Assembly: GCA_021817225.1 (NCBI GenBank)
Contig: JAKAVR010000002.1
Location: forward strand, 17,240 to 81,239
Direction: 5' to 3'
DNA length: 64,000 bases
Source: Thermoplasmata archaeon
GTDB lineage: Archaea; Thermoplasmatota; Thermoplasmata; Sysuiplasmatales; Sysuiplasmataceae
The translations under genes were made by a program, and so were the position numbers. Below, piece by piece: positions 1 through 64,000 of this stretch. Positions within the stretch are counted from its first letter, which is position 1, and the number at the start of each line of letters is the position of its first letter. The notes beneath the pieces were generated by a model. It was given only the letters and a program-made list of their open reading frames with translations, searched no databases and had not been told where the DNA came from.

Positions 1-306
1 CGTCAAGGCCCTTGTACTCGGCGTTATGCTGCGCCTCCTCAATTGCCTTCTTCACCACCCGTGCGGCCTTGACTGGAAAACGGCCGGGGCCGACATCCTT
101 CTTGTGCGTCACGAGCTTGTTGTATCGCCTGAATGCAATCGCACGCTTCAGCGATATGACATCGTCCAGCAGCACAAGTGCACTCTCCACCTTCTTTCCG
201 CGGAGCGACCTGCATATCTCGCGTGCATGCTTCGGTGATATGTCGGAGTCCTTGAGCAGCGCGCGCGCCGTCGTGTCAGCATCAGTCTGTTGAGTATAAC
301 CGCACA
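1..306 (-). CDS. rpl22: 50S ribosomal protein uL22, partial (N-terminal part; C-terminus lies beyond the window start)
   Basis: Hand translation of the minus strand from the ATG at 306 gives MCGYTQQTDADTTARALLKDSDISPKHAREICRSLRGKKVESALVLLDDVISLKRAIAFRRYNKLVTHKKDVGPGRFPVKAARVVKK..., typical of uL22. It sits directly after S19 in the conserved L3-L4-L23-L2-S19-L22 order. Confidence 0.7.
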
Positions 307-317
307 TTCTTTTCACC

Positions 318-776
318 TCACTTCAAAGGCAGGAACTTCGAGCCTCTTGTGGCTCCAACACCCGGACCGGAGTGGTGCGTGAAGCGGCGAGTGCTTGAAA
401 ACTCGCCAATCGCATGGCCGATCATTTCGGGCTTGATTTCAAGTTCTCTGTACTCCTTCCCGTTGTAGACAGCAACCTTCTTTCCGACGAAATCCGGGAG
501 TATGAATATCTCCCGCCTGTGAGTTTTCACTGCCTCACCATCTGAGCCGCGGAGCCTGTCTACAAAGGTCTGCTGCTCTCTGTTCAGACCCCTCTTGTAT
601 GACCTGCGGGCCCTTGCAGGCAATATAGGTAGAAGTTCACTCAGTGACAAAGCAAGGAGCTGTTCAAGGGTGTATCCACGATAGGTGAATTCCTTCTTCC
701 TTCTCACCGAAATCTTGGCCTTTCTCTTTCCTCCCTTCTTCTTCGCAAGCTTGCTCTCTAGCGTCTCGTCTACCAT
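318..776 (-). CDS. rps19: 30S ribosomal protein uS19
   Basis: 152 aa with the uS19 core GHAIGEFSSTRRFTHHSGPG and a basic N-terminus. Its position between L2 and L22 fits. Confidence 0.85.
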   Translation of the reverse strand: MVDETLESKLAKKKGGKRKAKISVRRKKEFTYRGYTLEQLLALSLSELLPILPARARRSYKRGLNREQQTFVDRLRGSDGEAVKTHRREIFILPDFVGKKVAVYNGKEYRELEIKPEMIGHAIGEFSSTRRFTHHSGPGVGATRGSKFLPLK

Positions 777-781
777 TTAAA

Positions 782-1483
782 TCAAACCTTCCTCTCTTTC
801 TTCTTTGGAGAAAGTCTTCCAACCTTCTGTCCAGGCCTCACGCCTCTGCCAACCGTGCTTGGCCTCCCCACATGCTGATGAGAACCGCCGCCGAACGGGT
901 GGTTGACAGGATTCATTGCAACTCCGCTGACATGGAGGTAATCCCTTGCCTTTGCATTCATGGCGTGGAACTTCTTCCCCGACTTCGCGAAAGGCTTGTC
1001 CTTCCTGCCACCACCGGCTGGGATACCCACAGCCGCGTAGCACCTGTTGTCAAGCCTCTTGAACGAGCCCGAAGGGAGCTGCACGGTGGTCAGCTCGCCG
1101 TGGCTTATCACCGTGGCCGCAGTTCCAGCTGTCTTCACGAGCTTGCCGCCATCTCCCGGCCTGAGCTCAAGATTGTACACCTGAATTCCCTCCGGAACCT
1201 CCCCGACAGGGATGATGTTTCCATGCTCGAGTTCTGCCCCGGGGCCAATCTGTATCTCCTGGCCGACAAAGCTTCCTTCTGCAGCTATGATGTACTCCTC
1301 CCTTCCTGAAAAATCGACCTTCATTAACGGTGTGCTTCTGCCCGGCGCGTGTACGATGTCCAGTACCTTGCCCTTGCCGTTCCTTGCGGTAGGATGCCTG
1401 CCTGGGGCCAGATGCTTGAAGCTGGGGGATCTGTAGTTAGGTCCACCCTTTCCTCTCCTCTGCGTTCTGAGTCTCTTTCCCAT
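782..1483 (-). CDS. rpl2: 50S ribosomal protein uL2
   Basis: 233 aa, very basic, Gly-rich C-terminus (GGGSHQHVGRPSTVGRG, KxGRxSPKK), in the conserved position after L23. Confidence 0.9.
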   Translation of the reverse strand: MGKRLRTQRRGKGGPNYRSPSFKHLAPGRHPTARNGKGKVLDIVHAPGRSTPLMKVDFSGREEYIIAAEGSFVGQEIQIGPGAELEHGNIIPVGEVPEGIQVYNLELRPGDGGKLVKTAGTAATVISHGELTTVQLPSGSFKRLDNRCYAAVGIPAGGGRKDKPFAKSGKKFHAMNAKARDYLHVSGVAMNPVNHPFGGGSHQHVGRPSTVGRGVRPGQKVGRLSPKKKERKV

Positions 1484-1494
1484 TTAATCCACCT

Positions 1495-1806
1495 TCAGAT
1501 GATACCTATCCTCACGCCGATGTCTTCGGCCGAGTAGTTGTCCTTCAGCTTGATCATCGCATGCTTTCCGTCGGAGCGTATCTTGACGTTGACCCGTGCT
1601 ACCTCGACCTCGTAGCGTTTTTCGAATGCCTTTTTTATCTCCGCCTTCGTCGCATCCCGCCTCACTATGAATTCGAGCCTGTTTCCGTCTTTCAGCTTCT
1701 GCCTTGCAGTTCCTGACATTGAATTCATTGTCTTTTCAGTGACATATGGGTGCGTCAGCACGCTGTACTCACTCAATTCCTCTGTGTATGATCCACGCTT
1801 GGCCAA
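1495..1806 (-). CDS. rpl23: 50S ribosomal protein uL23
   Basis: 103 aa small basic protein between L4 and L2, matching the archaeal S10-operon order. Confidence 0.8.
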   Translation of the reverse strand: MAKRGSYTEELSEYSVLTHPYVTEKTMNSMSGTARQKLKDGNRLEFIVRRDATKAEIKKAFEKRYEVEVARVNVKIRSDGKHAMIKLKDNYSAEDIGVRIGII

Positions 1807-1807
1807 A

Positions 1808-2644
1808 TCAGTCCCTCCTCAGCATCTCGATTGCCTTCTGGCTGAAAACGACGAGCCTCCCCGGGGAACCGCCCGGAGCAAGGCGTTCTGTATTGAGGTC
1901 AGAGGGCGTGCACACTTCAACGCCGGGGAAATTCCTTGCGCTCCTGAGCAGTGGTGTTTCGCGAGATGAAACAACAACAAGCGGCCCCCTGGGCTGCCTG
2001 TATCTCCTGTTTCGCATCTTGCCACGACCCGGACGAACTGTGCGGCCGTCCCTGGCCCTGATGATATCATCCAGGATGCCTATGCTGCCGAACATCTGTT
2101 CCACTTCTGCAGACTTTGATATTGATTCTGCGCCATCCTCCAGAACGACAGGGAGGGACACACCTTCTTCAACAACATGTCCTCTCGCCCTGACAAGTGC
2201 CAGGCTGGCGGTAGAAGCAATTGATGACGCCCTGGCCATGCCTCTCTCTTTTTCGTTGATCTTGATTGCCCAGTCACGCTCGGGTCGTGGAGGATGAGCT
2301 CTTCTTCCACCTATGTTGTTAGGGGACTGAGCGCCTGTTGACTGGCCCTTCACCCTCTGCACCCTGGCCACACCGCGGCCCTTTCCCCACGTCTCGACCG
2401 AGTGCCTCATTCCCGCCCGTGCCATCGGTCCGTATGACTGTCTCCTGTTTGAACGGGAGGCCACGAAATCCTTCCTTATCACGTCCGGCCTGAATTCAGT
2501 GGAAAAAACCTTTGGCAGTTCTATTTCACCCTTCACCTCACCGCTGACGGAGTAGACATATGCATATCCCTCCCTGAGCTCGGGCGCACTCTCCTCAACA
2601 GTCTGGACTGCTTTCGGCATTTCAGACCCCCTGCTTCGATTCAT
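1808..2644 (-). CDS. rpl4: 50S ribosomal protein uL4
   Basis: 278 aa basic protein between L3 and L23, with the conserved gene order. Confidence 0.8.
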   Translation of the reverse strand: MNRSRGSEMPKAVQTVEESAPELREGYAYVYSVSGEVKGEIELPKVFSTEFRPDVIRKDFVASRSNRRQSYGPMARAGMRHSVETWGKGRGVARVQRVKGQSTGAQSPNNIGGRRAHPPRPERDWAIKINEKERGMARASSIASTASLALVRARGHVVEEGVSLPVVLEDGAESISKSAEVEQMFGSIGILDDIIRARDGRTVRPGRGKMRNRRYRQPRGPLVVVSSRETPLLRSARNFPGVEVCTPSDLNTERLAPGGSPGRLVVFSQKAIEMLRRD

Positions 2645-3623
2645 TTGAAATGTATGTGAGAGTCGGCGCTTCCTTTATCTTCACAAGTGTCGGGCGGACG
2701 GCATCCCTGAGCCTTATCAGCCTCTTGGCCGGTCCCGGAACGCTCCCATGAAGGAGGAGATAGCTGCTGCTTACCTTGCCGTATTTTATGAAGCCCCCCT
2801 TTGGAGTGACTTCCTCCCCTTTGTCCCCGACCTTGAGGACACGTTTGTTCAGTTCCGTCCTCTGGTGATATCCCATTTGCCCGCTCTGCGGAACCGTGGG
2901 CCAGATGTAGCCCGGCCTTTTCGGGCCAAGGGTGCCTATCATTCGCCTGTGCTTGCTGTTCTTGTGGGACAGCAGCTTGACACCCCACCTCTTCACATGG
3001 CCCTGAAAACCCTTGCCTTTTGTAACAGCTATGACATCGACAACATCGCCATCCTTGACGTAATCCTTCACACCTATCTCTTTGCCCAGCAGCGACAAAG
3101 CGTACTCAAGCCTCTTGTCATAAGCACCGCCGCCGACCCTCATTTCCATCAGTTCGGGCTTTTTCTTCGGGATCCCGGACACAAGCGACGGTTGTGTATG
3201 GACAATTACATTGACCTCTTCGGCCTGCAGCTTCTTGATTGTTTCAATTTCGGATGCAAGGTTGGTATTTGCACCGACTGCCACTTTCCTCTTCAGCTCC
3301 TTGTCCAGCCTGTTGCTCCACAGTTCCCCAACCGTCTTTAGACCGTAGCCATCGTTCTGGTACACGCGGATCGCAGCCACCTTCAATGGCGGCGCCTCGA
3401 TAACGGTAACAGGCACCTGGACCTCCTGCCCTGCGGTCGTGGAGGTTGGTCTGTAATCGATCAGCATGGCATGGGTCATACCTGCCTTGTAACCCGCGAA
3501 ACCCTGTATTCGTGGAGCTTCACCTGGTTCTGGCCACGTATCGAGCTTCGGAACTTCGCGCTTCGCCCTTTTTCTCGGCGAATATCCCATCGACCCACGT
3601 CTTGGTCTTCTTCTGTTTGGCAT
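2622..3623 (-). CDS. rpl3: 50S ribosomal protein uL3
   Basis: 333 aa with a basic N-terminus (MPNRRRPRRGSMGYSPRKRAKRE) typical of archaeal L3. It is the first gene of the cluster. Confidence 0.85.
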   Translation of the reverse strand: MPNRRRPRRGSMGYSPRKRAKREVPKLDTWPEPGEAPRIQGFAGYKAGMTHAMLIDYRPTSTTAGQEVQVPVTVIEAPPLKVAAIRVYQNDGYGLKTVGELWSNRLDKELKRKVAVGANTNLASEIETIKKLQAEEVNVIVHTQPSLVSGIPKKKPELMEMRVGGGAYDKRLEYALSLLGKEIGVKDYVKDGDVVDVIAVTKGKGFQGHVKRWGVKLLSHKNSKHRRMIGTLGPKRPGYIWPTVPQSGQMGYHQRTELNKRVLKVGDKGEEVTPKGGFIKYGKVSSSYLLLHGSVPGPAKRLIRLRDAVRPTLVKIKEAPTLTYISNESKQGV

Positions 3624-3887
3624 CGACTAACACCTTCTATCTGACAGGCGGCACTGCCCGTCTGGCAGTGGCTCCTTCAAACACCAATCCTTGTTTCTAT
3701 GCAACCGTGACGCCGCCTCAGCCCCAGAATTTACAGGTGGCTGGTTATTGGGATGCAGTGCATTGCCCAAAGCGTGTGGATGCACATCAGGATTGAAGAT
3801 CGCATTACGGTAGTTCTATTTAAAGCTGAGCCATATTTCAATTCAAAAACGGGCATGCGAATCAAGTGGATTGTAACATCTTGCAGT

Positions 3888-4283
3888 TCAGTCCACGTGC
3901 ACCGCACCGATAATATTGTGCCTTATGTCGTTTTCGAAGTTTTCGGCCAAACTGTCCAGCGAGTCCTTCAATTCATCTATGCGCTGCCTTATGCTTCTGC
4001 CGATAGACTCCACATCCATGAGTGAATACTCATGAACGTAGCCGCCGCCCCGGAGACTCGTCACATTTCTGTAGCACAGCTCAAGGCTCAGCAGCTTCGA
4101 CAGGGCACGATGAACCGTGCTCCTGTCCCTTGAAGTTTCACTAGCCAGCTCATCAAGGGTGCTCCTTCCCCTCCTCGCCATTATGTAAATCAGGCGCTCC
4201 TCGAAATCCTTGATGCCAAAGACACATCTGAGAAGATCGCTGCAGCTCGCATTCTTCCTGCTCAGGGTCGAAAGCTGGAACAT
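3888..4283 (-). CDS. winged-helix (TrmB/MarR-like) transcriptional regulator; start uncertain (ORF extends to 4334)
   Basis: Helix-turn-helix signature IYIMARRGRSTLDELASETSRDRSTVHRALSKLLSLELC followed by a coiled C-terminus. It lies immediately upstream of the r-protein cluster. Confidence 0.45.
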   Translation of the reverse strand: MFQLSTLSRKNASCSDLLRCVFGIKDFEERLIYIMARRGRSTLDELASETSRDRSTVHRALSKLLSLELCYRNVTSLRGGGYVHEYSLMDVESIGRSIRQRIDELKDSLDSLAENFENDIRHNIIGAVHVD

Positions 4284-4378
4284 CGAACATCCACCAAGCT
4301 TGTTATAACAACGGTTGGTAATAAAGTATTGCACGATATTGGCAATACCATAATATTATTATAAGACGACCGCCTACA

Positions 4379-4813
4379 ATGGTCTTGAGGCACTGGATGA
4401 CGAATTCGGCGTTCCATGAAACAAGATTCGAGAATCTGGATTTCGAAGAGGCTGTGTCAAAGCTGGTGAAGAACCTGCGGTCCAGCGGCTTCGGAGTCCT
4501 CGGCGACATCAGCATCGACGGTGTGCTGAAGGAGAAGACGGGGAAGCAGATTAGACCAATCAGGGTGATCGAGGTGTGCAAGCCCCCTTTTGCGCTCGCC
4601 GCAATTGAGAAGGACAGGGACCTGGCACAGGTTATGCCGTGCAGAATCACTCTATTTGCCGAGGGAAGCGGAACGAGGATTTCACTCTACAGGCCGACGG
4701 TTGCAATGAAACTGGTAGGGGGCAACGTGGAAGAACTTGCTTCCATGGTCGAGAAGGAGCTTGTCCTTGCAATAGAAGGACTCGGTGAAAGCAACAAGGG
4801 ATTCACGAGGTGA
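4379..4813 (+). CDS. DUF302-family protein
   Basis: 144 aa. The stretch SGFGVLGDISIDGVLKEKTG...LFAEGSGTRISLYRPT fits the DUF302 fold pattern by eye. A second paralog sits at 26395..26799. Confidence 0.5.
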   Translation: MVLRHWMTNSAFHETRFENLDFEEAVSKLVKNLRSSGFGVLGDISIDGVLKEKTGKQIRPIRVIEVCKPPFALAAIEKDRDLAQVMPCRITLFAEGSGTRISLYRPTVAMKLVGGNVEELASMVEKELVLAIEGLGESNKGFTR

Positions 4814-4819
4814 TACGCA

Positions 4820-5251
4820 ATGGAAGATGATGGCGAACTTGAAATGATAAGGAGAAGGATGATGGAAGACATTACTACAAGAATGAAAGGCGGAACCGCA
4901 CCCGGCACGCAGCCGGTTGTCCAAGCTGCTCCGACAAACCTGAGCGACATGAGCTTTGATGAATTCATAAAGCGCAATCAGGTCGCATTTGTGGATTTCT
5001 GGGCACCCTGGTGCGGTCCATGCAGGATGGTTGCACCGGTCGTGGAGAAGCTTGCCTCGGAATTGAGAGGAAAGGTCGCGTTCGGCAAGCTGAACGTTGA
5101 CGACAACCCCGTGAAGTCCGCTGAGTTCAATATAATGAGCATACCCACAATGATGATATTCTACGGCGGGAAGCCGGCAGACATGATTGTTGGCGCCGTT
5201 CCCCGTGCCGAGATACTCTCAAGACTTGGCAAATATATCAAGAACACGTAG
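4820..5251 (+). CDS. trxA: thioredoxin
   Basis: WAPWCGPCRM active-site motif within a thioredoxin-sized C-terminal domain, preceded by a roughly 45-aa N-terminal extension. Confidence 0.8.
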   Translation: MEDDGELEMIRRRMMEDITTRMKGGTAPGTQPVVQAAPTNLSDMSFDEFIKRNQVAFVDFWAPWCGPCRMVAPVVEKLASELRGKVAFGKLNVDDNPVKSAEFNIMSIPTMMIFYGGKPADMIVGAVPRAEILSRLGKYIKNT

Positions 5252-5256
5252 AGCCC

Positions 5257-5844
5257 TTGCGCAGGATTTGCATGAGCCAGGAAGAGTTCAGGGCCGGGCG
5301 GGGCGACAGGCATCCGCCAGCGCTGCTGATGAATAATGCTGTCAGGAGTTTGCTCGAGCGCAGGAACAAGTTCGACCGCTTTGTAAAAGAGGGCTATACA
5401 GTTGCGGATCTCGGTTGCGGGTCCGGCTATTTTACACTGCATCTTGCCGAAGTCGTGGGACCTGGCGGGCTTGTCTATGCGGTGGATACAAACAGCAGGG
5501 CGGTAAAGGCGCTTGGCGGGTATGCAAGGAAACGGGGAATGACAAATCTGAGAACATCGACCTCCTCGACTGCCGCTCTTGGCTTCATACCAAGTTCAAC
5601 GGTCGATTTTGTTCTCTCAAATCTCACGCTCTGCTGCATGACAGAGCATGATACCGCAGTGGATGAAATGCTTCGAGTGATGAAGAAAGGGGCAAGGGCG
5701 TACATAAGCGTAACAACCTTTGGCAGGAGGAACGATCCGAGGAGCATGAACAAGCCTGAATTCGATTCGGTCAAGAGCAGATTCAGGGTTATTGAGACTT
5801 CAAACAGAAGAACTGTTTCCGCCGCGCTTGTGGAAAAACAGTAG
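5257..5844 (+). CDS. class I SAM-dependent methyltransferase
   Basis: Motif I VADLGCGSGYFTLHLAE, and motif II ahead of LVYAVD. Confidence 0.65.
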   Translation: MRRICMSQEEFRAGRGDRHPPALLMNNAVRSLLERRNKFDRFVKEGYTVADLGCGSGYFTLHLAEVVGPGGLVYAVDTNSRAVKALGGYARKRGMTNLRTSTSSTAALGFIPSSTVDFVLSNLTLCCMTEHDTAVDEMLRVMKKGARAYISVTTFGRRNDPRSMNKPEFDSVKSRFRVIETSNRRTVSAALVEKQ

Positions 5845-5910
5845 GCGAGCGGGAAAGTTGTTGGTGCGCAATTTCTTTATATGAATTCGATTTAGAGTGA
5901 ATTGAACCAG

Positions 5911-6060
5911 ATGGCTAAGTTCAAGGAAGCGGAAATAAGGCTACTGACAAAAATGATCTGCATGAACTGCTCTGCAACCAATTCTATCAGGGCGACAAGA
6001 TGCAGGAAATGCGGCTACACACACCTGAGGGTCAAGGCAAAGGAGATAAGGAAAGCCTGA
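5911..6060 (+). CDS. rpl40e: 50S ribosomal protein L40e (not in the ORF track because it is under 60 aa)
   Basis: Hand translation gives [49 protein letters not shown] (49 aa), the C4 zinc-ribbon pattern of L40e. A TTTATAT box lies about 30 nt upstream, at roughly 5875. Confidence 0.75.
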
Positions 6061-6104
6061 ATGTTCCTGCTCCCCCCTTGCGCTGGCTGAATGGCGCGTC
6101 CGCC

Positions 6105-7124
6105 TCAGGACAGCGTTTTCTGTTTGGAAGATTTTGATTTTTCTCTCTCCCTCTTGCCTATGAGCCCTATCTGGGCAAGCAGGGATTCGAGTTGAATTCT
6201 GTCGTTTGCGCCCTGCACTATCCTGAACTCCGCCTCTCCGACCCTCGTCACAGCATCGAGCAGCGCATCGTCGGAAAGGCCGAGGTCGAACACCTTTCTG
6301 TGAATATGCGATATCAGGTCAGTGGAACTGAGACCTTTCTCGAAGAGCATCTCATCTAGTGTGCTTCTTGCCTTTAGGAAATAACCGCCCATCGCATTGC
6401 TGAGCATTTCGGCAATCTCCTTCGGGTCGGCCGAAGAAGTCGCCTGATACACGGTATTCTGGTCAATGTCTTTGCTCAGGAAAGCGCTTGCCTGAAGCGT
6501 ATTCGTAGCCTTCCTCAGGTCTCCCCTGCAGTGCCTCACTATGTAGTAGAGCGCATCCTTTGTGATCTTCAGCCCCTCACTCTCGGCGATGCGCAGTATG
6601 TACTTTTCGATATCAGCCTCCTGAAGAGGTGAGAACTGGAAAACAGCGCATCTCGACTGAATCGGGTCTATAAGCTTCCCTGGAAAATTGGCAGCGAAAA
6701 TGAATCTGCAGGTCTTTGAATACATCTCCATTGTCCGTCTCAGGGCAGACTGGGCATCGGAGGTGAGGGAATCGCTTTCGTCCAGGAATATTATCTTGAA
6801 TGTGGCCCCGCCGAAGGGGGCAGTCCTTGCGAATGTCTTGATCTTGCCGTGGTGTGCTGCATCGCCCTTGACAATCGCAATCCCCCTCTCGTCGGACGCA
6901 TTCAACTCCATGAAATTCTCGCGCCAGTAATCTCCGAAGAGTTCCCTTGCGAGAACTATGCTGCATGTCGTCTTTCCAGTCCCGGCGGGACCGGCAAAAA
7001 GGAGATGCGGGAGGTTCCTTCCTTCGACGTAGGACCGAAGCCTTGACACTATCGGATCCCTTCCGACGATATCATCGAACTTCTTCGGTCTGTACTTTTC
7101 GACCCACAATTCAGTTTCGTCCAT
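6105..7124 (-). CDS. rfcS: replication factor C small subunit
   Basis: Starts MDETELWVEKYRPKKFDDIVG, Walker A FAGPAGTGKTT, DEAD-like box IIFLDESD, and SRC-like QSRC. The probable start is the M at 7124 (the ORF runs to 7136). Confidence 0.85.
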   Translation of the reverse strand: MDETELWVEKYRPKKFDDIVGRDPIVSRLRSYVEGRNLPHLLFAGPAGTGKTTCSIVLARELFGDYWRENFMELNASDERGIAIVKGDAAHHGKIKTFARTAPFGGATFKIIFLDESDSLTSDAQSALRRTMEMYSKTCRFIFAANFPGKLIDPIQSRCAVFQFSPLQEADIEKYILRIAESEGLKITKDALYYIVRHCRGDLRKATNTLQASAFLSKDIDQNTVYQATSSADPKEIAEMLSNAMGGYFLKARSTLDEMLFEKGLSSTDLISHIHRKVFDLGLSDDALLDAVTRVGEAEFRIVQGANDRIQLESLLAQIGLIGKREREKSKSSKQKTLS

Positions 7125-7187
7125 GCACTCGCCCACTTGATTGTCATCCGTTTATTAGCATTTGCGTCCAGCTGAACGGAAAGGGGC

Positions 7188-8168
7188 ATGCATTCCGTTG
7201 CCAAAACGGCAATGTCTTTAATGTCATCCGCGTTAACAACAGGCGTGAAATGCAGCTCATGCGACGCGCAGGCCATCTACCTGGCCAGATACAACGGGCA
7301 GCACTACTGCAAATCCCATTTCTGCGAATTCGTTGAGAACAGGGTGAAGAAAGAGATCAGGGAACAGCGGATTTTTGACAGGGGAAGCAGGATAGCAGTT
7401 GCCGTTTCTGGCGGAAAGGACAGCATGACCACGCTGCATCTGCTCAGACTCCTTTCCTCGGCCAGAAGGGGGACTGAGATAATAGCCATTACAGTTGACG
7501 AGGGTATAAGCGGATACAGGGACGAATCCATGAAACTCGTTGGAGACTACTGCGAAAGTAACGGAATACAGTGGCTCACAAGATCATATGCCGATTTCGC
7601 GGGCTTCACGATGGATGCTCTTGCTGCGACGGAGAGAGAAAGGACAACTTGTGCATACTGCGGCGTTTTCAGGCGAACGCTGATCAATGCGCTTGCCAAG
7701 GAGACCTGTTCAGATGTGCTTGCAACAGGTTTGAATCTTGACGACACGGCACAGTCAATCCTTATGAATCTTGCAAGGGGGGATTCCGACAGGTTCGCGA
7801 TGATGGGCCCCCATGAAGCAAGCGTCGAAGGACTTGTACCCCGGGTGCAGCCCCTGAGACAGCTGCCTGAAAACGAGGTGATGCTTTATGCAGAAATCAG
7901 GAACATACCATACCTCAGGTCAAGCTGCCCTTACTCCGAAGAGGCGTCGCGAAACCTGTTCAGGGAGATTGTGCTCAGGATCGAGGATGAAATGCCCGGC
8001 TCAAGATATGCAATGCTCCGGACAATTTCCAAGATGCACAAGACCCGCAGCGGCGGAAGCGCAAGGCGATGCTCGGAGTGTGGCGATACAACATCATCAG
8101 AGGTGTGCCGCGCATGCGCCCTTAGGCTGGAGGCTTCGCGCCTGACGGGAACGGCCCAGTCATCTTAG
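7188..8168 (+). CDS. tRNA 2-thiolation PP-loop ATPase (TtuA/NcsA family)
   Basis: PP-loop AVSGGKDS; an N-terminal Zn finger (CSSC...C..H..C) and a C-terminal one (CSECGD...CRAC). The start is probably an internal M near 7212. Confidence 0.7.
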   Translation: MHSVAKTAMSLMSSALTTGVKCSSCDAQAIYLARYNGQHYCKSHFCEFVENRVKKEIREQRIFDRGSRIAVAVSGGKDSMTTLHLLRLLSSARRGTEIIAITVDEGISGYRDESMKLVGDYCESNGIQWLTRSYADFAGFTMDALAATERERTTCAYCGVFRRTLINALAKETCSDVLATGLNLDDTAQSILMNLARGDSDRFAMMGPHEASVEGLVPRVQPLRQLPENEVMLYAEIRNIPYLRSSCPYSEEASRNLFREIVLRIEDEMPGSRYAMLRTISKMHKTRSGGSARRCSECGDTTSSEVCRACALRLEASRLTGTAQSS

Positions 8169-9473
8169 GAAACGCTCGAACTTGTAGGCTGGATAATTCT
8201 CCCCGTAGCAGTATTTCAGCTTTCTGAAGCGCCTCTTGAACCTTATGACATCCGCCCTTACGCTGCTTATGCTTTCTTTCCTGATGAGCAGCCTTTCGAA
8301 GAATGATGCCACATCAGACATCTCACCCTCCCTCATTCCAAGGTGTGTTACCTCCTGCGTTCCAAGTCTGAGCCCGCTTGGATGAACCGAGCTCTCGTCG
8401 CCCGGCAGCATATTCTTGTTGACGACAATATTCGCCTTCTCGAGCGCTTCGGCGCATGAACTGCCACCTCCCAGATTCTGCACATTGACGGCAAGCGTAT
8501 GCGACTCGGTGAACCCGTAGTCGGCTGCAAGAACACCGAAACCCCTGTCATACAGCGACTGGGCAAGAGCCTTTGAATTCTTCACGATTTGGGACGCATA
8601 CCTTCTCCCGAATTTCTGCATCTCATCAAGCGCTATGCAGAGGGCGGCCATCTCATGCAGGTGGTGACTGCTCGTAACGCCCGGAAAGACACCGCGCTTC
8701 AGCGCCTTCTCCATTTCCTCGTCCCTCGGGTTTGCAAGAATTATTCCATGGTTCGGGCCAGGAAATGTCTTGTGAGTGCTGGCTGTCATCACATGGGCGC
8801 CCTCTCTCAAAGGGTCCTGGAACTTTTTGCCTGCTATCAGGCCGAGCACATGGGCACCGTCGTACCAGACAGTGGTCCCTGTTTCGATGAATGCTTCATT
8901 CAGCTCCTTCAGGGGAGCAGGAAAAAGAAAGAGTGACATTCCGAAGAGCGACACTTTCGGCTTCTTCTCCCTGATAAGTTTTATTGCGCCGTCAATGTCA
9001 ATGTTCATTCTTTCCGTGTCAAATGGGTAGTTAATGGTGTTGACTCCCCTCATGCCTACGGCGCCGAACTTTGCTGTGGAGATGTGAGCGCCGTCTGCAA
9101 GGGCGGGTGTTGCTATTGTGTCGCCCGGATTTGTCAGTCCAAACAGAACGGCCATGTTTGCAACAGTTCCTGAGATTGGTCTCAGATCGGCAAAGCTGCA
9201 GCCGAAAAGCCTGCGAGCAAGCTCCATGCCTCTTGCTTCCACTTCGTCGACGAACTTGTTTCCCTGATAGTATCTGTGGCCCACCCACCCCTCCGCATAC
9301 CTGCCATTGAAGTCCGAATTGAGCATCTCCCTCTGGAGGGGGCTTATGACGTTCTCGGACGCGATGAGAGGGATTGCCTCTTCAAAGTATCTGTTGTGCG
9401 CCATTACTTTTTCACGAATAAAATTCGCATTTCTGGAAAGGTTGGGCATTGCAATCGCATGGCTATCTCCCAT
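8160..9473 (-). CDS. glyA: serine hydroxymethyltransferase
   Basis: PLP-lysine region THKTFPGPNHGIILANP; IASENVISP near the N-terminus. The ORF as drawn (to 9614) overlaps the divergent KaiC-like gene, so an internal start (9473 or 9404) is more likely. Confidence 0.85.
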   Translation of the reverse strand: MGDSHAIAMPNLSRNANFIREKVMAHNRYFEEAIPLIASENVISPLQREMLNSDFNGRYAEGWVGHRYYQGNKFVDEVEARGMELARRLFGCSFADLRPISGTVANMAVLFGLTNPGDTIATPALADGAHISTAKFGAVGMRGVNTINYPFDTERMNIDIDGAIKLIREKKPKVSLFGMSLFLFPAPLKELNEAFIETGTTVWYDGAHVLGLIAGKKFQDPLREGAHVMTASTHKTFPGPNHGIILANPRDEEMEKALKRGVFPGVTSSHHLHEMAALCIALDEMQKFGRRYASQIVKNSKALAQSLYDRGFGVLAADYGFTESHTLAVNVQNLGGGSSCAEALEKANIVVNKNMLPGDESSVHPSGLRLGTQEVTHLGMREGEMSDVASFFERLLIRKESISSVRADVIRFKRRFRKLKYCYGENYPAYKFERFLR

Positions 9474-9550
9474 TGCCGATTTAACATTTTCATGGAAGGA
9501 CGCTTTTTCAGGGGCAATATCGTAACACTGCCAATGCTTGCAGCCGGGCA

Positions 9551-10417
9551 GTGCCGAGAGCGGAATGGGGCCCTGAACGGGATGGTTTTGATGCGGTGAA
9601 ATGGACAGTTTCAATTACACCAGTCACTTTTCTGACAGTCAGCAATAAATATCAACCGCTTGATACAATCGGGGGTTACCCTTTGAATGCCGGAGTCAAA
9701 TGCAGTTCGACCATTGCAAGAATTCCCACTTACATAGAGGGTTTCGATGAAGCGCTCGAAGGCGGGATACCAAGCGGTTATATCGTGCTCATAGCCGGCT
9801 CTCCCGGAACGATGAAATCGACAGTGGCATGCAACATACTCTACAACAACGTGGTTAAGAGGGGGGCCAAATGCATCTATATGACGCTTGAGCAGAGCAG
9901 ACAGAGCCTTGAGACACAGTCGCTCCGCTTCGGGATAGATCTTGGAGCTGTAAGGGAGAGCATGCATGTTCTGGATTTTGCCGTTGTCAGGCGTAATCTC
10001 AAGCACCTCACCGCAGAGAAAAGCTGGATGGAAGTCTTCAAGATGTACATCGGCAATCTGAAGGAGAGCTTTCCGTTTGATTTCGTTGTTATTGATTCGC
10101 TTGATGTTCTGGAGATGGCAAGCGAGATAAAGAACAAGAGGGACGAGCTTTTCTATCTGTTTGAATGGCTCAGGGAACTGAACTCAACGATCCTTCTCAC
10201 CTGTGAAACGCCTGCGGGGAAGCTGATAGAGCTTGGCAACGATGTCTCCTACCTGGCTGACGGCATAATTTCCCTCTACATACAGGATGTGAGCGACGTC
10301 GAGGCACAGCGAAGGATCAGGTGCCTGAAGCTCAGGTCCACAAACCACAGCATGGACTCGTTTACATTCATAACAGAGGGAAACAGATTCATGGCCGTCA
10401 AGGCAATTTCAAAATAA
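9551..10417 (+). CDS. single-domain KaiC-like RecA-superfamily ATPase
   Basis: Walker A IAGSPGTMKST, Walker B FVVIDSLD, KaiC-like layout. The true start may be the in-frame TTG at 9683. Confidence 0.6.
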   Translation: MPRAEWGPERDGFDAVKWTVSITPVTFLTVSNKYQPLDTIGGYPLNAGVKCSSTIARIPTYIEGFDEALEGGIPSGYIVLIAGSPGTMKSTVACNILYNNVVKRGAKCIYMTLEQSRQSLETQSLRFGIDLGAVRESMHVLDFAVVRRNLKHLTAEKSWMEVFKMYIGNLKESFPFDFVVIDSLDVLEMASEIKNKRDELFYLFEWLRELNSTILLTCETPAGKLIELGNDVSYLADGIISLYIQDVSDVEAQRRIRCLKLRSTNHSMDSFTFITEGNRFMAVKAISK

Positions 10418-10551
10418 CCGGCAAATGGCCCGGAACAGCCTGCAGCATGTAAACAGGCACTGAGAGGCCCAGGCGCGAACTTGTGTGCTGCCCTGCAGAA
10501 AAAGAAGCGCACAGCGCATCAGTGAAAGTAAAATGGTTTGCGGTCAGCTCA

Positions 10552-10568
10552 TCTGACGTTGTTGTTGA
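10552..10568. repeat. 3'-flank half of the 16S processing stem (tctgacgttgttgttga)
   Basis: Perfect 17-nt reverse complement of 12128..12144; the two halves bracket the 16S gene. Confidence 0.6.
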
Positions 10569-10598
10569 CGATCTCTGCCATTGCACACTTGATATTCA

Positions 10599-12067
<1,469 letters not shown>

Positions 12068-12127
12068 CTACCACACTAGGTGGTTGGGCACTATTATTTT
12101 AGTGAATTGGCATAGAGACACTCACAT

Positions 12128-12144
12128 TCAACAACAACGTCAGA
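12128..12144. repeat. 5'-flank half of the 16S processing stem (tcaacaacaacgtcaga)
   Basis: Perfect reverse complement of 10552..10568. Partial complementarity (gatctct/agagatc) extends it further. Confidence 0.6.
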
Positions 12145-12429
12145 ATCGAGAGATCACGGCTGGCCGGGGTTCTCGACTCCCCACGAATGTGAACGGTCAC
12201 GAACAGACTTGTTTCACAGCAGGCGTATAGCCAGCTCTCAATCTCGCCGGTAATCCGTTCAGTAAAAGTACCATAGTTTCGACCAGTATATATGCGTTAT
12301 CCTGTGCCCCGATTCATTTGACTGCCCGGCCAATGCTCATGAGAAATCACGCAGCATCGGTGTTTGAGGGAACTTGATGAGGGAAAAGGGAGCTGATTCT
12401 GACAAAACACTTAACAGCAACCTTATACA

Positions 12430-13923
12430 TTGTCATTCCGGGATGCACTTCAAATGAATGACTCTGCGAATTTCGCGGGCTATCAGGCTGACGACATTGA
12501 ATTCCTCGGCATTGTGTTCGGTCCTGTTGGAAGCTACGAGTTCAAGTTTGCTGTCACTGCTTCGGTAGAGAGGAACGAATATGTGCAGGTTCATCACGGC
12601 GCGTATGGTTGGCTCCTTGGCAGGGTGGATGAGGTGAGGCTCGAGACTGATCTGACGAGTGAAGGGGCCAAAAAAGTGGCAATGGGGGAGAGCGTGGCCT
12701 TCAGCGAAGAGGAGATTGCCCAGGCGACCATCGTTGGATACGCCGATGGCAAAGGAGGAATAGCGTCGCCTAAGCAACCTGTTGCTGCAGGAACCCGGGT
12801 ATACAGAGCGACAGACGAGACAATAGCCTCTGTACTTGGTCTTTCAAGCGAAGCGAACGGTGCGCGCATAGGAACGCTGCACGGAAGGGCACTCCCGGTG
12901 CAGATGGACATTGAGGCAATGGTGCAGAAACACATTTCCATAGTTGCAAAGACAGGGGGAGGGAAAAGCTACCTGGCCGGCGTTCTGATGGAGGAAATGC
13001 TTAAGCATTCGGTTACAACACTTGTACTCGACCCACACGGCGAATACGGCTCACTAAGGGATGCGGAGGGAAACGGTGGCCAGAAAAGTGCGTTTGCATC
13101 TGAAGTGATAGAATTTGCAACCGATGTGGAAGTCAATGCCGCAGCCCAGCCATTGCGCTTCACATGCTCAAACTTCAGTGCGTCGGAGCTTCTTTCACTG
13201 ACGGGCATGGCTGAAAACAGGGGGGCGATTTCGGCCCTGACTGTCTGTCTTGAGAGGGTGAAGGAGAAGGGGCAGGATTATGTTATACAGGACATAATAA
13301 CTGAAATGGAGGAAGGCGACAACCCGCTGCTGTCTCAGCTGAGGAAGGAGCTTGGCGTGATTTCTGCAATGAATATTTTTTCCGAACACGGGACGAGAAC
13401 GGATCAGATTGCCAACCCCGGAAAAACAACGATAATAAACTTCAAGGGAGCGACCCCGGAAGTGCAGGGACTGTTCGCAAGAAGGCTTCTTACTGCCCTG
13501 TTTGAGCAGAGGAAGAGGGGAAAGATCCCGCCCCTCCTGGTCGTGCTCGAGGAGGCACACAACTTCTGTCCACAGCAGGGGAAGACAGAGGCGAGCAGGA
13601 TAATAAGAACAATAGCCGCGGAGGGAAGGAAGTTCGGATTGTGGATCATGGTGATTACACAAAGGGCTGCGAAGGTGGACAAGAATGTGCTCAGTCAATG
13701 CAATACGCAGTTCATCCTGAAGCTCACAAACGTCAACGACATCAAAGCTGTGGCATCCTCGGTGGAGGGGATGACAGCAGAGATGCTCCAGGAAATACCC
13801 AGGCTGCAGACAGGCGTTGCAATAGCAATCGGCGGCGGTCTTCCCGTTCCGCTGCTGGTGGATGTGAGGAAGAGGCTGACACGCCACGGGGGCGAAAGCG
13901 TCGGCACTTTATGGAGGAAGTAA
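12430..13923 (+). CDS. HerA-like (DUF87) ATPase/helicase paralog
   Basis: HAS-barrel-like N-terminus. Walker A IVAKTGGGKSY, the HerA hallmark LVLDPHGEY, Walker B LLVVLEEAHNF, and ITQRAAKV. No NurA, Mre11 or Rad50 nearby. Confidence 0.65.
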   Translation: MSFRDALQMNDSANFAGYQADDIEFLGIVFGPVGSYEFKFAVTASVERNEYVQVHHGAYGWLLGRVDEVRLETDLTSEGAKKVAMGESVAFSEEEIAQATIVGYADGKGGIASPKQPVAAGTRVYRATDETIASVLGLSSEANGARIGTLHGRALPVQMDIEAMVQKHISIVAKTGGGKSYLAGVLMEEMLKHSVTTLVLDPHGEYGSLRDAEGNGGQKSAFASEVIEFATDVEVNAAAQPLRFTCSNFSASELLSLTGMAENRGAISALTVCLERVKEKGQDYVIQDIITEMEEGDNPLLSQLRKELGVISAMNIFSEHGTRTDQIANPGKTTIINFKGATPEVQGLFARRLLTALFEQRKRGKIPPLLVVLEEAHNFCPQQGKTEASRIIRTIAAEGRKFGLWIMVITQRAAKVDKNVLSQCNTQFILKLTNVNDIKAVASSVEGMTAEMLQEIPRLQTGVAIAIGGGLPVPLLVDVRKRLTRHGGESVGTLWRK

Positions 13924-14217
13924 ATGGATGAAATTGTGACGGATGACAGGCTCCAGAAGTACCTGACGCTGACCGAGGAGGCCCTTGGAAGGCTGAAGAT
14001 TGCAGTTTCGGCCAGGGGAACGCTGCATGCAGTGGCCCGGGACATGCTGAGGATGGCAGAGGACTACTGCAACGATGCAAAGCATTTCATAAGCGAAGGC
14101 AGGAAGGTGGATGCCTTTGCCTGCCTCAACTACGCCTATGGCTGGATTGACGCGGGAGCCAGGACGGGCCTGTTCGATGTCGGTGACGATTACAAAAAAT
14201 TCACGCTTGGCAAGTGA
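13924..14217 (+). CDS. small archaeal protein, DUF357-like
   Basis: 97 aa. Its ATG is fused to the HerA-like stop (taaATG), which implies translational coupling. The helical profile matches my recollection of DUF357; that family call is from memory only. Confidence 0.4.
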   Translation: MDEIVTDDRLQKYLTLTEEALGRLKIAVSARGTLHAVARDMLRMAEDYCNDAKHFISEGRKVDAFACLNYAYGWIDAGARTGLFDVGDDYKKFTLGK

Positions 14218-14233
14218 GAGCCGCCACAAACGT

Positions 14234-15430
14234 TTATTTTGAGATAGAGACAATCTTTCCGACTATCGCTTCCGCAAGTCCGCGTTTTCCGCCCTTGAAC
14301 GTCTCCACCCCTTCCTTTGTTATAATGTGGGCCCTTGTCTCGTCCGTGCTGACCTCGGATATGTTGTTTGCCACAATGATGTCTGCACCAGTCTCCTTGA
14401 GCCTTTTGGTTGCTCTGGCAATAATCTGACTCTCTTCACCCACTTCGGCCTTGAATGCAACCAGCACCTTGCATTTTCCCCTTACCTCCTCTATGAACTT
14501 GGGCGCTGGTTTCATGTCTAGACTGAAACCGCCTTTCGACGAGGAAATCTTCCCCTTCGTCTTCGGCGGAATGAAGTCGGCGAGAGACGCCGGCACAATC
14601 ACTATGTCAAATTTCTTCCCCTTCAGCCTTTCTATCAGCCCAGTCACACTTTCAAAGGGTGTGCACTTAATGAAGCAAGGCACTTCGGCTGTGACCCTTC
14701 CGCACCAGAATTGGACATTTGCCTTCTCCTCGAATGCAAAGGATGCTATCTCAAGGGCGGTACGTCCCGAGCTCCTGCTTGAGACAAGCCTGAAATCATC
14801 AATCGCCTCTTCACTTGCACCGCCTACTACAAGCACCTGCCTCCCCTTGAGCATACCCCTGGAGAGCAGGCGGGCGACATGCTCCACGATGGTCGCGCCG
14901 TCAATCATTTTTGCCTCGCCTTCCTCTATGACGGTGGGAAGAACCATCACTCCCTGTCTCCTCAGTCTCTCCATATTCCTGACAAGAAAAGGGTTGGCGA
15001 GCATTGACTTTCCCATTGCAGGTGATATAAGAAGCGGCACACCGAGACCGAGAGCATTTAGGCAAACTGTAGTGAGCGCGTCATCGGCTATTGCAACTGA
15101 TATCTTTGAAATCACATCGGCAGTTGCAGGAGCAACAAGCACGACTGTCTTCTTTTGCTCGCTGAAGACGGTCAGGTGCTCGACGTCACCAGTCAGTTCA
15201 GTGATGGGCCGAATGCCGCATGCAAACCTGACGGCTTCTGGAGTGAGAATCTTTGTTGCTGCCTCGGTCATGACAGGGATTACCTCGGCGCCATGCCTGA
15301 TCAGCTGACGGGCCAGCTTGACGCATTCGATTGCCGCTATGCTCCCTGAAATGCAGAGTATCACCCTGCTGCCGTTCAGCCTGTTGTCCACAATTGACAT
15401 CAATCTCTGCGAAGGATGCATTTTGCTCAT
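14234..15430 (-). CDS. coaBC: bifunctional phosphopantothenoylcysteine decarboxylase / phosphopantothenate-cysteine ligase
   Basis: 398 aa. N-terminal flavoprotein domain (ILCISGSIAAIECVKLARQL) plus a C-terminal CoaB domain. Confidence 0.85.
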   Translation of the reverse strand: MSKMHPSQRLMSIVDNRLNGSRVILCISGSIAAIECVKLARQLIRHGAEVIPVMTEAATKILTPEAVRFACGIRPITELTGDVEHLTVFSEQKKTVVLVAPATADVISKISVAIADDALTTVCLNALGLGVPLLISPAMGKSMLANPFLVRNMERLRRQGVMVLPTVIEEGEAKMIDGATIVEHVARLLSRGMLKGRQVLVVGGASEEAIDDFRLVSSRSSGRTALEIASFAFEEKANVQFWCGRVTAEVPCFIKCTPFESVTGLIERLKGKKFDIVIVPASLADFIPPKTKGKISSSKGGFSLDMKPAPKFIEEVRGKCKVLVAFKAEVGEESQIIARATKRLKETGADIIVANNISEVSTDETRAHIITKEGVETFKGGKRGLAEAIVGKIVSISK

Positions 15431-16041
15431 CGACTCCCTATCACATCTTCCACGATACCAACTGCTTCTTCCTTGAGTCTTGATAATTCGGCATCCGCCC
15501 GTACATTGAACTTCCGACCGCTGTACAGTTTCATCTCAGCCGAATAATTAATCCTGACCTTCTTGAGAAAGGCTGCCTTTTCAAATGCCTTCAGTCTTGA
15601 GTCCCTTCCTGCTATCCGCGAGACTGCAATCCCTGGATCACTGTCCATGTATATGATCGCGTGCGGCAACAAACGGAAAGGCTCGTTCAGACACCTTATC
15701 CAGTCGATCATTTTGCCCCTCGCATATCCGGACTCAGCGCCCTGATAGGCGATCGTGGACATAAAATATCTGTCGCATATGACATGCCTGCCTGACCTGA
15801 GCCATTCCTTTATGACCTTTGTATGCGCAGCCCTGTCCGCTGTGAAAGCAAGCGCCTTTGCCCTGACAGAATCAATGTCCCTGTACGGAAGTAGTTCCTC
15901 GATGCTTCTGAGGAACCTGCTGTCGTACGGCTCCGAAGTGAAGACTGCTTTTCTGCCCAGCACACCGCATATGTGCCGGGCGACGGTCGTCTTTCCGCTT
16001 CCATCAATCCCTTCGAGAACAATGAACTTGCCGCCGCTCAT
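15427..16041 (-). CDS. tmk: thymidylate kinase
   Basis: P-loop LEGIDGSGKTT; 204 aa. A 4-nt overlap with coaBC. Confidence 0.8.
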   Translation of the reverse strand: MSGGKFIVLEGIDGSGKTTVARHICGVLGRKAVFTSEPYDSRFLRSIEELLPYRDIDSVRAKALAFTADRAAHTKVIKEWLRSGRHVICDRYFMSTIAYQGAESGYARGKMIDWIRCLNEPFRLLPHAIIYMDSDPGIAVSRIAGRDSRLKAFEKAAFLKKVRINYSAEMKLYSGRKFNVRADAELSRLKEEAVGIVEDVIGSR

Positions 16042-16093
16042 GCAGACTCGTCCCTGAATTTACTTACAGTATGGAATGAAAAAAACAAGGCAA

Positions 16094-17545
16094 TCATCTC
16101 CGGAAGTCCTGCCATCTGAAGATAAGTTCCCTTGCGGCTTTCACCTCATTCACCCGCCTGACAGGGGTGGAGTGGGGTGCAGAATGCAGTATTTCCGGTT
16201 CCTCCGCTGCAATGCTGCAGAAAAGCCCTGCGAGCATGTCAAGACTCTGCTTCGAAAGGTTCTCTGTTGGTTCGATCATAAGCGCTTCGCTCACAATGAG
16301 CGGAAAGTATATCGTCGGAGGATGAACACCGAAATCCATTAGCCTCTTTGCTATGTCAAGCGCCGTAATGCCCCGTCCTGACTTGAGCAGGTCCGCACTT
16401 GCGACAAATTCATGCTTCTTCAGTTTCTTGTATGGAATGTCATAGCTGCCGCTTATCTTCTTCATGAGGTAGTTCGAATTGAGGACCGCCTTCTCACTAT
16501 TCTGCTCCAGCCCGTCGGATCCGTTCATGAGTATGTATATGTAGGCGCGCAGCAGGACAGCGAAATTGCCCATGAATGAATGCACCTTGCCTATGCTCAG
16601 GGGCCTGTTGTAGTCGAGAGCGTAATTGCCTCCATCATTGACAATCCTCGGAACAGGCAAATACTTCTCAAGGAAAGACTTGACACCCACCGGCCCGGCT
16701 CCCGGGCCACCCCCGCCATGGGGAGTTGCGAAAGTCTTGTGCAGATTGAAATGAACAATGTCGAATCCCATCAGCCCTGGATTTGTCTTCCCTATGATCG
16801 CGTTCATGTTGGCGCCGTCATAGTAGAGCAGAGAACCTTTTGAATGGAGGACAGACGCTATTTCCCCCACCCTCTCCTCAAAGAGTCCGAGTGTATTCGG
16901 GTTGGTGAGCATGAAGGCTGCAACCCGCTCGTCAACGACCTTTTCAAGAAGCGCCACATCGACCATTCCATCTTTGGAAGGGAGCTCCACCACTTCGTAT
17001 CCGGCCATGGCTGCACTTGCAGGATTAGTGCCGTGTGCAGAATCAGGTATCAGTATCCTGTCCCTCTTCTCCCCCTTTTCATCGAAGTAAGCCTTGGTCA
17101 CAAGCATGCCTGTGAACTCACCCTGAGCACCACCTGCCGGCTGGAGTGTTACCGCGTCCATTCCCGAAATAGCCGCAAGCATCCTCTCGAGTTCGTACAT
17201 CAACTGAAGAGATCCCTGGATTGTTGAAGATGGCTGAAGGGGATGGATCCTCGATGCGCCTTCAAAGGAGGAAAGGTATTCCGCCACCTTTGGATTGTAT
17301 TTCATTGTGCATGAACCGAGCAGGTGAGGACCGTTGTCCACCGAGTAGCTCATCTGTGAGAGGTTTACATAATGCTGCATCAGGTACCTCTCCGAAATCG
17401 TTGGTATGTTGAGCGATTCCCTTTCCAGCCTTCCCTTGGGAATCGCCTTCTCCGCTGCAGGAACTTTCCTGTCGAAACCGAAAAGCTCGTCGTGCTTGAT
17501 TTCATCGAGCAGAGGCTCTTCCCAGATAGCCTGCGAGAACCTCAT
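16094..17545 (-). CDS. gcvPB: glycine dehydrogenase (decarboxylating) subunit 2
   Basis: PLP-lysine region FNLHKTFATPHGGGGPGAGP; 483 aa. Confidence 0.9.
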   Translation of the reverse strand: MRFSQAIWEEPLLDEIKHDELFGFDRKVPAAEKAIPKGRLERESLNIPTISERYLMQHYVNLSQMSYSVDNGPHLLGSCTMKYNPKVAEYLSSFEGASRIHPLQPSSTIQGSLQLMYELERMLAAISGMDAVTLQPAGGAQGEFTGMLVTKAYFDEKGEKRDRILIPDSAHGTNPASAAMAGYEVVELPSKDGMVDVALLEKVVDERVAAFMLTNPNTLGLFEERVGEIASVLHSKGSLLYYDGANMNAIIGKTNPGLMGFDIVHFNLHKTFATPHGGGGPGAGPVGVKSFLEKYLPVPRIVNDGGNYALDYNRPLSIGKVHSFMGNFAVLLRAYIYILMNGSDGLEQNSEKAVLNSNYLMKKISGSYDIPYKKLKKHEFVASADLLKSGRGITALDIAKRLMDFGVHPPTIYFPLIVSEALMIEPTENLSKQSLDMLAGLFCSIAAEEPEILHSAPHSTPVRRVNEVKAARELIFRWQDFRR

Positions 17546-18864
17546 GCAACCACATCCAGGACGTTCTTGAGTTCAACTATGTCATTCTCCCCCATTCTCT
17601 CATTCACGGCCCACACGGATGCATTGCCCAGCTCCGGGATGAACTGCCCGATCGGTAATCCGCCCAGGATGCCGTGCTCAACAAGTTCAGCCATCAGCCT
17701 TGCGGGCTCTTTCCTTGTCTGAATTGTGATCTCATTATATCCTGGCCCGTCGAACAGGACATTGTAATTCACTCCGTTGAGTTCGCTCATCGCGATCGAA
17801 CGCACTGACTCGGTCTTCCTCGCAACATCTGCGAGTCCTGAAGAGCCAAGTGAGGAGAGGTAGACGGAGGCTGCCACGGAAAGAAGCGTCTCATTGGTGC
17901 ATATGTTGGAAGTCGCCCGGGATCTCCTGATATGCTGCTCCCTCGCCTGAAGCGTGAGGCAGAAGGCCCTCTTTCCATCAGCATCAACCGTTGCCCCCAC
18001 AATGCGGCCCGGCATCTTTCTGACATGCTCCTTCCTGCAGGCGAAGACACCAAGGAGAGGCCCGCCGGTGTTCATGCCAATCCCCAGGGACTGCCCCTCG
18101 CCTATGACGATATCGGCGCCATAATCTCCAGGCGGCTTGACCGATGCAAGCGAGGCCGGGTTCACTCCCACCACCAGCGGCACGTCCCCCAGTGCTTCCT
18201 TGAGATCGATGACAGGCTCGTCATAGAGGCCGAAGAAGTTGGGCATCTCGGCGTAGACGCCACAGGCGTCCTTCTTCGCGTGGGACACCGCCTCATCAAG
18301 ATTGAAATGACCTGTTTTTCTGTCGAAACCGTATTCAACCAAGTTGATAGAGAGCCCCCTCAGGTAGTTTCGCAGAACAGACTTCTTCCATGGTGCAAGC
18401 GCCCTCGGAATCACAAAGGTGCCTCCCTCCCTGATCCTGCGGCACATGGTTGCAGCCTCGCCAAGAGCTGTCGAACCGTCATACATGGATGCGTTGACAG
18501 CATCCATCTGCGTAAGCTCGCTCATCAGACTCTGGTATTCGAATATAAGCTGCAGCAGTCCCTGGCTGAACTCCGCCTGGTATGGTGTATATGCAGTATA
18601 GAGCTCAGATCTCGACAACACCTGGCTGACTACCGAGGGGATAAAAATATCATATATTCCCGAGCCGAGAAAGCACTTCATCTCCGAGCAGTTCTTGTTC
18701 CTGCCTAGCATGGAGCGCACTTGCGAAACGACTTCCATTTCGCTGAGGCCGCTCCGCAGCTTCAGCCCGTTTGCCCTGAATGCGGCAGGTATGTCGGAAA
18801 ACAGCTCTTCAACATTGTCCAATCCAAGAAAGTTGAGCATTTCGCTACGTTCGTCGGAAGGCAT
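17542..18864 (-). CDS. gcvPA: glycine dehydrogenase (decarboxylating) subunit 1
   Basis: 440 aa P-protein N-terminal half, with a 4-nt overlap to gcvPB. Confidence 0.9.
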   Translation of the reverse strand: MPSDERSEMLNFLGLDNVEELFSDIPAAFRANGLKLRSGLSEMEVVSQVRSMLGRNKNCSEMKCFLGSGIYDIFIPSVVSQVLSRSELYTAYTPYQAEFSQGLLQLIFEYQSLMSELTQMDAVNASMYDGSTALGEAATMCRRIREGGTFVIPRALAPWKKSVLRNYLRGLSINLVEYGFDRKTGHFNLDEAVSHAKKDACGVYAEMPNFFGLYDEPVIDLKEALGDVPLVVGVNPASLASVKPPGDYGADIVIGEGQSLGIGMNTGGPLLGVFACRKEHVRKMPGRIVGATVDADGKRAFCLTLQAREQHIRRSRATSNICTNETLLSVAASVYLSSLGSSGLADVARKTESVRSIAMSELNGVNYNVLFDGPGYNEITIQTRKEPARLMAELVEHGILGGLPIGQFIPELGNASVWAVNERMGENDIVELKNVLDVVA

Positions 18865-18940
18865 CGTAATCCGTTTAGCACAGTGGACAATTTAATCTTT
18901 CCCCAAAAGGCGGTTTATTCAAGCAGGGCCGCCGTTGTGG

Positions 18941-19609
18941 TCAGTTGCCATCTATCCTGACAGCTACCTTCCTGTCCACTAGCACTCGAGAGTAAGCCTC
19001 CGGAAGAAAAGCAACATCCTCCTTTTTTACGTCAAACTCGCCGAACTCTGTTGCAAACTTGGGCACGTTTTCAACGAACCTGACCATGACGAACTTGGGT
19101 GCTTGGAGCTGTACGTCTTTCGGCGCTTCGTCCTCCGGCTCCTCAGCTCTCCGTTCCTCTACCACAATGGTTGCCTTGGAAGACAAGGGTCGCGGCGGAA
19201 TTGTCGAAGGTGTGTCTCTTGGAGGGTGCCCCGTGTGCAAGGAAGCATTCTCGTGCTCCCTTACCGCAGATATCATTCGTGTCAGAAACTCTTCCTCCTC
19301 GGCAGAGAGACCCTTCTGTACGGAAGTCTCCGACCTCCGCTGGCTAACAGCAAAGGTCGCCAGCTTCCGTGTCCTGAATTCCCATATCTGGTTGAGCAGC
19401 TTCCTTGCCTCCCTTATCTGAGTCTGAGCCGTATGCAGCAGCTCCCTGTTGGACGAACTTGCCTCTTCTTCCGCCTTCTCGAGTGATGCAATGTACTCTG
19501 CTGCCTTCCTGTAGAAATCATGCGGCAAGTCCACAAGAACATCCCCCCTGAGCGTCCTGTACACCCTTGTGATTTCGGCGTAATCCACTCTGTAATCTTC
19601 GGAAGACAT
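18941..19609 (-). CDS. gins51: GINS subunit Gins51 (Gins15), putative
   Basis: Helical A domain with LPHDFYRKAAEYI, an acidic linker, and a C-terminal beta B domain KFVMVRFVENVPKF...DVAFLPEAYSRVLVDRKVAV. This resembles the archaeal Gins51 pattern. Confidence 0.55.
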   Translation of the reverse strand: MSSEDYRVDYAEITRVYRTLRGDVLVDLPHDFYRKAAEYIASLEKAEEEASSSNRELLHTAQTQIREARKLLNQIWEFRTRKLATFAVSQRRSETSVQKGLSAEEEEFLTRMISAVREHENASLHTGHPPRDTPSTIPPRPLSSKATIVVEERRAEEPEDEAPKDVQLQAPKFVMVRFVENVPKFATEFGEFDVKKEDVAFLPEAYSRVLVDRKVAVRIDGN

Positions 19610-19619
19610 TGCTGTTGGA

Positions 19620-20093
19620 TTGGCAAGTCATTATAAGAAACCTTTTTTTATCAAAGCGGGATATCCTCATCAAGCCTGCGAAAGTGTAGAAATGAGCTCC
19701 ACAATTGACAGACTTGCAAGGATGGAGAAACTACTTGAGCACCTGGTGGAAGAGAGTGCTGAGGCACCCATAATTGTTGAGGGGAGGAACGACAAAGAGG
19801 CGCTCAGGAGACTAGGCATAGGTGGCATTGTGTTCATTGTCAATGGAAGGCACACTTTGTTTCAGATGTGCGAAGACATAAGCAGGGAACACAGGAAGGT
19901 CATACTGCTCACCGACTGGGACAGGAAGGGCGGCCAGATATGCAGCACGCTCTCCAAGGACTTTGCGGCCAACGGTGTCAGGACGGATGAAAAGATAAGG
20001 AGAAGCCTTTCATCGATAAGTTCGGGTGAAATAAAGGATGTTGAAAGCCTTCCACGGCTGGTGGAGAGGCTTAGAACCAAGGGAAAAAGGTGA
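19620..20093 (+). CDS. small Toprim-domain protein (COG1658-like)
   Basis: Toprim acidic motifs IIVEGRNDKEALRRLG and LLTDWDRKGGQI. The start may be the internal M at about 19692. Confidence 0.6.
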   Translation: MASHYKKPFFIKAGYPHQACESVEMSSTIDRLARMEKLLEHLVEESAEAPIIVEGRNDKEALRRLGIGGIVFIVNGRHTLFQMCEDISREHRKVILLTDWDRKGGQICSTLSKDFAANGVRTDEKIRRSLSSISSGEIKDVESLPRLVERLRTKGKR

Positions 20094-20175
20094 AAAACCG
20101 GTTCAAGGCGTGCGCCACGGAGGCGCTGACATCAGAAAGGTTATTATTCGACCTCCAGTATCCGCTCAAACTGAC

Positions 20176-20269
20176 GGGTCCGTAGCTCAGCTAGGTAGAG
20201 CAATCGGCTCTTAACCGAAAGGTCGAGGGTTCGAAAGACAACACATGTCCGAACATCCCTCCGGGCCCG
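20176..20269 (+). tRNA. tRNA-Lys (anticodon CUU) with a 20-nt non-canonical intron in the T-loop (about 20236..20255)
   Basis: Cloverleaf: acceptor GGGTCCG/CGGGCCC, D arm GCTC-loop-GAGC, anticodon loop CTCTTAA, T-stem GAGGG/CCCTC, discriminator G. The T-loop is interrupted by 20 nt that fold into a BHB (helix-bulge-helix-bulge-helix) motif; splicing restores the T-loop TTCGAAT. A T-rich tract follows. Confidence 0.75.
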
Positions 20270-20383
20270 CCTGACTGTTTTCTTTGTTTTTCAGCTGATG
20301 CACTGCCCGTGGTCTGTATTTCAGCACCACTCATGCAAGCTGGATTCGGGCCTTCCTGCGACAAATAATATATCACGTACTGC

Positions 20384-21193
20384 GTGAGTCGATCAGTTCT
20401 TGTAAAATCAAAGGGTGTGCACTTGAAGAAAATCGTCTTCGTAGGTACGGCCGGCGCAGGTAAATCTACACTCACGGCAGCTTTCGACGGATGGATGCAT
20501 GACAACGGGCATGATTGTGTAATAATGAATTTGGATCCGGGTGCAGAGGAACTTGCCTACGAACCGGACATCGACATAAGGGAATGGGTAAGACTGGAGG
20601 AGGTCATGAAGGACTATACACTTGGCCCTAACGGAGCGCAGATTGTTGCCTCCGATCTTCTTGCTCTCAACATGGACAAGGTGCTTGAACCGATAGAAAA
20701 ACTGGATGCGGATTACCTGCTCGTAGACACACCGGGCCAACTGGAGCTGTTTGCCTACAGGCAGTCTGGCAAGGTCGTGATAGACAGGCTCGGGACAGAC
20801 GAGACCGTACTCGCGTTTGTTACCGAACCTGCCATATGCAGATCACCAGGAGGCTTCATTTCATCAAGCATGCTCTTTGCGAGTGTGAACTTCAGGTTTG
20901 AGGTACCCGCACTTAACATAATTTCGAAAGTCGACCTCATCCCCGCCGAAGAGCTTGAGAAGATACTTCATTGGGCGGTGGAGGATATGAAACTCTACAA
21001 CGACCTGGTTGATGAAGATCTGAGGTCTGCGAAATCATTGACGATTGAACTGTTCAAGGCGCTGCAGCAGGTTTCGGCCTACACTGAAATGATACCCATA
21101 TCATCGAAGGAAAGAATTGGCATGGAGGACATATATTCGAAGGTGCAGGACATATTCTACGGCGGAGAGGATCTCGACAGACGCATGAGCTGA
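20384..21193 (+). CDS. GPN-loop GTPase
   Basis: P-loop VGTAGAGKSTL, GPN motif LGPNGAQIV, and DTPGQLELF. Confidence 0.7.
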   Translation: MSRSVLVKSKGVHLKKIVFVGTAGAGKSTLTAAFDGWMHDNGHDCVIMNLDPGAEELAYEPDIDIREWVRLEEVMKDYTLGPNGAQIVASDLLALNMDKVLEPIEKLDADYLLVDTPGQLELFAYRQSGKVVIDRLGTDETVLAFVTEPAICRSPGGFISSSMLFASVNFRFEVPALNIISKVDLIPAEELEKILHWAVEDMKLYNDLVDEDLRSAKSLTIELFKALQQVSAYTEMIPISSKERIGMEDIYSKVQDIFYGGEDLDRRMS

Positions 21194-21210
21194 GTAGAAG
21201 ATGCCGAACC

Positions 21211-21753
21211 TCACTCAGCGGCGGGAACTGCATCCGTCATGACGAATTCGATGTACTTCTTCCTTATGTTCAGTGCTTCTCCCAAGACAATGCCGGTCGT
21301 AAATGAGAGGATGGCGGACAAGGCAATCTCCACCGCCAGGTTGAATGGAATTGCAAACTCGATGACAATCCTTGCAATGTAGGATGCAATCCAGAATGCG
21401 AGCACATACATGTGTCTCCTGTAATACACCAGCCCGTTCCTGTAGAAGAAGGACGACTGGGTCGCATACAGATAACCGACCACTGCGGCGATGGGGACAA
21501 GTGCCAGTGTGGAAACAACATAAAGACTCACAGTGCCGAAACCGAAGACAGAAACCACGGTGAACAGGAGATAGAGGGCTGGCATCCGGAAGACCCTTCC
21601 GGTGCTGTATGCAATGCCGTTGAGGCCGAAGTAGATTCGCCTTGCCCCAAAAAGCACTATGATTCCAATCAAAAGGAGCAGGTACTCATCGGATTGTCCT
21701 GTAAAGAGTGGACTTCCCTGAGTCGAGACCGAAAGCAGTGCTCCTCCCAGCAT
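21211..21753 (-). CDS. hypothetical polytopic membrane protein
   Basis: 180 aa with about five hydrophobic helices; no recognisable motif. Confidence 0.35.
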   Translation of the reverse strand: MLGGALLSVSTQGSPLFTGQSDEYLLLLIGIIVLFGARRIYFGLNGIAYSTGRVFRMPALYLLFTVVSVFGFGTVSLYVVSTLALVPIAAVVGYLYATQSSFFYRNGLVYYRRHMYVLAFWIASYIARIVIEFAIPFNLAVEIALSAILSFTTGIVLGEALNIRKKYIEFVMTDAVPAAE

Positions 21754-21771
21754 GGGAATTGTATTCCTCCG

Positions 21772-23454
21772 TTATTCGACGTCACCTGTCATCATGACTG
21801 CACCCTTTGAAGCAGAGGTGACAAGCGATGCGTACTGCAGCAGTAGCCCGCCGCTATATTGCCGTTTTGGACGCTTCCATGCCTTCTTTCTCTTGGCCAG
21901 CATCTCACCCGAAATTTCGAAGTCGAGAGTTCCCTTGAGAGCATCGATTGTTATCACATCCCCGTCCCTCAAGAGTGCAATTGGCCCCCCTTCATAAGCC
22001 TCGGGCGAAACATGTCCGACCATGAGTCCTCTGGTGGCGCCTGAAAAACGGCCGTCTGTGATGAGTGCAACGCTATCGCCGAGTCCCTGCCCCACAATCG
22101 CTGCGGTCACCGAAAGCATTTCCCTCATACCGGGGCCCCCCTTCGGCCCTTCATACCTGATCACAACAATATCACCTGGTTCGACCGCCCTTGACATTAT
22201 TTCGCTGAAAGCCTCCTCCTCCGAGTCAAAGACCTTGGCCCTGCCCCTCATCTGCTGCGTCACAGACGCAGAGACCTTGAGAACTGCCCCTTCAGGCGCC
22301 AGGGATCCCCTAAGTATTTTGATGCCGCCCCTGGAGGCAATTGGCTCTGACAATGGCCTTATGACATGCTGGTCGGGGAGATTTGCCGAAGCCGACTCAA
22401 GCTCCTGCTTCAATGTCCTGCCTGATACAGTCATTGCGCCTCCGTTCAGAAGACCACCTTCAAGCAAACTCCTCATCAGGAGCGGAACACCACCGGCACG
22501 GTGCAGGTCCGCCATAACGTACCTTCCGCTTGGCTTCATGTCGACTATTTCTGGCACGCGATTCCCTATTGATTCGAAATCGTCTATTCCAAGGCTGATG
22601 CCTGCCTCATGAGCTATTGCGATGAGGTGTAGAACTGCATTGGTGGAACCGCCCGAGGCCATCAGGACTGTGATGGCATTCTCGAAAGACTCGAATGTAA
22701 GTATATCCCTGGGCTTGAGATCTGTTTCAACGAGATCCATCAATGCGGATCCTGTTTGAAATGCAAAGGAGCCCCTGGAACCGTCAACGGCGGGAGGAGA
22801 CGCGCTGCCTAGCAATGAAAGTCCGAGCGCTTCTGTCATCATCGCCATGGTGTTGGCGGTATAGAGTCCTCCGCATGCACCTGCGGTGGGGATGGCGCAG
22901 TCCTCCATCCTTTTCAGCTCTTCGAGAGTCATACCGCCTGCCGAGTACGAGCCCACTGCTTCATAGACATCGCCTATGGCAATATCCCTGCCATTGTAGC
23001 TGCCGGGCAGCGTGGTTCCGCTGTACATGACAATTGACGGTATGTTGAGCCTTGCCATCGCCATCATCATCCCCGGATTCGTTTTGTCGCAACCAGAGAG
23101 TGCCGCAAAACCATCATAACCGTGTGCGTTTACCGTAAGTTCAACAGTGTTGGCGACAAGTTCCCTGCTTACCAGGGAGTATTTCATCCCTTCTGTTCCC
23201 ATCGCAATGCCGTCAATAACGACCGGTGTGGTGAACAGTCTTGGCGTTCCACCACTGCTCCTGATTCCGTCCTTGACCTTCTGTCCCAGTGCAAGTGTGT
23301 GAATGTTGCAAGGTCCGGCTTCATTCCAGGCAGCGGCGACACCAACTATGGGTCTTGAAAGCTCTTCGTCTGTCAAGCCCATTGATTTCATGAATGCCCT
23401 GTTTGGAGCCCTTTCCGGACCCCCATAGACTGCTGAAGAACGCTTGTTAGGCAT
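21772..23454 (-). CDS. ilvD: dihydroxy-acid dehydratase
   Basis: IlvD/EDD family: [14 protein letters not shown] at the N-terminus and the CDKTNPG Fe-S ligand region. The likely start is the M at 23454 (the ORF runs to 23535). Confidence 0.85.
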
Positions 23455-23531
23455 GTTCGTTGACTCGACTACGTCTAATTTAACCTTGTGCAATATTGTC
23501 ATTTCAAACCGGGCTGCTTGCCGCGCCGGCC

Positions 23532-23945
23532 TCATACATGGAAGAAGACTGGAACTACTAACATTGCGAAGAAAAGATCAAAGAGGACGATGACACTCAA
23601 GACAACGTAGAGCCTGTTCTTGAGATAGGCAAACTCGGCGAGAGCAATCAGTACGATTGAAATGGGTGTGAATATGAGGACCCACAATCCTAGCGATATG
23701 AAGTAGAGACCGTTGAGATGGACGACCCCATTGAGTATACCTGTAAGGGGCAGGGAAGAGGAGTTAATTGAGAAACCGGATATGCCTGAGCCGGAACCGT
23801 AGCTTGCGATCTGATCGATGCTGTAGCCGTCAGCGCCATGCATCACAAATATCAGGGTGACACCCGTCGCAAGGAGAATGATGCTTACGACCACACCGAG
23901 TCTCAACACGGTGCTCAGAATGTCGTTGAATTCATACTTGGACAT
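23532..23945 (-). CDS. DUF1634-like membrane protein (TauE partner)
   Basis: 137 aa with 3-4 TM helices, overlapping the 3' end of the TauE gene. This is the usual TauE/DUF1634 pairing. Confidence 0.45.
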
Positions 23946-24912
23946 CTTCCGCCTCCTGTTTTCTAATCACCAGGAAGAGGCATGAAATCAGTATGACCGA
24001 AGTCAGAGCTGAAATGGCTAACCTGTCGGTGCCCGATGTTACAAACGAACCGTTGGATGCAAGCCCCTTCAGAAGCATTTCAACGCCGAGGAATGAAAGA
24101 ACCGCGAAGAAAAGCCACCTTATGTTCTTGTTTGACATCCTCACAAGTATCTTCGTACCAATGAAAGAACCAGCAAGCACTCCGATGGCAGTTGCGGCTG
24201 CGACGAAAACCTGTATGTATCCTGCATACCAGTAGATTGAACTGCCTGTGGCAGCGGTAATGCCAACCATGAAATTGCTTGTCGTGGTCGTTACCTTCAT
24301 GGGAAGATTCATGGCCCAGTCCATGCCCAGGACTTTCATCGCTCCGCTTCCGATGCCGAGCAGGCCCGAGATGATGCCCGCGAAAAGCATCACTATTTCG
24401 CCTGCCCACCACTTGACGCCATTATAGTGCACATCTTTTTTCAACCTGGCGTCGTAATATACCCCTGTCATCTGAAAAAGGCGTGTTGTCCAGTCCGGCT
24501 TCTTCAGCGGGGGTATTTCGTGCCTTCCCTTTTGTGCAGTAGGATAGAGCGAGAAGAGGAGCACTGCACCGAAGAGAACATAGATGATCCATTGCAGTCG
24601 GTGATCGTAGACATAGACTGCAAGTAGCGACCCTATGATGGCACCCACAGTTGTTGCAACCTCCAGACCGATGCCTATCTTGACGTTGGAAATCCGCTCC
24701 TTCACATAGGCGCTTGCAGAACCTGCAGAGGTTGCAATTGTAGAGATAAGGCTGGCGCCTGTGGCGTAGATTATTGGTATTCCGTAGAATATTGTCAGCA
24801 GTGGAACAAGGACGGTTCCCCCGCCAAGGCCGGTCAGTGAGCCGAGAAGACCTGCGGAGAAGCCCCCGACCACAATCAAAAGGAAATTGAAAAGTGCAAT
24901 CAAGGGGGTCAT
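23932..24912 (-). CDS. TauE/SafE-family (DUF81) anion exporter
   Basis: 326 aa polytopic. The Gly-rich signature GSLTGLGGGTVLVPLL recurs in both halves. Confidence 0.7.
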   Translation of the reverse strand: MTPLIALFNFLLIVVGGFSAGLLGSLTGLGGGTVLVPLLTIFYGIPIIYATGASLISTIATSAGSASAYVKERISNVKIGIGLEVATTVGAIIGSLLAVYVYDHRLQWIIYVLFGAVLLFSLYPTAQKGRHEIPPLKKPDWTTRLFQMTGVYYDARLKKDVHYNGVKWWAGEIVMLFAGIISGLLGIGSGAMKVLGMDWAMNLPMKVTTTTSNFMVGITAATGSSIYWYAGYIQVFVAAATAIGVLAGSFIGTKILVRMSNKNIRWLFFAVLSFLGVEMLLKGLASNGSFVTSGTDRLAISALTSVILISCLFLVIRKQEAEDVQV

Positions 24913-24989
24913 TGATGTGTGCTCAAAACATCATTGTATAAATCATTGACTGAAAACAGTCACACCTGCGATCTGCGGACAGCAAAGGG

Positions 24990-26282
24990 TCACAGAAACG
25001 AGAGTTTGCCCCTGATTATTGTCTGCTCCCTCGAATGACCAACCGAAATTATCTTCGCCTTTACGCCGAGAAACTCCTCGATGAATGAAATGTACCGTCT
25101 CGACTCGACTGGAAGGTCTGTCCATCCGTGGACTCCCTCATCAAGCTGTTCACCCCATCCATGCAATTCCCTGTATACGGGCTGAACATTCTCCAGCACT
25201 TTGACCGATTGAGGATAGTGCTTGAGCTTCTCACCGTTGTACCTATAGGATGTTGCGATCTTCAGGCGGTCTATGCCTGACAGGACATCAAGCTTTGTGA
25301 GTGCAATCGCAGTGGCACCGGAGAGACTGATGGCGTACTTGGCAGCAAATAGATCGAGCCAACCGCACCTTCTTCTTCTGCCCGTCGTTGTGCCTACCTC
25401 CATGCCTTTGAGCGCCAGGTGTTCACCCACATCGTCGCTGAGTTCTGTCGGGAATGGGCCGCCACCGACTCTTGTCGAATATGCCTTGAGCACACCGATT
25501 ACACCCAGTCTGTGATTGGGGTCCATCCCGCTGCCTGTGAATGCATTTCCAGTCACAATGTTCGAGGAAGTGACATACGGATAGTTGCCATGGTCAATAT
25601 CGAGCATCAGGCCGTGGGCACCTTCGAATATCACATTCTTCCTCTTTGAAGCCATGTCGTTGATAAGGTGAGAGGTGTCCGTTATGTACGGCGAGAGAGC
25701 CCTGGACCACTCCGCAAGCTTCTTCATAAGCGAGTCCGCATCGACCTCAAGCTCACCTGAGAGGGCGGACGCGTATGCCTTCTTCATTCTTACAGCCATG
25801 TCGACCTTCGGACCAAGAGACTCCACGTCGAGAAGATCGCCGGCCCTGAAACCTATCCTTGAGGCCTTGTCCGAATAGCATGGCCCTATTCCCTTCCTGG
25901 TGGTGCCCACAGCACTTCCTCCCTTGAATGACTCCTCAAGTCCGTCAATCTGCTTGTGGTACGGCATAACGAGATGTGCCCTGTCGCTGATGTGAAATTT
26001 GCTGATGCGATAGCCCCTGTCGGCCAGTGTTTTCAACTCTGCCATGAGTTCGTCTGGATCAACCGCAGAGCCGTTTGCGATAATGCCAGTCACTTTCTTG
26101 TGAAGAACACCCGACGGCACCTGGTGGAATTTGAATGTCTGTTTGCCGAACTCCACCGTATGACCCGCATTTGCGCCTCCCTGGAACCTTACGACGCAAT
26201 CGGCAGAATCCGAAACAAAATCAGTGATCTTTCCCTTCCCCTCATCTCCCCACTGGAGCCCCACTATAGCTATAGCAGGCAT
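24990..26282 (-). CDS. purA: adenylosuccinate synthetase
   Basis: P-loop GLQWGDEGKGKITD directly after the M at 26282. The ORF's 5' extension to 26480 is Arg-rich junk. Confidence 0.9.
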   Translation of the reverse strand: MPAIAIVGLQWGDEGKGKITDFVSDSADCVVRFQGGANAGHTVEFGKQTFKFHQVPSGVLHKKVTGIIANGSAVDPDELMAELKTLADRGYRISKFHISDRAHLVMPYHKQIDGLEESFKGGSAVGTTRKGIGPCYSDKASRIGFRAGDLLDVESLGPKVDMAVRMKKAYASALSGELEVDADSLMKKLAEWSRALSPYITDTSHLINDMASKRKNVIFEGAHGLMLDIDHGNYPYVTSSNIVTGNAFTGSGMDPNHRLGVIGVLKAYSTRVGGGPFPTELSDDVGEHLALKGMEVGTTTGRRRRCGWLDLFAAKYAISLSGATAIALTKLDVLSGIDRLKIATSYRYNGEKLKHYPQSVKVLENVQPVYRELHGWGEQLDEGVHGWTDLPVESRRYISFIEEFLGVKAKIISVGHSREQTIIRGKLSFL

Positions 26283-26394
26283 GAGTGCCCATTTGTAATG
26301 TAGTATAAAAGAATAAGCCGCCATGCCGCACTGTCGGCGGCGACGTGGGGCGCCTGCCATATTATTATCGCTGGTATGCAAATACGCATACCGT

Positions 26395-26799
26395 ATGTCG
26401 CTTCGAAAAACAGACATCAATTCATCACCCAAGGCGGTCGTGGATGCAATGTGCCAGTCAATCACCGGGAAAGGACTCACGCTTTATTCGGTCATAGACC
26501 ACCGCAGTGAAATCGAGGAGGCGGCCGCAACTCCCTTCACAGCCTACACGATAACATTCGGCAGTCCCGCACTTTCCTCAATGTTGCTTGCCAAGAACAT
26601 AGAGCTCTCCGTCGACATACCCCTCAGGACATCCGTTGTTTCAAGACAGAACGGATGCAGGTTGATATGGAGGGACATGCACTCCCTGCTGAGCGACTTT
26701 CAGGTTGCCAATTCCGAAAATACAGCCAATCTTGTAAACGGCATTATTGAAGATGTGATAAACGGTGCGCGTGCCATTTGCGACAGTTCTGAGAGATAA
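26395..26799 (+). CDS. DUF302-family protein (second paralog)
   Basis: ITGKGLTLYSVIDHRSEIEE...TITFGSPALSSMLL...LPLRTSVVSRQNGCRLIW resembles the DUF302 pattern. An ATTATTAT box lies about 27 nt upstream of the ATG at 26395. Confidence 0.5.
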   Translation: MSLRKTDINSSPKAVVDAMCQSITGKGLTLYSVIDHRSEIEEAAATPFTAYTITFGSPALSSMLLAKNIELSVDIPLRTSVVSRQNGCRLIWRDMHSLLSDFQVANSENTANLVNGIIEDVINGARAICDSSER

Positions 26800-26960
26800 G
26801 GCGACCCGTGAGCTGTCTGGCTGCCATGGAGTTTTCCACTGCCCGCCCTGTTCCCGTGCTGCAAGGCAATTCGACCGCTTTCGGGCACCTCTCCCTTCTC
26901 CCCTGCTTAAATAAGCGCTCAGGGCTGGTTACATACATACCCAGACGGGAGCAGAAGCAC

Positions 26961-27665
26961 ATGTTGAAGTTCGAAAGCAATATGGCAAGGGCCACACCAG
27001 ATTCTCTAACGGTAATCGAGGGGCGAAACCGTAACAGTTGCATAATAAAGAGGGGAGAAAATACATTCATAGGCGGGCCCTCTTCGGTGACAGGCAAGCT
27101 TCTGCATTCAATCGTTTTCAGATCCCTTGCTGTTTCTGATGGAATAGTGCTCTGGATAGACGGCGGCAATTCGTTTGACCCGTACAGGATTTCGGAACTG
27201 GCTGAAAGATGCGGATACGATGGAAGAAAAATGCTCTCCAGGATAAGGATTGCCAGGGCTTTCACCGCCCATCAGATGGAGGCCATTGCACGTTCGGCCT
27301 CAAAGGAGGCCCGTGGCAACAGCATATCGATCCTTGTTGTATCATCTGTTGCGGAACTGTTCACCGGCGAAGTCGGATGGAAGGAAGGAATGGACCTCCT
27401 GAAGAGCACTGTTGGAAATCTTGGAAAACTTGCAGAGAACTGCGGCGCATGGTCCGTTATGACATCGGGCATATCCGTGAGTTCCAGCACTGAAATGGAA
27501 AGGATAGTGGATGAGAACTTCGCAAGAGTGGTGAACGTTGAGCTGGAAAATGAAGATCTTTACCTTGAAAGCGACGGACAGGTTCTGGCAGTAAGCAGGT
27601 GGAGCGAGAAAAGGCACCAGAGATCCATACTTGAGTTCACAGGCAGAGGTGATCGAGCTGGGTAG
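26961..27665 (+). CDS. RadB/RecA-superfamily-like protein with a degenerate Walker A
   Basis: FIGGPSSVTGKLLHSI sits in the Walker A position but is non-canonical. IVLWIDGGNSFDPYRISELAE resembles the RadB block VVYIDTEGGFSPERL. Start uncertain (M at 26961 or 26982; the ORF is drawn from 26808). Confidence 0.45.
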   Translation: MLKFESNMARATPDSLTVIEGRNRNSCIIKRGENTFIGGPSSVTGKLLHSIVFRSLAVSDGIVLWIDGGNSFDPYRISELAERCGYDGRKMLSRIRIARAFTAHQMEAIARSASKEARGNSISILVVSSVAELFTGEVGWKEGMDLLKSTVGNLGKLAENCGAWSVMTSGISVSSSTEMERIVDENFARVVNVELENEDLYLESDGQVLAVSRWSEKRHQRSILEFTGRGDRAG

Positions 27666-27903
27666 AACTGTTCCAACGTTCAGGACAGAAATAGAGAGGA
27701 TCGTTTCACGCTGGGAGAAATTCGGCAGCGCCCTCAGAAAGGAGGAGAAGACGTACCTTGAAAGAGTGATAGCAAAGGCAAGGCATCATTCATCCGCCTC
27801 CACATATGCCGCCCTCGTCAATCCCGTGGAGGGCATGATGCTTTCCATAATGATAGAGCAGGAAAAGGAACTAGATCTTCTCAAACGGAAGTACCATTTC
27901 TAA
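27631..27903 (+). CDS. hypothetical small helical protein
   Basis: 90 aa. It overlaps the 3' end of the RadB-like gene and ends 15 nt before the PolB gene. Confidence 0.3.
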   Translation: MSSQAEVIELGRTVPTFRTEIERIVSRWEKFGSALRKEEKTYLERVIAKARHHSSASTYAALVNPVEGMMLSIMIEQEKELDLLKRKYHF

Positions 27904-27917
27904 GAGGCAGCGGGTGG

Positions 27918-30059
27918 ATGGAAGGGTGGATAATAGATGCCTACACGGATGTGAAAAGGAACAGCGTTGTCCTGTGGGTAAAAGGAAATGAAGTAAGGAA
28001 GTTTGAATTCGGATACAGACCAACATTTCACGTCGGCGGAAACGCTGCTTCGCTGGATGAAATTGCACGAAGGCTTGACAAAATAGAGAGCGTAGACGAG
28101 AGGAGGGTTGTAAGAAAGACCGCGCCTCAAATGCAGCTTGCTGATATGCTTGAGATAAGCACGGGTGACTTTCACACATACCGCAAGATTGCAGAAGGCA
28201 TATATGCGCTTGGAGACCACACAGGCTACACCGTATACGATGCAGACATACCCATAGAGCAGCGCTTCATGCTTGATAACGGCATATTTCCGCTTGCGTT
28301 TATCTCGGCTGGAAATGGCGAGATTAAATGCCTTGATTCTCTGAATGAGATATATTATGAGATGCCGCCCCTCAATACGGCCCATCTTGACATAACATTT
28401 GAAAAGAACCCGCCTGCAAAAGACACGCGAATAGGAAGCATAGCAATAGACAGCGATATCATCGAGGATGATGAGGAGAGAATGCTTCTGGAGGCGGCGA
28501 GAATACTGAGTTCGAAGAATTACGATCTGATACTCACAAATGGTGGTGATGCCTTTGCAATAAGGCAGATGTACAGGCGTGCCGCGTGCCTGGATCTTGA
28601 TGAATTCACGCTTGGAAGGGAGGTGGGGATGAGGGGGTCGTATGCGGCAAAGAGCTACATGAGCTACGGCAGGATATTCTACAAGCCGTCACCCGCGATG
28701 CTCATGGGCAGATTGCACATAGATACACGCAACTCGTTCCTGCATATAGAGTCTGGACTGGAGGGGCTTGCAGAAATATCCAGGCTTTCCTACATGGGAC
28801 TGCAGCAGCTTTCCAGACTTTCCCCGGGCACTGCCATAAGCAGCATGGAGACAATGGAGGCGCTGAGGCAGAACGGTTCTGTGCCATGGAAGAAGAACAG
28901 GCCAGAGATGTTCAAAACCGCAGAGGAGCTAGTAGAATCTGACAGGGGAGGACTCATATTCACGCCTGTAACAGGCTTTCACAGCAATGTCTTCGGTCTT
29001 GATTTCTCATCCCTGTACCCGGCCATAATGAAAAAGGAAAACATATCCGTGGACACGCTCAACTGCAAGTGCTGCGCAGTGGATGGAAGGAATGTTCCCG
29101 GACTCGGATATCACTTCTGCGTACGCAGGACAGGACTTATACCATCCGTCATAGGCAACCTGATAATGAGGCGCAGAAAGTACAAAACAATGAGCGATGA
29201 ATTTGCAGCAAAAAGGAGGAATGCGCTCAAATGGGTTCTTGTCACATCCTTTGGCTATACGGGGTTCAGGAATGCCAAATTTGGAAGCATAGAATGCCAC
29301 GAATCAATAAATGCATTCGGCAGGGATATCCTCCTGCATGCAGCGCGAAGGGCGGAAGAGATGGGATTCAGGGTGCTACATGGCATAGTCGATTCACTCT
29401 GGATACAGGGCGAGGGGGACGCTTTAGAGTATGCCGAAAGGATAGGGAGTGAGACTGGAATACCATTTGAGGTCGAAGGCAGGTATCGCTGGATTGTTTT
29501 CCTGAACAACAAGGGGGACGGAGAGGGCAGCCTCAACAAATACTACGGCCTCTTCGATGATGGCACCTACAAGCTCAGGGGGATTGAACTCAGGAGATCC
29601 GATTCTCCCGAAATAGTCAGGTTTGCCCAGAACATAATGCTTGAATACCTGCGCGATTCGACCGACGGGAAAGATTTTGTTCAGAGGGCAAGGAACGGAA
29701 TAATGAGGGTGGCGGAACTCGTGAAGGATGTAAAAAGAGGGAGCTATCCCGTCGAAGACATGATCATAACAAAGCGTGTTTCAAAGACGCTTGATGAATA
29801 CAGGAGCAGCAACGAGCGGCAAATCGCACTGCTGCGACTCAGGGAAGCAGGGATGGAGGTTAGCGCAGGGGAAGTCATCAGATATGTTGTTGCGGCAGCA
29901 AGAAAGGACAGAATCATTGTTCCCGAACAGCTTCTTACGGACAACGATGCCTATGAGGCTGGATACTACTCCAGGCTGATTGCACGTGCGCTTGCTACGA
30001 TGCTCTTTCCCTTTGGCTACGATGAAAAAAAGATTCTTTCAATGTTCAGGTATTCTTGA
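27918..30059 (+). CDS. family-B DNA polymerase, PolB2-like (exonuclease motifs degenerate)
   Basis: PolB N-terminal signature WIIDAYTDVKRNSVVLWVKG...YRPTFHV. Motif A DFSSLYPAIM (29001..29030). Motif B is divergent (KWVLVTSFGYTGF). Motif C reads HGIVDSLW (29379..29402) instead of YGDTDS. Exo I is DIT rather than DIE, and Exo II is NGGDAFA rather than NGDSFD. At 713 aa it is shorter than replicative PolB. Confidence 0.75.
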   Translation: MEGWIIDAYTDVKRNSVVLWVKGNEVRKFEFGYRPTFHVGGNAASLDEIARRLDKIESVDERRVVRKTAPQMQLADMLEISTGDFHTYRKIAEGIYALGDHTGYTVYDADIPIEQRFMLDNGIFPLAFISAGNGEIKCLDSLNEIYYEMPPLNTAHLDITFEKNPPAKDTRIGSIAIDSDIIEDDEERMLLEAARILSSKNYDLILTNGGDAFAIRQMYRRAACLDLDEFTLGREVGMRGSYAAKSYMSYGRIFYKPSPAMLMGRLHIDTRNSFLHIESGLEGLAEISRLSYMGLQQLSRLSPGTAISSMETMEALRQNGSVPWKKNRPEMFKTAEELVESDRGGLIFTPVTGFHSNVFGLDFSSLYPAIMKKENISVDTLNCKCCAVDGRNVPGLGYHFCVRRTGLIPSVIGNLIMRRRKYKTMSDEFAAKRRNALKWVLVTSFGYTGFRNAKFGSIECHESINAFGRDILLHAARRAEEMGFRVLHGIVDSLWIQGEGDALEYAERIGSETGIPFEVEGRYRWIVFLNNKGDGEGSLNKYYGLFDDGTYKLRGIELRRSDSPEIVRFAQNIMLEYLRDSTDGKDFVQRARNGIMRVAELVKDVKRGSYPVEDMIITKRVSKTLDEYRSSNERQIALLRLREAGMEVSAGEVIRYVVAAARKDRIIVPEQLLTDNDAYEAGYYSRLIARALATMLFPFGYDEKKILSMFRYS

Positions 30060-31179
30060 GGCGCGAGAAGAAGCCCTTGCCCTTTTCCTCTTCAAGCTCT
30101 CCAAATTTCTTGAGTATCTGCTTCTGCTCCGCAGAAAGCTTTCTCGGAACGACAACCTTGAGCGTAACGTATATATCGCCATTACCACGGCTGTTGAGCC
30201 TTGGCATCCCGAGAGAACTCATCCTGAAGACGGTGCCCGGCTGTGTTCCAGGCGGGACCTGCAGCTTTGCCTTCGAGACCATCGTCGGTACGTCGACCTC
30301 ACCGCCAAGAGCGGCAAGGGTGAATGGGACTTCAGCGGTGTAATAGAGGTTTTCTCCTTCCCTGTTGAAGACCTCGTGCTCTGTCACATGGATGACGACA
30401 TAAAGGTCTCCGCTTGGCCCGCCGTTTGCTCCTGCCTCACCGGCACCCCGTACGCGGAGGCGCATTCCATCCTCTGCCCCCTTTGGGATTGAAACCTCTA
30501 TGGTGGAAGTTGTCTGCTTCTTGCCAGAACCGCCGCAGGATTTGCACCTCTCCCTGATCACCTTGCCGCTGCCCCCGCAGGTCTGGCATGTCCTCACGGT
30601 AACGAAATGACCGCCAAGGGCAGTCTGCCTGTAACTGAGCTGGCCGCTGCCATGGCATGTAGGACACTGTTCCAGCTTGCCACTTTCCGCTCCGGTGCCG
30701 CTGCATTTTTCACACCTGACATCCCGGGGGATCTCAAGCCGCCTGCTCGAGCCCTTGTACGCCTCATCAAGCGAAATCTCCAGATCATACTGGAGTGACG
30801 CCCCTGTTTCGGGATAGGTGCCACGCCTGCCTGCCTGGCCGCCGAAGAAGAAGTCAAAGAGCGAACCTCCTCCGCTGAAACCCATACCCCCAAAGAGATC
30901 GCTTATGTCCTGGAAGTGTGTGAAATTTGACCAGTCGAAGCCCCGCGACCCGAATGTCACTCCCTCGGATCCGAAGGAGTCGTAGTTCCTCCTCTTGTCC
31001 GGATCCATGAGCACTTCGTATGCTTCGGAGACCTCCTTGAACTTCTCCTCCGCTTCCTTCCTCTCGAGTTTGGAAACGTCCGGGTGGTACTGCTGGGCGA
31101 GCTTCCTGTAGGCCCTTTTTATGTCGTCGGGACTGGCTGTTTTGCTGATGCCCAGTGTCTCATAGTAATCCTTCGTCAT
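30046..31179 (-). CDS. dnaJ: chaperone DnaJ
   Basis: J domain with HPD (YRKLAQQYHPD), a G/F region, and four CxxCxGxG zinc repeats. Confidence 0.9.
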   Translation of the reverse strand: MTKDYYETLGISKTASPDDIKRAYRKLAQQYHPDVSKLERKEAEEKFKEVSEAYEVLMDPDKRRNYDSFGSEGVTFGSRGFDWSNFTHFQDISDLFGGMGFSGGGSLFDFFFGGQAGRRGTYPETGASLQYDLEISLDEAYKGSSRRLEIPRDVRCEKCSGTGAESGKLEQCPTCHGSGQLSYRQTALGGHFVTVRTCQTCGGSGKVIRERCKSCGGSGKKQTTSTIEVSIPKGAEDGMRLRVRGAGEAGANGGPSGDLYVVIHVTEHEVFNREGENLYYTAEVPFTLAALGGEVDVPTMVSKAKLQVPPGTQPGTVFRMSSLGMPRLNSRGNGDIYVTLKVVVPRKLSAEQKQILKKFGELEEEKGKGFFSRLKNT

Positions 31180-31203
31180 CGGGCCCGTACCTCAGTGTCT
31201 GCT

Positions 31204-33069
31204 CTACTTGTCATCAACTATCTTGTAGTTAGCATCTACGTACCCGTCCCCGTCCTTGCCATCCTTCTTGTCGTCGCCGGAGGGTGGGGGTGGCTGCTGC
31301 GACGCTTCTTGGCTCGCTTCTGCCTGCTTCTGGTATATTTTGGATGAAACCTCGTATACCTTCTTTGACACCTGGTCTATCTTGGACTGCATGGCGGCGT
31401 CGTCTCCTCGACCAATAATATCGTCGAGCTCCTTCAGTTCCTTCTCAATGGACTCTCTGTCCTCCTGAGATATCTTGTCCTTGAGGTCTTCAAGTGTTTT
31501 CTTCGTGCTGTAGGAGAGGCTTTCTGCCCTGTTTCTCAGTTCAGCCTTTGCCTGACTCTTCTTGTCTTCCTCCGCGAACTGATCCGCCTCCTTCATCATA
31601 CGATCTATCTCATCCTTGGATAGCTTTGTGCTGGCGGAGATTGTGATCCTCTGTTCCTTCCCCGTGCCGAGATCCTTTGCACTTACGTTCATGATCCCGT
31701 TGGCGTCGATATCGAATGTGACCTCTATCTGTGGAACTCCTCTGGGAGCTGGTGGTATCCCTATCAGGCTGAATCTGCCCAAAGTCACATTGTTGACAGC
31801 CATCGGCCTCTCGCCCTGGAGGACGTGAATGTCCACGCTCGGCTGCCCGTCAGAAGCTGTGGTGAAGACTTCTGACTTTTTTGTGGGTATAGTTGTATTG
31901 CGCTCTATCAGCTTGTGCAGCACTCCGCCCTGTATCTCAACTCCGAGCGAGAGCGGTGTGACATCGAGCAGCAGAATGTCCTTCACTGTTCCCTCGAGTA
32001 CGCCTCCCTGGATTGCAGCCCCCATGGAAACGCATTCCATTGGGTCGACTCCCCTGACAATCTTCTGCCCAAGCATCTCCTCTACGAACTTCTGCACAAC
32101 GGGCATGCGCGTCGGCCCGCCAACCATGATGATCTTGTCTACGTTCTGAGGAGTTATCTTTGCATCAGCCAGGGCCTGGGTGATTGGGTGCCTGCACCTT
32201 TCAATTATTGGTCTGATCAGATCTTCAAGCTTGGCTCTGGTGACTTTCATTGTAAGATGCTTGGGTCCGGATGCATCCTGCGCGATGAAGGGGAGGTTTA
32301 CTTCCGTCTCAACAATTGTAGACAGTTCCACCTTTGCCTTTTCGCATGCTTCTCGCACACGCTCGGCAGCCATTTTGTCGTTGTGAAGATCGACGCCGGT
32401 CTCCGTCTTGAACGTTGAAATGACGTAATCGACAAGCGTCTTGTCCATGTCTGTTCCGCCGAGCTGTGTATCGCCGCTTGTCGAAATCACCTCGAACACG
32501 CCCTGTCCGAACTCCATGATTGTTACATCGAGCGTCCCGCCGCCAAGATCGAAGACAAGTATTTTCTGCTCTTTTTCTGACTTGTCGAGACCGTATGCTA
32601 GCGCGGCTGCAGTGGGCTCATTTATTATCCTCACAACTTCAAGGCCAGCTATTGTGCCTGCGTCTTTTGTTGCCTGCCTCTGGTTATCGTTGAAATAAGC
32701 AGGGACTGTTATCACTGCCTTCTGGACCGCTGACCCGAGGAAGGCTTCCGCATCACGCTTAATCTTCTGCAGAATGAATGCGGATATCTGCTGCGGGGTG
32801 TACTCCTTTCCCTGAATCTTGTACTTGTAATCTGTGCCCATCTTCCTCTTCGCTGCATATATGGTGCCTTCTGGATTGGTAATTGACTGCCTTCTTGCAG
32901 GTTCTCCCACAAGGACACCGTCTTTTGTGAATGCAACTACGGAGGGGAATGCCTTCCCACCGATGCTAGTTCCCTCGGCGCTTGGTATGATCGTGGGTCT
33001 TCCTCCCTCGATTACCGAAGCAGCCGAATTGCTCGTTCCCAAGTCGATACCTATAATCTTTGTCATCAT
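31204..33069 (-). CDS. dnaK: chaperone DnaK (Hsp70)
   Basis: [15 protein letters not shown] and DLGGGTLDV, full Hsp70 length. Confidence 0.95.
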
Positions 33070-33084
33070 TTCACCTCTGATATT

Positions 33085-33795
33085 CTAAACTTCATTTCGC
33101 TCCTTGTCATTTTCATCCTTCTTGGGAGGATTTCTTGAAACCCTGACCTTGGCGGGCCTCAGAACTTTTCCGCCCAGTGTAAAACCTCTCTGGTACACTT
33201 CGGTTATCTGGTTGTCCTCGTAGTCCGGGTTTTCCTCAACCACAATTGCCTCATGATAGTACGGATCGAACTTGCCGCCAGTCTGTATTTCTTTCAGGCC
33301 CTCTTCTGCAAGGACCTGGGCTATGTTGTTTCTGATCTTCTCGATACCGGCCCTGAACGCATCATAGCCGCCATTTCCGCTCGACTCTGCAAGGCCCCGG
33401 TCAAGATCGTCAACAACGGTGACCAGCTTCCTCACCAGCTTCTCAACCACATACTTGCTGTAATCTTCTCGTTCCCGTTCAATCCTCTTTCTGTAATTGT
33501 CAAATTCAGCCTGTATCTTCTTGAGGAGGTTCTCATAGTCCCTTATGATCCCTTCCTTCTCCTGAAGGTTCTTCTTGAGACCCTCAACTTCGCCTGCCGC
33601 CCTCTTTTCCCTGACATCCTGTTCCTCAAGCCTCGGTGCGGCCGGCCTCTCGCCAAGTGCCTTCTCCTTCTTCTGCTCAAGCCTTGGGGCTGAATCCTTT
33701 ATTTCATTCGAATTCACGACGGACTCATCGGTGCCTTCCTCTTCCTCTCCAAGTCCGCCCGCTGCATTTGCCTTTTCCGAATTCTTTTCTGCCAT
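33085..33795 (-). CDS. grpE: nucleotide exchange factor GrpE
   Basis: First gene of the grpE-dnaK-dnaJ operon: acidic/coiled-coil N-terminus and a GrpE C-terminal domain. Confidence 0.8.
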   Translation of the reverse strand: MAEKNSEKANAAGGLGEEEEGTDESVVNSNEIKDSAPRLEQKKEKALGERPAAPRLEEQDVREKRAAGEVEGLKKNLQEKEGIIRDYENLLKKIQAEFDNYRKRIEREREDYSKYVVEKLVRKLVTVVDDLDRGLAESSGNGGYDAFRAGIEKIRNNIAQVLAEEGLKEIQTGGKFDPYYHEAIVVEENPDYEDNQITEVYQRGFTLGGKVLRPAKVRVSRNPPKKDENDKERNEV

Positions 33796-33889
33796 CAGTC
33801 ACACCAGCCGGCCTACTACAGCCGTATTGATCGCAAGTCCAGCTTAAATCTCTGCTGGGCCCTCGGCCCATCCCGCAGTTTCTTTCCGC

Positions 33890-35530
33890 TCAGTCTTCTT
33901 CTTCGCCTGGCGAGGGGCCACCCGGACCTCCGGCTCCTCCTCCACCGCCGCTCTTGGAAGCAATCACGTCGTCTATCCTCAAAATCATGACAGCGGCATC
34001 AGTTGCAGATTGTATTGCCTGCTTGTCTACACGGATAGGTTCAAACACCTTCTGTTTTTTCATGTCTGTGACCTTTCCGTTAATCACGTCAACTCCATGA
34101 TACATCATACCATTCTTGTGGCTGCTCCTTAGGTCTATCAGTATGTCTATCGGGTCCATGCCCGCGTTTTCAGCCAGAGCTGTGGGTATGATTTCCAGTG
34201 CGTTTGCAAATGCCTCTATTGCAATCTGCTCCCTGCCTCCAACCGTCGTTGCGTAATCCTTCAACCTCTGAGAAAGCTCTATGGCAGTTGCTCCCGCCCC
34301 AACAGTAAGCTTGCCATCTTCGACCGCTAGGCTGATGACGCTCAAAGCATCCACCAGGGACCTTTCTGCCTCATCCACAACATGCTCGCTTCCTCCCCTG
34401 AGAAGGATTGAAACCGACTTAGGGTTCCTGCACCCGGTAACGAAAGTCATTTCGTCATCCTGGATCTTCTTCACTTCGACGAGTTTCGCGTGACCCAGGT
34501 CCTTGGAGCTCAATTCATCAAGCTTTGAAACAATGGCTGCGCCGGTGGCCCTTGAGAGCTTCTCCATGTCGGACTTCTTCACTCTCCTCACCGCCAGGAT
34601 GCCTTCTTTAGCAAGGAAGTGCTGTGCAAGATCGTCTATTCCCTTCTGGCAAAAGACAACGTTCGAACCTGATTTCTTGATGGAATCAACCAATCCCCTC
34701 AGGAACTGTTCCTCTTCATCGAGAAAACCGCGCAGCTGAGATGGATCCGTTATTTCTATCTTTGACTCGAGTTCAGTCTTCTTGACTTCGAGCGCCACAT
34801 CAATCACCGCAATCTTGGCGTTTTCGACTGTTCTGGGCATGGAGGGGTGCACCGGTTCCTTGTCGATTATCACACCGCTTAAGAGCTCAGTATCTGAGAG
34901 TCCGCCACCCTGTTTCTTGACGATCTGGATGTTCTCCCTGTCTGCTTTGATGCCTTTGTCTCCGTGTTCAGCCACGCTTGTGACTGCATCGACCGCAATC
35001 TTGGCGAGCTTTTCCCTGCTGCCTGTCACACCCTTGGAACTCATTGCCGTTTCGGCAACTGTCTGAAGGACTGCCTTGTCGCTTGGATCGACGGGGAATG
35101 ATATCAACTCGATGTACTCCATGCATTTGGAGGCTGCCTCCTTGAAACCTTTCGTGACAACTGTCGGATGCACTTTCGACTCAATCAGTTCCTGCGCCTT
35201 CTTGAGAAGCTCACCTGCAAGCACAACAGCGGTTGTGGTTCCATCACCGCAGACTGCATCCTGCGTCTTGGCCACCTCGACAAGCATCTTTGCCGCAGGG
35301 TGCTCGATGTCCATTTCCTTCAGGATGGTCACACCATCATTTGTGATTACAACATCCCCAAGGCTGTCGACCAGCATCTTGTCCATACCACGCGGTCCAA
35401 GGGTTGTCTTCACGGCGTTTGCGATGGCCCTGGCTGCACTGATGTTGTTAGCCTGGGCATCTCGGCCCTTCTCCCTTTTTGTTCCTTCTTTCAAAATCAA
35501 AATAGGTATTTGCTGCTGAGCGCCCATCAT
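33890..35530 (-). CDS. ths: thermosome subunit (group II chaperonin)
   Basis: [42 protein letters not shown]. The Gly-rich C-terminal tail [12 protein letters not shown] is typical. Confidence 0.9.
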
Positions 35531-35572
35531 TCAATTCACCACTGATTTCTAAGGTGCTTATGTTTGCTCTTC

Positions 35573-35581
35573 TATATAAAA
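35573..35581 (-). promoter_or_regulatory. TATA box (TTTTATATA on the minus strand) for the thermosome gene
   Basis: tatataaaa at 35573..35581, about 45 nt upstream of the thermosome ATG (35530). An A-rich BRE-like stretch sits just upstream on the transcribed side. Confidence 0.4.
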
Positions 35582-35715
35582 CCTTGTTAAGAAATGGACC
35601 CGATCCAGTTTTCAGGAACAGGAAGCGAAAGCAGTTCATTCCTCTGCCCTTGGCGTCAAATTGGATCTGCCACACGTGCGAATATCTTTAATCCGACCCC
35701 GTCTACCGGTAATCG

Positions 35716-36336
35716 ATGCCGGCAAGCGACATTGAAACCATCCACGAATTTGACATCAAGGGCGGGTGGGCAATACAAGAGGGTAAAAGGGTCGATCCAT
35801 TCGACATCGTGGACGCTCTGCAGGGGACGGGAGCCAAGATATACGTTCATGACTTGGATGGCAGGGCAAGAAACAGGCCCCAGCTGGACCTTGTGCAGGA
35901 TCTCAGCCTCGAGGTGGTCCTCTGGTATGACGGAGGCATCAGACAATCCGAGGGAGTGATAGACCCTCTAGTTGCCGGGGCAGAAATGGTCGCGCTGGAT
36001 CCAGCTTACCTGAAAGGAGAAGTCGAGTTCGAACGTGTTTTGAAATTGACAAGCAATGTTTTTCTGGATCTGCTTTCAGAGCATGAGGACAGGATCCCTG
36101 ACTTCAACAAAAGCATCACTTCGGGGAGCGGGATGACCAGACTCCTTTCCATGGGATACCAGAATTTCGTCATACTGCCCGGGGAAGAACTTGCCTTTGA
36201 GAACACCGGCTTTGAAGGGCAGGTGAACCTTTACCTCCGCCAGGGGAGTCCAAACGAGAAGAGCCTTCCCGCCTCGGGGAAAATCAGGGGAATTGTGAAA
36301 GATCTTTCAGAACTGGTGATTGAAGACGAAAGTTGA
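35716..36336 (+). CDS. HisA/HisF-like TIM-barrel protein (archaeal COG1411-like)
   Basis: IHEFDIKGGWAIQ matches the HisA N-terminus (IPAIDLKDGK). IYVHDLDGRARNRPQ and WYDGGIR match the HisA D/G motifs. Confidence 0.45.
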   Translation: MPASDIETIHEFDIKGGWAIQEGKRVDPFDIVDALQGTGAKIYVHDLDGRARNRPQLDLVQDLSLEVVLWYDGGIRQSEGVIDPLVAGAEMVALDPAYLKGEVEFERVLKLTSNVFLDLLSEHEDRIPDFNKSITSGSGMTRLLSMGYQNFVILPGEELAFENTGFEGQVNLYLRQGSPNEKSLPASGKIRGIVKDLSELVIEDES

Positions 36337-36799
36337 ACTGCTGAAGTCGTCGATTGCAGCCATATTCAGACGCAAAGGCAAGAAATACATCACCGACGAG
36401 GAGTTTATCTTTGCAGCATCAATGGAGCTCAGGTGGTTTCCTCCCGCCAAGGCGGCTGCCTTCCTGAAAAATGCAAAAAGGTATGGCCTCGTTGTTGCCT
36501 CGAAAGAAGGGATAAAGCCCTCCTTCGATCCTGACGGGAGTGATATCATACAGGTAATCGAACCTCCGCTGGAAGTTGGAGAGGAGGCACAGAACCCTGT
36601 TGCTGAAATAGTTGATATCATAGGCTCGAAAACAAGAGAGCCGAAGAGCGAAATAATGGCCAGGATCAACAGACTCAAACGAGAGCTCAACATAGAAACG
36701 CAGGCCGCCTCAATCCTCGTTGCTGCCCAGCAGGGGATTGACGTTTCTGGCCTGGCTGCGGCCGCCCTTGAGGAACTCATGGGAAGTTATAACGGTTGA
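36320..36799 (+). CDS. archaeal DUF2240-like protein
   Basis: 159 aa, overlapping the HisA-like gene by 17 nt. The family call is from memory. Confidence 0.35.
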   Translation: MKTKVELLKSSIAAIFRRKGKKYITDEEFIFAASMELRWFPPAKAAAFLKNAKRYGLVVASKEGIKPSFDPDGSDIIQVIEPPLEVGEEAQNPVAEIVDIIGSKTREPKSEIMARINRLKRELNIETQAASILVAAQQGIDVSGLAAAALEELMGSYNG

Positions 36800-37309
36800 T
36801 CATTCCTTCATGAGGTCGCCAAGCGTCATTTCCTTCCTCTTCACAGTGGGCATCTTGTAATCCTGGGCAACGTTTTCAATCAGTGCGATTTTGAGTTGAT
36901 TCTCCAATTTCCTGATTAGTGCATCGTTGGGAACCAGAGAGCCAGACTCCAGCTCCCGTATGACACTCTTCTTTTCATTCAGTTTCGCCGCCAGTTCTTC
37001 CTGCTTCAATCCAAGCGCATTCCTCGCCTGCTGTATTCTGTGTGAATAATCGAGAACCAGCTCACCACCGCGCCGTTCGAGTGGATCCCTCTCCCGTCCA
37101 GCTTCCTTCCTTACCTGTCTCGGTTCGGCACTCGTCGGGGCACGCGGCTGGACGTGGCTCACAGGAGTTCTGCGCATTTCACTCCTTTGAGCAGATTCAA
37201 CCGGCGTGCCAAATCTTGTGCACTCCGGCCCAACAACCAGAATCGCCTTATCCACCTTTATACGAATGCCTTTGCCAACCTGCTTTCCGCACATCTCACA
37301 GATGACCAT
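36800..37309 (-). CDS. mbf1: archaeal multiprotein-bridging factor 1 (aMBF1)
   Basis: N-terminal zinc ribbon (MVICEMCGK...GPEC), a linker, and a C-terminal XRE-type HTH (LGLKQEELAAKLNEKKSVIRELESG). Confidence 0.7.
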   Translation of the reverse strand: MVICEMCGKQVGKGIRIKVDKAILVVGPECTRFGTPVESAQRSEMRRTPVSHVQPRAPTSAEPRQVRKEAGRERDPLERRGGELVLDYSHRIQQARNALGLKQEELAAKLNEKKSVIRELESGSLVPNDALIRKLENQLKIALIENVAQDYKMPTVKRKEMTLGDLMKE

Positions 37310-37513
37310 CTGAAGCCTCCGATTCTTCCTTCACTTCAATTTACTTTAACTCCGTATTTGTATTTCAAAACGACTGGACATTGTGCCCCGGCATAGCGAC
37401 TAAGCTGCCACGGCAATATCGAAAGCACCTGTGCGATTCGAATCACAAAGCTTTTAATTGCTGAATTTCAATTCTTTATCCGGAATTCTATTTAGGGAAG
37501 AGGTGTACAGGTT

Positions 37514-38728
37514 TTGGTCGAAGCCGCAAAAGCGGGGAATGACGATGAGATATACAGGAGGCTACTCCTCCTCGAAGAGAGAAACACGCAGCTGATGGAG
37601 CAGGCAAGGCGCGTGGAGGGGGAGAAAAGATACGTCCAGAATGAACTGGACAGGCTGCAGCGCGAGATCAGGCGCCTCAGGAGCGAGCTTGAGCGGCTCA
37701 AGGCACCACCTCTCATAATTGGCAACCTGAGAGACGTTCTGACCGACGGAAGAGTCGTCGTGAAGAGTTCTACCGGTCCCGATTTTGTGGTCAATGTTGC
37801 AGAAAATGTGGAAGGTGCGAAGCTTGAAGTAGGGGCAAGGGTGGCGTTGAATAAACAGACGCTGGCAGTCATGGGCGTCTTGCCCTCATCACTTGATCCC
37901 ATAGTCACAGGGGCCGAAGTGATAGAGAAGCCCGATGCCACATACGGTGACATAGGCGGCCTTGAAAAACAGCTTCTTGAAGTAAGGGAGGCTGTTGAAG
38001 ATCCTCTTCTCAGGCCCGAACTTTACAGGAAGGTCGGAATTGAACCGCCGAAAGGCGTCCTGCTTGTCGGCCCTCCAGGCACAGGCAAGACATTGATCGC
38101 AAAGGCAGTTGCGCACAACACGGATGCCACATTCATAAGGCTCGTGGGCTCGGAGCTTGTTCAGAAGTACATAGGTGAGGGTGCGAGACTTGTGAGGGAG
38201 CTGTTTGAACTTGCAAAACTGAAGGCGCCCAGCATCGTCTTCGTCGACGAACTTGATTCGGTAGGTGCGAAGAGGCTGGATGTGGCAACTTCCGGTGACA
38301 GGGAGGTTCAGAGGACATTGATGCAGCTTCTTGCGGAGCTTGATGGTTTCAACCCGCTTGGAAATGTCAAGATCATAGGGGCGTCAAACAGACCTGATAT
38401 CCTCGACGAAGCGCTTCTCAGGCCCGGACGGTTCGACAGAATTGTCAGAATTCCTCCGCCGAACCCAGAGGCAAGGATCGACATATTCAAAATACACACA
38501 AAGACGATGAATGTGGAGAATGGACTTGACTACGATGATCTTGCGATCAGGACGGACGGGGCCACGGGTGCAGACATACATGCAGTATGCATGGAGGCAG
38601 GCATGTTTGCCATAAGGGAAAACAGGGACTATGTGACCCTTACAGACTTTGAGAAGGCCATCTCCAAGGTAATGGGTGAGGAAGAGCCGAAGCAGGAGAC
38701 GGGCGAAGCCGGACCTATGTTTGCCTGA
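37514..38728 (+). CDS. pan: proteasome-activating nucleotidase (AAA ATPase PAN)
   Basis: N-terminal coiled coil, Walker A GPPGTGKTL, Walker B IVFVDELD, and the C-terminal hydrophobic-Y-X tail MFA. Confidence 0.9.
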   Translation: MVEAAKAGNDDEIYRRLLLLEERNTQLMEQARRVEGEKRYVQNELDRLQREIRRLRSELERLKAPPLIIGNLRDVLTDGRVVVKSSTGPDFVVNVAENVEGAKLEVGARVALNKQTLAVMGVLPSSLDPIVTGAEVIEKPDATYGDIGGLEKQLLEVREAVEDPLLRPELYRKVGIEPPKGVLLVGPPGTGKTLIAKAVAHNTDATFIRLVGSELVQKYIGEGARLVRELFELAKLKAPSIVFVDELDSVGAKRLDVATSGDREVQRTLMQLLAELDGFNPLGNVKIIGASNRPDILDEALLRPGRFDRIVRIPPPNPEARIDIFKIHTKTMNVENGLDYDDLAIRTDGATGADIHAVCMEAGMFAIRENRDYVTLTDFEKAISKVMGEEEPKQETGEAGPMFA

Positions 38729-38729
38729 A

Positions 38730-39023
38730 TCACCTGACAATCTTTTCAACAACTTCTTTCTCAAAAACAAGCGGGCCGATGTAGTTGCATTTCTTGCAAT
38801 GATATTTCTGGCCCGTTATCAGCCCGGCCTCGTAGTAGAGGTCGGTTGAGCCGCAGGTTGGACATTGCTTGACACGCCTTCGCACTATGCTGACACCGCA
38901 GCTGTGGCATGTATATGTTACCGAGTTGCTGTCCCTGACAACGGCAGTATCGAGCGACCCGCACTCCTGGCAACGATGTTTCCTCACTTTCACGGAGGTG
39001 TCATGAATCTGCCTGTATTTCAT
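38730..39023 (-). CDS. double zinc-ribbon protein (four CxxC pairs), function unknown
   Basis: From the M at 39023: CQEC...CHSC...CPTC...CKKC in 98 aa. The 5' extension of the ORF to 39134 is hydrophobic junk. Confidence 0.4.
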   Translation of the reverse strand: MKYRQIHDTSVKVRKHRCQECGSLDTAVVRDSNSVTYTCHSCGVSIVRRRVKQCPTCGSTDLYYEAGLITGQKYHCKKCNYIGPLVFEKEVVEKIVR

Positions 39024-39169
39024 CTCACCATAAAGTGAACGGACACGTAGTGCGCGAATGACATGTAACATTACCACATTCGATAAAGCAAAATCAAGAG
39101 TGATAATGACCAAGGACTGTTTAAATACCAACAAATGAACATAAGGTAAGCTTTAGGGCGAGGGTAGAA

Positions 39170-39514
39170 ATGCAACCTTTTGAAGCAATGCAGTTGATGA
39201 CGGACGAATATGCCGTAAAAATACTAGTTGGGACAATGAGGAAGCCGAGGACAGCAATAGACCTCTCAGAGCTTTTTGGAATACCAATAGCTGCCTGTTA
39301 CAGGAAGATTCGACTTCTCGAGGAAATGGGCCTGATAACTTGCATAGAGAGAAAGCTTACCCGCGAAGGGAAAAGAATAAGCGTCTACCAGTCGCAGCTC
39401 AAGAATGCCTACATGTCTTTTGAAGACGGAAGGATGAGGGTTCGATTCGAGCTTGCGAATGGAGTTGTCCAGGACTCGGGCGACCAGAGTCTTATCACGA
39501 CTATCACGGTCTAG
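39170..39514 (+). CDS. ArsR-type winged-helix transcriptional regulator
   Basis: RTAIDLSELFGIPIAACYRKIRLLEEMGLI is a classic ArsR/SmtB helix-turn-helix. Confidence 0.5.
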   Translation: MQPFEAMQLMTDEYAVKILVGTMRKPRTAIDLSELFGIPIAACYRKIRLLEEMGLITCIERKLTREGKRISVYQSQLKNAYMSFEDGRMRVRFELANGVVQDSGDQSLITTITV

Positions 39515-39688
39515 TTCGCACTCCGAACCGAAGACCGCATAAACCTCTTCAATCTCCAATTCAAGGAATTTTTCTACCCCGTTTCAGCATTATGGCGTGT
39601 GCTGTCTCCGGAATACATATTCCAGTTTTACGCGACGAAATGAGTTAGAACAACTTTAAGTATTCACGCTAATGTTAAGCGGACCGGA

Positions 39689-42001
39689 ATGAAGAAACTG
39701 GTCATCAGCGAGAAGAACAGTGTCGCGATCAGACTCGCCACAATTCTCTCCTCCGCGAAATTCAAGAGGGATTATGCGTCCGGCGTCCCAATTTACAAAT
39801 TTGATGTCGAAGGGACCGAATACGCCATTATGGGCCTCAGGGGACATATCGTTGAGCTTGACTATCCGCCTGAGTATAACGACTGGATGAAGGTGGACCC
39901 CAAACACCTGGTATATGCTGAGCCGTACAAGAGAGTCACTTTCAGGAAGGCGGTGGACGCCCTGATCAAAGAGGCACGCGATTCAGACTGGGTGATAATC
40001 GCAACCGACTTCGACAGAGAGGGGGAACTTATAGGGCTGGAGGCACTCGAACTCCTGCAGTCTGGGAAGGAAGCTTCGAAAGTAGGCACGGATGGAGGAT
40101 TCCTGCCCAACGTAAATGTGAAGAGGGCAAGGTTCAGCAGCCTGGGAAGGAACGACGTGCTCAAGGCGTTTGAGAACCTGAATGAGCCGGATGTCAGGCT
40201 TGCCAGGTCAGCCGAGTGCAGACAGGTCATAGACCTTGTCTGGGGCGCAACACTCACGAGGATGATTTCAATCAGCGCAAACCAGGTCGGGAAGAACTTC
40301 CTTTCTGTAGGAAGGGTGCAGAGCCCGACGCTCTCATTGATTTCAAAAAGGGAAATCGAAATAGAGAAATTCGAGCCCAAGAAATTCTACGAAATCAAAG
40401 GTGTCGCCAAAAAGGATAAGGAATTCCAGACATGGCACAAGTCGAACCCGTTTTGGTCGGAAGAGGAAGTCAAAACGGTCTTTGAAAAGGTCAGGGAAGT
40501 CAGGAAGGGCACAATCAAGAGCGTGATTGCTGAAGAAAAGGAAGAATATCCTCCACCACCGTTTTCCACTACACTCTTTCTTATCGAAGCAACAAGGCTC
40601 GGCTACTCAGGAGCCGAGGCCATGGACATAGCAGAACGGCTGTATTCAAGCGGCATAATTTCCTATCCAAGGACTGACAATACTGTCTACCCGAGGTCGC
40701 TGTATCTCAAGGGAATCCTTGAGAAATTCAAGGGCACCGAATTCGAATCGGAGGCGACCGAGATACTCGCGCAGGACAGGCTCATACCATCACGTGGCCA
40801 GACTGAGACCACTGACCATCCGCCAATATATCCGGTGGAGGCGGTGTCTAGAAAGAAGATTGGAAAGAGAGAGTGGCCAGTATACGAGCTCGTAGTCAGG
40901 AGATTCTTCGCGACAGTTGCGCCCAAGACTTCCTACAGGGAGACGGACATCGAACTTGAAATCGGTGGCGAGCCCTTCGCAGCCAAGGGAAGAGAACTGC
41001 TCAGGGAAGGATGGCGCCGGTACTATCCATATTTCAAATTCAATGAGTCAATCGTTCCTGAACTTAAGGAAGGCGATACTGTGGATGTGGAGAGTCTCCA
41101 TATTCACGAGGACAAGACCAAGCCTCCCAGCAGGTATTCACAGGGTTCCCTGATAAGGGAAATGGAAAAGAAGGGTCTTGGGACAAAAAGCACCAGGCAT
41201 GAGATAATACAGAAACTCATTGACAGGAAATACATACAGGGGCAGACGATCAAACCGACATTGACGGGCCGATCTGTTTCCACAGCACTGGAACAGTCCG
41301 CCCCCGAGATATGTGACAGCAAGATGACTTCCCACCTCGAGGAGGACATGGACAGAATTGCAGAGGGTGCGGCGGAGATGAAGGAAGTCGTCGACGAATC
41401 GAGAGAGATGCTAATCTCAATCGTTGACGAAATAAAGACCAACAATACGCAGATTGGCAATATGATCAAGGAGGCAATTCTTCAGGAAAAGAGAATAGGC
41501 AAATGCCCTTCATGCGGTGGCGATCTGCGCATTGTTGAAGGCCCGCAGAACAAGTTTGTCGGATGTTCCAACTATCCGGAGTGCAGGGTCACCTATTCAC
41601 TTCCTGCCGGTTATCTCGTTCAGCCCACCGACAAGGAATGCGACAAATGCGGTCTTCCACTCATAAAGCTGATAACAAGAGGGCAGAAGCCTGTCGAATC
41701 ATGTGTTGACCCCAACTGTGAGACGAACAGAATGACCGGCTCCATAGGCAAGTGCCCAAAATGCGGCAAACAGCTGCGTGTTGTCAGGTCACAGCGTGGC
41801 AAGCGGTTCCTTGGATGCGAAGGGTATCCCTCATGCGATGTAACATACCCCCTGCCGCAGTTTGGCACGATTAACTCACTCGGAACCGCATGCGAGGCAT
41901 GTGGCGCGCCAATGATGGAGGTAAGCTCCGGCAGGAAGGGGAAGTGGAAGCTCTGCCCCAACATGAACTGCCCGAGCAAGAAGAAAAATTCCAAGGCATA
42001 A
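39689..42001 (+). CDS. topA: DNA topoisomerase IA with C-terminal zinc ribbons
   Basis: Toprim N-terminus (LVISEKNSVA, IIATDFDREGE). The catalytic Tyr region SYPRTD is present. The C-terminus carries three or more C4 ribbons (CPSCGG...CSNYPEC, CDKCG...CVDPNC, CPKCGK...CEGYPSC). Confidence 0.85.
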   Translation: MKKLVISEKNSVAIRLATILSSAKFKRDYASGVPIYKFDVEGTEYAIMGLRGHIVELDYPPEYNDWMKVDPKHLVYAEPYKRVTFRKAVDALIKEARDSDWVIIATDFDREGELIGLEALELLQSGKEASKVGTDGGFLPNVNVKRARFSSLGRNDVLKAFENLNEPDVRLARSAECRQVIDLVWGATLTRMISISANQVGKNFLSVGRVQSPTLSLISKREIEIEKFEPKKFYEIKGVAKKDKEFQTWHKSNPFWSEEEVKTVFEKVREVRKGTIKSVIAEEKEEYPPPPFSTTLFLIEATRLGYSGAEAMDIAERLYSSGIISYPRTDNTVYPRSLYLKGILEKFKGTEFESEATEILAQDRLIPSRGQTETTDHPPIYPVEAVSRKKIGKREWPVYELVVRRFFATVAPKTSYRETDIELEIGGEPFAAKGRELLREGWRRYYPYFKFNESIVPELKEGDTVDVESLHIHEDKTKPPSRYSQGSLIREMEKKGLGTKSTRHEIIQKLIDRKYIQGQTIKPTLTGRSVSTALEQSAPEICDSKMTSHLEEDMDRIAEGAAEMKEVVDESREMLISIVDEIKTNNTQIGNMIKEAILQEKRIGKCPSCGGDLRIVEGPQNKFVGCSNYPECRVTYSLPAGYLVQPTDKECDKCGLPLIKLITRGQKPVESCVDPNCETNRMTGSIGKCPKCGKQLRVVRSQRGKRFLGCEGYPSCDVTYPLPQFGTINSLGTACEACGAPMMEVSSGRKGKWKLCPNMNCPSKKKNSKA

Positions 42002-42110
42002 TTGTTATATTTTGATCTCGATCCCTGTAAAGCAAAGTTCATATAGTGAATAATGTACAATAAGAATCAGAAGGGAGGGATGGGCGAATTATTCTTTCCA
42101 TTCCCTTCCA

Positions 42111-42134
42111 GGGTGAGGTTCCCCCACCTCACCC
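42111..42134. terminator. GC-rich hairpin between convergent topA and the bPH_2 gene
   Basis: gggtgagg-ttcccccа-cctcaccc is an 8-bp stem with an 8-nt loop, in the 150-nt convergent intergenic space. Confidence 0.3.
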
Positions 42135-42150
42135 AAAACAACTCCTGCTT

Positions 42151-42888
42151 TCAGAGAGCTTTTGCCTTGAGTTCCGACTGAATCTGCTTCAGCTCGTATG
42201 AACTGCTCGATTTGTTCACGTAATCGGCAATCGCGTTCCGGATGAGATAAGGATGCTTGACGCCGTAAAAGCACTCGCTTGGAAGAGCCCTCGGAACATC
42301 TGTTCCCTTGACCGATACGGATCCGCTCATCTTCTCCTGCCCCGAGACATTCATGCCTGTCCCCAGGCCCGCGGCAGTTATTGGCACCACATTGCCGAAT
42401 GAGAAAATTCGGCCCAGCACACTTACATGGACATCGACATCTACTATGTTTTCGTATCTCATATAGAGTTCATTGTAGGTCAGGAACTTTCTGATCATGG
42501 CTATCCTGAGGTTCGTGATATAATAACGGTAGGACCTCCTGTAGAATTCGGCGATGAGGAATGCGAGAATCCCGGCCCCGGCTGTAACGGATGCGAGAAA
42601 CACCACACTATTAGCCCTGAAAAAAGGAACGGATCGGAGCGCAAAGGATGACAGCACCACAAGGACAACTATGAAGCAAAAAGTGACCCAGTGCCTGTGC
42701 CTTCTCGTGAGGTATAACGAGAATATGCCCAGGAGGAAAGTCACTATGATCCAGAAGAACACTGCGCTGTTATTACTTGTTGAACCGAACAGAAATGTGA
42801 GGTACTGCGACGCGTAATTGATATCATGCTGGAGGTGTGACTGCCAGTACGCTGTCCCCACAAATGCGTAGTATATCGCCCCCCACAA
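42151..42888 (-). CDS. membrane protein with a bacterial-type PH domain (bPH_2, YdbT/DUF304-like)
   Basis: N-terminal TM helices, then YYITNLRIAMIRKFLTYNELYMRYENIVDVDVHVSVLGRIFSFGNV, which is bPH_2-like. It has its own TATATAAG-containing upstream region (about 43005-43020). Confidence 0.5.
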   Translation of the reverse strand: MWGAIYYAFVGTAYWQSHLQHDINYASQYLTFLFGSTSNNSAVFFWIIVTFLLGIFSLYLTRRHRHWVTFCFIVVLVVLSSFALRSVPFFRANSVVFLASVTAGAGILAFLIAEFYRRSYRYYITNLRIAMIRKFLTYNELYMRYENIVDVDVHVSVLGRIFSFGNVVPITAAGLGTGMNVSGQEKMSGSVSVKGTDVPRALPSECFYGVKHPYLIRNAIADYVNKSSSSYELKQIQSELKAKAL

Positions 42889-43144
42889 AAAAAGCAGGAC
42901 ACCGACACCATAAAGCTTTATGAAAGAGGTTCTGCTGGGATGTATCTTCTTGACAAGTTTTTCATCGGGGAAGAGCTGTATATCCGTTGATATACCATCC
43001 TTTGAGTCTTATATACCAGCCTGCTGACTGCAGGTGTATGATGTGCGCCATTATTTAATCCATCTTATATGGCAGACGCATGCTGATTCGGAGGCAATAA
43101 ATGCATTACATTATACGGGTAGCTGGGACAGGATGTCGTCGCCG

Positions 43145-43600
43145 TCAGGAGCCAAGCACAATTGATAACCTTCTCAGCTTGCTCCGTATGTTTCTATCTA
43201 GTCTGACGAATTGCCAGCGCATTAGCACCCTGCCATATCTAGATACGAAGCTGACGCTGCATGTTCTCATCAATCTGTCATAAGTGCGAGTCTCGATTCT
43301 GAGTCCTGAAACATAATCGAGGCTGATGCTCTTTCCCCTGAGCAGCACGCTGCTCGTGACGCGACTGTCGGAAACTGCATATTTCGTGCCCAACCACACA
43401 GCCACCGGAAACAAGAACACAACGCAGCAGACCATCCATTCGGCAGGGCGCAGCAGGGATGGGAATGCAAGTCCGAATTCAGACACAACGCTGTTTACCA
43501 TCATAAACTGGAAACCAAAGAGAAGGGATAGAAGCAGCCCTGCAATCGCATAGGGACTCAAACATGGTCGTGCATGAATGTCATGGGCAACCTTCATCAC
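43145..43600 (-). CDS. small membrane protein with a bPH_2 domain (YdbS-like); last gene of the T4SS-like operon
   Basis: Two N-terminal TM helices, then YAVSDSRVTSSVLLRGKSISLDYVSGLRIETRTYDRLMRTCSVSF. Its start overlaps the stop of the upstream gene by 4 nt. Confidence 0.5.
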   Translation of the reverse strand: MMKVAHDIHARPCLSPYAIAGLLLSLLFGFQFMMVNSVVSEFGLAFPSLLRPAEWMVCCVVFLFPVAVWLGTKYAVSDSRVTSSVLLRGKSISLDYVSGLRIETRTYDRLMRTCSVSFVSRYGRVLMRWQFVRLDRNIRSKLRRLSIVLGS

Positions 43601-44289
43601 TTCTTCCCTCCTTCTCCCGCACAGTCTGCAGGCATATCCCGAATCAGTGTCCTCTCCTTTGCAAGAAGACCGGCAAGCATGCCCGCATTGAAGGAGAGGT
43701 CAACGAGAGATTTCATCGAATTTTCGACCGAAAAATCCTCAAGCGCTTTCCCGCAATCGCGCTCAATTCCCCCTTCGGTGTAATGCTTTGAGTCATCCAG
43801 CACAGAGCCGAGATGTATCGAGACCATATCCGCCCCCGGAATGAAATTCATTGAATCCATTTTTCCAAGCAGCCTCTCCGCTTCGTTCCTGTGCCTGTTG
43901 TACTCATCGGAAATTTCAGTCGTTCCGGAGTAATTGCCCCTGTCGAAGGAAACAGGAAGGGATAGCTGCACATTGCCGATCGCAGTAACGGAGGAGAAAG
44001 CCAATTGGCTCTTCTGCAGCGTGTCCAATTCCCCCTTGAGCCAACCGGACCAGAATGCGATCTCGATGAGCGTTGATGCTTGATCGTCGGCTGAGATGCC
44101 TGCGTTAGGCGGCGAATTATCCACAAGCCTGTGTCTTATCCTGTCGGCCCACCACATGTTGGAACCGTCACTGTCGCTCAGAATTGCCTCCGCTTCACTG
44201 ACCTCTGATTCCACCTCCTTCAGCCAGGTGGACAGCATTGATCCGAAGAAACTCATTCTCTTGCTGCAGTCAACTGGCAGCCGCTTCAT
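43597..44289 (-). CDS. hypothetical soluble protein (operon member)
   Basis: About 230 aa from the M at 44289 (an ATGA overlap with the VirB4-like stop). No recognisable motif and no TM helix. Confidence 0.4.
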   Translation of the reverse strand: MKRLPVDCSKRMSFFGSMLSTWLKEVESEVSEAEAILSDSDGSNMWWADRIRHRLVDNSPPNAGISADDQASTLIEIAFWSGWLKGELDTLQKSQLAFSSVTAIGNVQLSLPVSFDRGNYSGTTEISDEYNRHRNEAERLLGKMDSMNFIPGADMVSIHLGSVLDDSKHYTEGGIERDCGKALEDFSVENSMKSLVDLSFNAGMLAGLLAKERTLIRDMPADCAGEGGKK

Positions 44290-45989
44290 GCATGCATCGC
44301 CTCCCCGATTAGGCAGACGGCTTCGTCCAACTTCGAAATGGCCATGATACTCATCAGGGCTGAGGGCGTCACCGGTAGCTTTGGTTCGGAGTTGCACACT
44401 TCCCTTTCCTCATCACTGCAGTGAACAATGAGGGGTACCTTCATGCCGGAAGTGACGAGGATGCACTTTCCGACGCCTTCTGTCCTCGGGTGTGAGGAGG
44501 CAATAAACTCCAAATCGCCGTCATTAAGCTCAAAGAACGATCGCATTCTCATGCTCAGTTTTTCATGGCGGAAGACAAAGAAATGGCTGCAGTTGTTCAG
44601 CAGACCGCCGTCCGGGTCCTGACTCAGAAAATCATCGAAATTCTGCGAAGCAAGCAGGACGCTCAACCCATAATGGCGTGAATGCCTCATTAGCTCGGAA
44701 ACGAAGGCGGATGATGCGGGACTCCTTGAAACTGTCCAGGCCTCGTCGAGAACGAGAGTCTTCCTGCCATGGGCCCTTCTGCACAACTCGAATACAAGGC
44801 CAGAAACGAGGCAGATGACATCTTCAAGCATTCCCTTGCTGACAGAACCCATGTCAAAGACAATATGGCCGCCGTTTCCGGAAAGAACGCATTTTCCTTC
44901 AAGCAGGAAGGACATCCTGGAAATGTCCGCCATGTTGCCCCCAAATGAGAGCTCTGCATCATGCAGGTGAGGCAGCGCTTCGAAGAATGAAGATAGGTAC
45001 TGTTCAGAATTGTCGGTCGCATACTTAGTGAGCAGTTGCCTGAATACGACTCCTTCCCTTTCAGTCAGCTTGAAAATACTCTGGACAAAGCGAGTCAGGT
45101 AATGGGCGAATGTAATTGCTTCTGACATTTTGAGCGAGCCGAGGCCAAGACCCTCATGAAAGACGTTGACTACCTCAGCACCCGACTGGAGGCCAACAGC
45201 AAAAAACTCACCCAGGGGATCGATTACGAATATTCTGTTTGACGCGAAGCCTGACTCCCTCAGCATTAACAGCTTCATGAAAAAACTCTTGCCGCTTCCG
45301 CTCTTGCCGATTACGACCGAATTGTAGTTCGGGGTCGAAAAACGATCATGGACAACCGGAGTGCCATCTATTGCATTACAGCCAACGGGAACGCCCATCT
45401 CCTGCAACAAGGGGGACTGGGTGAAAGGAACCAGGGCGGGAAGGGATGAAGTGCTCACAATCGGGCATCTGTCGAAGGAGGGAACAGTTCCTGGAGAAAA
45501 ATCGGCCAATACCTTGAACTGCAGATACTTCAGCCTTGAGTAACGGACGGAAAAGGCCTTCAGCTCGCTCGTAAGCAATTCCGTCCGTTCCCTTAACTCC
45601 GAGCCTGTCTCGGCAACAACCGCAAAAAGAAGAGATGCATAGAAGAGCCTCGTCCTGTCTGATCGCAGCTCAGAAAGGAGCTGCCTCCCGAGTTCAAGCC
45701 TCGTCTCCTGGTAATCTGCCGTTCTGCCTGCGTTCACCCTGTCGAGAATCTCAGCCGACAGGTTGAGCGTGGACCTTTCTACCATTAAAATGGATCTCTC
45801 TTTTGAAATCTGGAAAAGGGACACTGATGCACCCAGGAAAGGAAGACGCAGGAGCATATCCGACAGCCAGTCTGAGGGAAGATTGAACGGAAATCCTGTC
45901 ACAAAGATGAAGGTGATCCGCCTCTTTCCGATATCCGCCCTTTCAATCCCGTTTGCGCTCCGGTGACGATTGTGGAACACAAGATTCAC
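44286..45989 (-). CDS. VirB4/TrbE/CedB-like conjugation-type ATPase
   Basis: Walker A VVIGKSGSGKSFFMKLL, the motif FVIDPLGEF, and Walker B TLVLDEAWTV (the DEAW hallmark of VirB4/AAA_10), then LLASQNFDDF. About 250 aa of N-terminal non-ATPase domain; 567 aa, as in archaeal CedB. Confidence 0.65.
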   Translation of the reverse strand: MNLVFHNRHRSANGIERADIGKRRITFIFVTGFPFNLPSDWLSDMLLRLPFLGASVSLFQISKERSILMVERSTLNLSAEILDRVNAGRTADYQETRLELGRQLLSELRSDRTRLFYASLLFAVVAETGSELRERTELLTSELKAFSVRYSRLKYLQFKVLADFSPGTVPSFDRCPIVSTSSLPALVPFTQSPLLQEMGVPVGCNAIDGTPVVHDRFSTPNYNSVVIGKSGSGKSFFMKLLMLRESGFASNRIFVIDPLGEFFAVGLQSGAEVVNVFHEGLGLGSLKMSEAITFAHYLTRFVQSIFKLTEREGVVFRQLLTKYATDNSEQYLSSFFEALPHLHDAELSFGGNMADISRMSFLLEGKCVLSGNGGHIVFDMGSVSKGMLEDVICLVSGLVFELCRRAHGRKTLVLDEAWTVSRSPASSAFVSELMRHSRHYGLSVLLASQNFDDFLSQDPDGGLLNNCSHFFVFRHEKLSMRMRSFFELNDGDLEFIASSHPRTEGVGKCILVTSGMKVPLIVHCSDEEREVCNSEPKLPVTPSALMSIMAISKLDEAVCLIGEAMHA

Positions 45990-46636
45990 TGCATCACCCT
46001 CTGTAGAAGCATTGAGTCCACGAGCGGATGGACAGACGACGGGTCACACAATGGAGTGGTGTCTGATGCCGTACCTCCGATGAATGCTGGCGGTGCCTGG
46101 CCCTCCCGCGTCGAGAGATAGAATGAGCGAAGGCCGGCAGTTTCGCTTCCGGAAAGCTGCACATTCATATCGCCTGGGACGCCGTCATCAATTCCCGGGA
46201 TTGCCAGGAAGCGGATGCACCCCCGTGCGGACAAACAGAAGGATAGGAACGAATCAAGAAAAGTTTCCTTTTCCGCCTTCAGGGCGCATGCATAGTTGAC
46301 ATTGTCAAGCCTATACACAGACATGGTCAAGTCCACGGACCGTATTGACCTGCCAATCTCGTGCTTCGGGTTCCTTCCGACAAGCCTGTATTCAAGGAAA
46401 GCACTGAACAATTCGAAAGGGTGTTCGCCCCTCCGTTCGTGGATTACAAGGACCAAGGAAGCAGCCTGGAGAATAGGGGCAACGATGCAGGCGGCGATAT
46501 GAGATATCTCGTAGACAAGAAAGTCCAGCGGCAGGCAGGCTGTGAGCGTAAGGCACTCGACCGCTGTGAACGGGCCAAGAACGGCTGGAGAGTATGAGGT
46601 GGCCGCAGGAAAGCTGCACTCAGCTTGCATCTTCAT
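45986..46636 (-). CDS. hypothetical N-terminally membrane-anchored protein (VirB3/VirB8-position gene)
   Basis: 216 aa with one or two N-terminal hydrophobic helices, then a soluble domain. It overlaps the VirB4-like start by 4 nt. Confidence 0.35.
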   Translation of the reverse strand: MKMQAECSFPAATSYSPAVLGPFTAVECLTLTACLPLDFLVYEISHIAACIVAPILQAASLVLVIHERRGEHPFELFSAFLEYRLVGRNPKHEIGRSIRSVDLTMSVYRLDNVNYACALKAEKETFLDSFLSFCLSARGCIRFLAIPGIDDGVPGDMNVQLSGSETAGLRSFYLSTREGQAPPAFIGGTASDTTPLCDPSSVHPLVDSMLLQRVMQ

Positions 46637-47756
46637 TCACCCCCACGTATATCTTATGATGGCGCGATTTCGGGGCAGAGCGAAGTAATGCAGGATGTTT
46701 TGGAAAAACAGTCGCAGATGCTGGTGCAATCCTACCGCTTCCATGCCTTCCTGCCCTTGCTGTTGTTCCGAGAAATTTCCCAGCTACAGCTCTTCCGTGA
46801 GAGGTCCCTGTATTGAAGCTCCTCACCGTCTTATGCATGGATGGTCTCATGGCACCGTGCAGGCTGCCTCCCCTTGCATTTGTATGACCGGCCGGTCTCT
46901 GAGACGTCCGGAAGGGTGAGACGAGGAAACCGGCGGTGTAGGAGGCCAGACCGGCAGATGCGAAGGAGGCAGTCGTCAGCACAGTGGCTATAGTCGGCAT
47001 GCCGAAATACTGCATTATCCTGCTTCCTGCAGGAGATATTATGAAGGGCACGAAAAGAGGCAGGAGAAAAGTGCCGGCAATTATCAAAGGAGGCACCTGG
47101 AGTGAACTGAATGTTGAGTATGAAGTGACTATCCCGATCCTCAGGCCGACAGCCATGAAGAAGGGAAGGAATGCCATTTCTGCGAACAATCCCAATATTC
47201 GCCTTGAGAAGGGCCTGGTTGCACTGATTGACTCGCAAAGAAGAGCCAGCGGAAGCAATGCGGCCGTGAAGAAGACAAGAAGAGTCCTGAGAATCAGGAC
47301 CAGGTAAAGCAGCAGTGACGCTATCCCTATCAGAGCGATGGCACCAACGCTGTATCCGCCGAGGCCGGATGCCACCATGTTTGAGTAGCCGGATAGCTGA
47401 TTGTACGGAAGAACGAATGACGTCAGTGCGTCGTTGACATCCAGTGTCAGCTGAGCAAAATAGAGTGAAAAGGGCATTAGCACGACGGCGACAAGCAATC
47501 TTGAGAGCTGTCTGGAAGTCCCTGATCTGCCGTGAATAGGGACGCCGGTGAAAAGCGAGTAAGCAATAAGGGCTATCGCGATTGAGACAAGAGACTCCGA
47601 AATAAAGAGCACTGCCTCCCAGGCGCTGTAGGTCCCATTTGAAAAGAGTCCAGTGCTTACTGTCATTGCAGGAACTATGGCCTTCAGAATCGCAAGTATG
47701 CCGTTCTGGAAAAGGCCGTCAAAGGCCTGTGTAATCATTGAATCTATGCCTGACAT
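46620..47756 (-). CDS. polytopic membrane protein, VirB6/TrbL/CedA-like
   Basis: 378 aa with about 6-7 TM helices. A roughly 100-aa C-terminal low-complexity basic tail (RPAGHTNARGG...RHHK) resembles TrbL/VirB6 proteins. Its position between the pilin and VirB4 genes fits. Confidence 0.45.
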   Translation of the reverse strand: MSGIDSMITQAFDGLFQNGILAILKAIVPAMTVSTGLFSNGTYSAWEAVLFISESLVSIAIALIAYSLFTGVPIHGRSGTSRQLSRLLVAVVLMPFSLYFAQLTLDVNDALTSFVLPYNQLSGYSNMVASGLGGYSVGAIALIGIASLLLYLVLILRTLLVFFTAALLPLALLCESISATRPFSRRILGLFAEMAFLPFFMAVGLRIGIVTSYSTFSSLQVPPLIIAGTFLLPLFVPFIISPAGSRIMQYFGMPTIATVLTTASFASAGLASYTAGFLVSPFRTSQRPAGHTNARGGSLHGAMRPSMHKTVRSFNTGTSHGRAVAGKFLGTTARAGRHGSGRIAPASATVFPKHPALLRSAPKSRHHKIYVGVNEDAS

Positions 47757-47765
47757 GATAACAAC

Positions 47766-47870
47766 TCACGGGACAAGCGATTCTTCCACGAAGACTGCAA
47801 TTCTGTAGAGCACCAGCGCAAGGAGACTGCCAACGGCAACAACGAAAACAATGAGTGCTTTGCTTTCCAT
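47766..47870 (-). CDS. 34-aa single-TM peptide (not in the ORF track)
   Basis: Hand translation gives MESKALIVFVVAVGSLLALVLYRIAVFVEESLVP. It lies 2 nt after the pilin gene's stop and 9 nt before the VirB6-like start. Confidence 0.3.
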   Translation of the reverse strand: MESKALIVFVVAVGSLLALVLYRIAVFVEESLVP

Positions 47871-47872
47871 CC

Positions 47873-48223
47873 CTACACCACCAGAGACTGAGCGAGTTGC
47901 ACAAGAAACGAGGAGATGAAGAGCAGGAATATTCCGAATGTGACATCCATGAAGTACTTCCTAGCCTTCGATCTTGTTTCAGGATTTCCTGTGCTTGTCA
48001 TCCACATGTACGCGGTGACAATGTATCCTATCGCCGCAACTATAGTGCCCAGAGCCACCAGGAGATTCCTAACGTTCGTGAGTGTATTTGTGAGTTCCTG
48101 CTGCGGTGTGGCCGCTGCCGCCACGACTCCCGAAGTTGCCACAAGCGTCGCCATCAGCACAACAGGAAGACAGTATCCTGCACAAGCCCACTTTCCAAAG
48201 TGCGATTTGTTTCTTTCATTCAT
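47873..48223 (-). CDS. VirB2/TrbC-like conjugative pilin precursor (CedA1/TedC-like)
   Basis: 116 aa. Sec-type signal peptide with an AAA|TPQQ SPase I site. The roughly 78-aa mature part has two hydrophobic helices separated by a short basic loop (TSTGNPETRSKARKY). First gene of the operon. Confidence 0.45.
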   Translation of the reverse strand: MNERNKSHFGKWACAGYCLPVVLMATLVATSGVVAAAATPQQELTNTLTNVRNLLVALGTIVAAIGYIVTAYMWMTSTGNPETRSKARKYFMDVTFGIFLLFISSFLVQLAQSLVV

Positions 48224-48343
48224 CTGCTCACCATCCCCGCCACAAACCAGAAAATCTGACCTGTGCCGGAACGATTATTGGACCTGCTGTTCTAATTAAA
48301 AAGCCTGACTGATACATGTAACAGGTTAACAACTTTTTTCGGC

Positions 48344-49228
48344 TTGTCCCATGAAAACTGTTTATCCAAGTTTGGCCTAGCTATCACCCTGATGAACATC
48401 GAATTCAGGAAGATGGACAGGGGCGACATTGGATATGCGATCGAGGTGACAAACTCTGAAAGCTGGTATCTCACAGAATACGATCTGGCGTTCTACCTTA
48501 ACCCTGAGAACGGGATAGGAGTAATGGCCATCCTGGACGGCAGCAGGGTGGGGCTGGCAACGGCCGCGATATACGGCGAGACGGCATGGATAGGCAATGT
48601 GGTCATAGAAGCGGAGAAGAGAAGTTCAGGAATAGGGAGACTGCTTGTGGAGCAACTGCTCTCGGAATTGAAGAACCGCGGCGTGGTCACAACCTTCCTC
48701 TATGCGTATGACAGGAGCAAGTCCCTGTATGTAAGGCTGGGTTTCACCTTCGACAGGGTTTTGTGGGAGGTCAAGGTTGAAAAACCATTGACTGGAACCA
48801 TGGCCCGGTTAGAAAGAGGACTCACTGCAGGCATTGATGAATTTGACAGGCTCTTTTTCAGACGGTCGAGGATGAGAGTCCTGAGGCATGTGGCAGGCAG
48901 GGAAGGGTGCATTGTGCTTTCGAGCACCGACAGCAGGAAGCAGCCGAATGGTTATCTTGTATGCAGCCCGACCGAATCTGAATATGGATCGGAAATTGCG
49001 CCCTTCATAGCCGAGAGGAACAATGCAGTGCAGCTGCTATCTGCCCTCGAGAATGCACCGGCCCCCTTCCATCTCTACATACCTGAAGAAAACATGACAA
49101 TTCTGAAGGAGCTCGGCTTGAGGCATGAACTTGTGAGGAGGATCCACAGAGGTTTTTTAGGAGACGGAAGACAGGCGCCGATTCTTGACGAACACATACT
49201 GTCCGCAGGATTTCTCGAGTCTGGATGA
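48344..49228 (+). CDS. GNAT-family N-acetyltransferase
   Basis: Acetyl-CoA binding motif RSSGIGRLLVEQLL and a GNAT beta core. The start may be the M at 48395. Confidence 0.6.
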   Translation: MSHENCLSKFGLAITLMNIEFRKMDRGDIGYAIEVTNSESWYLTEYDLAFYLNPENGIGVMAILDGSRVGLATAAIYGETAWIGNVVIEAEKRSSGIGRLLVEQLLSELKNRGVVTTFLYAYDRSKSLYVRLGFTFDRVLWEVKVEKPLTGTMARLERGLTAGIDEFDRLFFRRSRMRVLRHVAGREGCIVLSSTDSRKQPNGYLVCSPTESEYGSEIAPFIAERNNAVQLLSALENAPAPFHLYIPEENMTILKELGLRHELVRRIHRGFLGDGRQAPILDEHILSAGFLESG

Positions 49229-49424
49229 ATTCGCCACCAGAACCCGAAGCGCCTTTCTTCCCTCCACACGATTGCCGAAGGGTGCAGGATTATAAGCTCC
49301 AGATGCCTGACTATGCCCCTCGGCAGGCCGCATCCGGATGCTCAGGAGCCGCACATCGGGAGAGAACGGACGTCAGAAATATTAATATCATGAAGTTCTA
49401 GCCACTGAACGGAGTCAAGTTCCG

Positions 49425-50624
49425 TTGACTGTCAGAATATATAACACGCTCACAAAGAACAAGGATGAGATAAAGGGAAGGGGACTGGACCGGAAACACA
49501 TCAACATGTATGTCTGCGGCCCAACAGTCTATGACTCGCCCCACGTGGGCCATGCAAGGAGCTACATATTCTTCGACACACTGAGGAGGGTCCTGCTGCT
49601 CGATTCATACACTGTCAACTATATCCAGAATTTCTCCGATGTGGATGAAAAGATTGACATAAGGGCAGCAATGGAGCACATTGCCCCATCTGTAATATCC
49701 GAGAGGTACAAGGAAGAATTCCTGGAGGATATGGATGCGCTGAACGTGCTCAGATCCGATGTCTACACAAACGCCTCGCACATAAAGGATTTCATGCACA
49801 AGGTCACAAAGATACTGATGGAAAATGGAACATGCTACAGGGCCGGGGACAGTGTCTACTTTGATGCATCATCTGGCGGGGGATTCGGAAGCCTTATTCA
49901 TGACAAGCTGGACAACCTCATAGCGGGAAGCGAGTCGGACGGCTTCAGATTCGAGAAGAGGGACAAGCAGGATTTTGTGATATGGATAGGCGATTTCAAG
50001 CCAGATTCGTTCCGGGAGTCTGAAGGGCGCCCGTCATGGAACCTCGAGTGCTTCAGCATCGTTCACAAACAGGTCGGCTGTGAGCTTGACATTCAGGGGG
50101 GTGGAATGGACCTGATTTTCCCTCACCATGAGGTCGCCTCCGTCCTTTCAAAATCCTATTGCAATGTCGAATTTGCCAGTTATTACGTCCACAATGCGTT
50201 TGTTACTATGAAGAAGGACAAGATGTCTAAGTCAGCACGCAACTATGTTGGCACAAGGGAACTGCTGAAGAAGCACGGACCCGACGCGATAAGGCTCTAT
50301 CTTCTTTCAAGGCACTTCAGGGATAATATTGAATACGATGAGGCGACTGTCGGCCGCTGGGAGAAAATCGCCCGTGAACTGAAGGAGAAGATGGCGGACA
50401 TTGGAGCATTCGAAGCAGGCAGCTCTGTCCCCGTAGAGATGGCGGAGCGGCTCACTTCCACTTCGACGGAGATGATGAGAGTTCTCAGGGACGACATGCA
50501 TACAGAAATAGCGGTTGACATGTTCATCGAAGCGGTGAAGAGTTTTCCGTTTCGGGGGTCGACGCTTGATGATCTCAGGTACATGTCTGCAGCGCTGGGA
50601 CTTTTCTCATTCAGACCTGCTTGA
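49425..50624 (+). CDS. cysS: cysteinyl-tRNA synthetase
   Basis: HIGH-type motif PHVGHARSY, KMSKS motif, Zn-ligand region. Short (399 aa), so the C-terminal anticodon-binding domain is minimal. Confidence 0.85.
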   Translation: MTVRIYNTLTKNKDEIKGRGLDRKHINMYVCGPTVYDSPHVGHARSYIFFDTLRRVLLLDSYTVNYIQNFSDVDEKIDIRAAMEHIAPSVISERYKEEFLEDMDALNVLRSDVYTNASHIKDFMHKVTKILMENGTCYRAGDSVYFDASSGGGFGSLIHDKLDNLIAGSESDGFRFEKRDKQDFVIWIGDFKPDSFRESEGRPSWNLECFSIVHKQVGCELDIQGGGMDLIFPHHEVASVLSKSYCNVEFASYYVHNAFVTMKKDKMSKSARNYVGTRELLKKHGPDAIRLYLLSRHFRDNIEYDEATVGRWEKIARELKEKMADIGAFEAGSSVPVEMAERLTSTSTEMMRVLRDDMHTEIAVDMFIEAVKSFPFRGSTLDDLRYMSAALGLFSFRPA

Positions 50625-50632
50625 GATACCGG

Positions 50633-51157
50633 TCAGAACTGTTCATAGTCCGCCTCCACGACTCTCGCACTGCAGGTTCGTTCTATCATTGCGATCTCCT
50701 TTTGATTCAGCGCGACAGGATCCACTGAAATGAACACCTTCGAGTCTGAATTCACTGCAATGTCACAGACCTGGTTTAGCGTTTTCAGGACTGCATTGAA
50801 GTCATTTTCAAGCACAAGATACTCTATTCCCTCCAGAAAGATGACCGCCTTCTTCATGCCGTCAGCTGCTGATTTCACTATGGAGACGATACGTCCGAGA
50901 GATGCTGGAGACACTCTCCTTTCCCCTACCATGTTGGTAAGCCAGTAATAATCCACGAAGCCGAATGAAACGGGCAGATTCAGCTTGTCTGGAAACGCCC
51001 TCGTGATTGAAAGGAGAGATGCATCCTCGGACGAAAAGGCTTCCACCAGTTCCAGAGCGTCATCTACCCTCCTGCTTTTCACTATAGTGATGTCGCCAGG
51101 GGCTTCATCAACTGTGTGGATTCTTCCTTCGTGCCTTCCAAGTGCTATTGTAACCAT
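50633..51157 (-). CDS. hypothetical protein (possibly DUF835-like)
   Basis: 174 aa, soluble, no catalytic motif. The family guess is from memory. Confidence 0.3.
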   Translation of the reverse strand: MVTIALGRHEGRIHTVDEAPGDITIVKSRRVDDALELVEAFSSEDASLLSITRAFPDKLNLPVSFGFVDYYWLTNMVGERRVSPASLGRIVSIVKSAADGMKKAVIFLEGIEYLVLENDFNAVLKTLNQVCDIAVNSDSKVFISVDPVALNQKEIAMIERTCSARVVEADYEQF

Positions 51158-51292
51158 CCCTATGGCCTTCCGGTCAATCAGAACAGTATGTACTGTTAGA
51201 GTGTCCCGTACTCTTTAGCCGCAAATGAATATAAACCAGATGCAGCACCGTTATCCAGATTGATAACGACCCAAGGGCGGTTTTTCATCTGG

Positions 51293-52588
51293 TCATTCGG
51301 CAAGTTCCCTGCGGAAGGCTGAAAGGCCCGGGAATGGAATCTCGGGATGGTTTTCCTCGATTTCAAGCAGCCTGTTGTACTTGGCTACGCGCTCCCCCCT
51401 TGCGGGAGCTCCTGTTTTAATCTGGCCATTAGCCAGCCCGACGGCCATGTCGGCAATGAATGTGTCAGTAGTCTCGCCGGACCGGTGACTTACAACAGCG
51501 GCCATGCCCGCATCCATTGTCATCTTCGTGCTTTCAAGCGTTTCAGTTACCGTTCCAATCTGGTTAAGCTTTATCAGAACGGCATTGGAACTCTTCAGCT
51601 CTATCCCCTTTCTGATTCTTGCCGTATTTGTCACGTAGATGTCGTCGCCTATAATCTGCAGTTTCTTTCCAGCCAATCTCGTTAAGCTGGCGAAATCATC
51701 AAAGGACTCCTCGTCAAACGGATCCTCGATGGAAATCAGCTTGAAATCCTTGGCGATTGAGAGGTAAAAGTCGGTAAGTTCCCCGACAGATAGCCTCTTC
51801 CCGTCCAGAAAGTAGCTGCCGTCCCTGTAGAATTCCGAAGAAGCCGCATCTATAGCAAGGAAAATCTCCTTGCCTGCCAGATATCCAGCTCCCTCAATAG
51901 CATCCCTGATTGCGCCGAGTGCCTCGGTTGTAGTCTTGAACGGTGGCGCGAAACCCCCTTCATCCCCCACATTTGTCGAAGACGCGCCATGTTTGGCCTT
52001 CAATTCCGATTTCAGGCTCTGGTAAACCTCCGCAGCAGCAGTGAGTGCCTCCCTCAACGAATGGAAGCCTGCTGGCACAATCAGGAATTCCTGTACAGAC
52101 AGGTCACCGCCTGCATGTACGCCGCCGTTGATCACGTTCAGGAGCGGGACGGGGAGGAGTGGTTTGCTCCCGGTAATGCCTGAGAAGTAGCTGAACAGTT
52201 CTGTATGCTTCTGGGCGGCCGCAAGCCTGGTTGCTGCCATTGACACACCTAGAATTGCGTTCGCACCAAGTGATGCTTTGTTCGGGGTTCCATCAAGAGC
52301 TATCATCTTCCTGTCGATGTCTGTCTGCCTGAGCGGCGAAAAGCCCGATATCGCCCCTGCAATTGCACCATTCACGTTCTGGACTGCCTTAAGTACGCCT
52401 TTTCCTCCAAACCTCTTTCCACCGTCACGCAGCTCAAGCGCCTCGTGTTTGCCGGTGCTCGCTCCTGACGGGACCGCTGCGCTTACCGTGAACATTCCGT
52501 CTGACATGTTCACTGAGACGGTCGGATTTCCCCTGGAATCAAGTATCTCCATTCCCCTGACAGTAGCTATTACCTGACTTTCCTGCAT
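51293..52588 (-). CDS. eno: enolase
   Basis: SHRSGETTDTFIADMAVGL and the IKLNQIGT motif. Confidence 0.9.
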   Translation of the reverse strand: MQESQVIATVRGMEILDSRGNPTVSVNMSDGMFTVSAAVPSGASTGKHEALELRDGGKRFGGKGVLKAVQNVNGAIAGAISGFSPLRQTDIDRKMIALDGTPNKASLGANAILGVSMAATRLAAAQKHTELFSYFSGITGSKPLLPVPLLNVINGGVHAGGDLSVQEFLIVPAGFHSLREALTAAAEVYQSLKSELKAKHGASSTNVGDEGGFAPPFKTTTEALGAIRDAIEGAGYLAGKEIFLAIDAASSEFYRDGSYFLDGKRLSVGELTDFYLSIAKDFKLISIEDPFDEESFDDFASLTRLAGKKLQIIGDDIYVTNTARIRKGIELKSSNAVLIKLNQIGTVTETLESTKMTMDAGMAAVVSHRSGETTDTFIADMAVGLANGQIKTGAPARGERVAKYNRLLEIEENHPEIPFPGLSAFRRELAE

Positions 52589-52713
52589 CTATTCACCCTC
52601 GAAAGCTGAAACATCAGCCACGACGTATGCCGACCCTATCGCCGCACAGTCTATTAGCAATTGTGCAGGGATGTTCCTTCTGCCCAATCCCCGCCAGACA
52701 ATATGCGCTCAGC

Positions 52714-53043
52714 CTACTCGGCTTTCATCGCCTTCTTCCTTCTTTCCTTGGAACTGTAGCCGGTTACCCTCAGAAGGAATCGGTTATACTTCGCTATAGT
52801 TTCGGCAGCGTCAGAATCGCTGACTCCGCCCCTGCTGACCGTGATGACGCAAACTCTCTTCTTATCGCTCAGCCAGCATTCAAGCCTTTCAAGGGCACCG
52901 TAACTCACCACAAGGTGGCCGTCCTTTTCCGAAACCTGGCCGAATTCTTCCTGCAGCATCTGCCTGATGGATTCGCTCGAAAGGGAACCTTTGAGCTGAC
53001 GTTTTATATCATATTCCTGCAATTGAACCACTCCCCTTTGCAA
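52714..53043 (-). CDS. hypothetical small protein
   Basis: 109-aa ORF, basic C-terminus; overlaps the next gene's drawn 5' end. Confidence 0.3.
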   Translation of the reverse strand: MQRGVVQLQEYDIKRQLKGSLSSESIRQMLQEEFGQVSEKDGHLVVSYGALERLECWLSDKKRVCVITVSRGGVSDSDAAETIAKYNRFLLRVTGYSSKERRKKAMKAE

Positions 53044-54022
53044 TTTTCATCCTGTAGTCCGTAGGATATGAAGGCTGAGAGAGCTCTGAAATTGCAAGCT
53101 CAGACCGCCACACGGACTTGCACTCGCACTGGACCTTCTCAAGGCTTGATATATCCCTGTGGACCGAATAATCTGCGATGGCTTCCATCACCCTATCATC
53201 GCATTTGCCACAGTTGTGGGCGCCACGGACGGTGCCTGCGCCAGTCGGCTTGCTCAAGACCCTTCTGTCAAGGTGATGAGTCCTCCGGAGGACTTCGACA
53301 ACACTCCATAGCCAGGGAGGCCTGTAATTGCCTTTCCGCCACATAAGCTCGACAATCGTATCCTTCTGGATATTGGTCGGATTTATGGAGACAGTATCAG
53401 TGTATGAGGTGATTTCCTCGGTCGTCTTCACTGCGTCTTCGATCGAGTCCAGCTCCGAGACAAAGGGGGGCTTAAGCATCAGGTAGCTCTTCACCCTGAA
53501 TCCCATCTCTGCCGCTGTTTTCGTTGCCCTGAGATAATGCGCGTAATTTGAGGGCTTGTTTACCGAGTAGTTGAGAATCATGTCATTGGAACTCTCAAGA
53601 CCGACCGCAAGCATCAGTTTCTGCCTGAACTGGAGAACATCGCCCAGGTTCTTCTCGGTGATGTATTCATGCCTCGTCTCGACAACAATCTCATCAACCC
53701 TCGGATACAGGTCTGAAAGGATCCTTGTCCTGAGTGGATGCGAGATCTCGAATGTGTCCAGAAATGAGCCCGAGGTGTAAATCTTCACCACCCTGTGGTC
53801 CTTCAGGTTTTTGGTTGCTTTTTGATATTGGGACCAGATGCTCTCATCGGTGGCACGCGACGATGAGTCGTTTGTGTAACCGCACATGCTGCACCCAGAT
53901 CTCAGTGCCCATGAGCATCCCTTGGTTGCAAGTATGAAGACAAGGGCATCACAGTCCCTGCCGTCAATCGACTCTGCCTCTGTCCAGCAGGCTACGTAGT
54001 CATATGGGTCCAGATCCCTCAT
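53009..54022 (-). CDS. radical-SAM-like protein with a variant Cys motif (CX7CX2C)
   Basis: ILATKGCSWALRSGCSMCGY is a Cys triad with non-standard spacing. A GSF glycine-rich SAM motif (IYTSGSFLD) follows. The likely start is the M at 54022. Confidence 0.45.
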   Translation of the reverse strand: MRDLDPYDYVACWTEAESIDGRDCDALVFILATKGCSWALRSGCSMCGYTNDSSSRATDESIWSQYQKATKNLKDHRVVKIYTSGSFLDTFEISHPLRTRILSDLYPRVDEIVVETRHEYITEKNLGDVLQFRQKLMLAVGLESSNDMILNYSVNKPSNYAHYLRATKTAAEMGFRVKSYLMLKPPFVSELDSIEDAVKTTEEITSYTDTVSINPTNIQKDTIVELMWRKGNYRPPWLWSVVEVLRRTHHLDRRVLSKPTGAGTVRGAHNCGKCDDRVMEAIADYSVHRDISSLEKVQCECKSVWRSELAISELSQPSYPTDYRMKIAKGSGSIAGI

Positions 54023-54255
54023 CGCACGCTGCCTCTCATGCGAAGCTGCTGACCTTATGCTCTTGAGCACTGTCCTGGAAAGATGTATTGCTTCCGCAGC
54101 CTCAGAAACGGTCACGATTGTGGCCTAGACCCAGCCTGCTAATAAACCTAACCGGCGAATGAGGACGCCGGTAGCACCTGGGCCACATGTCACCAGGCTG
54201 TATGACTGCATCTTCTCCAATATTTATTATAAATGTAAAGACTCTTGGCGGATTT

Positions 54256-55305
54256 ATGGACGCCGAAGGCAGGGCCCTTGATGTGACCAAATATGCTCAG
54301 GAAGTGGTGACTTTGGATGAGCTTGTCCATCTCCTTGATACAGAAAAGAGGCCAAGGGCATATATCGGCTTCGAACCCTCCGGGTTCCTCCACATAGGCA
54401 GCCTTCTTGTCCCATCAAAGACCATCGGTGCAATGCTTGACAACGGATTCGAGGTGACAGTCTTTCTTGCAGACTGGCATGCATTCATAAACGACAAACT
54501 TGGCGGCAACATGGACAAGATAAAGGCGTGCGGGGAGTACATGGCGGATGCATTTTCATTCATTGCCGGCAACAGACAGGGCCTGAGATTTGCGTTTGCA
54601 TCTGAGATGATTTCGCACAGCGACTACTGGACTGACCTGATAAAAAATGCCAAGCATGCCACCCTTCAGCGCCTGAAGAGAGCCATGACCATAATGGGAA
54701 GGAGCGAAGATGAAGCTGAGCTCGATTCATCCAAACTCCTCTATCCGCTGATGCAGGTCACTGACATATTCAGGCTCGGTGTAGATGTAGCGTATGCAGG
54801 CATGGATCAGAGGAGGGCGCACATGCTTGCAAGAGAGGTTGCCGAATCGATGGGTAGGAAGAAACCAATCGCGCTGCACACTCCCTTGCTTTCGAGCCTC
54901 AAGAGCACGGGCAGGATGGACGCAACCGAGTCAAAAATGTCAAAGAGCGATCCGGCAAGCGCAATCTATGTTCATGATGACGAGGCGACCATTAGCTCAA
55001 AACTCAAGAACGCATTCTGTCCGAAGGAAATTGAGGGCAATCCGGTGCTCGACATATGCAGATACATTATATTTCCATACTCGGGCAAGCTGGGAATTGA
55101 GCGGAGCCCGAAATATGGTGGGCATATCAGTTTCGACAGCTACAACGCGCTTTCAGAAGCATACTCCATGGGCGAACTCCATCCATTGGATCTCAAGGCT
55201 GGTGCCGCTTCCGCCCTGTGGCATATCACCAAGCCACTCCATGAACACTATGTGAAGAAACCCGAACTCCTGTCCTGGATGAGCAACGCGACGATCACCA
55301 GATGA
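54256..55305 (+). CDS. tyrS: tyrosyl-tRNA synthetase (archaeal type)
   Basis: YIGFEPSGFLHIG, YPLMQVTDIFRLGVDVAYAGMDQRRAHMLAREV and the KMSKS motif. The blocks line up with my recollection of the M. jannaschii TyrRS sequence. Confidence 0.85.
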   Translation: MDAEGRALDVTKYAQEVVTLDELVHLLDTEKRPRAYIGFEPSGFLHIGSLLVPSKTIGAMLDNGFEVTVFLADWHAFINDKLGGNMDKIKACGEYMADAFSFIAGNRQGLRFAFASEMISHSDYWTDLIKNAKHATLQRLKRAMTIMGRSEDEAELDSSKLLYPLMQVTDIFRLGVDVAYAGMDQRRAHMLAREVAESMGRKKPIALHTPLLSSLKSTGRMDATESKMSKSDPASAIYVHDDEATISSKLKNAFCPKEIEGNPVLDICRYIIFPYSGKLGIERSPKYGGHISFDSYNALSEAYSMGELHPLDLKAGAASALWHITKPLHEHYVKKPELLSWMSNATITR

Positions 55306-55434
55306 GATGGCCAAATGAACAATCCTGAGTCAAGGGCCCAGAACTGGGTTATGTCGCTGCATCGCATGACTGTCTTCCAGGTCGCATTCACATAGATATT
55401 TAAACCCTGAAAGTTTCGGCTGACCCGTCGTCAG

Positions 55435-56586
55435 GTGAGGCGAAACATGGCGGTAACTGTTGCAGTTCCAAGGGAGACTGCTCCCGGGGAAAAGAGAGTG
55501 GCGCTCGTCCCTGAAGTGGTTTCCAAGCTTACGAAGTCTGGTGTACGTGTTCTCATTGAGTCGGGCGCGGGGGACGCTGCCTTCTACCCGGACAGCGCCT
55601 ATACGGCCTCCGGCGCAGAAACAACGAAAGACCGCAGGGCACTCTATGCGGATGCGGACGTGCTCCTGGCTGTGCAGCCTCCGGTCCCTGAAGATGTCAG
55701 CCTGATGAAACCAGGGGCAATACTTGTTGGATTCATGAATCCCGGAAGGAGCGTCGAAGGCGCAAGGGCGATGAAAGAAAAGAAGGTTTCAGCCTTCGCG
55801 CTTGAGCTTGTGCCACGAATAACAAGGGCACAGAGCATGGATGCGCTTTCCTCACAGTCCACCATCGGTGGATACAAGGCGGTCCTGCTTGCTGCCAATC
55901 TTTCGCCGAAGCTGTTTCCAATGCTCACCACGGCTGCAGGCACAATAAGACCGGCCAAAGTTCTCATTCTTGGGGCAGGCGTGGCAGGTCTCATGGCCAT
56001 TGCAACCGCGAGGAGGCTTGGGGCGATGGTCGAGGCCTACGATGTCAGGCGAGCCGCTGGGGAGCAGGTCAGGAGCCTCGGTGCAAAGTTCCTGGAACTG
56101 CAGATAGATGCGGAGAGCGCTGGAGGGTATGCCAGGGAACTCACACCCGAGGAGAAGGTCAAGGAGCAGGCTATGGTGAATGAAGCGGTGTCTCAGGCCG
56201 ATGCTGTGATTACAACCGCGAACATACCTGGCAGAAAAGCACCGAGGCTTATCACCAAGGAAATGGTTTCTAAAATGAAGCCTGGTTCGGTCATAATCGA
56301 TCTCGCTGCCGAGACAGGAGGCAACTGCGAGCTCACCAAAGCGGGAGATACTGTGGTCGAAAACGAGGTATCAATTGTCGGGCCGGTAAATCTCCCCGGA
56401 CAGGTGCCGTTCCACGCGAGCCAGATGTATTCGAAGAATCTTCAATCTTTCCTTGGACTGCTCATCGATCAGCAGGGCAAAATGATTAACAATTTTGACG
56501 ACGAGATTCTGAAGGGAAGCGTGCTCGTGATGAATGGTGAGATTAAACATGCACAGACGAAGGAACTAGTGGAGGGAAAGCAATGA
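55435..56586 (+). CDS. pntAA: NAD(P) transhydrogenase subunit alpha part 1
   Basis: AlaDH/PNT N-terminal and NAD-binding domains (VLILGAGVAGLMAI). Confidence 0.8.
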   Translation: MRRNMAVTVAVPRETAPGEKRVALVPEVVSKLTKSGVRVLIESGAGDAAFYPDSAYTASGAETTKDRRALYADADVLLAVQPPVPEDVSLMKPGAILVGFMNPGRSVEGARAMKEKKVSAFALELVPRITRAQSMDALSSQSTIGGYKAVLLAANLSPKLFPMLTTAAGTIRPAKVLILGAGVAGLMAIATARRLGAMVEAYDVRRAAGEQVRSLGAKFLELQIDAESAGGYARELTPEEKVKEQAMVNEAVSQADAVITTANIPGRKAPRLITKEMVSKMKPGSVIIDLAAETGGNCELTKAGDTVVENEVSIVGPVNLPGQVPFHASQMYSKNLQSFLGLLIDQQGKMINNFDDEILKGSVLVMNGEIKHAQTKELVEGKQ

Positions 56587-56882
56587 TCTCGATTCTCTAC
56601 ATTTACATCTACATAGCGCTGCTCGCCGCCTTCACCGGCTATGAGGTAATCACCAGGATCCCGGTTATACTGCACACGCCTCTGATGTCCGGGTCGAATT
56701 TCATTCATGGAGTTGTTCTTGTGGGCGGAATGATAGAGCTTGGGCTGGCACAGACGCCCCTTGAGGAAGCCATCGGTTTTATCGCGGTCGTAATGGGAGC
56801 GCTGAATGTGACAGGCGGGTATGCGGTCACAGAACGCATTTTGCAGATGTTTGAAAAGCAGAAAACGAAGAAGGGGAATTGA
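56583..56882 (+). CDS. pntAB: NAD(P) transhydrogenase subunit alpha part 2 (membrane)
   Basis: 99 aa, 3-4 TM helices, overlapping pntAA by 4 nt. Confidence 0.75.
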   Translation: MISILYIYIYIALLAAFTGYEVITRIPVILHTPLMSGSNFIHGVVLVGGMIELGLAQTPLEEAIGFIAVVMGALNVTGGYAVTERILQMFEKQKTKKGN

Positions 56883-58277
56883 ATGGCCTTCGACATCTAC
56901 GATCCGGTCTACATTATCACGGTCATATTCTTCATAATGGGATTGCACCGGATGACCCACCCGAGGACTGCAAGAAGTGGAATTGTATGGGCGGGGGGAG
57001 CAATGGCGCTTGCAGTTGTTGTTACATTTCTCTATCCCGGAATGCACAATATCGCTCTGATCGTCATAGGCATAGCCATCGGCGGTTCCATCGGCTGGAT
57101 AGCGGCAAAGCGTGTTGCCATGACGGACATGCCGCAGATGGTTGCAATCTACAACGGAATGGGAGGAGGGGCAGCGGGTGCGATTGCAGCTGTTGAGCTC
57201 CTCAAGAGTGCGGCCTCGCTTGCGTCTCCTTCCCCGAGCCTGAGCCTGCTTTCCACTTCTGCCCTGGCAATTACCGGTGCCGCAATCGGGTCCGTCTCCA
57301 TTTCAGGCAGCGTGATTGCGTTCCTGAAGCTGCAGGGATGGATGAGACAGAGGCCAATCAAGTTCACGGGACAGCAGCCGGTTAACATACTTGTTCTTCT
57401 GCTTGCCATTGCCTTCGGTGTCCTTGTTCTCTACCCGCACGCTCTCGGGTTCAACACGCTTCTTCCATTCTTCCTGCTGGCCATAGGGTACGGCATACTG
57501 ATGACACTTCCAATAGGAGGCGCCGACATGCCCGTGGTAATCTCCCTGTACAATGCACTGACAGGACTCGCTGTGGCGATGGATGGGTTTGCACTCGAGA
57601 ATTTTGCAATGGTCGTGGCGGGAACACTCGTCGGTGCGGCTGGTTCCCTGCTCACTCTACTCATGGCAAGGGCAATGAACCGCTCCATAGGCAACGTCCT
57701 TTTCAGCGCATTCGGCGCCAAGGAGGAGGAAGCAGCGGGCATCGTGGGTACCATGAAACCGATCCAGCCCCAGGATGCGGCCGTGATGCTTGCATATGCT
57801 AACAGCGTCATCATTGCGCCTGGCTATGGAATGGCTGTAGCCCAGGCCCAGCAGAAGGTGAAAGAACTGACGGACCTGCTTGAGTCCAAGGGTGTCACCG
57901 TGAAGTTTGCAATACACCCTGTGGCTGGCAGGATGCCCGGCCACATGAATGTGCTTCTTGCAGAGGCTGGTGTTCCTTACGACCACCTGTTTGACAGAGA
58001 TGAAATCAACGCAGAGTTCCCGAGCACGGATGTCGTGCTTGTGATTGGAGCGAACGATGTCGTCAACCCTGCTGCAAGGCGGCAGGGGAGCGCACTTGCA
58101 GGAATGCCGATACTCGATGTGGACAAGGCAAAGAACGTCATTGTGCTCAAGAGGGGACAGGGGCGCGGTTTCTCGGGCATAGAAAATGAGCTTTTCTACG
58201 GTGAGAACACGAAAATGCTCTACGGAGATGCGCAGGAAACAGTAGCCAAGGTCATACAGGAACTGAAAAAGCTGTAA
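56883..58277 (+). CDS. pntB: NAD(P) transhydrogenase subunit beta
   Basis: 464 aa: an N-terminal polytopic domain plus a C-terminal NADP(H) domain (IAPGYGMAVAQAQ). Confidence 0.85.
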   Translation: MAFDIYDPVYIITVIFFIMGLHRMTHPRTARSGIVWAGGAMALAVVVTFLYPGMHNIALIVIGIAIGGSIGWIAAKRVAMTDMPQMVAIYNGMGGGAAGAIAAVELLKSAASLASPSPSLSLLSTSALAITGAAIGSVSISGSVIAFLKLQGWMRQRPIKFTGQQPVNILVLLLAIAFGVLVLYPHALGFNTLLPFFLLAIGYGILMTLPIGGADMPVVISLYNALTGLAVAMDGFALENFAMVVAGTLVGAAGSLLTLLMARAMNRSIGNVLFSAFGAKEEEAAGIVGTMKPIQPQDAAVMLAYANSVIIAPGYGMAVAQAQQKVKELTDLLESKGVTVKFAIHPVAGRMPGHMNVLLAEAGVPYDHLFDRDEINAEFPSTDVVLVIGANDVVNPAARRQGSALAGMPILDVDKAKNVIVLKRGQGRGFSGIENELFYGENTKMLYGDAQETVAKVIQELKKL

Positions 58278-58283
58278 TGCGGG

Positions 58284-59249
58284 TCATCTCGTCGGAGAGA
58301 GCACTGCTGCGCATGCTGCCACTGTTGCGTTAAGCAGCGCTTCAGGGTCACCCGTGGCCTCCAGCACAGCCGCACCGGTGTGACCGCCAGAGCTGGCCCC
58401 GAACTCCATTGAAATCCCTGAAAACACGGTAGCCATGTTCAGCCCGGCTGAAACGGCCCTCTGAGAGCACCTCCCCGCCACTCTCACCTGTCCTTTCCTG
58501 TCCGATGCGACAAGGGCCACATCGGCACCAGCCGCGACCATGGAAGAAGCGACGGACGATTCATAGGATGAAACTTCGCTCCAGCAGAGAAAAAATGTGC
58601 CTTCATTCCTGTGCCTCATGCGCTCAAGCCCCTTGAATATGGCAGTCTGCTCTGACAAATCCCTTGCCGGTTCGAGCCTTTCCAGTACTTCCTCGATACG
58701 CATGCCAGAAGCATCAAGCAGCCGGGAGACTCTCAAGAGCATCCCTGCGTCCCCCCTCCGGAGTCTTCCTGTATCGGACAGTATGCCCGCAAGAAGTGCA
58801 ATCGCCTGCTTTCCGTCAATGGTCTTGCCCCCGGCTTCAAGCATCTCGAATACAATGTCGCTGCAGGCGGGTGCCGCAGGATCGGTGTAGAAGACATCGG
58901 CATCCGCTTCGGATGAAACAAAATGATGGTCAAGCAGGAGAATCTCCGGCCTTCCAATATCCTCGAGGGAAAACTGCGATGTGTCCGGCGTGTCAACAAC
59001 GAGGAGCCTTTCGACCCCGGAAACACTGCTCACCAATCCCATGCCCAGTGTGTTGACCAGAGCCTTTGCCCTTCTGTCCAGCCCGCCAGGGGCCCAGATT
59101 CCGCTTGCACGGTATGCGGAAGAGACTGCATATGCAGATCCTACGGCATCCGGATCGGCGTGCTCATGGAGCGCTATGTAAAAGGGCGCAAGTTCAAGTT
59201 CGGCGGAAAATCCCTTCAGTGTGGTTTTTTCTCGCCTGAACGGTCTCAA
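58284..59249 (-). CDS. DHH-family phosphoesterase (NrnA-like)
   Basis: DHH motifs HEHADPDAVGSA and LLLDHH, with a DHHA1-like C-terminus. Confidence 0.6.
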   Translation of the reverse strand: MRPFRREKTTLKGFSAELELAPFYIALHEHADPDAVGSAYAVSSAYRASGIWAPGGLDRRAKALVNTLGMGLVSSVSGVERLLVVDTPDTSQFSLEDIGRPEILLLDHHFVSSEADADVFYTDPAAPACSDIVFEMLEAGGKTIDGKQAIALLAGILSDTGRLRRGDAGMLLRVSRLLDASGMRIEEVLERLEPARDLSEQTAIFKGLERMRHRNEGTFFLCWSEVSSYESSVASSMVAAGADVALVASDRKGQVRVAGRCSQRAVSAGLNMATVFSGISMEFGASSGGHTGAAVLEATGDPEALLNATVAACAAVLSPTR

Positions 59250-59608
59250 GCCGCTTCATCCTTCTTGGGGCCAAGGACCTTGGACAGCTCCTCCTGAAGT
59301 GACTGGTACCTGTCGCGAAGATGTTTTTCCTGCTTTTCTATCGATTTGACCCTGATGTCAAGCGTTTCCTTCTGTTCATTCAGGTCCTTGAGTACCGACT
59401 CCCTGTCCTTAGCCCTGATCATCAGAGAGCCGACGTTCTTGTAGATCGCAGCTTCCGCCTGCAAACCATTGAGCTCCTCTATCGCTTTTGCGACTTCCCT
59501 CGACTGTGCCTCTAGCTGGTACCTCTGTGATGACAGGACCTGTATCTGCTGCTGAAGCTGCTGATACTGGGTAATCTGATTCTGCAACTTTGGACTGATA
59601 TCGTTCAT
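59246..59608 (-). CDS. pfdB: prefoldin beta subunit
   Basis: 120 aa coiled coil starting QNQITQYQQLQQQIQ; the conserved terminal member of the exosome superoperon. Confidence 0.75.
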   Translation of the reverse strand: MNDISPKLQNQITQYQQLQQQIQVLSSQRYQLEAQSREVAKAIEELNGLQAEAAIYKNVGSLMIRAKDRESVLKDLNEQKETLDIRVKSIEKQEKHLRDRYQSLQEELSKVLGPKKDEAA

Positions 59609-59616
59609 GATCGCAC

Positions 59617-59883
59617 CTACTGGTCATGCTTTTTAAAGTGGCCGGATGCCTTATTCCTTACGCTGAGTGCAAGATGTGTCCATCTTATATAAGAGTTGAG
59701 AGCGGCCCTCAAAGCGCTGAGGTCCTCCGCCTCTATGATGAGCGCCCCTGTCGTTTCATCGCTCCGCCAGGTGACATGGCACTTTGGCACCTCCCTTTCC
59801 ACTTCCGGTCCGAGCACATCCCGAAGGTACTCGGCCTCGGCTCTTGGAAAGCAAAGTTCTGCTGTGTGCCTGTAAGCGCTCAT
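59617..59883 (-). CDS. pcc1: KEOPS subunit Pcc1
   Basis: From the internal M, MSAYRHTAELCFPRAEAEYLRDVL...ALIIEAEDLSALRAALNSYIRWTHLAL fits the Pcc1 fold pattern. The upstream 78 codons of the drawn ORF overlap rpoP and rpl37ae out of frame. Confidence 0.6.
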   Translation of the reverse strand: MSAYRHTAELCFPRAEAEYLRDVLGPEVEREVPKCHVTWRSDETTGALIIEAEDLSALRAALNSYIRWTHLALSVRNKASGHFKKHDQ

Positions 59884-60014
59884 TTTGAAATCAGTTGCTT
59901 CTTTACATTCGGCCTTTCCTTGACGAATATCTTTGAACCGCACTTGTCGCACTGCATACCAACGGTGTTTACTCCAGATCTGGCTGGTTCTCCGCACCTG
60001 ATGCACTTGTACAT
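59880..60014 (-). CDS. rpoP: DNA-directed RNA polymerase subunit P (RpoP/Rpc10), not in the ORF track
   Basis: Hand translation gives MYKCIRCGEPARSGVNTVGMQCDKCGSKIFVKERPNVKKQLISK (44 aa), a CxxC...CxxC ribbon. Its ATG abuts the rpl37ae stop (tgaATG) and its stop overlaps the pcc1 ATG (ATGA). Confidence 0.6.
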   Translation of the reverse strand: MYKCIRCGEPARSGVNTVGMQCDKCGSKIFVKERPNVKKQLISK

Positions 60015-60278
60015 TCAGGCTCCCTCCTTTTCCCCGGTCACAGGTTTCGCTATCTTTCTTGGAGTTCCGACATACGCCCTTGCCGCATACTTGTAACCGC
60101 AGTGCCTGCAGGTCCAAATGGCTGACGCTTCCCTTTCAACGGCCGTGGCGCCACACCTGGGGCAGGGAATGGCCCTGGCCATCTCCTTTTCCACTTCGAG
60201 TATCCTTGACCTGATCCTGACCCCGTATCTTGGCCCGAACCTTGCCACTGGGCCAATCTTTTTAGCAGAATTTGACAT
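60015..60278 (-). CDS. rpl37ae: 50S ribosomal protein L37ae (eL43)
   Basis: GPRYGVRIRSR...CPRCGATAVEREASAIWTCRHCGYKYAARAY is the eL43 zinc ribbon. Confidence 0.8.
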   Translation of the reverse strand: MSNSAKKIGPVARFGPRYGVRIRSRILEVEKEMARAIPCPRCGATAVEREASAIWTCRHCGYKYAARAYVGTPRKIAKPVTGEKEGA

Positions 60279-60288
60279 TCAACTCACC

Positions 60289-61062
60289 TCAGATTTTTCC
60301 TCTAATGGCTCTGCCTGCCTCTACAGACATTTCAATCGACTTCTTTACCTCTTCGAATGTGAAGAAGCCAGATCCTCCCTTCTGCATTGCCCTGAGGTCG
60401 CCGTTTTCATCCGTTGCAACGGTGAGCCTCGCAGAAGATACTTCCTCCTCCTCGAGTGTAGGGTCAACCACCAGGTAGTCGCCTATCTTCACGGTTGTGC
60501 ATGAGATGGGGGTAGACCTCAGTGGCAAATGGAAATCCTCTCCCTTGCCGAAACGCTTGGCTGGAACCATCGTGTTCCTGAGTGCGGCTACTGCGGCTAT
60601 TGAAGAGGCGTCAAACAGGTTGCCATCATAGTCCAGCGCGTACACATCGACGTATAGCACCCAGACTTCTTTCTCGGGAGTGATGCATAGCGCTTCAAGA
60701 TCTATCATCTGGCTTTCCCTGATCCCGCGATCGACGACTCTTGAGAGTTCTATTGCCATGGGAGAAGGCGGCCCGCTCTCGAACTCTTCAAACGCCATGG
60801 GTATCAGTTCAACGTTTGTTGTCAGCACTCCCTTGTTAGGCGTGTCGGCGAAAGGTTCGCCCACGGCCATCTTTATTCCGACGACAACTTCAGTGTTGCC
60901 CAGCTTCATCCTGGCCGAGCCTTCGGCTGTTTCGATTGCACCTTCAATTATTGAAACGGGTCTCAGTTCACCAAAACTCCTGCCGTCGCTTCTCTTTCCC
61001 TTGGCAAGGAGCGTCGTGATATGCCCCTTCTTGACTTCGGACAGTGGACTCCTCTGACTCAT
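60289..61062 (-). CDS. rrp42: exosome complex subunit Rrp42
   Basis: RNase PH-like inactive subunit. The start is probably the M at 61062, directly after the rrp41 stop (the ORF is drawn to 61167). Confidence 0.8.
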
Positions 61063-61835
61063 GCCACATTCCCCCTTGCTTCCTCTTCCTTCCCGCCATT
61101 TTCGCCGGCTGCTATGGAATATTTCCTCCGCAGCGCATCCTGCTGAACGGCGTAAATCTGCGAACAACCCCCCTTGGCGAGCTCTATGGCCCTGTTGAAT
61201 TCGGCCTGAGTAAGGTGGCCGTCCATCTGAAGAAGGAGCACTTCACCCGTCCTCGGGATGTATGCGAGCGGAAGATCCGCATCGCCGAAGTTATCCTCTT
61301 CCTTGTTCAGGTCGAGGACAATAGTATCTGCAACCTTTCCCGCAGCGCAAGCGGGGATCAGGTCCCTCATGGGTATGCCCGCATCGGCTACCGCGACAGA
61401 GGCGGCAGTCAGTCCAGCACACCTCGTGCCCGCATTGGCCTGCAGGACAGCTATGTAGACATCAATGGAAGTCCTTGGGAACTGTTCCAGGAAGATGCTG
61501 TATTCAAGCGCTTCACCCACTATCTTTGAGATTTCCACGGACCTTCTGTCCGGTCCCGGGCGCTTTCGGTCATCCACGGAAAAGGAAAGCATGTTGTAGT
61601 GACACTGGACAATGGCTCGTGTCGGGTCCTGCAGGTGTCTTGGATGACACTCCCTCGGACCGTAAACGGCCGCCAGTATCTTGTTCTTCCCCATTTCCAC
61701 GTAGGCTGAGCCGTCTGCTCTCCTTAGCACACCAGCCTCGATCCTTATCGGGCGCAGCTCGTCCGCATTCCTGCCATCCAGTCTCTTACCGTTCTCGTCT
61801 ATCAGTTTCATGCCCTCAGGCAAATCCATGCTCAT
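61059..61835 (-). CDS. rrp41: exosome complex exonuclease Rrp41
   Basis: RNase PH family; [29 protein letters not shown] is the phosphate-binding region. Confidence 0.85.
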
Positions 61836-61849
61836 TCAATCACCGTAAC

Positions 61850-62548
61850 TTAACCGTGTTTTGATGGAAAGGAACTCTCCAGAAAGTCCCTGATCCTGTC
61901 TGTCAGTCCGTGAGTGTGCGACTCCTCATCTATTATCCTTATCGCCTTGGCTACCTTCAGCACGTTCTCGACTTCCCCGTCAATCCATATTCTGCCGTTC
62001 TTACCTATCAGCACCTTGCAACGGGAGTACTCCTTTATCATCTCGATCATGGAGCCGCTCTTTCCAATGACCCTTGGCACCTTGGCGTACGGGATGTCGA
62101 CTACATGGCCGCCCTTCAGCTTCCTGAGGCTCTGGTCCCTCATTGTCAGCTGCACGTGCTTTGAATCATCCACGGAGAGTATCCTCGCAGTGACATTGTC
62201 ACCCAGCTCAAGGTATTTCGCAGTTGCCCCAAATTCCACCTTCCAGGGTGATTCTGACGCATGAAGAACTCCAGGATAGGGAGAATTGATATCGAACAGC
62301 CAGTTGGATGAAGTCATATCGTTGACAGTGCCGATGACTTCATCGCCTGAAAAAGGAACGTACTTGCCGGAAAGTGGCAGTATATCCACATAATTTCCCT
62401 TTGACACTCGCAGGCCGAGAGTCGAAGAATAGATGCTTCCGGCCTTCTTGTAGGTTCCGAAACCGGGCCTCTTCCCGTCCGTTTCGAGCGGCTGGCCTGG
62501 TATTATGATTTCCCTCGGCGTATCAGCATTCGGGATAGACGTTTGTAT
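61850..62548 (-). CDS. rrp4: exosome RNA-binding subunit Rrp4 (N-terminal domain encoded upstream of the drawn GTG start; no canonical start codon)
   Basis: S1 and KH domains lie in the drawn ORF (61850..62407). The in-frame upstream 47 codons (IQTSIPNADTPREIIIPGQPLETDGKRPGFGTYKKAGSIYSSTLGLR) resemble the Rrp4 N-terminal domain from memory. An in-frame TGA sits at 62549..62551, and there is no ATG, GTG or TTG before 62407. Confidence 0.65.
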   Translation of the reverse strand: MQTSIPNADTPREIIIPGQPLETDGKRPGFGTYKKAGSIYSSTLGLRVSKGNYVDILPLSGKYVPFSGDEVIGTVNDMTSSNWLFDINSPYPGVLHASESPWKVEFGATAKYLELGDNVTARILSVDDSKHVQLTMRDQSLRKLKGGHVVDIPYAKVPRVIGKSGSMIEMIKEYSRCKVLIGKNGRIWIDGEVENVLKVAKAIRIIDEESHTHGLTDRIRDFLESSFPSKHG

Positions 62549-62602
62549 TCACACTCCATTTTTTAGTTTTCGCGGACCAAAACGTTGTTCAAATTACGCA
62601 CT

Positions 62603-63298
62603 CTATTTTAATATTTTGGTTTCCGCCCTTCCCCTGGTCTTGTGACCCAGCCTCTCAAAGAAGTCCGTCTGCATCCCTGCCGGCAGCTCGACGACCCCCA
62701 CCCAGCTGCCGTCATTGAGCCATTCCTCCTTGGTTATATGGCCAAAGGCGAGAATGTCTTCATAGCAGCGTCCATAGTCTTCCCCAACGAGCTTGACAGC
62801 AATTCGCGCACTGTCAAAACGTATTGGTATCAGTGGGCGGAGAGCATCAAGAACGTCCTGTACCTGTGATTCGGCCGACTTCATTGGATCTATCCTGACC
62901 CTTGCCTCCTCCATTGCCGCCTCTATCCTGGACAGGGGGTGTGGGGTCCTGGTCTGTGGATTAATAGCATTCCGTGCAATAATGGCAGCAACCTGCTTCC
63001 TTTTTGTTTCTGCCATCACATGTCTCTGTTCGGTCGTAAGCTGGACCGTACCCCTCTTGACTATTTCGCGTGCAACAGTTGAAACATCAGCGGTTCCGAA
63101 AAACTCCTTCAGTTTCTCGTCAGACTGTTTCGTTCCCTTCCTGGCATCCTTGAATATTTCCTCAACGGCCATATGACTGGCCACGTCGACCTCCTTTCCC
63201 TCTTTCAGGTACTTGACTATCTTGGGGTCGATCAGTATTTCGAAGCTTTCCCCCTTTATCTCAAGCCGCCCAACTATTGCCTCTTCGATATCGACCAT
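62603..63298 (-). CDS. sdo1: ribosome maturation protein SDO1/SBDS
   Basis: 231 aa: FYSH domain at the N-terminus, then central and C-terminal domains. It occupies the conserved superoperon position. Confidence 0.8.
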   Translation of the reverse strand: MVDIEEAIVGRLEIKGESFEILIDPKIVKYLKEGKEVDVASHMAVEEIFKDARKGTKQSDEKLKEFFGTADVSTVAREIVKRGTVQLTTEQRHVMAETKRKQVAAIIARNAINPQTRTPHPLSRIEAAMEEARVRIDPMKSAESQVQDVLDALRPLIPIRFDSARIAVKLVGEDYGRCYEDILAFGHITKEEWLNDGSWVGVVELPAGMQTDFFERLGHKTRGRAETKILK

Positions 63299-63330
63299 GT
63301 GCGATGCACCGGTTAGCTGCCCGCGGCAGC

Positions 63331-64000
63331 TCAGGATGCCGAAACCATTTTTACGTACTTTTCAACTTCGCTCTGTTCAAGCTTCCTGAAATTGTGGTCG
63401 ACCCTGACAAGTCCCACTTCGACTGCTTTCGGGTTCAGATCCTCCTCGGTCGCCTTCTTGAGGCCCTTAAGAGCAAGAACAACAGCATCGTCGACATCAA
63501 GATCTTCCTTGTAATTCTCCTCGAAGAAATCCATGACTACATTTCTGCCAGCTCCGATGGAGGTCGCCTTGTACGATGCAAGACCACCGCTCGGGTCTGT
63601 CTCAAAAAGATGGGAGCCGCGGTCATCGACGCCCGCCACCAGGAGGGAGGTCCCAAAAGGCCTTACACCGCCATACTGTGTATACTGCTGCTTGTAGTCG
63701 CAAATGCGTTTGACAAGCGCCTCGACACCAATCTTGTCACCATAGGTAATCTTGTTCACCTGTGACATAACGCGCGCATTATCGACAAGAACCCTGGCAT
63801 CGGCAACAAGGCCAGATGTTGCGCAGCCGATGTGTTCATCGATCAGATAGATCTTCTCCATCGAAGTTGGCTCCATGAGCCTGCTCGCGATCCTCTTGTC
63901 GACAACCAGTGCAACGCCATCCTTGAACTTGATCCCAACTGTGGTGGTTCCCCTTCTGACAGCTTCTCTTGCGTATTCTACCTGAAACAGTCTCCCGTCT
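63331..64000 (-). CDS. psmA: proteasome subunit alpha, partial (N-terminus lies beyond the window end)
   Basis: The frame stays open to the window edge: ...[51 protein letters not shown]..., the proteasome alpha signature. Confidence 0.85.
   Translation of the reverse strand, partial: [222 protein letters not shown]

Follow-up and report, generated by a model that had tools for sequence, protein, structure and literature searches.

How can a tRNA gene that carries 27 nt in place of the 7-nt T-loop give rise to an ordinary tRNA? The question is raised by a locus in the window, the 64,000-nt stretch of archaeal DNA analysed here, where a gene for tRNA-Lys(CUU) on the plus strand (20176..20269) reads GGGTCCG TA GCTC AGCTAGGTA GAGC A ATCGG CTCTTAA CCGAA AGGTC GAGGG (27 nt) CCCTC CGGGCCC G. 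A first-pass annotation had proposed that the extra length is a 20-nt intron between T-loop positions 59 and 60, held in a BHB motif. Based on folding, in silico splicing and comparison with relatives, we conclude with high confidence that this is a functional gene for tRNA-Lys(CUU), with an intron, in a Thermoplasmata archaeon that is close to MAG YF1.bin95 and shows collinearity with a Ca. Sysuiplasmataceae MAG. The features of the locus are collected in Table 1.

Table 1. Features of the tRNA-Lys(CUU) locus, in window coordinates
Feature	Position	Strand	Basis or remark
Putative archaeal promoter	20134..20148	+	Purine-rich BRE-like stretch agaaagg, then TATA-like box; read from sequence
TATA-like box TTATTATT	20141-20148	+	Centre ~31 nt upstream of tRNA position 1
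5' exon, tRNA positions 1-59 (acceptor 5' strand, D-arm, anticodon arm, variable loop, T-stem 5' strand, T-loop nt 54-59)	20176..20235	+	ARAGORN after splicing; Rfam; alignment
Anticodon CTT (Lys)	20210..20212	+	ARAGORN, sequence position 35
T-stem 5' strand GAGGG (exon-side helix h)	20225..20229	+	Pairs with 20257-20261; MFE fold
Central helix, exonic strand TTCG (T-loop nt 54-57)	20230..20233	+	Pairs with intronic CGAA 20250-20253; MFE fold
5' bulge AAA (A58, A59, first intron nt)	20234..20236	+	Predicted 5' splice site 20235/20236; MFE fold
20-nt intron AGACAACACATGTCCGAACA	20236..20255	+	Between T-loop positions 59 and 60; deletion gives a detectable tRNA
Intron-side hairpin h' (GACA 20237-20240 / TGTC 20246-20249, 5-nt loop ACACA 20241-20245)	20237..20249	+	MFE fold
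Central helix, intronic strand CGAA	20250..20253	+	MFE fold, alignment
3' bulge CAT (last two intron nt and T60)	20254..20256	+	Predicted 3' splice site 20255/20256; MFE fold
3' exon (T60, T-stem CCCTC 20257-20261, acceptor 3' strand CGGGCCC, discriminator G73)	20256..20269	+	
T-rich tract TTTTCTTTGTTTTT	20278..20291	+	Read from sequence

The gene escapes standard tools. ARAGORN, run over the whole 64-kb window in default, intron (-i) and low-threshold (-ps) modes, reports no tRNA at the locus, and the first two modes give none elsewhere in the window either; the intron search that had been suggested as a check on the annotation thus does not find the gene. Against the Rfam tRNA model the unspliced gene reaches 25 bits, where the threshold is 29, and aligns over 20176-20233 only, with the T-arm skipped; neither gathering nor E-value thresholds bring out any further tRNA-like signal in the 64-kb window. 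A 'tRNA-Thr(cgt)' with an 85-nt intron, placed by ARAGORN -ps at 45533-45713, lies inside the ORF of a 567-aa ATPase (44286-45989) and was rejected as a false positive. Once 20236..20255 are deleted, ARAGORN calls a 74-nt tRNA-Lys(ctt) with the T-loop TTCGAAT, which bears out both the identity and the restored loop proposed in the first-pass annotation. When the collected sequences are spliced in silico by the BHB cut rule, 50 of 53 yield an ARAGORN tRNA-Lys(ctt). With the Rfam tRNA model, alleles of relatives that lack the intron reach 71.9 bits, and the intron-bearing relatives give no match above threshold. As neither ARAGORN nor the Rfam model sees the gene, tRNA-Lys(CUU) will be reported missing from these Thermoplasmata MAGs unless a BHB-aware finder is used, and statements on their tRNA complement and completeness are affected. 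tRNAscan-SE 2.0 looks for non-canonical introns by default (PMC8450103).

The spliced cloverleaf, as drawn by ARAGORN, has the anticodon CUU, 7-nt anticodon and T loops, and G18, G19, T54, T55, C56 and A58 all in place. It had been described as canonical, which is true overall apart from a U4-G69 wobble, common to the eight closest sequences, and a mismatched top pair of the anticodon stem, A27/A43 (20203/20219). The same mismatch is present in all seven closest relatives and in L060, and the Methanomassiliicoccales-type genes have A-U at this pair (alignment columns 28-44); A27/A43 is a lineage-wide mismatch within an otherwise invariant tRNA. CCA is absent from the gene, G73 being followed by CCT.

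What structure does the insert impose on the T-arm? The ViennaRNA MFE fold of 20225-20261 is (((((((((...((((.....))))))))...))))), at -11.2 kcal/mol, that is, a 5-bp T-stem, a 4-bp TTCG/CGAA helix, two 3-nt bulges and a 4-bp GACA/UGUC helix. This is a strict hBHBh' motif as defined in PMC7714728 and PMC3239211. The central helix, which by that definition has exactly 4 bp, is TTCG/CGAA, and it is bordered on opposite strands by the two 3-nt bulges AAA and CAT; the exon-side helix h, for which at least two Watson-Crick pairs are demanded, has five (GAGGG/CCCTC), and the intron-side helix h', with the same minimum, has four (GACA/TGTC). Removal at the bulges leaves a standard tRNA, the 74-nt tRNA-Lys(ctt) with T-loop TTCGAAT that ARAGORN recognizes. 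As every sequence-level hBHBh' feature listed in PMC7714728 is present, the insert is an intron of known type. The T-stem, the central helix and the bulges AAA and CAT fall exactly where the first-pass annotation had placed them; the inner helix starts at 20237, but it comprises four pairs closed by a 5-nt loop instead of the three pairs and 7-nt loop of the earlier description, the fourth pair being backed by covariation. The MFE structure of the full-length precursor misfolds the D and anticodon arms. Such misfolding is usual for tRNA transcripts, and folding of a single sequence is by itself no proof of a cloverleaf. By chance the motif arises in 0.17% of 2,000,000 random 20-mers set in the same register, when a 4-bp central helix (G-U included) and at least 3 inner bp are counted as a match; the comparative evidence for the motif is much stronger than this figure.

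Relatives were collected in two ways. A species-representative genome collection was scanned, for tRNA-Lys(CUU) only, with a pattern combining Lys-CTT and TTCGAA-N(8-38)-CGAANNNCCC, a spacing that puts intron-less alleles outside its reach. It returned 40 loci, of which L013, L021 and L040 were discarded as intron-less tRNAs with a chance CGAANNNCCC downstream. Of those left, about 20 carry the label Thermoplasmata, Methanomassiliicoccales or Sysuiplasmataceae, and the remainder come from Micrarchaeota, Asgard lineages (Promethearchaeota, Hermod-, Hod- and Odinarchaeota), one Thermoproteus and one Methanosarcinales MAG. A metagenome scan with the exact exons of the window gave no match, and a slightly degenerate pattern that allowed 0-30 nt at the intron site gave 38, further intron-bearing copies included. 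The search pattern demanded the TTCG/CGAA helix and the 3-nt spacing on its 3' side and left free the inner helix, the loop, the identity of the 5' bulge and the complementarity of the T-stem. The conservation of TTCG/CGAA is therefore partly imposed by the scans, and the covariation of the inner helix is not.

The genes of the closest relatives are orthologous to that of the window. Over the 5.1 kb from 15917 to 21036 the window shares 92.6% identity with contig L011 of 'Thermoplasmata archaeon YF1.bin95', in which the exons are the same and the intron differs at two loop positions only, and 20136-28154 are collinear over 8 kb, at 74% identity, with a contig of 'Candidatus Sysuiplasmataceae archaeon' (L043), a family placed within Thermoplasmata in the NCBI taxonomy. 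In both, the tRNA occupies the same intergenic slot as in the window, where its neighbours are the genes for a small Toprim-domain protein and a GPN-loop ATPase. Six genomes (L011, L015, L028, L033, L037 and L043) have exons identical to those of the window, set in flanks that are 66-93% identical; a second group, labelled Methanomassiliicoccales, has three to four exon differences from the window. The flanking DNA of more distant relatives falls to 66-75% identity and the exons stay invariant. By this measure of divergence, the exons are evidently under purifying selection relative to the flanks and the intron. The conservation of the intron across the Thermoplasmata clade makes it an orthologous, lineage-wide feature, not a one-off. 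Two intron-less alleles, L073 and L081, were obtained in the metagenome scan, and their exons are identical to those of Methanomassiliicoccales-type intron-bearing genes. As L081 has a neighbouring gene in common with the intron-bearing loci (73-78% identity), the intron is both present and absent at an orthologous locus. Sequences upstream are also conserved: the 45 nt before the gene are identical in L011 and near-identical in L015 and L028, a promoter-like AAAGG-TTATTATT element ~31 nt upstream recurs among relatives, and Methanomassiliicoccales-type loci have CTTTATTTA at the same distance. From its make-up we infer that the BRE/TATA-like stretch acts as promoter, and the T-rich tract downstream is likely an archaeal oligo-T terminator.

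Is the motif itself conserved, and where exactly does the intron begin and end? We aligned 21 distinct Thermoplasmata pre-tRNAs (alignment A1), scored on the cloverleaf plus the BHB. In this alignment 96.9% of cells are paired. Its covariation scores 0.149, where shuffles give 0.072 ± 0.008 and none of 500 reaches the observed value; slid registers all drop to 25-58% paired. The 3-4-3 spacing is present in 21 of 21 sequences. The five pairs of the T-stem and those of the central helix are 100% paired in all 21, with one change from U-A to U-G in the central helix of L062. The exonic helices, being essentially invariant, are uninformative on covariation. The inner helix, in contrast, changes on both sides in five of six aligned pairs (A-U/G-C, U-A/C-G, U-A/A-U/C-G, C-G/U-A/G-C), with sequences that include GACA/TGTC, GGC/GCC, GATCT/AGATC and GGTTT/AAACC; it has 3-6 pairs in 20 of the 21 sequences and, by our own count, 2 contiguous pairs in L051. 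The loop of the intron varies freely among relatives. Taken together, the pattern of substitutions shows that selection acts on the motif and not on its sequence. The boundaries are equally sharp. The 5' exon is invariant in the 21 relatives except at columns 4, 21, 44 and 45; at the 5' junction, A59 (column 60) never varies and the first intron nt (column 61) is A or T; at the 3' junction, the intron ends in CA, TA, TC or CG (columns 82-83) and T60 (column 84) is again constant. Variable columns thus start at the first intron nucleotide and stop at the last, at 20235/20236 and 20255/20256 in the window, the limits given in the first-pass annotation, and a 59/60 cut yields TTCGAAT in every relative. 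Comparison with tRNA-Lys genes of relatives, which that annotation had called for, has accordingly brought out the same intron at the same site with compensatory changes.

We propose the following course of events, in which the enzymes, the chemistry and the positions of the cuts within the bulges are borrowed from established knowledge of archaeal tRNA splicing. The gene would be transcribed from the BRE/TATA-type promoter ~30 nt upstream, with termination at the T-tract. In the precursor, T-loop nucleotides 54-57 (UUCG) would pair with CGAA of the insert, and a strict 3-4-3 hBHBh' would replace the T-loop. The geometry copies the canonical case exactly, with 53/61 taking the part of 31/39 and 59/60 that of 37/38; given this local identity, a strict-motif enzyme should suffice. 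EndA is expected to cut after the second nucleotide of each bulge, at 20235/20236 and 20255/20256, leaving 2',3'-cyclic phosphate and 5'-OH ends, whereupon an RtcB-type ligase would join the exons and probably circularise the 20-mer. RNase P, RNase Z and a CCA-adding enzyme, the last needed as CCA is not encoded, would finish the ends to give a 74+3-nt tRNA with the T-loop UUCGAAU. The precursor has U54, U55, C56 and G57 base-paired, so that formation of the T-loop/D-loop elbow and modification of the T-loop would presumably await splicing.

Could the same data be read differently? The splice junctions might lie one nucleotide upstream, at 58/59. In the window this reading is indistinguishable by product, as the first and last intron nucleotides are both A and the earlier cut leaves the same TTCGAAT, but the shifted cut gives TTCGACT in L033 (3' bulge TCT) and TTCGAGT in L060 (CGT). 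Moreover, exon invariance stops exactly at column 60 and restarts at column 84, and the BHB rule of cutting after the second bulge nucleotide is established and fits the 37/38 geometry, so that we judge junctions at 58/59 to be highly unlikely. Slighter still is the chance of a dead tRNA gene in which an insertion left the 20 nt behind as a scar. Failure of standard finders to see the gene and the A27/A43 mismatch in the anticodon stem would fit a pseudogene; exons that are invariant where the flanks of more distant relatives have drifted, a conserved promoter and an insert whose structure is maintained through compensatory changes would not, nor would an insert so placed that taking it out leaves every relative with a perfect 7-nt T-loop. 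We give least credence to a mature tRNA that retains the insert as an enlarged, structured T-arm, a reading with nothing specific in its favour; the invariant exons, the conserved promoter and the covariation contradict it as they do the pseudogene. With U54, U55, C56 and G57 paired, the elbow between T-loop and D-loop could not form; what is conserved is the very motif on which the endonuclease acts, 3-4-3 with a helix on either side, and alleles without the insert have identical exons.

A further idea would add to splicing at 59/60 rather than replace it, namely that the intron is kept for a function, either breaking up the T-arm/3'-end sequence, an attachment site for viral and plasmid integrases in archaea, or ordering the maturation of the tRNA, as elbow and T-loop modifications have to wait for splicing. 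In its favour, the intron has persisted at a syntenic position in genomes with 26-33% DNA difference and occurs in ~20 species, and the same site is filled in tRNA-Lys(CUU) of four other lineages; a protective role for disrupted tRNA genes has been suggested (Randau and Soll 2008, in the form in which PMC4033280 cites it). On the other hand, intron-less alleles with identical exons exist, one of them at the syntenic locus (L081), and the intron is thus dispensable in close relatives; no integrated element or integrase lies beside the gene in the window, and structure alone is conserved in the intron, as expected of a pure splicing signal. Nor can the recurrence be called a 'hot spot', the scan having been restricted to tRNA-Lys(CUU). 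We regard such an added function as unlikely.

Splicing at 59/60 by a strict-motif enzyme would have implications for the link between introns and endonucleases. In euryarchaea with alpha4 or alpha'2 endonucleases introns are described at 37/38 only (PMC4090602), and Korarchaeum is given as the only alpha2-bearing archaeon with non-canonical introns (PMC4033280). The first-pass annotation took introns outside the anticodon loop to be frequent in Thermoproteota but not in other archaea, in agreement with these two sources and with PMC8450103. Cluster II euryarchaea, including Thermoplasmatales, are said to encode exclusively alpha'2 EndA (PMC5829648), and alpha4 and alpha'2 enzymes demand a strict 3-4-3 hBHBh' motif (PMC3239211). 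Among the 67 non-overlapping ORFs of at least 90 aa in the window, Pfam identifies no EndA, RtcB or CCA-adding enzyme, and tblastn with an approximate M. jannaschii EndA query did not find EndA in the fetched loci; its one weak match (E = 0.04, in L034) is antisense to the ORF of an HTH protein and was rejected. It is conceivable, although we hold it to be somewhat short of probable, that a Thermoplasmata clade of Sysuiplasmatales-like and Methanomassiliicoccales-like members stably keeps a non-canonical intron while having only the strict alpha'2 endonuclease, against the rule that alpha4/alpha'2 goes with 37/38 only. If so, the position of an intron would be limited only by the ability to form a perfect 3-4-3 motif, for which the T-arm would qualify as the geometric twin of the anticodon arm, and the presence/absence alleles with identical exons would offer a natural system for the gain and loss of BHB introns. 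An alpha'2 enzyme here would make the locus an exception to the stated correlation, yet one consistent with the strict-motif requirement of that enzyme. What the locus adds is a covariation-backed strict BHB intron outside the anticodon loop where reviews deny such introns; it is relevant to the proposal that the position of introns and the architecture of the endonuclease have co-evolved, and involves no new mechanism. A 59/60 intron has apparently not been described in this lineage before: we found no description of it in the literature on tRNA introns in Methanomassiliicoccales/Thermoplasmata that we covered, a coverage that is incomplete and leaves novelty unproven.

How does this intron compare with known systems? 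There is ample precedent for BHB introns at non-canonical positions. In local architecture our intron is identical to the canonical 37/38 intron, with a 5-bp stem, the first four loop nucleotides in a 4-bp helix with the 3' part of the intron, bulges of 3 nt, and six of the seven loop nucleotides ahead of the intron; presumably it also shares the enzyme, the cut rule and the ligation. It differs in lying in the T-arm instead of the anticodon arm; it thus masks the T-loop, with its role in the elbow and its modifications, rather than the anticodon loop, and is invisible to finders that model 37/38 introns only. The site itself has a precedent in ARMAN-2 (Ca. Micrarchaeum acidiphilum), whose pre-tRNA-Pro(GGG) and pre-tRNA-Cys(GCA) have introns at 59/60 (PMC3239211; PMC5829648). 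These are short as well, and a protein endonuclease removes them; that of Pro(GGG) is also a strict hBHBh', and the Cys intron has been cleaved in vitro. They occur in other tRNAs and in another phylum (DPANN) rather than in a Thermoplasmata host, and ARMAN-2 has a broad-specificity epsilon2 enzyme and a relaxed hBH motif in its Cys intron, in contrast to the strict motif of the window. Our genome scan places 59/60 introns also in tRNA-Lys(CUU) of the Micrarchaeota MAGs L004, L012, L022 and L026.

BHB-type introns outside the anticodon loop are likewise a feature of Thermoproteales, Thaumarchaeota and Asgard archaea with an (alpha-beta)2 EndA, and an insert at the same tRNA-Lys(CUU) site is found in one Thermoproteus MAG (L032) and in about nine Asgard-labelled or Asgard-looking MAGs (L006, L009, L018, L020, L027, L029, L035, L038, L039 and L042 are among those with the insert). 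The (alpha-beta)2 lineages have many such introns, often several per gene and often with relaxed motifs, and enzymes with a specificity loop (PMC5829648). Here, in contrast, we see a single strict motif and nothing further of this sort in the 64 kb of the window or in the related loci (~550 kb): when both strands were scanned for T-arm BHBs of the 59/60 type, whatever the tRNA, only tRNA-Lys genes came up, except for L032, whose spliced product is misnamed by ARAGORN, probably owing to a second disruption upstream. Leaving L035 aside, the Asgard-labelled or Asgard-looking MAGs listed above have near-identical tRNA-Lys(CUU) exons (GGGCTATTGGCGCAGGCAGGTAGCGC...) with a 29-31-nt insert at 59/60; L020 is labelled only 'uncultured archaeon' and the other eight are labelled Asgard. 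By a simple count, the inner helix of several of these inserts does not start directly at the bulge. Their motifs may be of the relaxed kind, which would fit the (alpha-beta)2 enzyme that Asgard archaea are reported to have (PMC5829648). At the tRNA-Lys(CTT) loci L010, L012, L032, L046, L050, L053, L057, L067, L070 and L071, from other lineages, a hairpin-containing stretch, for example GTGTCCTTCGAGGACAGCCAAAAGC, replaces tRNA-Lys(CUU) upstream of position ~22-26. This points to an additional intron in the D-arm or close to it, or to a split gene, in which case L010, L012 and L032 would have two disruptions, the one at 59/60 included.

Pre-rRNA BHB motifs belong to the same class of endonuclease substrate outside the anticodon loop, but they form in long-range helices that flank the rRNAs and lead to circular pre-rRNAs. 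On its minus strand the window holds a complete 16S rRNA gene of archaeal type (10600-12067; 1496 bits), and Rfam detects no 23S, no 5S and no tRNA besides tRNA-Lys in the 64 kb. Unlinked rRNA genes are typical of Thermoplasmatales and relatives (PMC4153887), and the lone 16S gene thus fits a Thermoplasmata origin. Its flanks (12068-12330 and 10330-10599, minus strand) form a perfect 17-bp processing stem, UCUGACGUUGUUGUUGA / UCAACAACAACGUCAGA, which continues past an asymmetric internal loop (~9 nt versus 3 nt) into UCUC/GAGA and UGCCA/UGGCA; no strict 3-4-3 BHB is evident in this stem.

Elsewhere in the window, a gene for a synthetase of the TrpRS/TyrRS family lies at 54187-55305 (plus strand). 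In Haloferax, endA is directly upstream of trpS1 (PMC7714728), a linkage that is absent here, the upstream ORF being divergent (53009-54115, minus strand) and a weak radical-SAM match. The 567-aa ATPase at 44286-45989 (minus strand) is of the AAA_10/TraG-P-loop/HerA-like type and lies in a region, 43145-48259, that may be a mobile-element or defence island; the three or four ORFs that follow it (45986-46636, 46620-47756, 47855-48259 and 43145-43600) have no Pfam match. The ORF at 7188-8168 (plus strand) combines PP-loop ATPase and TtuA N-terminal LIM-type zinc-finger domains in Pfam and is, by this domain content, a predicted TtuA/NcsA-like tRNA 2-thiolation enzyme. The T-loop, masked here by the intron, is where enzymes of the TtuA type act, thiolating its position 54.

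Follow-up and report, generated by a model that had tools for sequence, protein, structure and literature searches.

Organization and conservation of the locus

Within the window, that is, the whole stretch of 64,000 nucleotides that was analysed, positions 26961-30059 of the forward strand carry three tightly packed genes that run in one direction and encode a RadA-like protein, a small helical protein and a family-B DNA polymerase. They are designated here with the names iRadA, PPB2 and PolB2 introduced by Timinskas, Timinskas and Venclovas in 2025, who catalogued and modelled the "PolB2 mutasome" (PMC11791011). The first gene (26961..27665, +) encodes an inactivated RadA/Rad51-core paralogue of 234 aa belonging to the iRadA family, arCOG07763/04294/08101, the second (27658..27903, +) a small helical subunit assigned to arCOG07300 and Pfam DUF8156, which measures 81 aa if CTG 27658 is its start, and the third (27918..30059, +) a family-B DNA polymerase of 713 aa without a proofreading site (Pfam DNA_pol_B, 1.1e-27). 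This arrangement is largely that of a preliminary description of the same DNA, in which a compact operon of three co-directional genes ending in a 713-aa family-B polymerase had been proposed, and all the strings quoted there are found in the sequence. The overlap between the small ORF and the RadA-like gene, amounting to 35, 17 or 8 nt for starts at TTG 27631, GTG 27649 or CTG 27658, respectively, also stands, whereas the spacer between the small ORF and the polymerase gene is 14 nt instead of the 15 nt first given.

The trio recurs with its gene order unchanged in 56 of 64 loci from species-representative genomes with at least 1300 nt of sequence upstream of the polymerase, which answers positively the earlier suggestion that the genomic co-occurrence of the trio be examined, and an arrangement shared so widely is not a matter of chance. 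The flanking genes vary among relatives while the trio is retained. The chromosomal surroundings are of a housekeeping nature, including 16S rRNA, ribosomal proteins, RFC, purA and a dnaJ-dnaK-grpE-thermosome cluster, and synteny of the locus with housekeeping genes (purA, DUF302, dnaJ, dnaK, grpE, thermosome) is kept in relatives. In the neighbourhood inspected, no orc1/cdc6, SRAP or DUF72 gene adjoins this copy of the operon, so that nothing in its genomic context ties it directly to a damage response.

The DUF302-family gene that had been noted ahead of the trio is indeed present (26323-26799), with a Pfam DUF302 match at threshold level only (23.5 bits, the cut-off being 23) and with orthologues that carry precomputed PF03625 matches. 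It was considered as a further member of the module and rejected, being missing upstream in two related loci (L003 and L004), and with the conserved box and the TATA-like element described below lying between it and the first gene.

iRadA, a RadA core without ATPase motifs

The mechanically called iRadA ORF reaches back to GTG 26808, and its length of 234 aa is counted from the ATG; a database protein that is 99% identical (P0121) has likewise been called at 234 aa. The RecA fold claimed for this gene is borne out by matches to Pfam Rad51 (E 9.8e-12) and to RadA structures in the PDB (E 8e-9), as well as by an AF2 model (pLDDT 82.4, pTM 0.81) for which Foldseek retrieves RAD51/RadA/DMC1 cores (E ~1e-13, TM 0.64-0.73 over ~200 columns). 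The protein lacks the N-terminal helical (HhH) domain of RadA: sequence matches begin at about residue 140 of 320 of RadA, and core-only RadA constructs of ~215-225 aa give the highest target-normalised TM-scores (about 0.7).

The non-canonical Walker A position GGPSSVTGKL (aa 38-47; 27072..27101, +) reads as had been reported and is not conserved in an alignment of 22 homologues, in which it takes forms such as NGPSLLTAKL, HGNDAAVNRI and DSAHPYVTEM; no GxxxxGK(T/S) occurs in iRadA, and in the model strand 34-38 nearly abuts helix 41-58, so that a P-loop is not formed. The Walker B remnant ILVVSS (27330..27347, +) aligns with LVVIDS and LLIVDS of RadA, its Asp being replaced by a Ser (S128) that is nearly invariant among the homologues; relative to RadA, IDS has thus become VSS, and DTEG has become DGGN, which lies within the segment WIDGGNSFDP at aa 65-74. 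iRadA accordingly keeps the Rad51 core fold without the chemistry of Walker A and B and without the N-terminal domain. At its C-terminus the protein bears HQRSILEF (27615..27638, +), a PIP-box-like sequence (QxxIxxF) and candidate PCNA-binding motif whose Q, E and F are invariant in four orthologues; the pattern Q-x-x-L/I-x-x-F/Y recurs across the 22-sequence alignment, and in the model a low-confidence linker is followed by a short helix (222-228) at this tail. PIP-like motifs have been reported in many iRadA proteins (PMC11791011).

The RadB-like label first attached to the protein has to be given up in favour of the RadA/Rad51 core, which is nearer: the NCBIfam models score 43.7 bits for RadA and 19.1 bits for RadB, both far below the family cut-offs (172.4 bits for the RadB model TIGR02237), and the P-loop is degenerate.

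PPB2 and its start codon

The small ORF is identical to a database protein (P0143) that carries PF26485, and it shares 32% identity (E 2e-17) with a haloarchaeal PPB2 from the supplement of PMC11791011. Its AF2 model (pLDDT 87.4) is all helical, with helices at 8-25, 28-41, 47-53 and 56-79 and a free N-terminal arm, GRTVPTFR, that is invariant among relatives. It might be supposed that this ORF and the RadA-like one are decaying pseudogenes or chance ORFs beside a polymerase gene, given the degenerate ATPase motifs of the latter and, for the former, the lack of a match in an older Pfam release and of an ATG at the conserved position. Such a supposition is scarcely credible, since both ORFs remain intact across relatives at identities down to ~25-48%, keep invariant blocks (DGGN.F.P and RAFT..Q in iRadA, GRTVPT.R in PPB2), yield confident structure models and stay adjacent to PolB2.

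The N-terminal arm described for the PPB2 family begins MGRT and carries Arg3 and Arg9. Here the codon that precedes GRT is CTG and not ATG, and a reading that begins MGRT requires initiation at this CTG; GTG 27649 and TTG 27631 are alternative starts. A Shine-Dalgarno-like sequence, GAGGTGATC (27646..27654, +), lies 3 nt before CTG 27658 and is complementary to the 3' end of the 16S rRNA encoded in the window itself (...GGATCACCTCCT). Initiation at CTG is favoured by a census of PPB2 start codons and by two loci without a canonical alternative, and at about one locus in seven PPB2 appears to begin at a near-cognate CUG or ACG. Judging from the sequence, PPB2 apparently starts at the near-cognate CTG in this genome as well; the CTG before GRT also means that the arm may instead be extended here, without beginning MGRT. 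The correct N-terminus matters because models place the arm in the cleft of the polymerase.

PolB2: catalytic motifs and family placement

In alignment with the KOD polymerase, motif A of the third protein, DFSSLYPAIM (aa 362-371; 29001..29030, +), pairs with LDFRSLYPSII and keeps its Asp, D362, which is invariant in 31 homologues, in agreement with the intact motif A described before. Motif B, which had been called divergent, is intact: KWVLVTSFGYTGF (29229..29267, +) pairs with KILANSLYGYYGY of KOD and retains the Lys, K438, again invariant in the 31 homologues. The motif C variant HGIVDSLW (aa 488-495; 29379..29402, +), reported earlier and present as such, stands opposite YSDTDG of KOD, and the first Asp of motif C is therefore an Ile (DxD to IxD); most members of the PolB2 group have this first Asp substituted and the second one retained. 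H488, G489, I490, D492, S493, L494 and W495 are all invariant in the same 31 homologues, and in the part of the PolB2 catalogue of PMC11791011 that was consulted the string HGIVDSLW occurs 256 times.

The replacement of acidic residues at ExoI and ExoII, likewise part of the preliminary description, holds. In the ExoII remnant NGGDAFA (aa 208-214; 28539..28559, +), GGDAFA faces NGDNFD of KOD, and the catalytic Asp is therefore an Ala. The register of ExoI is ambiguous, as HMMER pairs FDIET with LDSLNE (139-147) while DIT (158-160), within HLDITFE at aa 156-162, had been chosen before; an intact DxE is absent from both candidate registers. The ExoIII region does not align with the KOD polymerase. 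In the polymerase, motifs A and B and the second Asp of motif C are preserved, while the first motif C Asp and the exonuclease catalytic residues are lost. Ahead of motif A, the segment MFKTAEEL...SDRGG (aa 331-345; 28908..28952, +) has an FxxA-like motif and, following it, the D(K/R)GG signature of PolB2, with F332, K333, D342 and G344 invariant in the 31 homologues and A335 and R343 nearly so; both motifs also occur in catalogued archaeal and bacterial PolB2, and the models of PMC11791011 predict these regions to contact iRadA and PPB2.

An Ile in place of the first DxD Asp, invariant in 31 homologues, and the loss of the exonuclease residues could indicate that the polymerase is catalytically dead and that the complex has a structural or regulatory task, such as one at stalled forks or in the control of replication, which was the original reading of Rogozin 2008 and Makarova 2014 (PMC4104785). 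This is considered unlikely: it has been shown that Dpo2 of Sulfolobus islandicus and S. solfataricus, with a similar IID substitution, are robust polymerases (PMC8764526), and over a long divergence neither the Asp of motif A, the Lys of motif B nor the second Asp of motif C has varied, which fits retained catalysis.

With regard to the family, BLASTP against the catalogued Methanomassiliicoccus PolB2 NLT37497 gives 38% identity over 403 aa (E 2e-89) and against a bacterial PolB2 32% identity (E 9e-53), and the matches to catalogued PolB2 span the N-terminal and exonuclease-like half. The NCBIfam model NF004416 scores 464.6 bits, as compared with at most 160 bits for "DNA polymerase I" and other archaeal PolB (PolB1/B3-type) models, and the match to Sso Dpo1 (PolB1) reaches 105 bits. 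By pairwise and profile scores, the polymerase is closer to recognised PolB2 than to PolB1 or PolB3. The best matches among solved structures are of the Thermococcales PolB3 type, at 155 bits over the polymerase domain and for the whole protein, and might suggest a replicative PolB3 or PolB1, or else an enzyme encoded by a mobile element such as a casposon or provirus, with neighbours that are unrelated to it. Such an origin is very improbable, as the exonuclease half scores only 19 bits against these structures, catalogued PolB2 and NF004416 match the whole protein far better, the annotation of the neighbourhood shows no Cas1, integrase or terminal repeats, relatives keep the synteny with housekeeping genes, and the three genes keep together in the loci counted above.

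Upstream box and putative promoter

A promoter-proximal box, TTTCGGGCACCTCTCCC (26879..26895, +), is invariant or nearly so in an alignment of the upstream regions of relatives and represents a candidate operator. When up to 4 mismatches are allowed, its 17-mer is found ahead of iRadA in 20 of 71 loci, and its 13-mer core with up to 1 mismatch was found 10 times in the 819 kb searched, on each occasion just upstream of iRadA and on the gene strand; within the 64-kb window the box occurs once. The 17-nt box, TTTCGGGCACCTCYCCC, lies 10-11 nt upstream of a TATA-box-like element, CTTAAATAA (26906..26914, +), located ~46 nt before the iRadA ATG, in which TTAAATAA is invariant across 7 aligned upstream regions; more distant loci have A/T-rich TATA-like elements at the same offset from the box. 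From its sequence, the element at 26906 is a putative promoter, and the operon would probably be expressed from a promoter of its own consisting of this element and the conserved box at 26879 upstream of it, with iRadA and PPB2 appearing to be translationally coupled. The 5' edge of the box often reads (A/G)NTTTC and resembles the Orc1-2 DDRE of Sulfolobales.

It may be tentatively proposed, as a possibility that we regard as doubtful, that the PolB2 operon of Methanomassiliicoccales has a lineage-wide operator and that its PPB2 starts at CUG or ACG through SD-assisted re-initiation after iRadA. If true, this would provide a first cis-regulatory handle on a DNA-damage response in this methanogen order, and PPB2 would exemplify natural initiation at near-cognate codons in archaea.

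Interpretation and significance

Makarova, Krupovic and Koonin were the first to note, in 2014, that PolB2, arCOG07300 and an inactivated RadA make up a predicted operon that is conserved (PMC4104785). Taken together, the three proteins belong to three described families and the operon is conserved, and the trio very probably represents the archaeal PolB2 mutasome operon, carried on the chromosome of a Thermoplasmata / Methanomassiliicoccales-like archaeon and arranged in the commonest order (type 1a, iRadA-PPB2-PolB2). The compact module envisaged in the preliminary description, pairing an exonuclease-dead PolB2-type polymerase with a non-hydrolytic RecA paralogue, matches the model in the literature, and the pairing, for which that description knew of no precedent, is already contained in PMC4104785 and PMC11791011. 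If Dpo2 of Sulfolobus is taken as a guide, the module likely serves DNA synthesis in damage tolerance; both damage inducibility and translesion activity would be extrapolations from Sulfolobus to the Thermoplasmata lineage, as would complex formation, for which published AlphaFold models are a further source.

Published work on relatives suggests how such a complex may operate. PolB2 would bind one iRadA via the FxxA-like loop, which would mimic the Rad51 oligomerisation motif; a PPB2 trimer would dock with the (M)GRT arm of one N-terminus inserted between iRadA and PolB2, close to the DNA, in line with the PPB2 trimer and the 1:1:3 complex with PolB2 and iRadA modelled in PMC11791011; and the C-terminal QxxIxxF tail of iRadA would tether the assembly to PCNA. 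The complex could then extend mismatched or lesion-opposed primer ends without proofreading, an extender role demonstrated through biochemistry and genetics for S. islandicus Dpo2 (PMC8764526, PMC7390963).

Being a further copy of an operon already in the catalogue, the locus is not a discovery in itself; it does confirm that in a Thermoplasmata lineage the operon is intact and subject to purifying selection. No other multi-subunit translesion polymerase of family B has been proposed in prokaryotes, and the PolB2 family has been tested in Sulfolobales only; the conserved box and the CTG/ACG starts observed for PPB2 could aid studies of regulation or reconstitution of the complex.

Comparison with known systems

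Archaeal RadB resembles iRadA in being a short RecA-superfamily protein without the N-terminal domain of RadA. On the other hand, RadB retains Walker A whereas the P-loop of iRadA is unconserved, and RadA/Rad51/Dmc1 models outscore the RadB model.

The closest correspondence is with the type 1a PolB2 mutasome of Thermoplasmatota and Methanomassiliicoccus; in the part of PMC11791011 that was consulted, type 1a operons are catalogued for Thermoplasmata and Methanomassiliicoccus with the motif HGIIDSLWV/HGIVDSLW. The two share the three families, the gene order and the tight spacing, the HGIVDSLW, FxxA and D(K/R)GG motifs and the GRT...R arm of PPB2, an ATPase-dead RadA core without N-terminal domain, and a PIP-like tail that is located on iRadA and not on PolB2. 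They differ in details only: the window has CTG in place of ATG before GRT, its copy is without an orc1/cdc6, SRAP or DUF72 neighbour, and its synteny is with purA/DUF302 and dnaJ-dnaK-grpE.

Dpo2 of S. islandicus is the sole experimentally studied member (PMC7390963, PMC8764526); with IID at motif C it is an active, exonuclease-free extender polymerase (PMC8764526), and it is required for damage-induced mutagenesis (PMC7390963, PMC8764526). By its published description it is, like the polymerase of the window, a family-B enzyme with IxD for DxD and without an exonuclease site, encoded with PPB2 and iRadA. It belongs to another phylum, and the consulted part of the catalogue gives the Sulfolobales order as 3a (PPB2-PolB2-iRadA); damage induction via Orc1-2/DDRE has been shown for S. 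islandicus, whereas for the window operon it would be an extrapolation.

Finally, the Pol V mutasome of E. coli (UmuD'2C-RecA-ATP) offers an analogy only (PMC11791011), in that a translesion polymerase is likewise joined to a member of the RecA family and to a small subunit whose N-terminus forms an arm. However, its catalytic subunit is of the Y family, its RecA is active and derives from a filament, and UmuD' is unrelated, so that neither its polymerase nor its small subunit has homology to PolB2 or PPB2.

Gene organization and chromosomal context

Three co-directional genes were confirmed on the forward strand by ORF listing and by direct reading: a RadA-like gene (iRadA, 26961-27665 (+), 234 aa from its ATG, the mechanical ORF reaching back to a GTG at 26808), a small ORF (PPB2) ending at 27903 (+) with possible starts at TTG 27631, GTG 27649 and CTG 27658, and, after a 14-nt spacer, a family-B DNA polymerase gene (PolB2, 27918-30059 (+), 713 aa). 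All motif strings quoted for these genes in the preliminary description are present where it placed them, and its account of the locus is accurate as an observation. The gene upstream (26323-26799 (+)) has a borderline DUF302 match in the window and a clear one in its orthologues; it was rejected as a fourth operon member because it is absent from two related loci (L003 and L004) and because a conserved box and a TATA-like element separate it from iRadA.

At its 3' end the polymerase gene overlaps a convergent dnaJ by 14 nt. This dnaJ belongs to a chaperone cluster of bacterial type, dnaJ-dnaK-grpE, after which comes a thermosome (Cpn60/TCP-1) gene (30046-35530 (-)), and the synteny of the cluster with PolB2 is kept in five relatives (L001, L003 and L006-L008). 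The window is archaeal chromosomal DNA, also encoding ribosomal proteins, the RFC small subunit, purA, PAN and topoisomerase I. A complete archaeal 16S rRNA gene lies at 10600-12067 (-), and since neither 23S rRNA nor tRNA genes were detected across the whole 64-kb window, the rRNA genes appear to be unlinked. Two HerA/DUF87-type ATPase genes are found elsewhere (12430-13923 (+) and 44286-45989 (-)), the second of which also matches AAA_10 and a TraG-like P-loop. Among species-representative genomes the nearest is a Thermoplasmata MAG, with which the window shares 96% amino-acid identity across the polymerase; polymerase homologues at greater distance carry the label Methanomassiliicoccales, M. 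luminyensis among them.

Conservation of the gene trio

Genomic co-occurrence of the three genes, proposed in the preliminary description as a check, is borne out by both samples considered. The order Rad51-like, DUF8156, DNA_pol_B was found in all six contigs carrying polymerase homologues (6/6), while the trio has other flanks in M. luminyensis and two of the six lack DUF302. With one genome per species, the polymerase has at least 588 relatives, the best 80 of which were examined by HMM search; iRadA-PPB2-PolB2 was present in 56 of the 64 loci with at least 1300 nt of upstream sequence. In most of the exceptions PPB2 is present and iRadA, which is a quickly evolving protein, is undetectable.

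A family-B polymerase without a proofreading site

The polymerase matches Pfam DNA_pol_B (E 1.1e-27); its match to the exonuclease domain is at threshold level only. In NCBIfam it scores highest against NF004416, "type B DNA-directed DNA polymerase" (464.6 bits), with no more than 160 bits for the archaeal PolB1/B3-type models named "DNA polymerase I". Against solved Thermococcales structures the polymerase domain scores about 135 bits and the exonuclease half only about 19 bits. Better matches are found among catalogued PolB2 proteins in the supplement of PMC11791011, namely the N-terminal 399 residues of Methanomassiliicoccus sp. NLT37497 (38% identity, E 2e-89) and a bacterial PolB2 (32% identity, E 9e-53). 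A replicative PolB3 was rejected on the strength of this catalogued match, the low exonuclease-half score and the state of motif C.

Alignment to the KOD polymerase, used as the motif reference, showed that motif A (LDFSSLYPAIM) and the lysine of motif B (KWVLVTSFGYTGF) are retained, and that ExoII has changed from NGDNFD to GGDAFA. The replacement of acidic residues described earlier for both exonuclease motifs stands for ExoII; the ExoI register is uncertain (DIT in the preliminary description, LDSLNE by HMMER), DxE occurring in neither register. In motif C, YSDTDG has become HGIVDS, the first aspartate being replaced by isoleucine and the second retained. The main rival interpretation holds that such euryarchaeal-type PolB2 proteins are catalytically dead and have a structural role instead; two observations weigh against it, namely that Sulfolobus Dpo2 is active despite the same IxD motif and that the remaining catalytic residues are invariant. 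Among 31 homologues (39-79% identity) D362, K438, H488, G489, I490, D492, S493, L494 and W495 are unchanged, as are F332, K333, D342 and G344 in the segment MFKTAEEL..SDRGG.

Some PolB2 homologues are about 900 aa long (P0060, P0070, P0079 and others), a few with the Pfam intein-splicing domain PF14890, and these are apparently intein-containing PolB2 genes.

An inactivated RadA paralogue

Word-indexed homologue searches were sparse (22 homologues for iRadA and 9 for PPB2), and a full HMMER scan with iRadA returned 536 representative clusters. Matches to Pfam Rad51 (E 9.8e-12) and to RadA structures in the PDB (E 8e-9) span only residues ~60-170. An AF2 model built from the 22 homologues is confident (pLDDT 82.4, pTM 0.81), and a Foldseek search aligns the entire domain with RAD51/RadA/DMC1 ATPase cores (E ~1e-13, TM 0.64-0.73, ~200 aligned columns), core-only constructs giving the best target-normalised scores. 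The RecA-superfamily fold assigned to this ORF at the outset is confirmed by these matches; its likeness to RadB is not, because the NCBIfam RadB model, whose cut-off is 172.4 bits, gives only 19.1, and RadB was rejected as the best description of the protein. The Walker A position is unconserved among homologues (GGPSSVTGKL, NGPSLLTAKL, HGNDAAVNRI, DSAHPYVTEM) and forms a two-residue turn between strand and helix in the model; at Walker B, IDS has become VSS and DTEG has become DGGN.

The C-terminus, HQRSILEF (27615-27638 (+)), follows the PIP-like pattern Qxx(I/L)xx(F/Y), which recurs in homologues, and is modelled as a short helix behind a disordered linker. It looks like a PIP-box tail and is a candidate clamp-binding motif. 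The C-terminus of PolB2, KKILSMFRYS (30027-30056), is not conserved. A PIP-like motif on iRadA together with an unconserved PolB2 C-terminus agrees with the published placement of PIP motifs mostly on iRadA (PMC11791011).

PPB2 and its start codon

An older local Pfam version gave no match for PPB2, while a database protein identical over its 81 residues, like every one of its relatives, carries a precomputed match to PF26485 (DUF8156). A haloarchaeal PPB2 from the supplement of PMC11791011 shares 32% identity with the window protein (E 2e-17). The AF2 model (pLDDT 87.4) shows a helical protein whose N-terminal arm, seven residues long, is free, and GRTVPT(F/Y)R at the N-terminus does not vary among the relatives aligned.

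In the window the MGRT of this arm is written CTG-GGT-AGA-ACT (27646-27669 (+) region), so that the codon preceding GRT is CTG. Across 76 loci this codon is ATG in 44, GTG in 17, TTG in 3, CTG in 6 and ACG in 4, with GRT missing in 2; canonical codons are thus found in 64/76 loci, and codons other than these five never occur. Two relatives, L077 (CTG, 290) and L020 (ACG, 2586), have no canonical in-frame start from the preceding stop to the codon before GRT; further positions of this codon are L007 3741, L019 3759, L062 1437 and L072 1772. An SD-like GGTGAT lies 5-8 nt 5' of it throughout the loci, and in the window GAGGTGATC, complementary to the 16S 3' end, precedes the CTG. The two loci without a canonical alternative, together with the SD-like element, suggest near-cognate CUG/ACG initiation as the simplest reading of these sequences, and such initiation is probably coupled to the end of iRadA translation (TAG 27663-27665). 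Gene callers miss this putative near-cognate start and extend the CTG/ACG genes upstream, giving products of 84-99 aa.

A conserved box upstream of the operon

In the intergenic region 5' of iRadA a conserved 17-nt box, TTTCGGGCACCTCTCCC (TTTCGGGCACCTCYCCC; 26879-26895 (+)), precedes a TATA-like element, CTTAAATAA (26906-26914 (+)), by 10-11 nt. It is kept at the same offset in Methanomassiliicoccales-like loci with only ~40% polymerase identity, M. luminyensis included (L004 4976-4992, L011 2964, L019 2944, L031 2965 and others). The 13-mer core occurs 10 times in the 819 kb of sequence searched, each time upstream of iRadA and nowhere else. The box may be an operator, and its 5' edge, often (A/G)NTTTC, recalls the ANTTTC of the Orc1-2 DDRE in Sulfolobales (PMC9738581), a link that is speculative. 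The reverse complement of the box contains GAGGTG; a reading as Shine-Dalgarno sequence or start for a divergent gene was dismissed, since the gene upstream runs in the same direction both in the window and in its close relatives.

A regulon search in a metagenome collection was uninformative, since the matches listed (at least 120) are mostly bacterial and apparently due to chance, and none of those listed precedes iRadA, PPB2 or PolB2. In two metagenome contigs (L123 and L100) 16-mer box matches are followed by ORFs with N-termini resembling IS200/IS605 OrfB/TnpB, which is probably a coincidence. Counts in a sigma-70 promoter and intrinsic terminator scan, a type of scan inapplicable to archaea, did not exceed shuffle means.

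Comparison with known systems

In 2014 Makarova, Krupovic and Koonin (PMC4104785) described predicted operons, found across archaea and in some bacteria, in which PolB2 is joined by arCOG07300 (~90 aa, helical) and by inactivated RadA-family genes, and they proposed a complex for damage repair. Timinskas et al. (2025; PMC11791011) coined the names PPB2 and iRadA, sorted the gene orders into types and modelled a PolB2 : iRadA : 3 PPB2 heteropentamer, describing the MGRT arm of PPB2 as well as a D(K/R) motif and a Rad51-oligomerisation-like iRadA-binding segment of PolB2. The suggestion that this pairing was undescribed is consequently wrong. In S. islandicus, Dpo2 is an active, exonuclease-free, damage-induced polymerase that extends mismatched and lesion-opposed termini and is responsible for targeted mutagenesis (PMC7390963, PMC8764526). 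Beyond the family membership, motif states, folds and operon conservation established in the present analysis, the cited work would predict by analogy that PolB2, iRadA and PPB2 assemble into such a complex, that iRadA tethers it to PCNA, that the polymerase acts as a translesion extender and that the operon is induced by damage. The order iRadA-PPB2-PolB2 in the window is type 1a of PMC11791011, whose supplementary tables include type 1a operons of Thermoplasmata and Methanomassiliicoccus, and HGIVDSLW appears at least 256 times in one of these tables. In conclusion, the iRadA-PPB2-PolB2 system is already known, and the window carries an ordinary copy of it.

Follow-up and report, generated by a model that had tools for sequence, protein, structure and literature searches.

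An archaeal PolB2 DNA polymerase gene next to its iRadA and PPB2 partners in a Thermoplasmata archaeon, downstream of a putative damage-response-like promoter element

The locus that we have analysed is located on contig JAKAVR010000002.1 of a Thermoplasmata archaeon (assembly GCA_021817225.1), within a stretch of 64,000 nucleotides that we refer to as "the window". Three genes follow each other on the forward strand: a gene for an inactivated RadA with the RadA/Rad51 fold (iRadA), a small gene for the protein PPB2 (arCOG07300 / DUF8156) and the gene for a Dpo2-type family-B DNA polymerase (PolB2), while a TATA-box-like sequence and a conserved promoter-proximal element precede the first of them (Table 1). 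The two partner genes, located directly upstream of the polymerase, had been missed by the original prediction. Their order, iRadA-PPB2-PolB2, is that of the published operon class 1a, to which the operons of Thermoplasmata and Methanomassiliicoccus are assigned as "1a (iRadA-PPB2-PolB2)" in PMC11791011; Rad51-fold and DUF8156/PPB2 genes also occur upstream of PolB2 in loci L001-L005 and L086-87. Genes for orc1/cdc6, SRAP or DUF72 were found neither beside the operon nor among the 20 further larger open reading frames that were scanned in the window, and the Rfam and tRNA scans gave nothing in or near the operon, their sole match being a 16S rRNA gene in another part of the window.

Table 1. 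Features of the PolB2 locus, in the coordinates of the window.
Feature	Position	Strand	Description
Conserved promoter-proximal element cgCTTTCGGGCACCTCTCCC	26876..26895	+	just 5' of the TATA box of the operon
TATA-box-like sequence TTAAATAA of the operon promoter	26907..26914	+	does not vary when aligned to L001, L003 and L006
iRadA, RadA/Rad51-fold	26961..27665	+	234 aa; Pfam Rad51 1.6e-11
PCNA-box-like QRSILEF, iRadA C-terminus	27618-27638	+	QxxLxEF is C-terminal in 21/44
Shine-Dalgarno sequence GAGGTGAT for PPB2	27646..27653	+	GAGGTGAT, then 4-5 nt before the PPB2 start, in dozens of related loci
PPB2 (arCOG07300 / DUF8156)	27658..27903	+	81 aa if the start is CTG 27658; N-terminal arm (M)GRTVPTFR
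PolB2 (Dpo2-type family-B DNA polymerase)	27918..30059	+	713 aa
Degenerate Exo II motif TNGGDAFAIRQM	28536..28571	+	aa 207-218; A214 (28557-28559) at the position of catalytic KOD D215
Motif A LDFSSLYP	28998..29021	+	aa 361-368; D362 = metal ligand (KOD D404), Y367 = steric gate (KOD Y409)
Invariant Cys cluster C383, C385, C386, C401 (CxCC...C)	29064..29120	+	two Cys in the corresponding segment of KOD
Motif B LKWVLVTSFGYTG	29226..29264	+	K438 = KOD K487
Motif C HGIVDS	29379..29396	+	aa 488-493; H488 for Tyr, I490 for the first Asp, D492 = kept metal ligand (KOD D542)

The polymerase reading frame matches the Pfam family DNA_pol_B (1e-27) and the PolB of Thermococcales (3e-44), a profile search against the PolB3 of the PDB gives 6.6e-90, and an identical copy of the protein is recorded elsewhere. 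Its AF2 model (pLDDT 91.5) is matched by Foldseek, over the whole length, with the DNA complexes of the KOD and 9N polymerases (TM up to 0.78, E 1e-41). The family-B fold is complete, from the N-terminal and exonuclease-like domains to the palm, the fingers and the thumb. The top NCBIfam models are two short models named "type B DNA-directed DNA polymerase" (465 and 366 bits), the Pol I models reaching at most 160 bits. The gene is real and under purifying selection, with a dN/dS of 0.07-0.15 (0.15 against an orthologue that is 96% identical); relatives are encoded in the genomes of at least 588 species, and the alignment of 106 sequences contains 60 invariant columns. An intein is inserted within motif B in some relatives, and the closest subclade carries extra small deletions.

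The comparison with the subfamilies of archaeal PolB places the protein, by its sequence, with PolB2 and not with PolB1 or PolB3. The segment between motifs B and C is identical to catalogued PolB2s at 41/61 positions (67%) and to KOD at 20/61 (33%), while in the N-terminal half the first 381 residues match the PolB2 of Leptospirillum ferriphilum at 2e-59 (BLASTP); matches to the exonuclease region of Thermococcales are at 19-25 bits. The PolB2 references used were the entries of L. ferriphilum and of Thermoplasmata. The PolB2 table of PMC11791011 lists HGIVDSLWI, with "IVD", 13 times, L. ferriphilum included. Although PolB3, the euryarchaeal replicative/repair PolB, provides the nearest solved structure, we have not filed the protein under that name, because its motif C (HGIVDS), its motif B (KWVLVTSFG) and its Exo II position (A214) are non-canonical. 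The polymerase is an ordinary member of the archaeal PolB2 family, which has been described before.

The active site has been compared with that of KOD through the residue pairs given by HMMER (I490/KOD D540, D492/KOD D542, D362/KOD D404 and A214/KOD D215). Together with the translation of the reading frame, these pairs bear out three claims of the original prediction, i.e. that motif C reads HGIVDS, with I490 in place of the first aspartate and D492 kept, that the aspartate of motif A, D362, is kept within LDFSSLYP, and that the catalytic aspartate of Exo II has become an alanine, A214. These substitutions had been treated as a peculiarity of a single gene, which they are not: the motif-C, motif-B and exonuclease substitutions are, in the family alignment, invariant traits that form the signature of a large, described family. 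H488, G489, I490 and D492 are invariant in the 106 aligned relatives, and HGI[VI]DS is present in all 120 relatives listed. In motif B, V442, T443 and F445 stand where KOD has N491, S492 and Y494; K438 and F445 are invariant, position 442 is V in 105/106 sequences and position 443 is T in 97/106. The dNTP-binding residues R419, K423 and K438, the steric gate Y367 and the tyrosine of the KxY motif, Y542, are invariant or nearly so, and the equivalents of the third-metal glutamate are likewise conserved with respect to Thermococcales PolB3. D362, found in 106/106 sequences, and D492 align with the two residues that hold metals A and B in KOD, and both are 100% conserved in the alignment. An alternative alignment, with canonical DTD and DxE residues elsewhere in the protein, had been named as the observation that would overturn the prediction; no DTD occurs anywhere in the 713 residues, and the only DxD/DxE strings (DAD108, DSD178, DDE/DEE184-185, DLD226, DGE534 and DND675) are all outside the catalytic motifs; they belong to the N-terminal domain, to a helix cap, to the thumb or to an insertion that is not conserved.

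The exonuclease-like domain has lost its catalytic residues at the positions that can be aligned, whereas the site of Exo I is ambiguous at the level of sequence. The column of the Exo II aspartate contains D or E in 5% of the PolB2 family. For Exo I, the string AHLDITFEK (aa 155-163), where the original prediction had placed the motif (D158/T160), is present as claimed and contains no DxE, but that placement is not one that the sequence can fix: phmmer and the family profile put KOD D141/E143 on S141/N143, with a posterior of about 0.3-0.6, while the pairwise global alignments of the 106 relatives with the KOD and P. abyssi segments scatter over many positions. As these approaches disagree, we give two candidate positions for Exo I, neither of which holds a conserved acidic pair in the family alignment. 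The region of Exo III is shortened, and a tentative manual alignment reads it as F274...E278. The broader statement that the exonuclease acidic residues are absent is correct for the catalytic set, but too wide for the domain, as D158 occurs in the very alignment on which that statement was made, and acidic residues are conserved in the domain at D140, D211, D269 and E278.

The gene that opens the operon encodes a RadA/Rad51-like protein without an N-terminal domain, and is called in public assemblies as a 234-aa Rad51-family gene. Its matches to RadA/Rad51/Dmc1 are weak, and connect residues 54-168 with model positions of about 124-248 of 316; the Walker A motif, GxxxxGK[ST], is absent from iRadA and from 43 orthologues. 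The second gene gave no match in our local Pfam and NCBIfam copies, and we identify its product as PPB2 because PF26485 is recorded for an identical gene, and because of the MGRT motif, the synteny and the predicted fold. PPB2 proteins have a length of about 80-90 aa; their arm motif, defined in PMC11791011, carries arginines at positions 3 and 9 and is followed by three helices; the single-sequence AF2 model (pLDDT 76) likewise consists of three helices and a free arm. The N-terminus GRT[VA]P[TS][YF]R is found in about 50 loci, where the codon that precedes GRT is ATG in 31, GTG in 14, TTG in 3 and CTG in 3, and in the window PPB2 probably starts at CTG.

In our reading, the gene at 27918..30059 very probably encodes the catalytic subunit of an archaeal PolB2 complex, expressed from a canonical iRadA-PPB2-PolB2 operon of a Thermoplasmata archaeon related to Methanomassiliicoccales. 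The family was described in 2008 as having the tyrosine and the first aspartate of motif C replaced, the distal aspartate kept and no clear DIE motif, and was then proposed to be inactive (PMC2527604); the protein would accordingly be a catalytically dead scaffold that has lost both activities and whose only role is structural, within a complex for replication or repair, a possibility that the original prediction also offered. The replaced tyrosine and first aspartate of YGDTD, the degenerate exonuclease motifs, the deviations of motif B (N to V, S to T, Y to F) and the company of two non-enzymatic partners are all compatible with such a role. However, the purified Dpo2 of S. islandicus, with the motif C IID, is a robust polymerase that lacks 3'-5' exonuclease activity (PMC8764526), and in KOD ternary complexes the ligands of metals A and B are D404 and D542 but not D540, the counterpart of the replaced residue (PMC5718519). 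Since the catalytic metals are bound by the aspartate of motif A and the distal aspartate of motif C, a missing first aspartate does not amount to a dead family-B polymerase; D362, D492, K438, R419, K423, Y367 and Y542 are, moreover, as (nearly) invariant as would be expected of a working active site. The conserved metal ligands, the purifying selection and the active Dpo2 make the inactive scaffold an unlikely explanation. The other option of the original prediction, a proofreading-free enzyme of low fidelity, comes close in its first half and is inexact in its second, as Dpo2 is accurate on undamaged DNA; it inserts poorly opposite lesions and is specialised in the extension of mismatched or lesion-paired termini.

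Upstream of the operon, the TATA-like TTAAATAA is located 30 nt before the position where the relatives have the ATG of iRadA, a distance that suggests a leaderless start at that position; the window has ATA there (26937-26939). The scan for sigma-70 promoters and terminators returned counts below the shuffle mean, and is uninformative for an archaeon. The element that precedes the TATA box has the consensus cA[CT]TTTC[GA]SSCACCTCYCCC in the relatives, with a length of 18-20 nt; in about 24 Methanomassiliicoccales/Thermoplasmata relatives it is the best match to the position weight matrix (PWM) in the whole locus, in each case just 5' of the TATA box of the operon, and it tracks the first gene where the genes are arranged otherwise. 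The operon of the cultured Methanomassiliicoccus luminyensis (locus L004) has the element with 2 mismatches. With a PWM from which the site of the window had been left out, 26876..26895 reaches 26.0 bits, against 17.7 bits for the next match and 18.7 bits for the shuffle maximum; that next-best site, at 8952, is within the range of shuffled sequences and has been rejected as a second copy.

The element resembles the DNA-damage response element of Sulfolobus, ANTTTCRG....CTC (AATAGTTTCRGWDTACTCWS), which is bound by Orc1-2 (PMC6061795): it contains an ANTTTC-like block and a CTC block, at a spacing equal to that of the Sulfolobus Orc1-2 site, the copy of the window having G where most relatives carry the A of ANTTTC. 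Our literature search found no paper on such an element outside Sulfolobales. On this resemblance we tentatively regard the element as a putative euryarchaeal counterpart of the Sulfolobus one, an assignment that is possible but that we would not favour over its negation.

The same resemblance to an Orc1-type binding site could be read differently, with PolB2, iRadA and PPB2 acting together with Orc1/Cdc6 in the initiation or regulation of replication, at origins or stalled forks, an option that was raised in 2014; euryarchaeal polB2 neighbourhoods are reported to be associated with arORC2 genes (PMC4104785). Against it, no orc1/cdc6 gene is adjacent to the operon in the window, and in Sulfolobus, where Dpo2 is damage-induced in an Orc1-2 dependent manner, the link to Orc1-2 is the transcriptional control of the damage response (PMC6061795), while genetics place Dpo2 in damage tolerance and mutagenesis; we consider this role improbable, slightly more so than that of a dead scaffold. 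That the gene is a pseudogene, or a paralogue of the replicative PolB in decay, might be suspected from the shortened and degenerate exonuclease domain and the small deletions of the closest subclade, but is refuted by the conservation data, i.e. the intact reading frame, the low dN/dS, the invariant columns, the spread over species and the relatives that host a motif-B intein.

Between the window and the class 1a operons of Timinskas et al. 2025 (PMC11791011) nothing substantive differs: the gene order, the motif C HGI[VI]DSLW ("IVD"/"IID"), the MGRT arm of PPB2, and an iRadA without an ATPase motif and with a C-terminal PCNA-box-like motif are common to both, while in the lineage of the window PPB2 apparently has a CTG start and the leaderless ATG of iRadA has been lost. 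The Dpo2 of S. islandicus and Saccharolobus solfataricus are the only PolB2s that have been characterised biochemically and genetically. By its published description, Sulfolobus Dpo2 has Ile for the first aspartate (401-IID-403, as compared with 490-IVD-492 here), no exonuclease active site, and PPB2 and iRadA as partners, as in the window, and its promoter has an ANTTTC element that the one of the window resembles; its gene order, however, is PPB2-PolB2-iRadA (class 3a) and the decay of its exonuclease domain has gone further, and activity, damage induction and Orc1-2 control have been demonstrated for Sulfolobus only.

The nearest solved structures belong to the PolB3 of Thermococcales (KOD, 9N, Pfu and P. 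abyssi PolB), which share with the PolB2 of the window the aspartate of motif A, the distal aspartate of motif C, the lysine of motif B and the tyrosine of KxY. The Thermococcales enzymes have YxDTD, KxxxNSxYG and intact Exo I, II and III motifs and proofread, whereas the PolB2 of the window has HGIVDS and KWVLVTxFG, 8 residues inserted into the KxY hairpin, the cluster of four Cys and an exonuclease domain of reduced length. Two functional analogies are drawn in PMC11791011. One is with eukaryotic Pol zeta (Rev3), which belongs to family B, has an inactive exonuclease and serves as an extender during translesion synthesis; the other is with the Pol V mutasome of E. coli, a multisubunit assembly that includes a RecA-family protein. 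The PolB2 of the window is orthologous to neither of them, Pol V being a Y-family polymerase. Pol zeta retains the canonical motif C.

By analogy with Sulfolobus Dpo2, the PolB2 of the window would be an active polymerase without proofreading, and may serve translesion synthesis, chiefly through extension from primer ends that are mismatched or paired with a lesion; this activity is extrapolated from the enzymes of Sulfolobales, which are distant and have another gene order (class 3a). The published AlphaFold models of other species predict an assembly PolB2 : iRadA : PPB2(3), in which the N-terminal MGRT arm of PPB2 would be located between PolB2 and iRadA, and in-silico models, also of other species, point to a tether to PCNA, probably through QRSILEF at the C-terminus of iRadA. 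DNA damage may switch the operon on through the conserved ANTTTC-like element that precedes the TATA box, if the Sulfolobus circuit is taken as the model.

The finding of the polymerase itself matters little, as the motifs of PolB2 (2008), its operon (2013-2014), its activity (2020-2022) and its complex, modelled in 2025 with Thermoplasmata and Methanomassiliicoccus included, have all been published. What is gained is annotation: the names PolB2, iRadA and PPB2 can be given to three genes that are generic or unnamed in the public records that we have examined, and the annotated start of PPB2 should move to CTG 27658. The promoter-proximal element, in turn, is a lead for testing whether an Orc1-2 DNA-damage circuit is also found in archaea beyond Sulfolobales; if the tentative assignment is true, an Orc1-2-type damage regulon over PolB2 would be common to Thermoproteota and Thermoplasmatota, and might be an ancestral archaeal trait.

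The open reading frame encodes a family-B polymerase (Pfam DNA_pol_B, 1e-27; the Pfam exonuclease model falls narrowly under its cut-off), with the Thermococcales PolB enzymes as the closest solved structures (E = 3e-44); its AF2 model has a complete fold (pLDDT 91.5, pTM 0.88) and is matched by Foldseek over its whole length at up to TM 0.78, the top scores belonging to the DNA-bound KOD and 9N structures. The strings quoted in the original prediction all occur where it had placed them, and in the alignment with KOD, a Thermococcales PolB3, I490 lies opposite D540, the first aspartate of motif C, D492 opposite D542, the retained motif A aspartate D362 opposite D404, and A214 opposite the Exo II aspartate D215. 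A DTD string, sought across the 713 residues, is absent; the few DxD and DxE strings are all located outside the catalytic motifs. Since an identical protein is recorded in other assemblies and dN/dS is 0.15 against an orthologue with 96% identity, the gene is neither an artefact nor a pseudogene.

Our database search has returned 1170 relatives, of which 120 are listed, those that are named coming chiefly from Methanomassiliicoccales and other Thermoplasmata; 106 of the listed relatives have been aligned. Motif C reads HGI[VI]DS in 120/120 listed relatives, while H488, G489, I490, D492, D362, the motif B lysine K438, F445 and Y542 (KxY) are invariant in the alignment, with R419, K423 and Y367 nearly so; as judged from these sequences, the motif substitutions are a family trait and no peculiarity of this gene. 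At least 588 species, scanned at one genome per species, have a relative bearing HGIVDSLW or IECHESIN: the top match (96% identity) is a MAG named 'Thermoplasmata archaeon', and the more distant carriers include Methanoperedens and Bathyarchaeia.

This conserved clade of archaeal family-B polymerases was described by Rogozin et al. 2008 (PMC2527604) and named PolB2 by Makarova et al. 2014 (PMC4104785), being encoded alongside an inactivated RadA and a small arCOG07300 protein; the partners' newer names, iRadA and PPB2, come from Timinskas et al. 2025 (PMC11791011), who also compiled a catalogue of the operons and built a model of a PolB2 : iRadA : PPB2(3) complex. In the table of the latter study, the operons of Thermoplasmata and Methanomassiliicoccus are assigned to class '1a (iRadA-PPB2-PolB2)', the exact 9-mer HGIVDSLWI ('IVD') occurs 13 times, and every PolB2 is stated to lack an intact exonuclease site (PMC11791011). 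The N-terminal 381 residues match the N-terminal half of the Leptospirillum ferriphilum PolB2 at 2e-59, against only 19-25 bits for Thermococcales PolB, and the segment from motif B to motif C is identical at 41/61 positions to two catalogued PolB2s, against 20/61 for KOD-type PolB3. The gene is a member of an already known family in an already known operon, also within Thermoplasmata. Some relatives of ~900 aa (P0031, P0036, P0040 and P0103, among others) contain a mini-intein of ~170 aa (PF14890 in several) within motif B, between LVT and CFGYTGY.

Features of the PolB2 operon, of its surroundings and of the loci of relatives (L numbers)
Feature	Location	Strand	Remark
Promoter element CTTTCGGGCACCTCTCCC	26878-26895 (span 26876-26895)		5' of operon TATA box
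TATA-like box TTAAATAA	26907-26914		eleven nt past element
iRadA	26961..27665	+	Pfam Rad51 1.6e-11
PCNA-box-like QRSILEF	27618-27638		near iRadA C-terminus
PPB2	about 27658..27903	+	DUF8156 (PF26485) on identical gene in public assemblies
PolB2	27918..30059	+	uninterrupted, 713 aa
AHLDITFEK	aa 155-163		PolB2
TNGGDAFAIRQM	aa 207-218		PolB2
Motif A LDFSSLYP	aa 361-368		PolB2
CxCC...C (C383, C385, C386, C401)	29064-29120		PolB2
Motif B KWVLVTSFGYTG	29226-29264		PolB2
Motif C HGIVDS	aa 488-493, nt 29379-29396	+	PolB2
dnaJ-dnaK-grpE-thermosome	30046-35530	-	convergent to PolB2 operon
16S rRNA gene, complete, archaeal	10600-12067	-	Rfam RF01959, 1496 bits
HerA/DUF87-type ATPase gene	12430-13923	+	
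HerA/DUF87-type ATPase gene	44286-45989	-	
GINS-like gene	18941-19609		
Topoisomerase gene	39689-42001		
Element copies in relatives	L001 2961-2978; L003 2970-2987; L004 2975-2992; L008 1963-1980; L016 1943-1960; L028 1964-1981		among others

At Exo II, where A214 replaces the catalytic aspartate, the column is 5% acidic across the 106 relatives. For Exo I, phmmer and the family profile place S141/N143 opposite KOD D141/E143 at low posterior probability, the original prediction points to D158/T160 in a predicted strand (aa 154-161), and the 106 relatives, when aligned pairwise, give widely scattered positions. Aspartate and glutamate together account for 25% (141) and 20% (143), or 34% (158) and 21% (160), of the aligned residues, and a conserved acidic pair, sought at both candidate positions in this alignment, is found at neither; as in 2008, Exo I is not placeable from sequence. 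The claim that exonuclease acidic residues are lacking was loosely worded: the catalytic set is gone, but D140, D211, D269 and E278 are conserved acidic residues of the exonuclease domain.

The ligands of metals A and B in the ternary complexes of KOD are D404, D542 and a backbone carbonyl, and the first aspartate of DTD is not listed with them (PMC5718519). Because the equivalents of D404 and D542 are invariant in the aligned relatives and those of the third-metal glutamates are mostly retained (the E520 column is 95% acidic), the polymerase centre is chemically intact, save for the Y-to-H and D-to-I changes in motif C and the N/S/Y-to-V/T/F changes in motif B. The latter correspond to V442, T443 and F445, present in nearly all relatives, as against the canonical N491, S492 and Y494 of KOD. 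The canonical asparagine, serine and tyrosine touch the nascent base pair, and the family-wide deviation might be linked to mismatch extension. The four-cysteine cluster, a possible metal site, is invariant in the 106 relatives, compared with only two cysteines in the aligned KOD segment; the 2025 study of PolB2 does not mention it in its main text (PMC11791011).

Purified Dpo2, the PolB2 of S. islandicus, with IID in motif C, shows robust nucleotide incorporation, works better with Mn2+ than with the same amount of Mg2+, and is distributive, with undetectable exonuclease; its copying of undamaged DNA is accurate and its insertion opposite lesions poor, whereas mismatched or lesion-paired ends are extended efficiently (PMC8764526), and damage-induced mutagenesis requires Dpo2 (PMC11791011). 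The original prediction, which allowed either an inactive scaffold or a low-fidelity, proofreading-free enzyme, is partly right: the proofreading-free enzyme stands, while a dead scaffold is unlikely, since this biochemistry and the way in which the active site is conserved both contradict it. On the basis of fold and active-site conservation and of Dpo2 biochemistry, the window PolB2 would serve as catalytic subunit of a translesion 'extender' that lacks proofreading; its partners would be iRadA and a PPB2 trimer, and PCNA would probably be reached via iRadA. Whatever goes beyond conserved sequence and fold is extrapolated from Sulfolobales and from published in-silico models.

The iRadA product aligns with RadA/Rad51 models from model position ~124 onward only, so that its N-terminal domain and Walker A region are both missing; GxxxxGK[ST], sought in it and in 43 orthologues, occurs in none. 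A C-terminal QxxLxEF is present in 21/44 iRadA orthologues, and QRSILEF corresponds to the PCNA-binding motif that is commoner in iRadA than in PolB2 (PMC11791011). In relatives L001, L003 and L006, the iRadA ATG is located ~30 nt past the TATA box, a spacing that suggests leaderless mRNA; in the window and the identical contigs L086 and L087, ATA stands in its place, the next in-frame ATG being 26961 (region 26937-26963).

The PPB2 N-terminus, GRTVPTFR, is the published 'MGRT' arm with arginines at positions 3 and 9, and its single-sequence model has a free arm, then three helices. Its start is probably CTG 27658: the window and its closest relatives have CTG before GRT, where other loci have ATG (31), GTG (14) or TTG (3), and the Shine-Dalgarno GAGGTGAT lies 4-5 nt 5' of this codon, at the same distance in all loci (window region 27646-27660). 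Public gene calls start upstream, at TTG 27631 or GTG 27649; with either start, the conserved arm would be buried. The order Rad51-like, DUF8156, PolB is kept in relatives ranging from 79% identity down to the 40% of Methanomassiliicoccus luminyensis. PolB2 and dnaJ share 14 nt at their 3' ends (30046-30059), and their convergent arrangement also occurs in relatives with as little as 58% identity (L001, L003); none of the HerA/DUF87-type, GINS-like and topoisomerase genes adjoins the operon.

The promoter element has the consensus cA[CT]TTTC[GA]SSCACCTCYCCC and is located 8-12 nt 5' of the TATA box of PolB2 operons; where the genes are ordered otherwise, it lies ahead of the operon gene that comes first. 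It is the best PWM site of the whole locus in ~24 Methanomassiliicoccales/Thermoplasmata loci, and with the window's own copy left out of the PWM, the window site scores 26.0 bits (next site 17.7, shuffled maximum 18.7), being the only significant copy in the 64 kb. A pattern drawn only from four close relatives also occurs, at 0-3 mismatches, in seven distant loci, between -1026 and -1074 relative to the start of PolB2; these make up 7 of its 15 hits at this stringency across ~600 kb of distant loci.

In S. islandicus, the damage-response element AATAGTTTCRGWDTACTCWS (ANTTTCRG....CTC) is bound by Orc1-2, on which dpo2 induction depends (PMC6061795); the consensus at the PolB2 operons shares ANTTTCR and a CTC block with it, at equal spacing. 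A role of PolB2 in replication initiation with Orc proteins was floated in 2014; orc1/cdc6 was not found nearby among the scanned window ORFs, and the Orc1-2 link in Sulfolobus proved transcriptional. A decaying paralogue is excluded by purifying selection and breadth of conservation. Our literature search has not found such an element described outside Sulfolobales, and the promoter element is the sole lead of this analysis with some novelty.

Follow-up and report, generated by a model that had tools for sequence, protein, structure and literature searches.

A type IV secretion-derived operon, apparently resident in the chromosome of an uncultured Thermoplasmata archaeon

Within the window (the whole 64-kb stretch of DNA that was analysed), eight minus-strand open reading frames were found exactly where the initial annotation had placed them, namely the seven genes of an operon and one additional gene at 42151-42888. 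At the level of sequence, the gene content of the operon, the family assignments of its products and the split of its VirB4 protein are demonstrated here. The features are as follows:

48224..48343, no strand assigned: divergent intergenic region of 120 nt between the pilin gene and a GNAT gene (sequence read directly)
47873..48223, minus strand: VirB2/TrbC-type pilin precursor, 116 aa (Pfam TrbC and T4SS_pilin)
47766..47870, minus strand: single-pass membrane peptide, 34 aa (conserved position, TM segment)
46620..47756, minus strand: VirB6/TrbL-like polytopic membrane protein, 378 aa (TrbL/TrbL_3 matches in the family)
45986..46636, minus strand: p216, detached N-terminal VirB4 module, 216 aa (fusion in L100/L101)
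44286..45989, minus strand: VirB4-family ATPase, 567 aa (NCBIfam, Pfam, PDB profile search)
43597..44289, minus strand: p230, acidic soluble protein, 230 aa (predicted all-alpha, no family match)
43145..43600, minus strand: p151, membrane protein, 151 aa (hydropathy, conserved position)
42151..42888, minus strand: bPH_2-domain membrane protein, 245 aa (Pfam bPH_2)

The junctions had been described as spacers of 2-9 nt or 4-nt overlaps, which is correct for most of them (a gap of 2 nt between the pilin and peptide genes, a gap of 9 nt between the peptide and VirB6-like genes, and 4-nt GTGA/ATGA overlaps at p216/ATPase, ATPase/p230 and p230/p151), with the exception of the VirB6-like and p216 genes, which overlap by 17 nt. 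The divergent region upstream of the pilin gene, presumed to be the operon promoter, carries a TTTTAATT element roughly 60 nt before the pilin ATG and the sequence GGTGA immediately 5' of this codon. At the other end, an AT-rich spacer of 256 nt separates the p151 gene from the bPH_2 gene, suggesting that the latter has its own promoter and is probably a conserved, separately transcribed neighbour. Every open reading frame, including that of the 34-aa peptide, is kept in order across six diverged lineages, so that the operon consists of real genes and not of chance reading frames.

The assignment of the 116-aa protein as a VirB2/TrbC-type pilin was confirmed by scores above the gathering cut-offs of two Pfam families, TrbC/VirB2 (5.1e-9, 36.7 bits; cut-off 27.9) and T4SS_pilin (3.9e-8, 33.7 bits; cut-off 26.6). 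The protein has a basic N-region, a signal-peptide helix, an A-rich cleavage region and two hydrophobic helices connected by a conserved basic loop (GNPE.R.KAR), with hydropathy maxima at residues 13-31, 54-72 and 98-116 and, in a single-sequence AF2 model, helices at residues 4-30, 40-76 and 81-115 (pLDDT 72-79 in the mature part). Fold searches with this model returned only generic helical bundles, and a profile search among solved structures matched no solved pilin by sequence. All six lineages encode, between pilin and VirB6-like protein, a TM peptide of 32-37 aa with the common motif Y-R-x-A-V-F-[VL]-E-[ED]-R-L; the 34-aa version has no family match in Pfam or NCBIfam and would be a lineage-specific subunit of the machine. 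The VirB6-like protein comprises about 6-7 TM segments, followed by a basic tail of 93 aa with a conserved terminal HKIY motif. Its proposed relationship to VirB6/TrbL is borne out by its family: a precomputed Pfam TrbL_3 match (PF19590) exists for the exact 378-aa protein and its orthologues, and TrbL (PF04610) was matched by four of the seven family members scanned (best E 9.6e-5, under the gathering score), while a direct Pfam scan of the window's own protein gave no TrbL match.

The GKSGSGKS, DPLGEF and DEAW motifs of the ATPase are invariant in 12 of 12 family members, and its Pfam matches are AAA_10, P-loop_TraG and DUF87. The NCBIfam models matched include CD1110 VirB4-like (1.1e-30), Mycoplasma ICE VirB4 (1.6e-29), VirB4_CagE (4e-15) and CedB (2.8e-13). 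None of these matches reaches its curated cut-off, and the scores are far under those for equivalogs (for CedB, 49 bits versus 700 needed). In a PDB profile search, the best match was 4AG5, the C-terminal domain of VirB4 (1.9e-23), followed by HerA (2e-7). Taken together with the NCBIfam models, this supports grouping of the ATPase with VirB4, as had been proposed, and not with HerA/FtsK.

The ATPase aligns to residues 325-849 of an 859-aa Thermoplasmata VirB4 (P0014) and has no counterpart of the ~320 residues with which a full VirB3-VirB4 fusion begins. The N-domain is present nonetheless, divided between the ATPase and p216, which has a conserved N-terminal motif, a VirB3/PrgI-like TM hairpin and a soluble part of about 150 aa. 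In a sister lineage (L100/L101), a single open reading frame is matched by the profiles of both p216 (E 1e-11) and the ATPase (E 3e-117); p216 and the fused N-termini align pairwise with E 2e-5, and the fused N-terminus of L100 runs collinear with that of the 859-aa VirB4, which bears PrgI (E 0.02). Pfam PrgI matched the L007 orthologue of p216 with E 0.12, and hhalign of p216 directly against VirB4 N-termini gave nothing significant. From these sequence relationships, p216 combines a VirB3-like membrane hairpin with the beginning of the VirB4 N-domain and is encoded apart from the ATPase, an arrangement that is new here. Thus, of the suggested "VirB3/VirB8 position", the VirB3 part was retained and the VirB8 reading rejected. 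The split junction, with stop and start overlapping or a few nucleotides apart, is kept in five lineages.

The p230 gene lies immediately downstream of the ATPase gene in six of six lineages. The protein contains an invariant motif (TL-EIAFWSGWL-GE) and was modelled by AF2 as seven helices (pLDDT 54.6). It has no match in Pfam, NCBIfam or PHROG, only eight homologues were retrieved via a word index, and the only 15 matches among 1.84 billion representatives all belong to its own family, so that p230 is a clade-restricted orphan. The position of p151 is also kept in six of six lineages (identity 25-46%); hydropathy indicates two N-terminal TM segments, and the C-terminal domain measures some 80 aa. 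Its annotation as a YdbS-like bPH_2 protein could not be upheld: the Pfam bPH_2 E-value is 0.14, neither of two orthologues scanned matched, and a profile comparison with the true bPH_2 neighbour showed no similarity. The protein is lineage-specific. The 245-aa neighbour, in turn, was correctly recognized (bPH_2, 3.6e-7, 30.8 bits; cut-off 22). It is adjacent to the operon in every lineage and evolves at a housekeeping-like rate (53-76% identity), and its membership of the T4SS-like system is uncertain.

All sequences compared are from metagenome-assembled genomes. Six lineages share the locus GNAT, pilin–peptide–VirB6–p216–VirB4–p230–p151, bPH_2, topA–PAN, and the block is flanked by GNAT/cysS/enolase and topA/PAN throughout, Ca. 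Sysuiplasma superficiale included, although housekeeping identities between the lineages sharing it are as low as 54% (cysS), 60-62% (topA) and 61-65% (enolase). Neighbour-joining trees of the ATPase, VirB6-like and bPH_2 proteins recover the same three sub-clades as topA. Against one sister strain (98% identical), dS spans 0.03-0.13 across the operon, compared with 0.06-0.08 for its flanks, and dN/dS is 0.05-0.40 over the operon genes, each value well below 1, which points to purifying selection. The pilin, VirB6-like and ATPase genes have values of 0.05-0.13 (VirB6-like 0.05), the peptide gene 0.11, and p216, p230 and p151 evolve fast (0.24-0.40; identity among lineages 24-54%). Pilin identity among lineages (69-84%) exceeds the conservation of cysS or topA. 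The GC content is unremarkable.

The confirmed flanking genes topA and cysS are conserved among the lineages, and the wider neighbourhood is also housekeeping (DnaK/J, PolB, RadA, thermosome, PAN, enolase, PntAB, exosome subunits). Pfam annotations revealed no integrase, relaxase or IS in the window at about 6-10, 12.4-37.3, 37.5-42 and 48.3-62 kb, no tRNA was found in the entire window, and the stretch at 36-52 kb contains no att-like repeat; the absence of such marks noted previously thus holds for the parts checked. Relaxase, coupling protein and integrase are absent from the operon and the flanking genes checked, which argues that the machine moves no mobile element. Relatives of the operon were not found in IMG/VR viral contigs. 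Shared synteny, trees that match topA, flank-like dS and the absence of mobile marks strongly support a chromosomally fixed, resident and vertically inherited operon, as had been suggested, and not an integrative element. These results support the proposal that a chromosomal operon encodes a DNA-transfer-like apparatus with pilin, channel and ATPase families, and none contradicts it.

It should be noted that T4SS components of Thermoplasmata are uncharacterised, as had been stated, but not unseen, because a comparable gene set was mentioned briefly for Cuniculiplasma in 2016. Distant Thermoplasmata relatives (L017, L095-97) have a pilin, TrbL_3 and a fused VirB4, and adjoin a second NTPase (1128 aa), AbiEi and a DDE transposase, a mobile-looking context.

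That context, the proximity of the VirB4 to conjugative monoderm models and the frequent lack of recognisable relaxases in archaeal conjugative elements would fit a mating-pair-formation module (MPF-FATA type) of an integrated conjugative element or plasmid, mobile now or recently. This reading is largely refuted and very improbable, given the constant chromosomal site, the congruent trees, the near-flank dS without a GC anomaly and the missing mobile marks in the parts checked; in addition, the operon has no second ATPase or coupling protein and no relative on a viral or mobile-element contig. Even less credible is a functionless, decaying relic of an ancient element, in which the VirB4 split would be a disabling mutation and the fast evolution of p216, p230 and p151 a sign of decay: all eight open reading frames are intact in each lineage examined, the split junction is itself conserved, dN/dS is low throughout, the Walker motifs are invariant, and cysS and topA are less well conserved than the pilin.

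A less likely alternative is that the same machine has a use other than DNA transfer, as a contact or adhesion pilus, or as a means by which cells would exchange proteins or small molecules with each other or with a partner organism. Beyond other Thermoplasmata, the ATPase is closest to VirB4 proteins of Patescibacteria (22-26% identity, ~95 bits), many of whose loci have VirB2-like pilin ORFs upstream, and non-conjugative roles are suspected for the relaxase-less chromosomal T4SS of this group (PMC12102498); furthermore, the operon encodes no recognisable DNA-binding or DNA-processing protein. Nevertheless, Ced and Ted, the only archaeal chromosomal VirB2/VirB6/VirB4 sets whose function has been tested, are DNA importers, and the operon has no linked genes of effector-like or toxin-like character. 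The checked genes are housekeeping or biosynthetic and do not point to life as an epibiont or parasite, a question that one 64-kb window cannot settle.

With moderate confidence, we favour a resident, vertically inherited T4SS-derived envelope machine, in a Thermoplasmata host lineage with kinship to Ca. Sysuiplasmatales, that most likely exchanges chromosomal DNA within the species; by analogy, Ced/Ted-like exchange is the best guess for its function. Pilus formation, the DNA substrate, the direction of transport and the roles of the orphan subunits are what we infer from the gene set. Once exported by Sec, the VirB2-type pilin would be pulled out of the membrane to polymerise as a conjugative-type pilus, with the VirB6-type polytopic channel as the assembly site and the VirB4 ATPase as the source of power. 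p216, with its VirB3-like hairpin and first part of the VirB4 N-domain, would tether the ATPase to the membrane, and the 34-aa TM peptide, the cytoplasmic all-alpha p230 and the two-TM p151 would be lineage-specific subunits. The machine would most likely mediate chromosomal DNA exchange among conspecific cells, probably by import, as Ced and Ted do in Crenarchaeota.

An uncultured Thermoplasmata archaeon thus retains a T4SS-derived machine as a permanent chromosomal operon. Compared with the bacterial conjugation machine, it is a stripped-down relative that retains pilin, membrane channel and motor ATPase. It resembles Ced and Ted, the domesticated VirB2/VirB6/VirB4 sets with which Sulfolobus and Pyrobaculum import DNA (PMC9905601), but sits in a different archaeal phylum. 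The likeness to Ced extends to the distribution of the VirB4 N-domain over two proteins, CedB and CedD in that system (PMC11868833) and p216 and the ATPase in this lineage.

All seven minus-strand open reading frames of the initial annotation, together with an eighth frame downstream of them, were found exactly as claimed:

47873-48223, minus strand: pilin of 116 aa; 2-nt gap to the next gene
47766-47870, minus strand: peptide of 34 aa; 9-nt gap
46620-47756, minus strand: VirB6-like protein of 378 aa; 17-nt overlap
45986-46636, minus strand: protein of 216 aa (p216); 4-nt overlap
44286-45989, minus strand: ATPase of 567 aa; 4-nt overlap
43597-44289, minus strand: protein of 230 aa (p230); 4-nt overlap
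43145-43600, minus strand: protein of 151 aa (p151); 256-nt AT-rich spacer
42151-42888, downstream of the operon: bPH_2 protein of 245 aa

The proposed spacing, with gaps of 2-9 nt or overlaps of 4 nt, is correct for five junctions and incorrect for that between the VirB6-like gene and the p216 gene. The junctions, including the long AT-rich spacer, indicate that the tight operon spans 48223 to 43145 and that a separate promoter probably serves the bPH_2 gene. No anomaly in GC content is seen over the block. The operon very probably encodes a membrane machine derived from a type IV secretion system (T4SS), and the T4SS-like reading of the initial annotation holds overall, with refinements that concern the identity of p216, the VirB6-like/p216 overlap and p151, for which membership in bPH_2 is not demonstrated.

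On its other side, the pilin gene is separated by 120 nt of intergenic sequence from the divergently oriented gene of a two-domain GNAT acetyltransferase (48344-49228, plus strand). In the homologous locus L100 from a sister lineage, the GNAT gene (L100:7050-7856) is still found beside the pilin gene, though cysS, DUF835 and enolase have been relocated; the acetyltransferase could be either a functional partner or a relic of synteny. Two loci of the Sysuiplasma type (L007:7199-7642 and L016:7311-7685) contain an additional frame of 124-147 aa between the GNAT and pilin genes, which has no Pfam match and does not occur in the lineage of the window.

The assignment of the 116-aa protein as a VirB2/TrbC-like pilin is borne out by two Pfam families that score above their curated gathering thresholds, namely TrbC (PF04956; 36.7 bits, threshold 27.9) and T4SS_pilin (PF18895; 33.7 bits, threshold 26.6). 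The proposed architecture of a signal segment and two hydrophobic helices separated by a short charged loop is likewise recovered, both in the hydropathy profile (peaks at residues 13-31, 54-72 and 98-116) and in the AF2 model (helices 40-76 and 81-115). A basic N-region precedes the hydrophobic signal segment, which is followed by an A-rich putative cleavage region and the two helices; the putative cleavage region and the loop are kept in all six Thermoplasmata lineages that carry the same block at the same locus, out to Ca. Sysuiplasma. Searching PDB sequences with the pilin profile yielded no match. The identity of the pilin across lineages, 69-84%, is higher than that of most flanking housekeeping proteins, whereas the ATPase (31-46%), p216 (24-38%) and p151 (25-46%) diverge much faster, and these rates fit the picture of a filament subunit that is tightly packed and whose cytoplasmic and membrane partners adapt rapidly.

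The VirB6-like protein is polytopic, with seven hydropathy peak windows, two of them overlapping, that correspond to about 6-7 transmembrane segments, against the five or more expected of a VirB6/TrbL channel, and in six of six lineages its gene lies one gene upstream of the VirB4 module. A precomputed match to TrbL_3 (PF19590) is recorded for the window protein, and TrbL (PF04610) matches four of seven family members, the best at an E-value of 9.6e-5 and with 22.7 bits, which falls short of the 25.9-bit cut-off. A direct Pfam scan of the window copy gave no match, nor did a profile search of the family against PDB sequences. The C-terminus (46620-46900, minus strand) forms a basic low-complexity tail of about 93 aa with 23 K/R/H and 2 D/E residues; it is closed by an HKIY/HRIY motif that is kept in six of six lineages, and the final 17 nt overlap the start of the p216 gene.

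The 567-aa ATPase belongs, as had been proposed, to the VirB4 family and not to the HerA/FtsK clade, since VirB4 models are the best hits in both the NCBIfam and the PDB searches. The top NCBIfam models represent VirB4 families of monoderm conjugative systems (CD1110, 1.1e-30; VirB4_plasma, 1.6e-29), followed by TraC (1e-15), VirB4_CagE (4e-15) and CedB (2.8e-13), whereas HerA_antiphage (0.15) and VirD4-like (0.027) are insignificant. The family profile matches the solved VirB4 domain 4AG5 at 1.9e-23 and HerA just at 2e-7. Every NCBIfam VirB4 model scores the protein far below its cut-off (for example, 106.6 versus 325 or 55 versus 643 bits), and thus it is a divergent VirB4 branch that is not an equivalog of any named one. 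The Walker A and B motifs and those that follow them (GKSGSGKS, DPLGEF, DEAW and RH.RHY...SQN) are invariant in 12 ATPase sequences. The only match in PHROGs was a generic P-loop match to a terminase, and no relatives were found in IMG/VR.

The ATPase lacks about 320 N-terminal residues, because it aligns from residue 325 onward (residues 325-849) with P0014, an 859-aa VirB4 protein of other Thermoplasmata that bears PrgI and TraC_F_IV signatures; in the CD1110 model, positions 207-471 correspond to residues 21-277 of the ATPase. The p216 gene occupies the exact place where the missing residues would be encoded, overlapping the ATPase start by 4 nt, and hydropathy places a transmembrane hairpin at residues 23-65, approximately. 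Direct comparisons gave limited signals: an N-terminal motif of p216 resembles that of fused VirB4 proteins (collinear at E 0.02-0.33), the hhalign comparison of the p216 family with fused VirB4 N-termini returned the segment expected by eye at a non-significant E of 0.35, and the Pfam PrgI model matched the L007 orthologue only (E 0.12), while the PrgI match of an outgroup fusion protein, P0017, is itself "faint". The decisive evidence is a natural fusion. In L100 (a JGI contig of 128.7 kb) and L101, which are independent assemblies of one sister lineage with the same synteny, a single uninterrupted frame is matched by the profiles of p216 (1e-11) and of the ATPase (3e-117), and the fused product has an N-terminus collinear with that of the 859-aa outgroup VirB4, which bears PrgI. 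Judged from the fusion and these alignments, p216 represents a VirB3-like module plus the VirB4 N-terminus, split from the ATPase. Its placement in a "VirB3/VirB8 position" thereby stands with respect to the VirB3-like hairpin module, not to VirB8, and is extended by the VirB4 N-terminus; a VirB4-type N-domain is apparently present, partly in the ATPase, with its missing start supplied by p216. The split junction is kept in five lineages and is therefore not an assembly error. In a Saccharibacteria locus (L069:8804-9208), a frame just upstream of VirB4 weakly matches the p216 profile (E 0.0012).

The claim that p151 is a bPH_2 protein could not be upheld (PF03703 at 12.9 bits, E 0.14; no match in the two orthologues scanned), while for the 245-aa protein encoded downstream the same assignment was confirmed (30.8 bits versus 22). 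A paralogous relation between the two proteins was considered and rejected, as the hhalign match (E 0.19) covers transmembrane residues only. The p230 profile retrieved 15 matches from 1.84 billion representatives, all from its own family, and distant relatives were found neither there nor among JGI metagenome contigs; by this measure p230 is a clade-restricted orphan. An AF2 model from a 9-sequence alignment is all-alpha and of low confidence (pLDDT 54.6).

Several observations bear on the question of whether the operon is a resident of the chromosome or part of an integrated plasmid or ICE. The identical ATPase sequence is present in the NCBI MAG GCA_027369515.1, and strains at 98% identity show this arrangement too, on contigs longer than 200 kb. 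The MAGs GCA_027314325.1 and GCA_019721095.1 likewise carry the operon. The block is flanked by GNAT, cysS, DUF835 and enolase on one side and by topA, a 114-aa winged-helix-like protein and PAN on the other. It recurs as a whole in lineages with ATPases that are 46%, 41%, 35% and 32% identical, and the carriers include "Thermoplasmata archaeon TL1-5.bin102" and Ca. Sysuiplasma superficiale; in the most distant pairs, cysS is 54%, topA 60-62% and enolase 61-65% identical. By neighbour joining, the ATPase, VirB6-like and bPH_2 proteins each fall into the three sub-clades that topA also forms. Relative to a 98% strain, the operon has dS values of 0.03-0.13 and the flanks have values of 0.06-0.08; dN/dS lies at 0.05-0.13 for pilin, peptide, VirB6-like protein and ATPase, and at 0.24-0.40 for p216, p230 and p151. 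The genes annotated in the window (about 6-10, 12.4-37.3, 37.5-42 and 48.3-62 kb) are housekeeping genes; no relaxase or coupling protein (VirD4/TcpA) is among them, the annotated flanks contain no integrase, the 64-kb window has no tRNA gene, and att-like repeats within 36-52 kb are limited to chance-level matches. The congruent trees, the substitution rates, the housekeeping flanks, the lack of mobile marks in the regions checked and the lack of relatives in IMG/VR point to vertical inheritance, and together with the synteny shared by six lineages they effectively exclude the ICE hypothesis for this clade. The initial view of a resident system, and not an integrated plasmid, is thus sustained.

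Some further features of the window should be recorded. The 114-aa winged-helix-like protein (39170-39514, plus strand; between PAN and topA) has no recorded Pfam match and is 94-100% identical across lineages in which topA reaches just 60-83%, an unusually high degree of conservation for a putative regulator of this small size. A second ATPase (12430-13923, plus strand), which weakly matches a VirB4 profile, was rejected as a coupling protein, being an ordinary HerA with HAS-barrel and DUF87 domains. It is the sole other HerA/FtsK-type ATPase among the annotated genes, is located 30 kb away and adjoins a 16S rRNA gene; its neighbours encode Dfp and thymidylate kinase, so that it is not part of a herA-nurA-mre11-rad50 operon. 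The archaeal 16S rRNA gene (10600-12067, minus strand) is complete and stands alone, and since 23S, 5S and tRNA genes do not occur in the window, the rRNA genes appear to be unlinked.

To our knowledge, a role has been established among archaeal T4SS derivatives for Ced and Ted only, both crenarchaeal, as the "C" in Ced indicates. ComB of H. pylori, a T4SS derivative without relaxase and coupling protein (T4CP), serves DNA uptake. Ced and Ted, which likewise lack both, import DNA (PMC9905601). For the operon described here, intercellular DNA exchange of the Ced/Ted type is the best-supported mechanism and is slightly favoured, because of the archaeal host, the chromosomal fixation, the trio of pilin, channel and ATPase, and the split VirB4. 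A role in contact or in the exchange of something other than DNA is less likely; the T4SS of Patescibacteria, also devoid of relaxase and coupling protein, possibly has a non-conjugative role (PMC12102498).

A more far-reaching interpretation, which as a whole can be put forward only tentatively, would see in the operon the third archaeal machine for DNA exchange to have been domesticated independently, and the first outside Crenarchaeota. On this view, a mobile Thermoplasmata T4SS whose VirB3 and VirB4 were fused would have become a fixed part of the chromosome in a Thermoplasmatota clade of order rank (Sysuiplasmatales and relatives), and the substrate handling done in conjugation by the relaxase and the coupling protein would have passed to p230, p151 and the 34-aa peptide. 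If this were true, pilus-mediated exchange of chromosomal DNA for repair would be a recurrent archaeal invention and not a crenarchaeal peculiarity. If Thermoplasmatota have a VirB2/VirB6/VirB4 operon that is inherited vertically, archaea would be shown to have repeatedly domesticated conjugation machinery, and the operon offers a compact seven-gene candidate for DNA exchange by wall-less or S-layer acidophiles. With it, the number of naturally split VirB4 N-domains rises to two, and in this case fused and split forms can be compared; its three orphan proteins become candidates for new T4SS subunits. Thermoplasmatota MAGs could be surveyed with the profiles of the pilin and the ATPase, in order to see whether homologous recombination is higher in the carriers.

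Set beside known systems, the operon is real and is read as a domesticated archaeal T4SS with a putative function. The nearest outgroup ATPases are encoded by other Thermoplasmata MAGs (L017, L095-L097; proteins P0013-P0018; 26-27% identity, E 1e-47 to 7e-54), in clusters with the gene order pilin, an extra 197-aa frame, TrbL_3 and VirB4. These clusters stand in variable contexts, lack p230, p151 and the 34-aa peptide, and encode VirB4 as one 859-aa protein (PrgI, TraC_F_IV and AAA_10), which is split in the window operon. They look mobile, which suggests descent of the operon from an element of this type by an inferred step of domestication. Directly after the fused VirB4 follows a DUF87/STAND-like NTPase of about 1130 aa (1128 aa; L095:12580-15966, L096, L097 and L019:3308-6748), and next in order are genes for an AbiEi-family protein and a DDE transposase. 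The large NTPase could serve an archaeal mobile element as its unconventional coupling protein.

The closest relatives of the ATPase outside Thermoplasmata, with an identity of just 22-26%, are VirB4 proteins of Patescibacteria/CPR, whose T4SS (PMC12102498) resemble the operon in being chromosomal, mostly relaxase-less and MPF-FATA-related, with short VirB4 proteins (about 600 aa), VirB2-like pilins and separate PrgI/VirB3-like genes nearby. They differ in their bacterial, mostly epibiotic hosts and have no counterpart of p230, p151 and the 34-aa peptide. In seven Patescibacteria loci (L022, L029, L030, L044, L058, L064 and L076), the profile of the Thermoplasmata pilin matches 1-3 frames located a few kb upstream of the short VirB4.

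The MPF-FATA conjugative T4SS of monoderms (pCF10 PrgI/PrgJ/PrgH type, C. difficile CD1110 family, Mycoplasma ICE) supply the best-scoring VirB4 models and share with the operon the VirB3(PrgI)-VirB4 relation, including natural fusions, and a VirB6-like PrgH/TrbL protein. They reside on plasmids or ICEs that also encode a relaxase, a coupling protein and, as a rule, a cell-wall hydrolase, and they mostly lack a VirB2 pilin; in the operon, no such mobile-element function was found.

A full-text literature search for VirB4 or T4SS in Thermoplasmata/Thermoplasmatota or Methanomassiliicoccales yielded one relevant passage, an inventory for Cuniculiplasma (Golyshina et al. 2016, PMC5155288), and Thermoplasmata systems are unmentioned in PMC9905601, PMC12102498 and the 2025 T4SS nomenclature review. 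The "type IV secretion components" of Cuniculiplasma (CSP5_1185-1189) comprise arCOG05340, arCOG04034 (VirB4) and arCOG05369 as well as a membrane protein found only in Thermoplasmatales (PMC5155288). The cluster is similar to the operon in belonging to Thermoplasmata and in being small and chromosomal, with a VirB4 next to a multipass protein and small membrane proteins; it is described in one sentence of the genome paper, without pilin assignment, synteny or evolutionary analysis (PMC5155288).

Ced (Sulfolobales/Desulfurococcales; CedA, CedA1, CedA2, CedB and CedD/CedE) has, like the operon, a domesticated core of pilin, VirB6-like protein and VirB4-clade ATPase with small membrane proteins, and its VirB4 N-domain is spread over CedB and CedD (PMC11868833), which parallels p216 and the ATPase. 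However, the CedB model (NF041017) scores the ATPase at 49.4 bits against a cut-off of 700, below the conjugative VirB4 models, and thus the operon is not a Ced orthologue. In addition, CedA1 is reported to be unprocessed, whereas the operon pilin has a predicted signal peptide, and the two Ced halves are paralogous ATPases, whereas p216 has no ATPase domain and, because it is fused to the ATPase in L100/L101, arose by fission.

For Ted (Thermoproteales), the comparison covers the architecture described by Beltran et al. 2023 (PMC9905601). The operon differs from Ted by its occurrence in Thermoplasmatota instead of Thermoproteota, by its single tight and contiguous arrangement, by its split VirB4, and by its accessory genes, which encode the 34-aa peptide, p230 and p151 and show no linkage to ParA, Rad50 or HerA. 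Both are chromosomal, relaxase-less trios (TedC pilin, VirB6-like TedA and VirB4-like TedB in Ted) that are borne by the host genome and not by a plasmid, and TedC has a cleavable N-terminal signal peptide (PMC9905601), as is predicted for the operon pilin.
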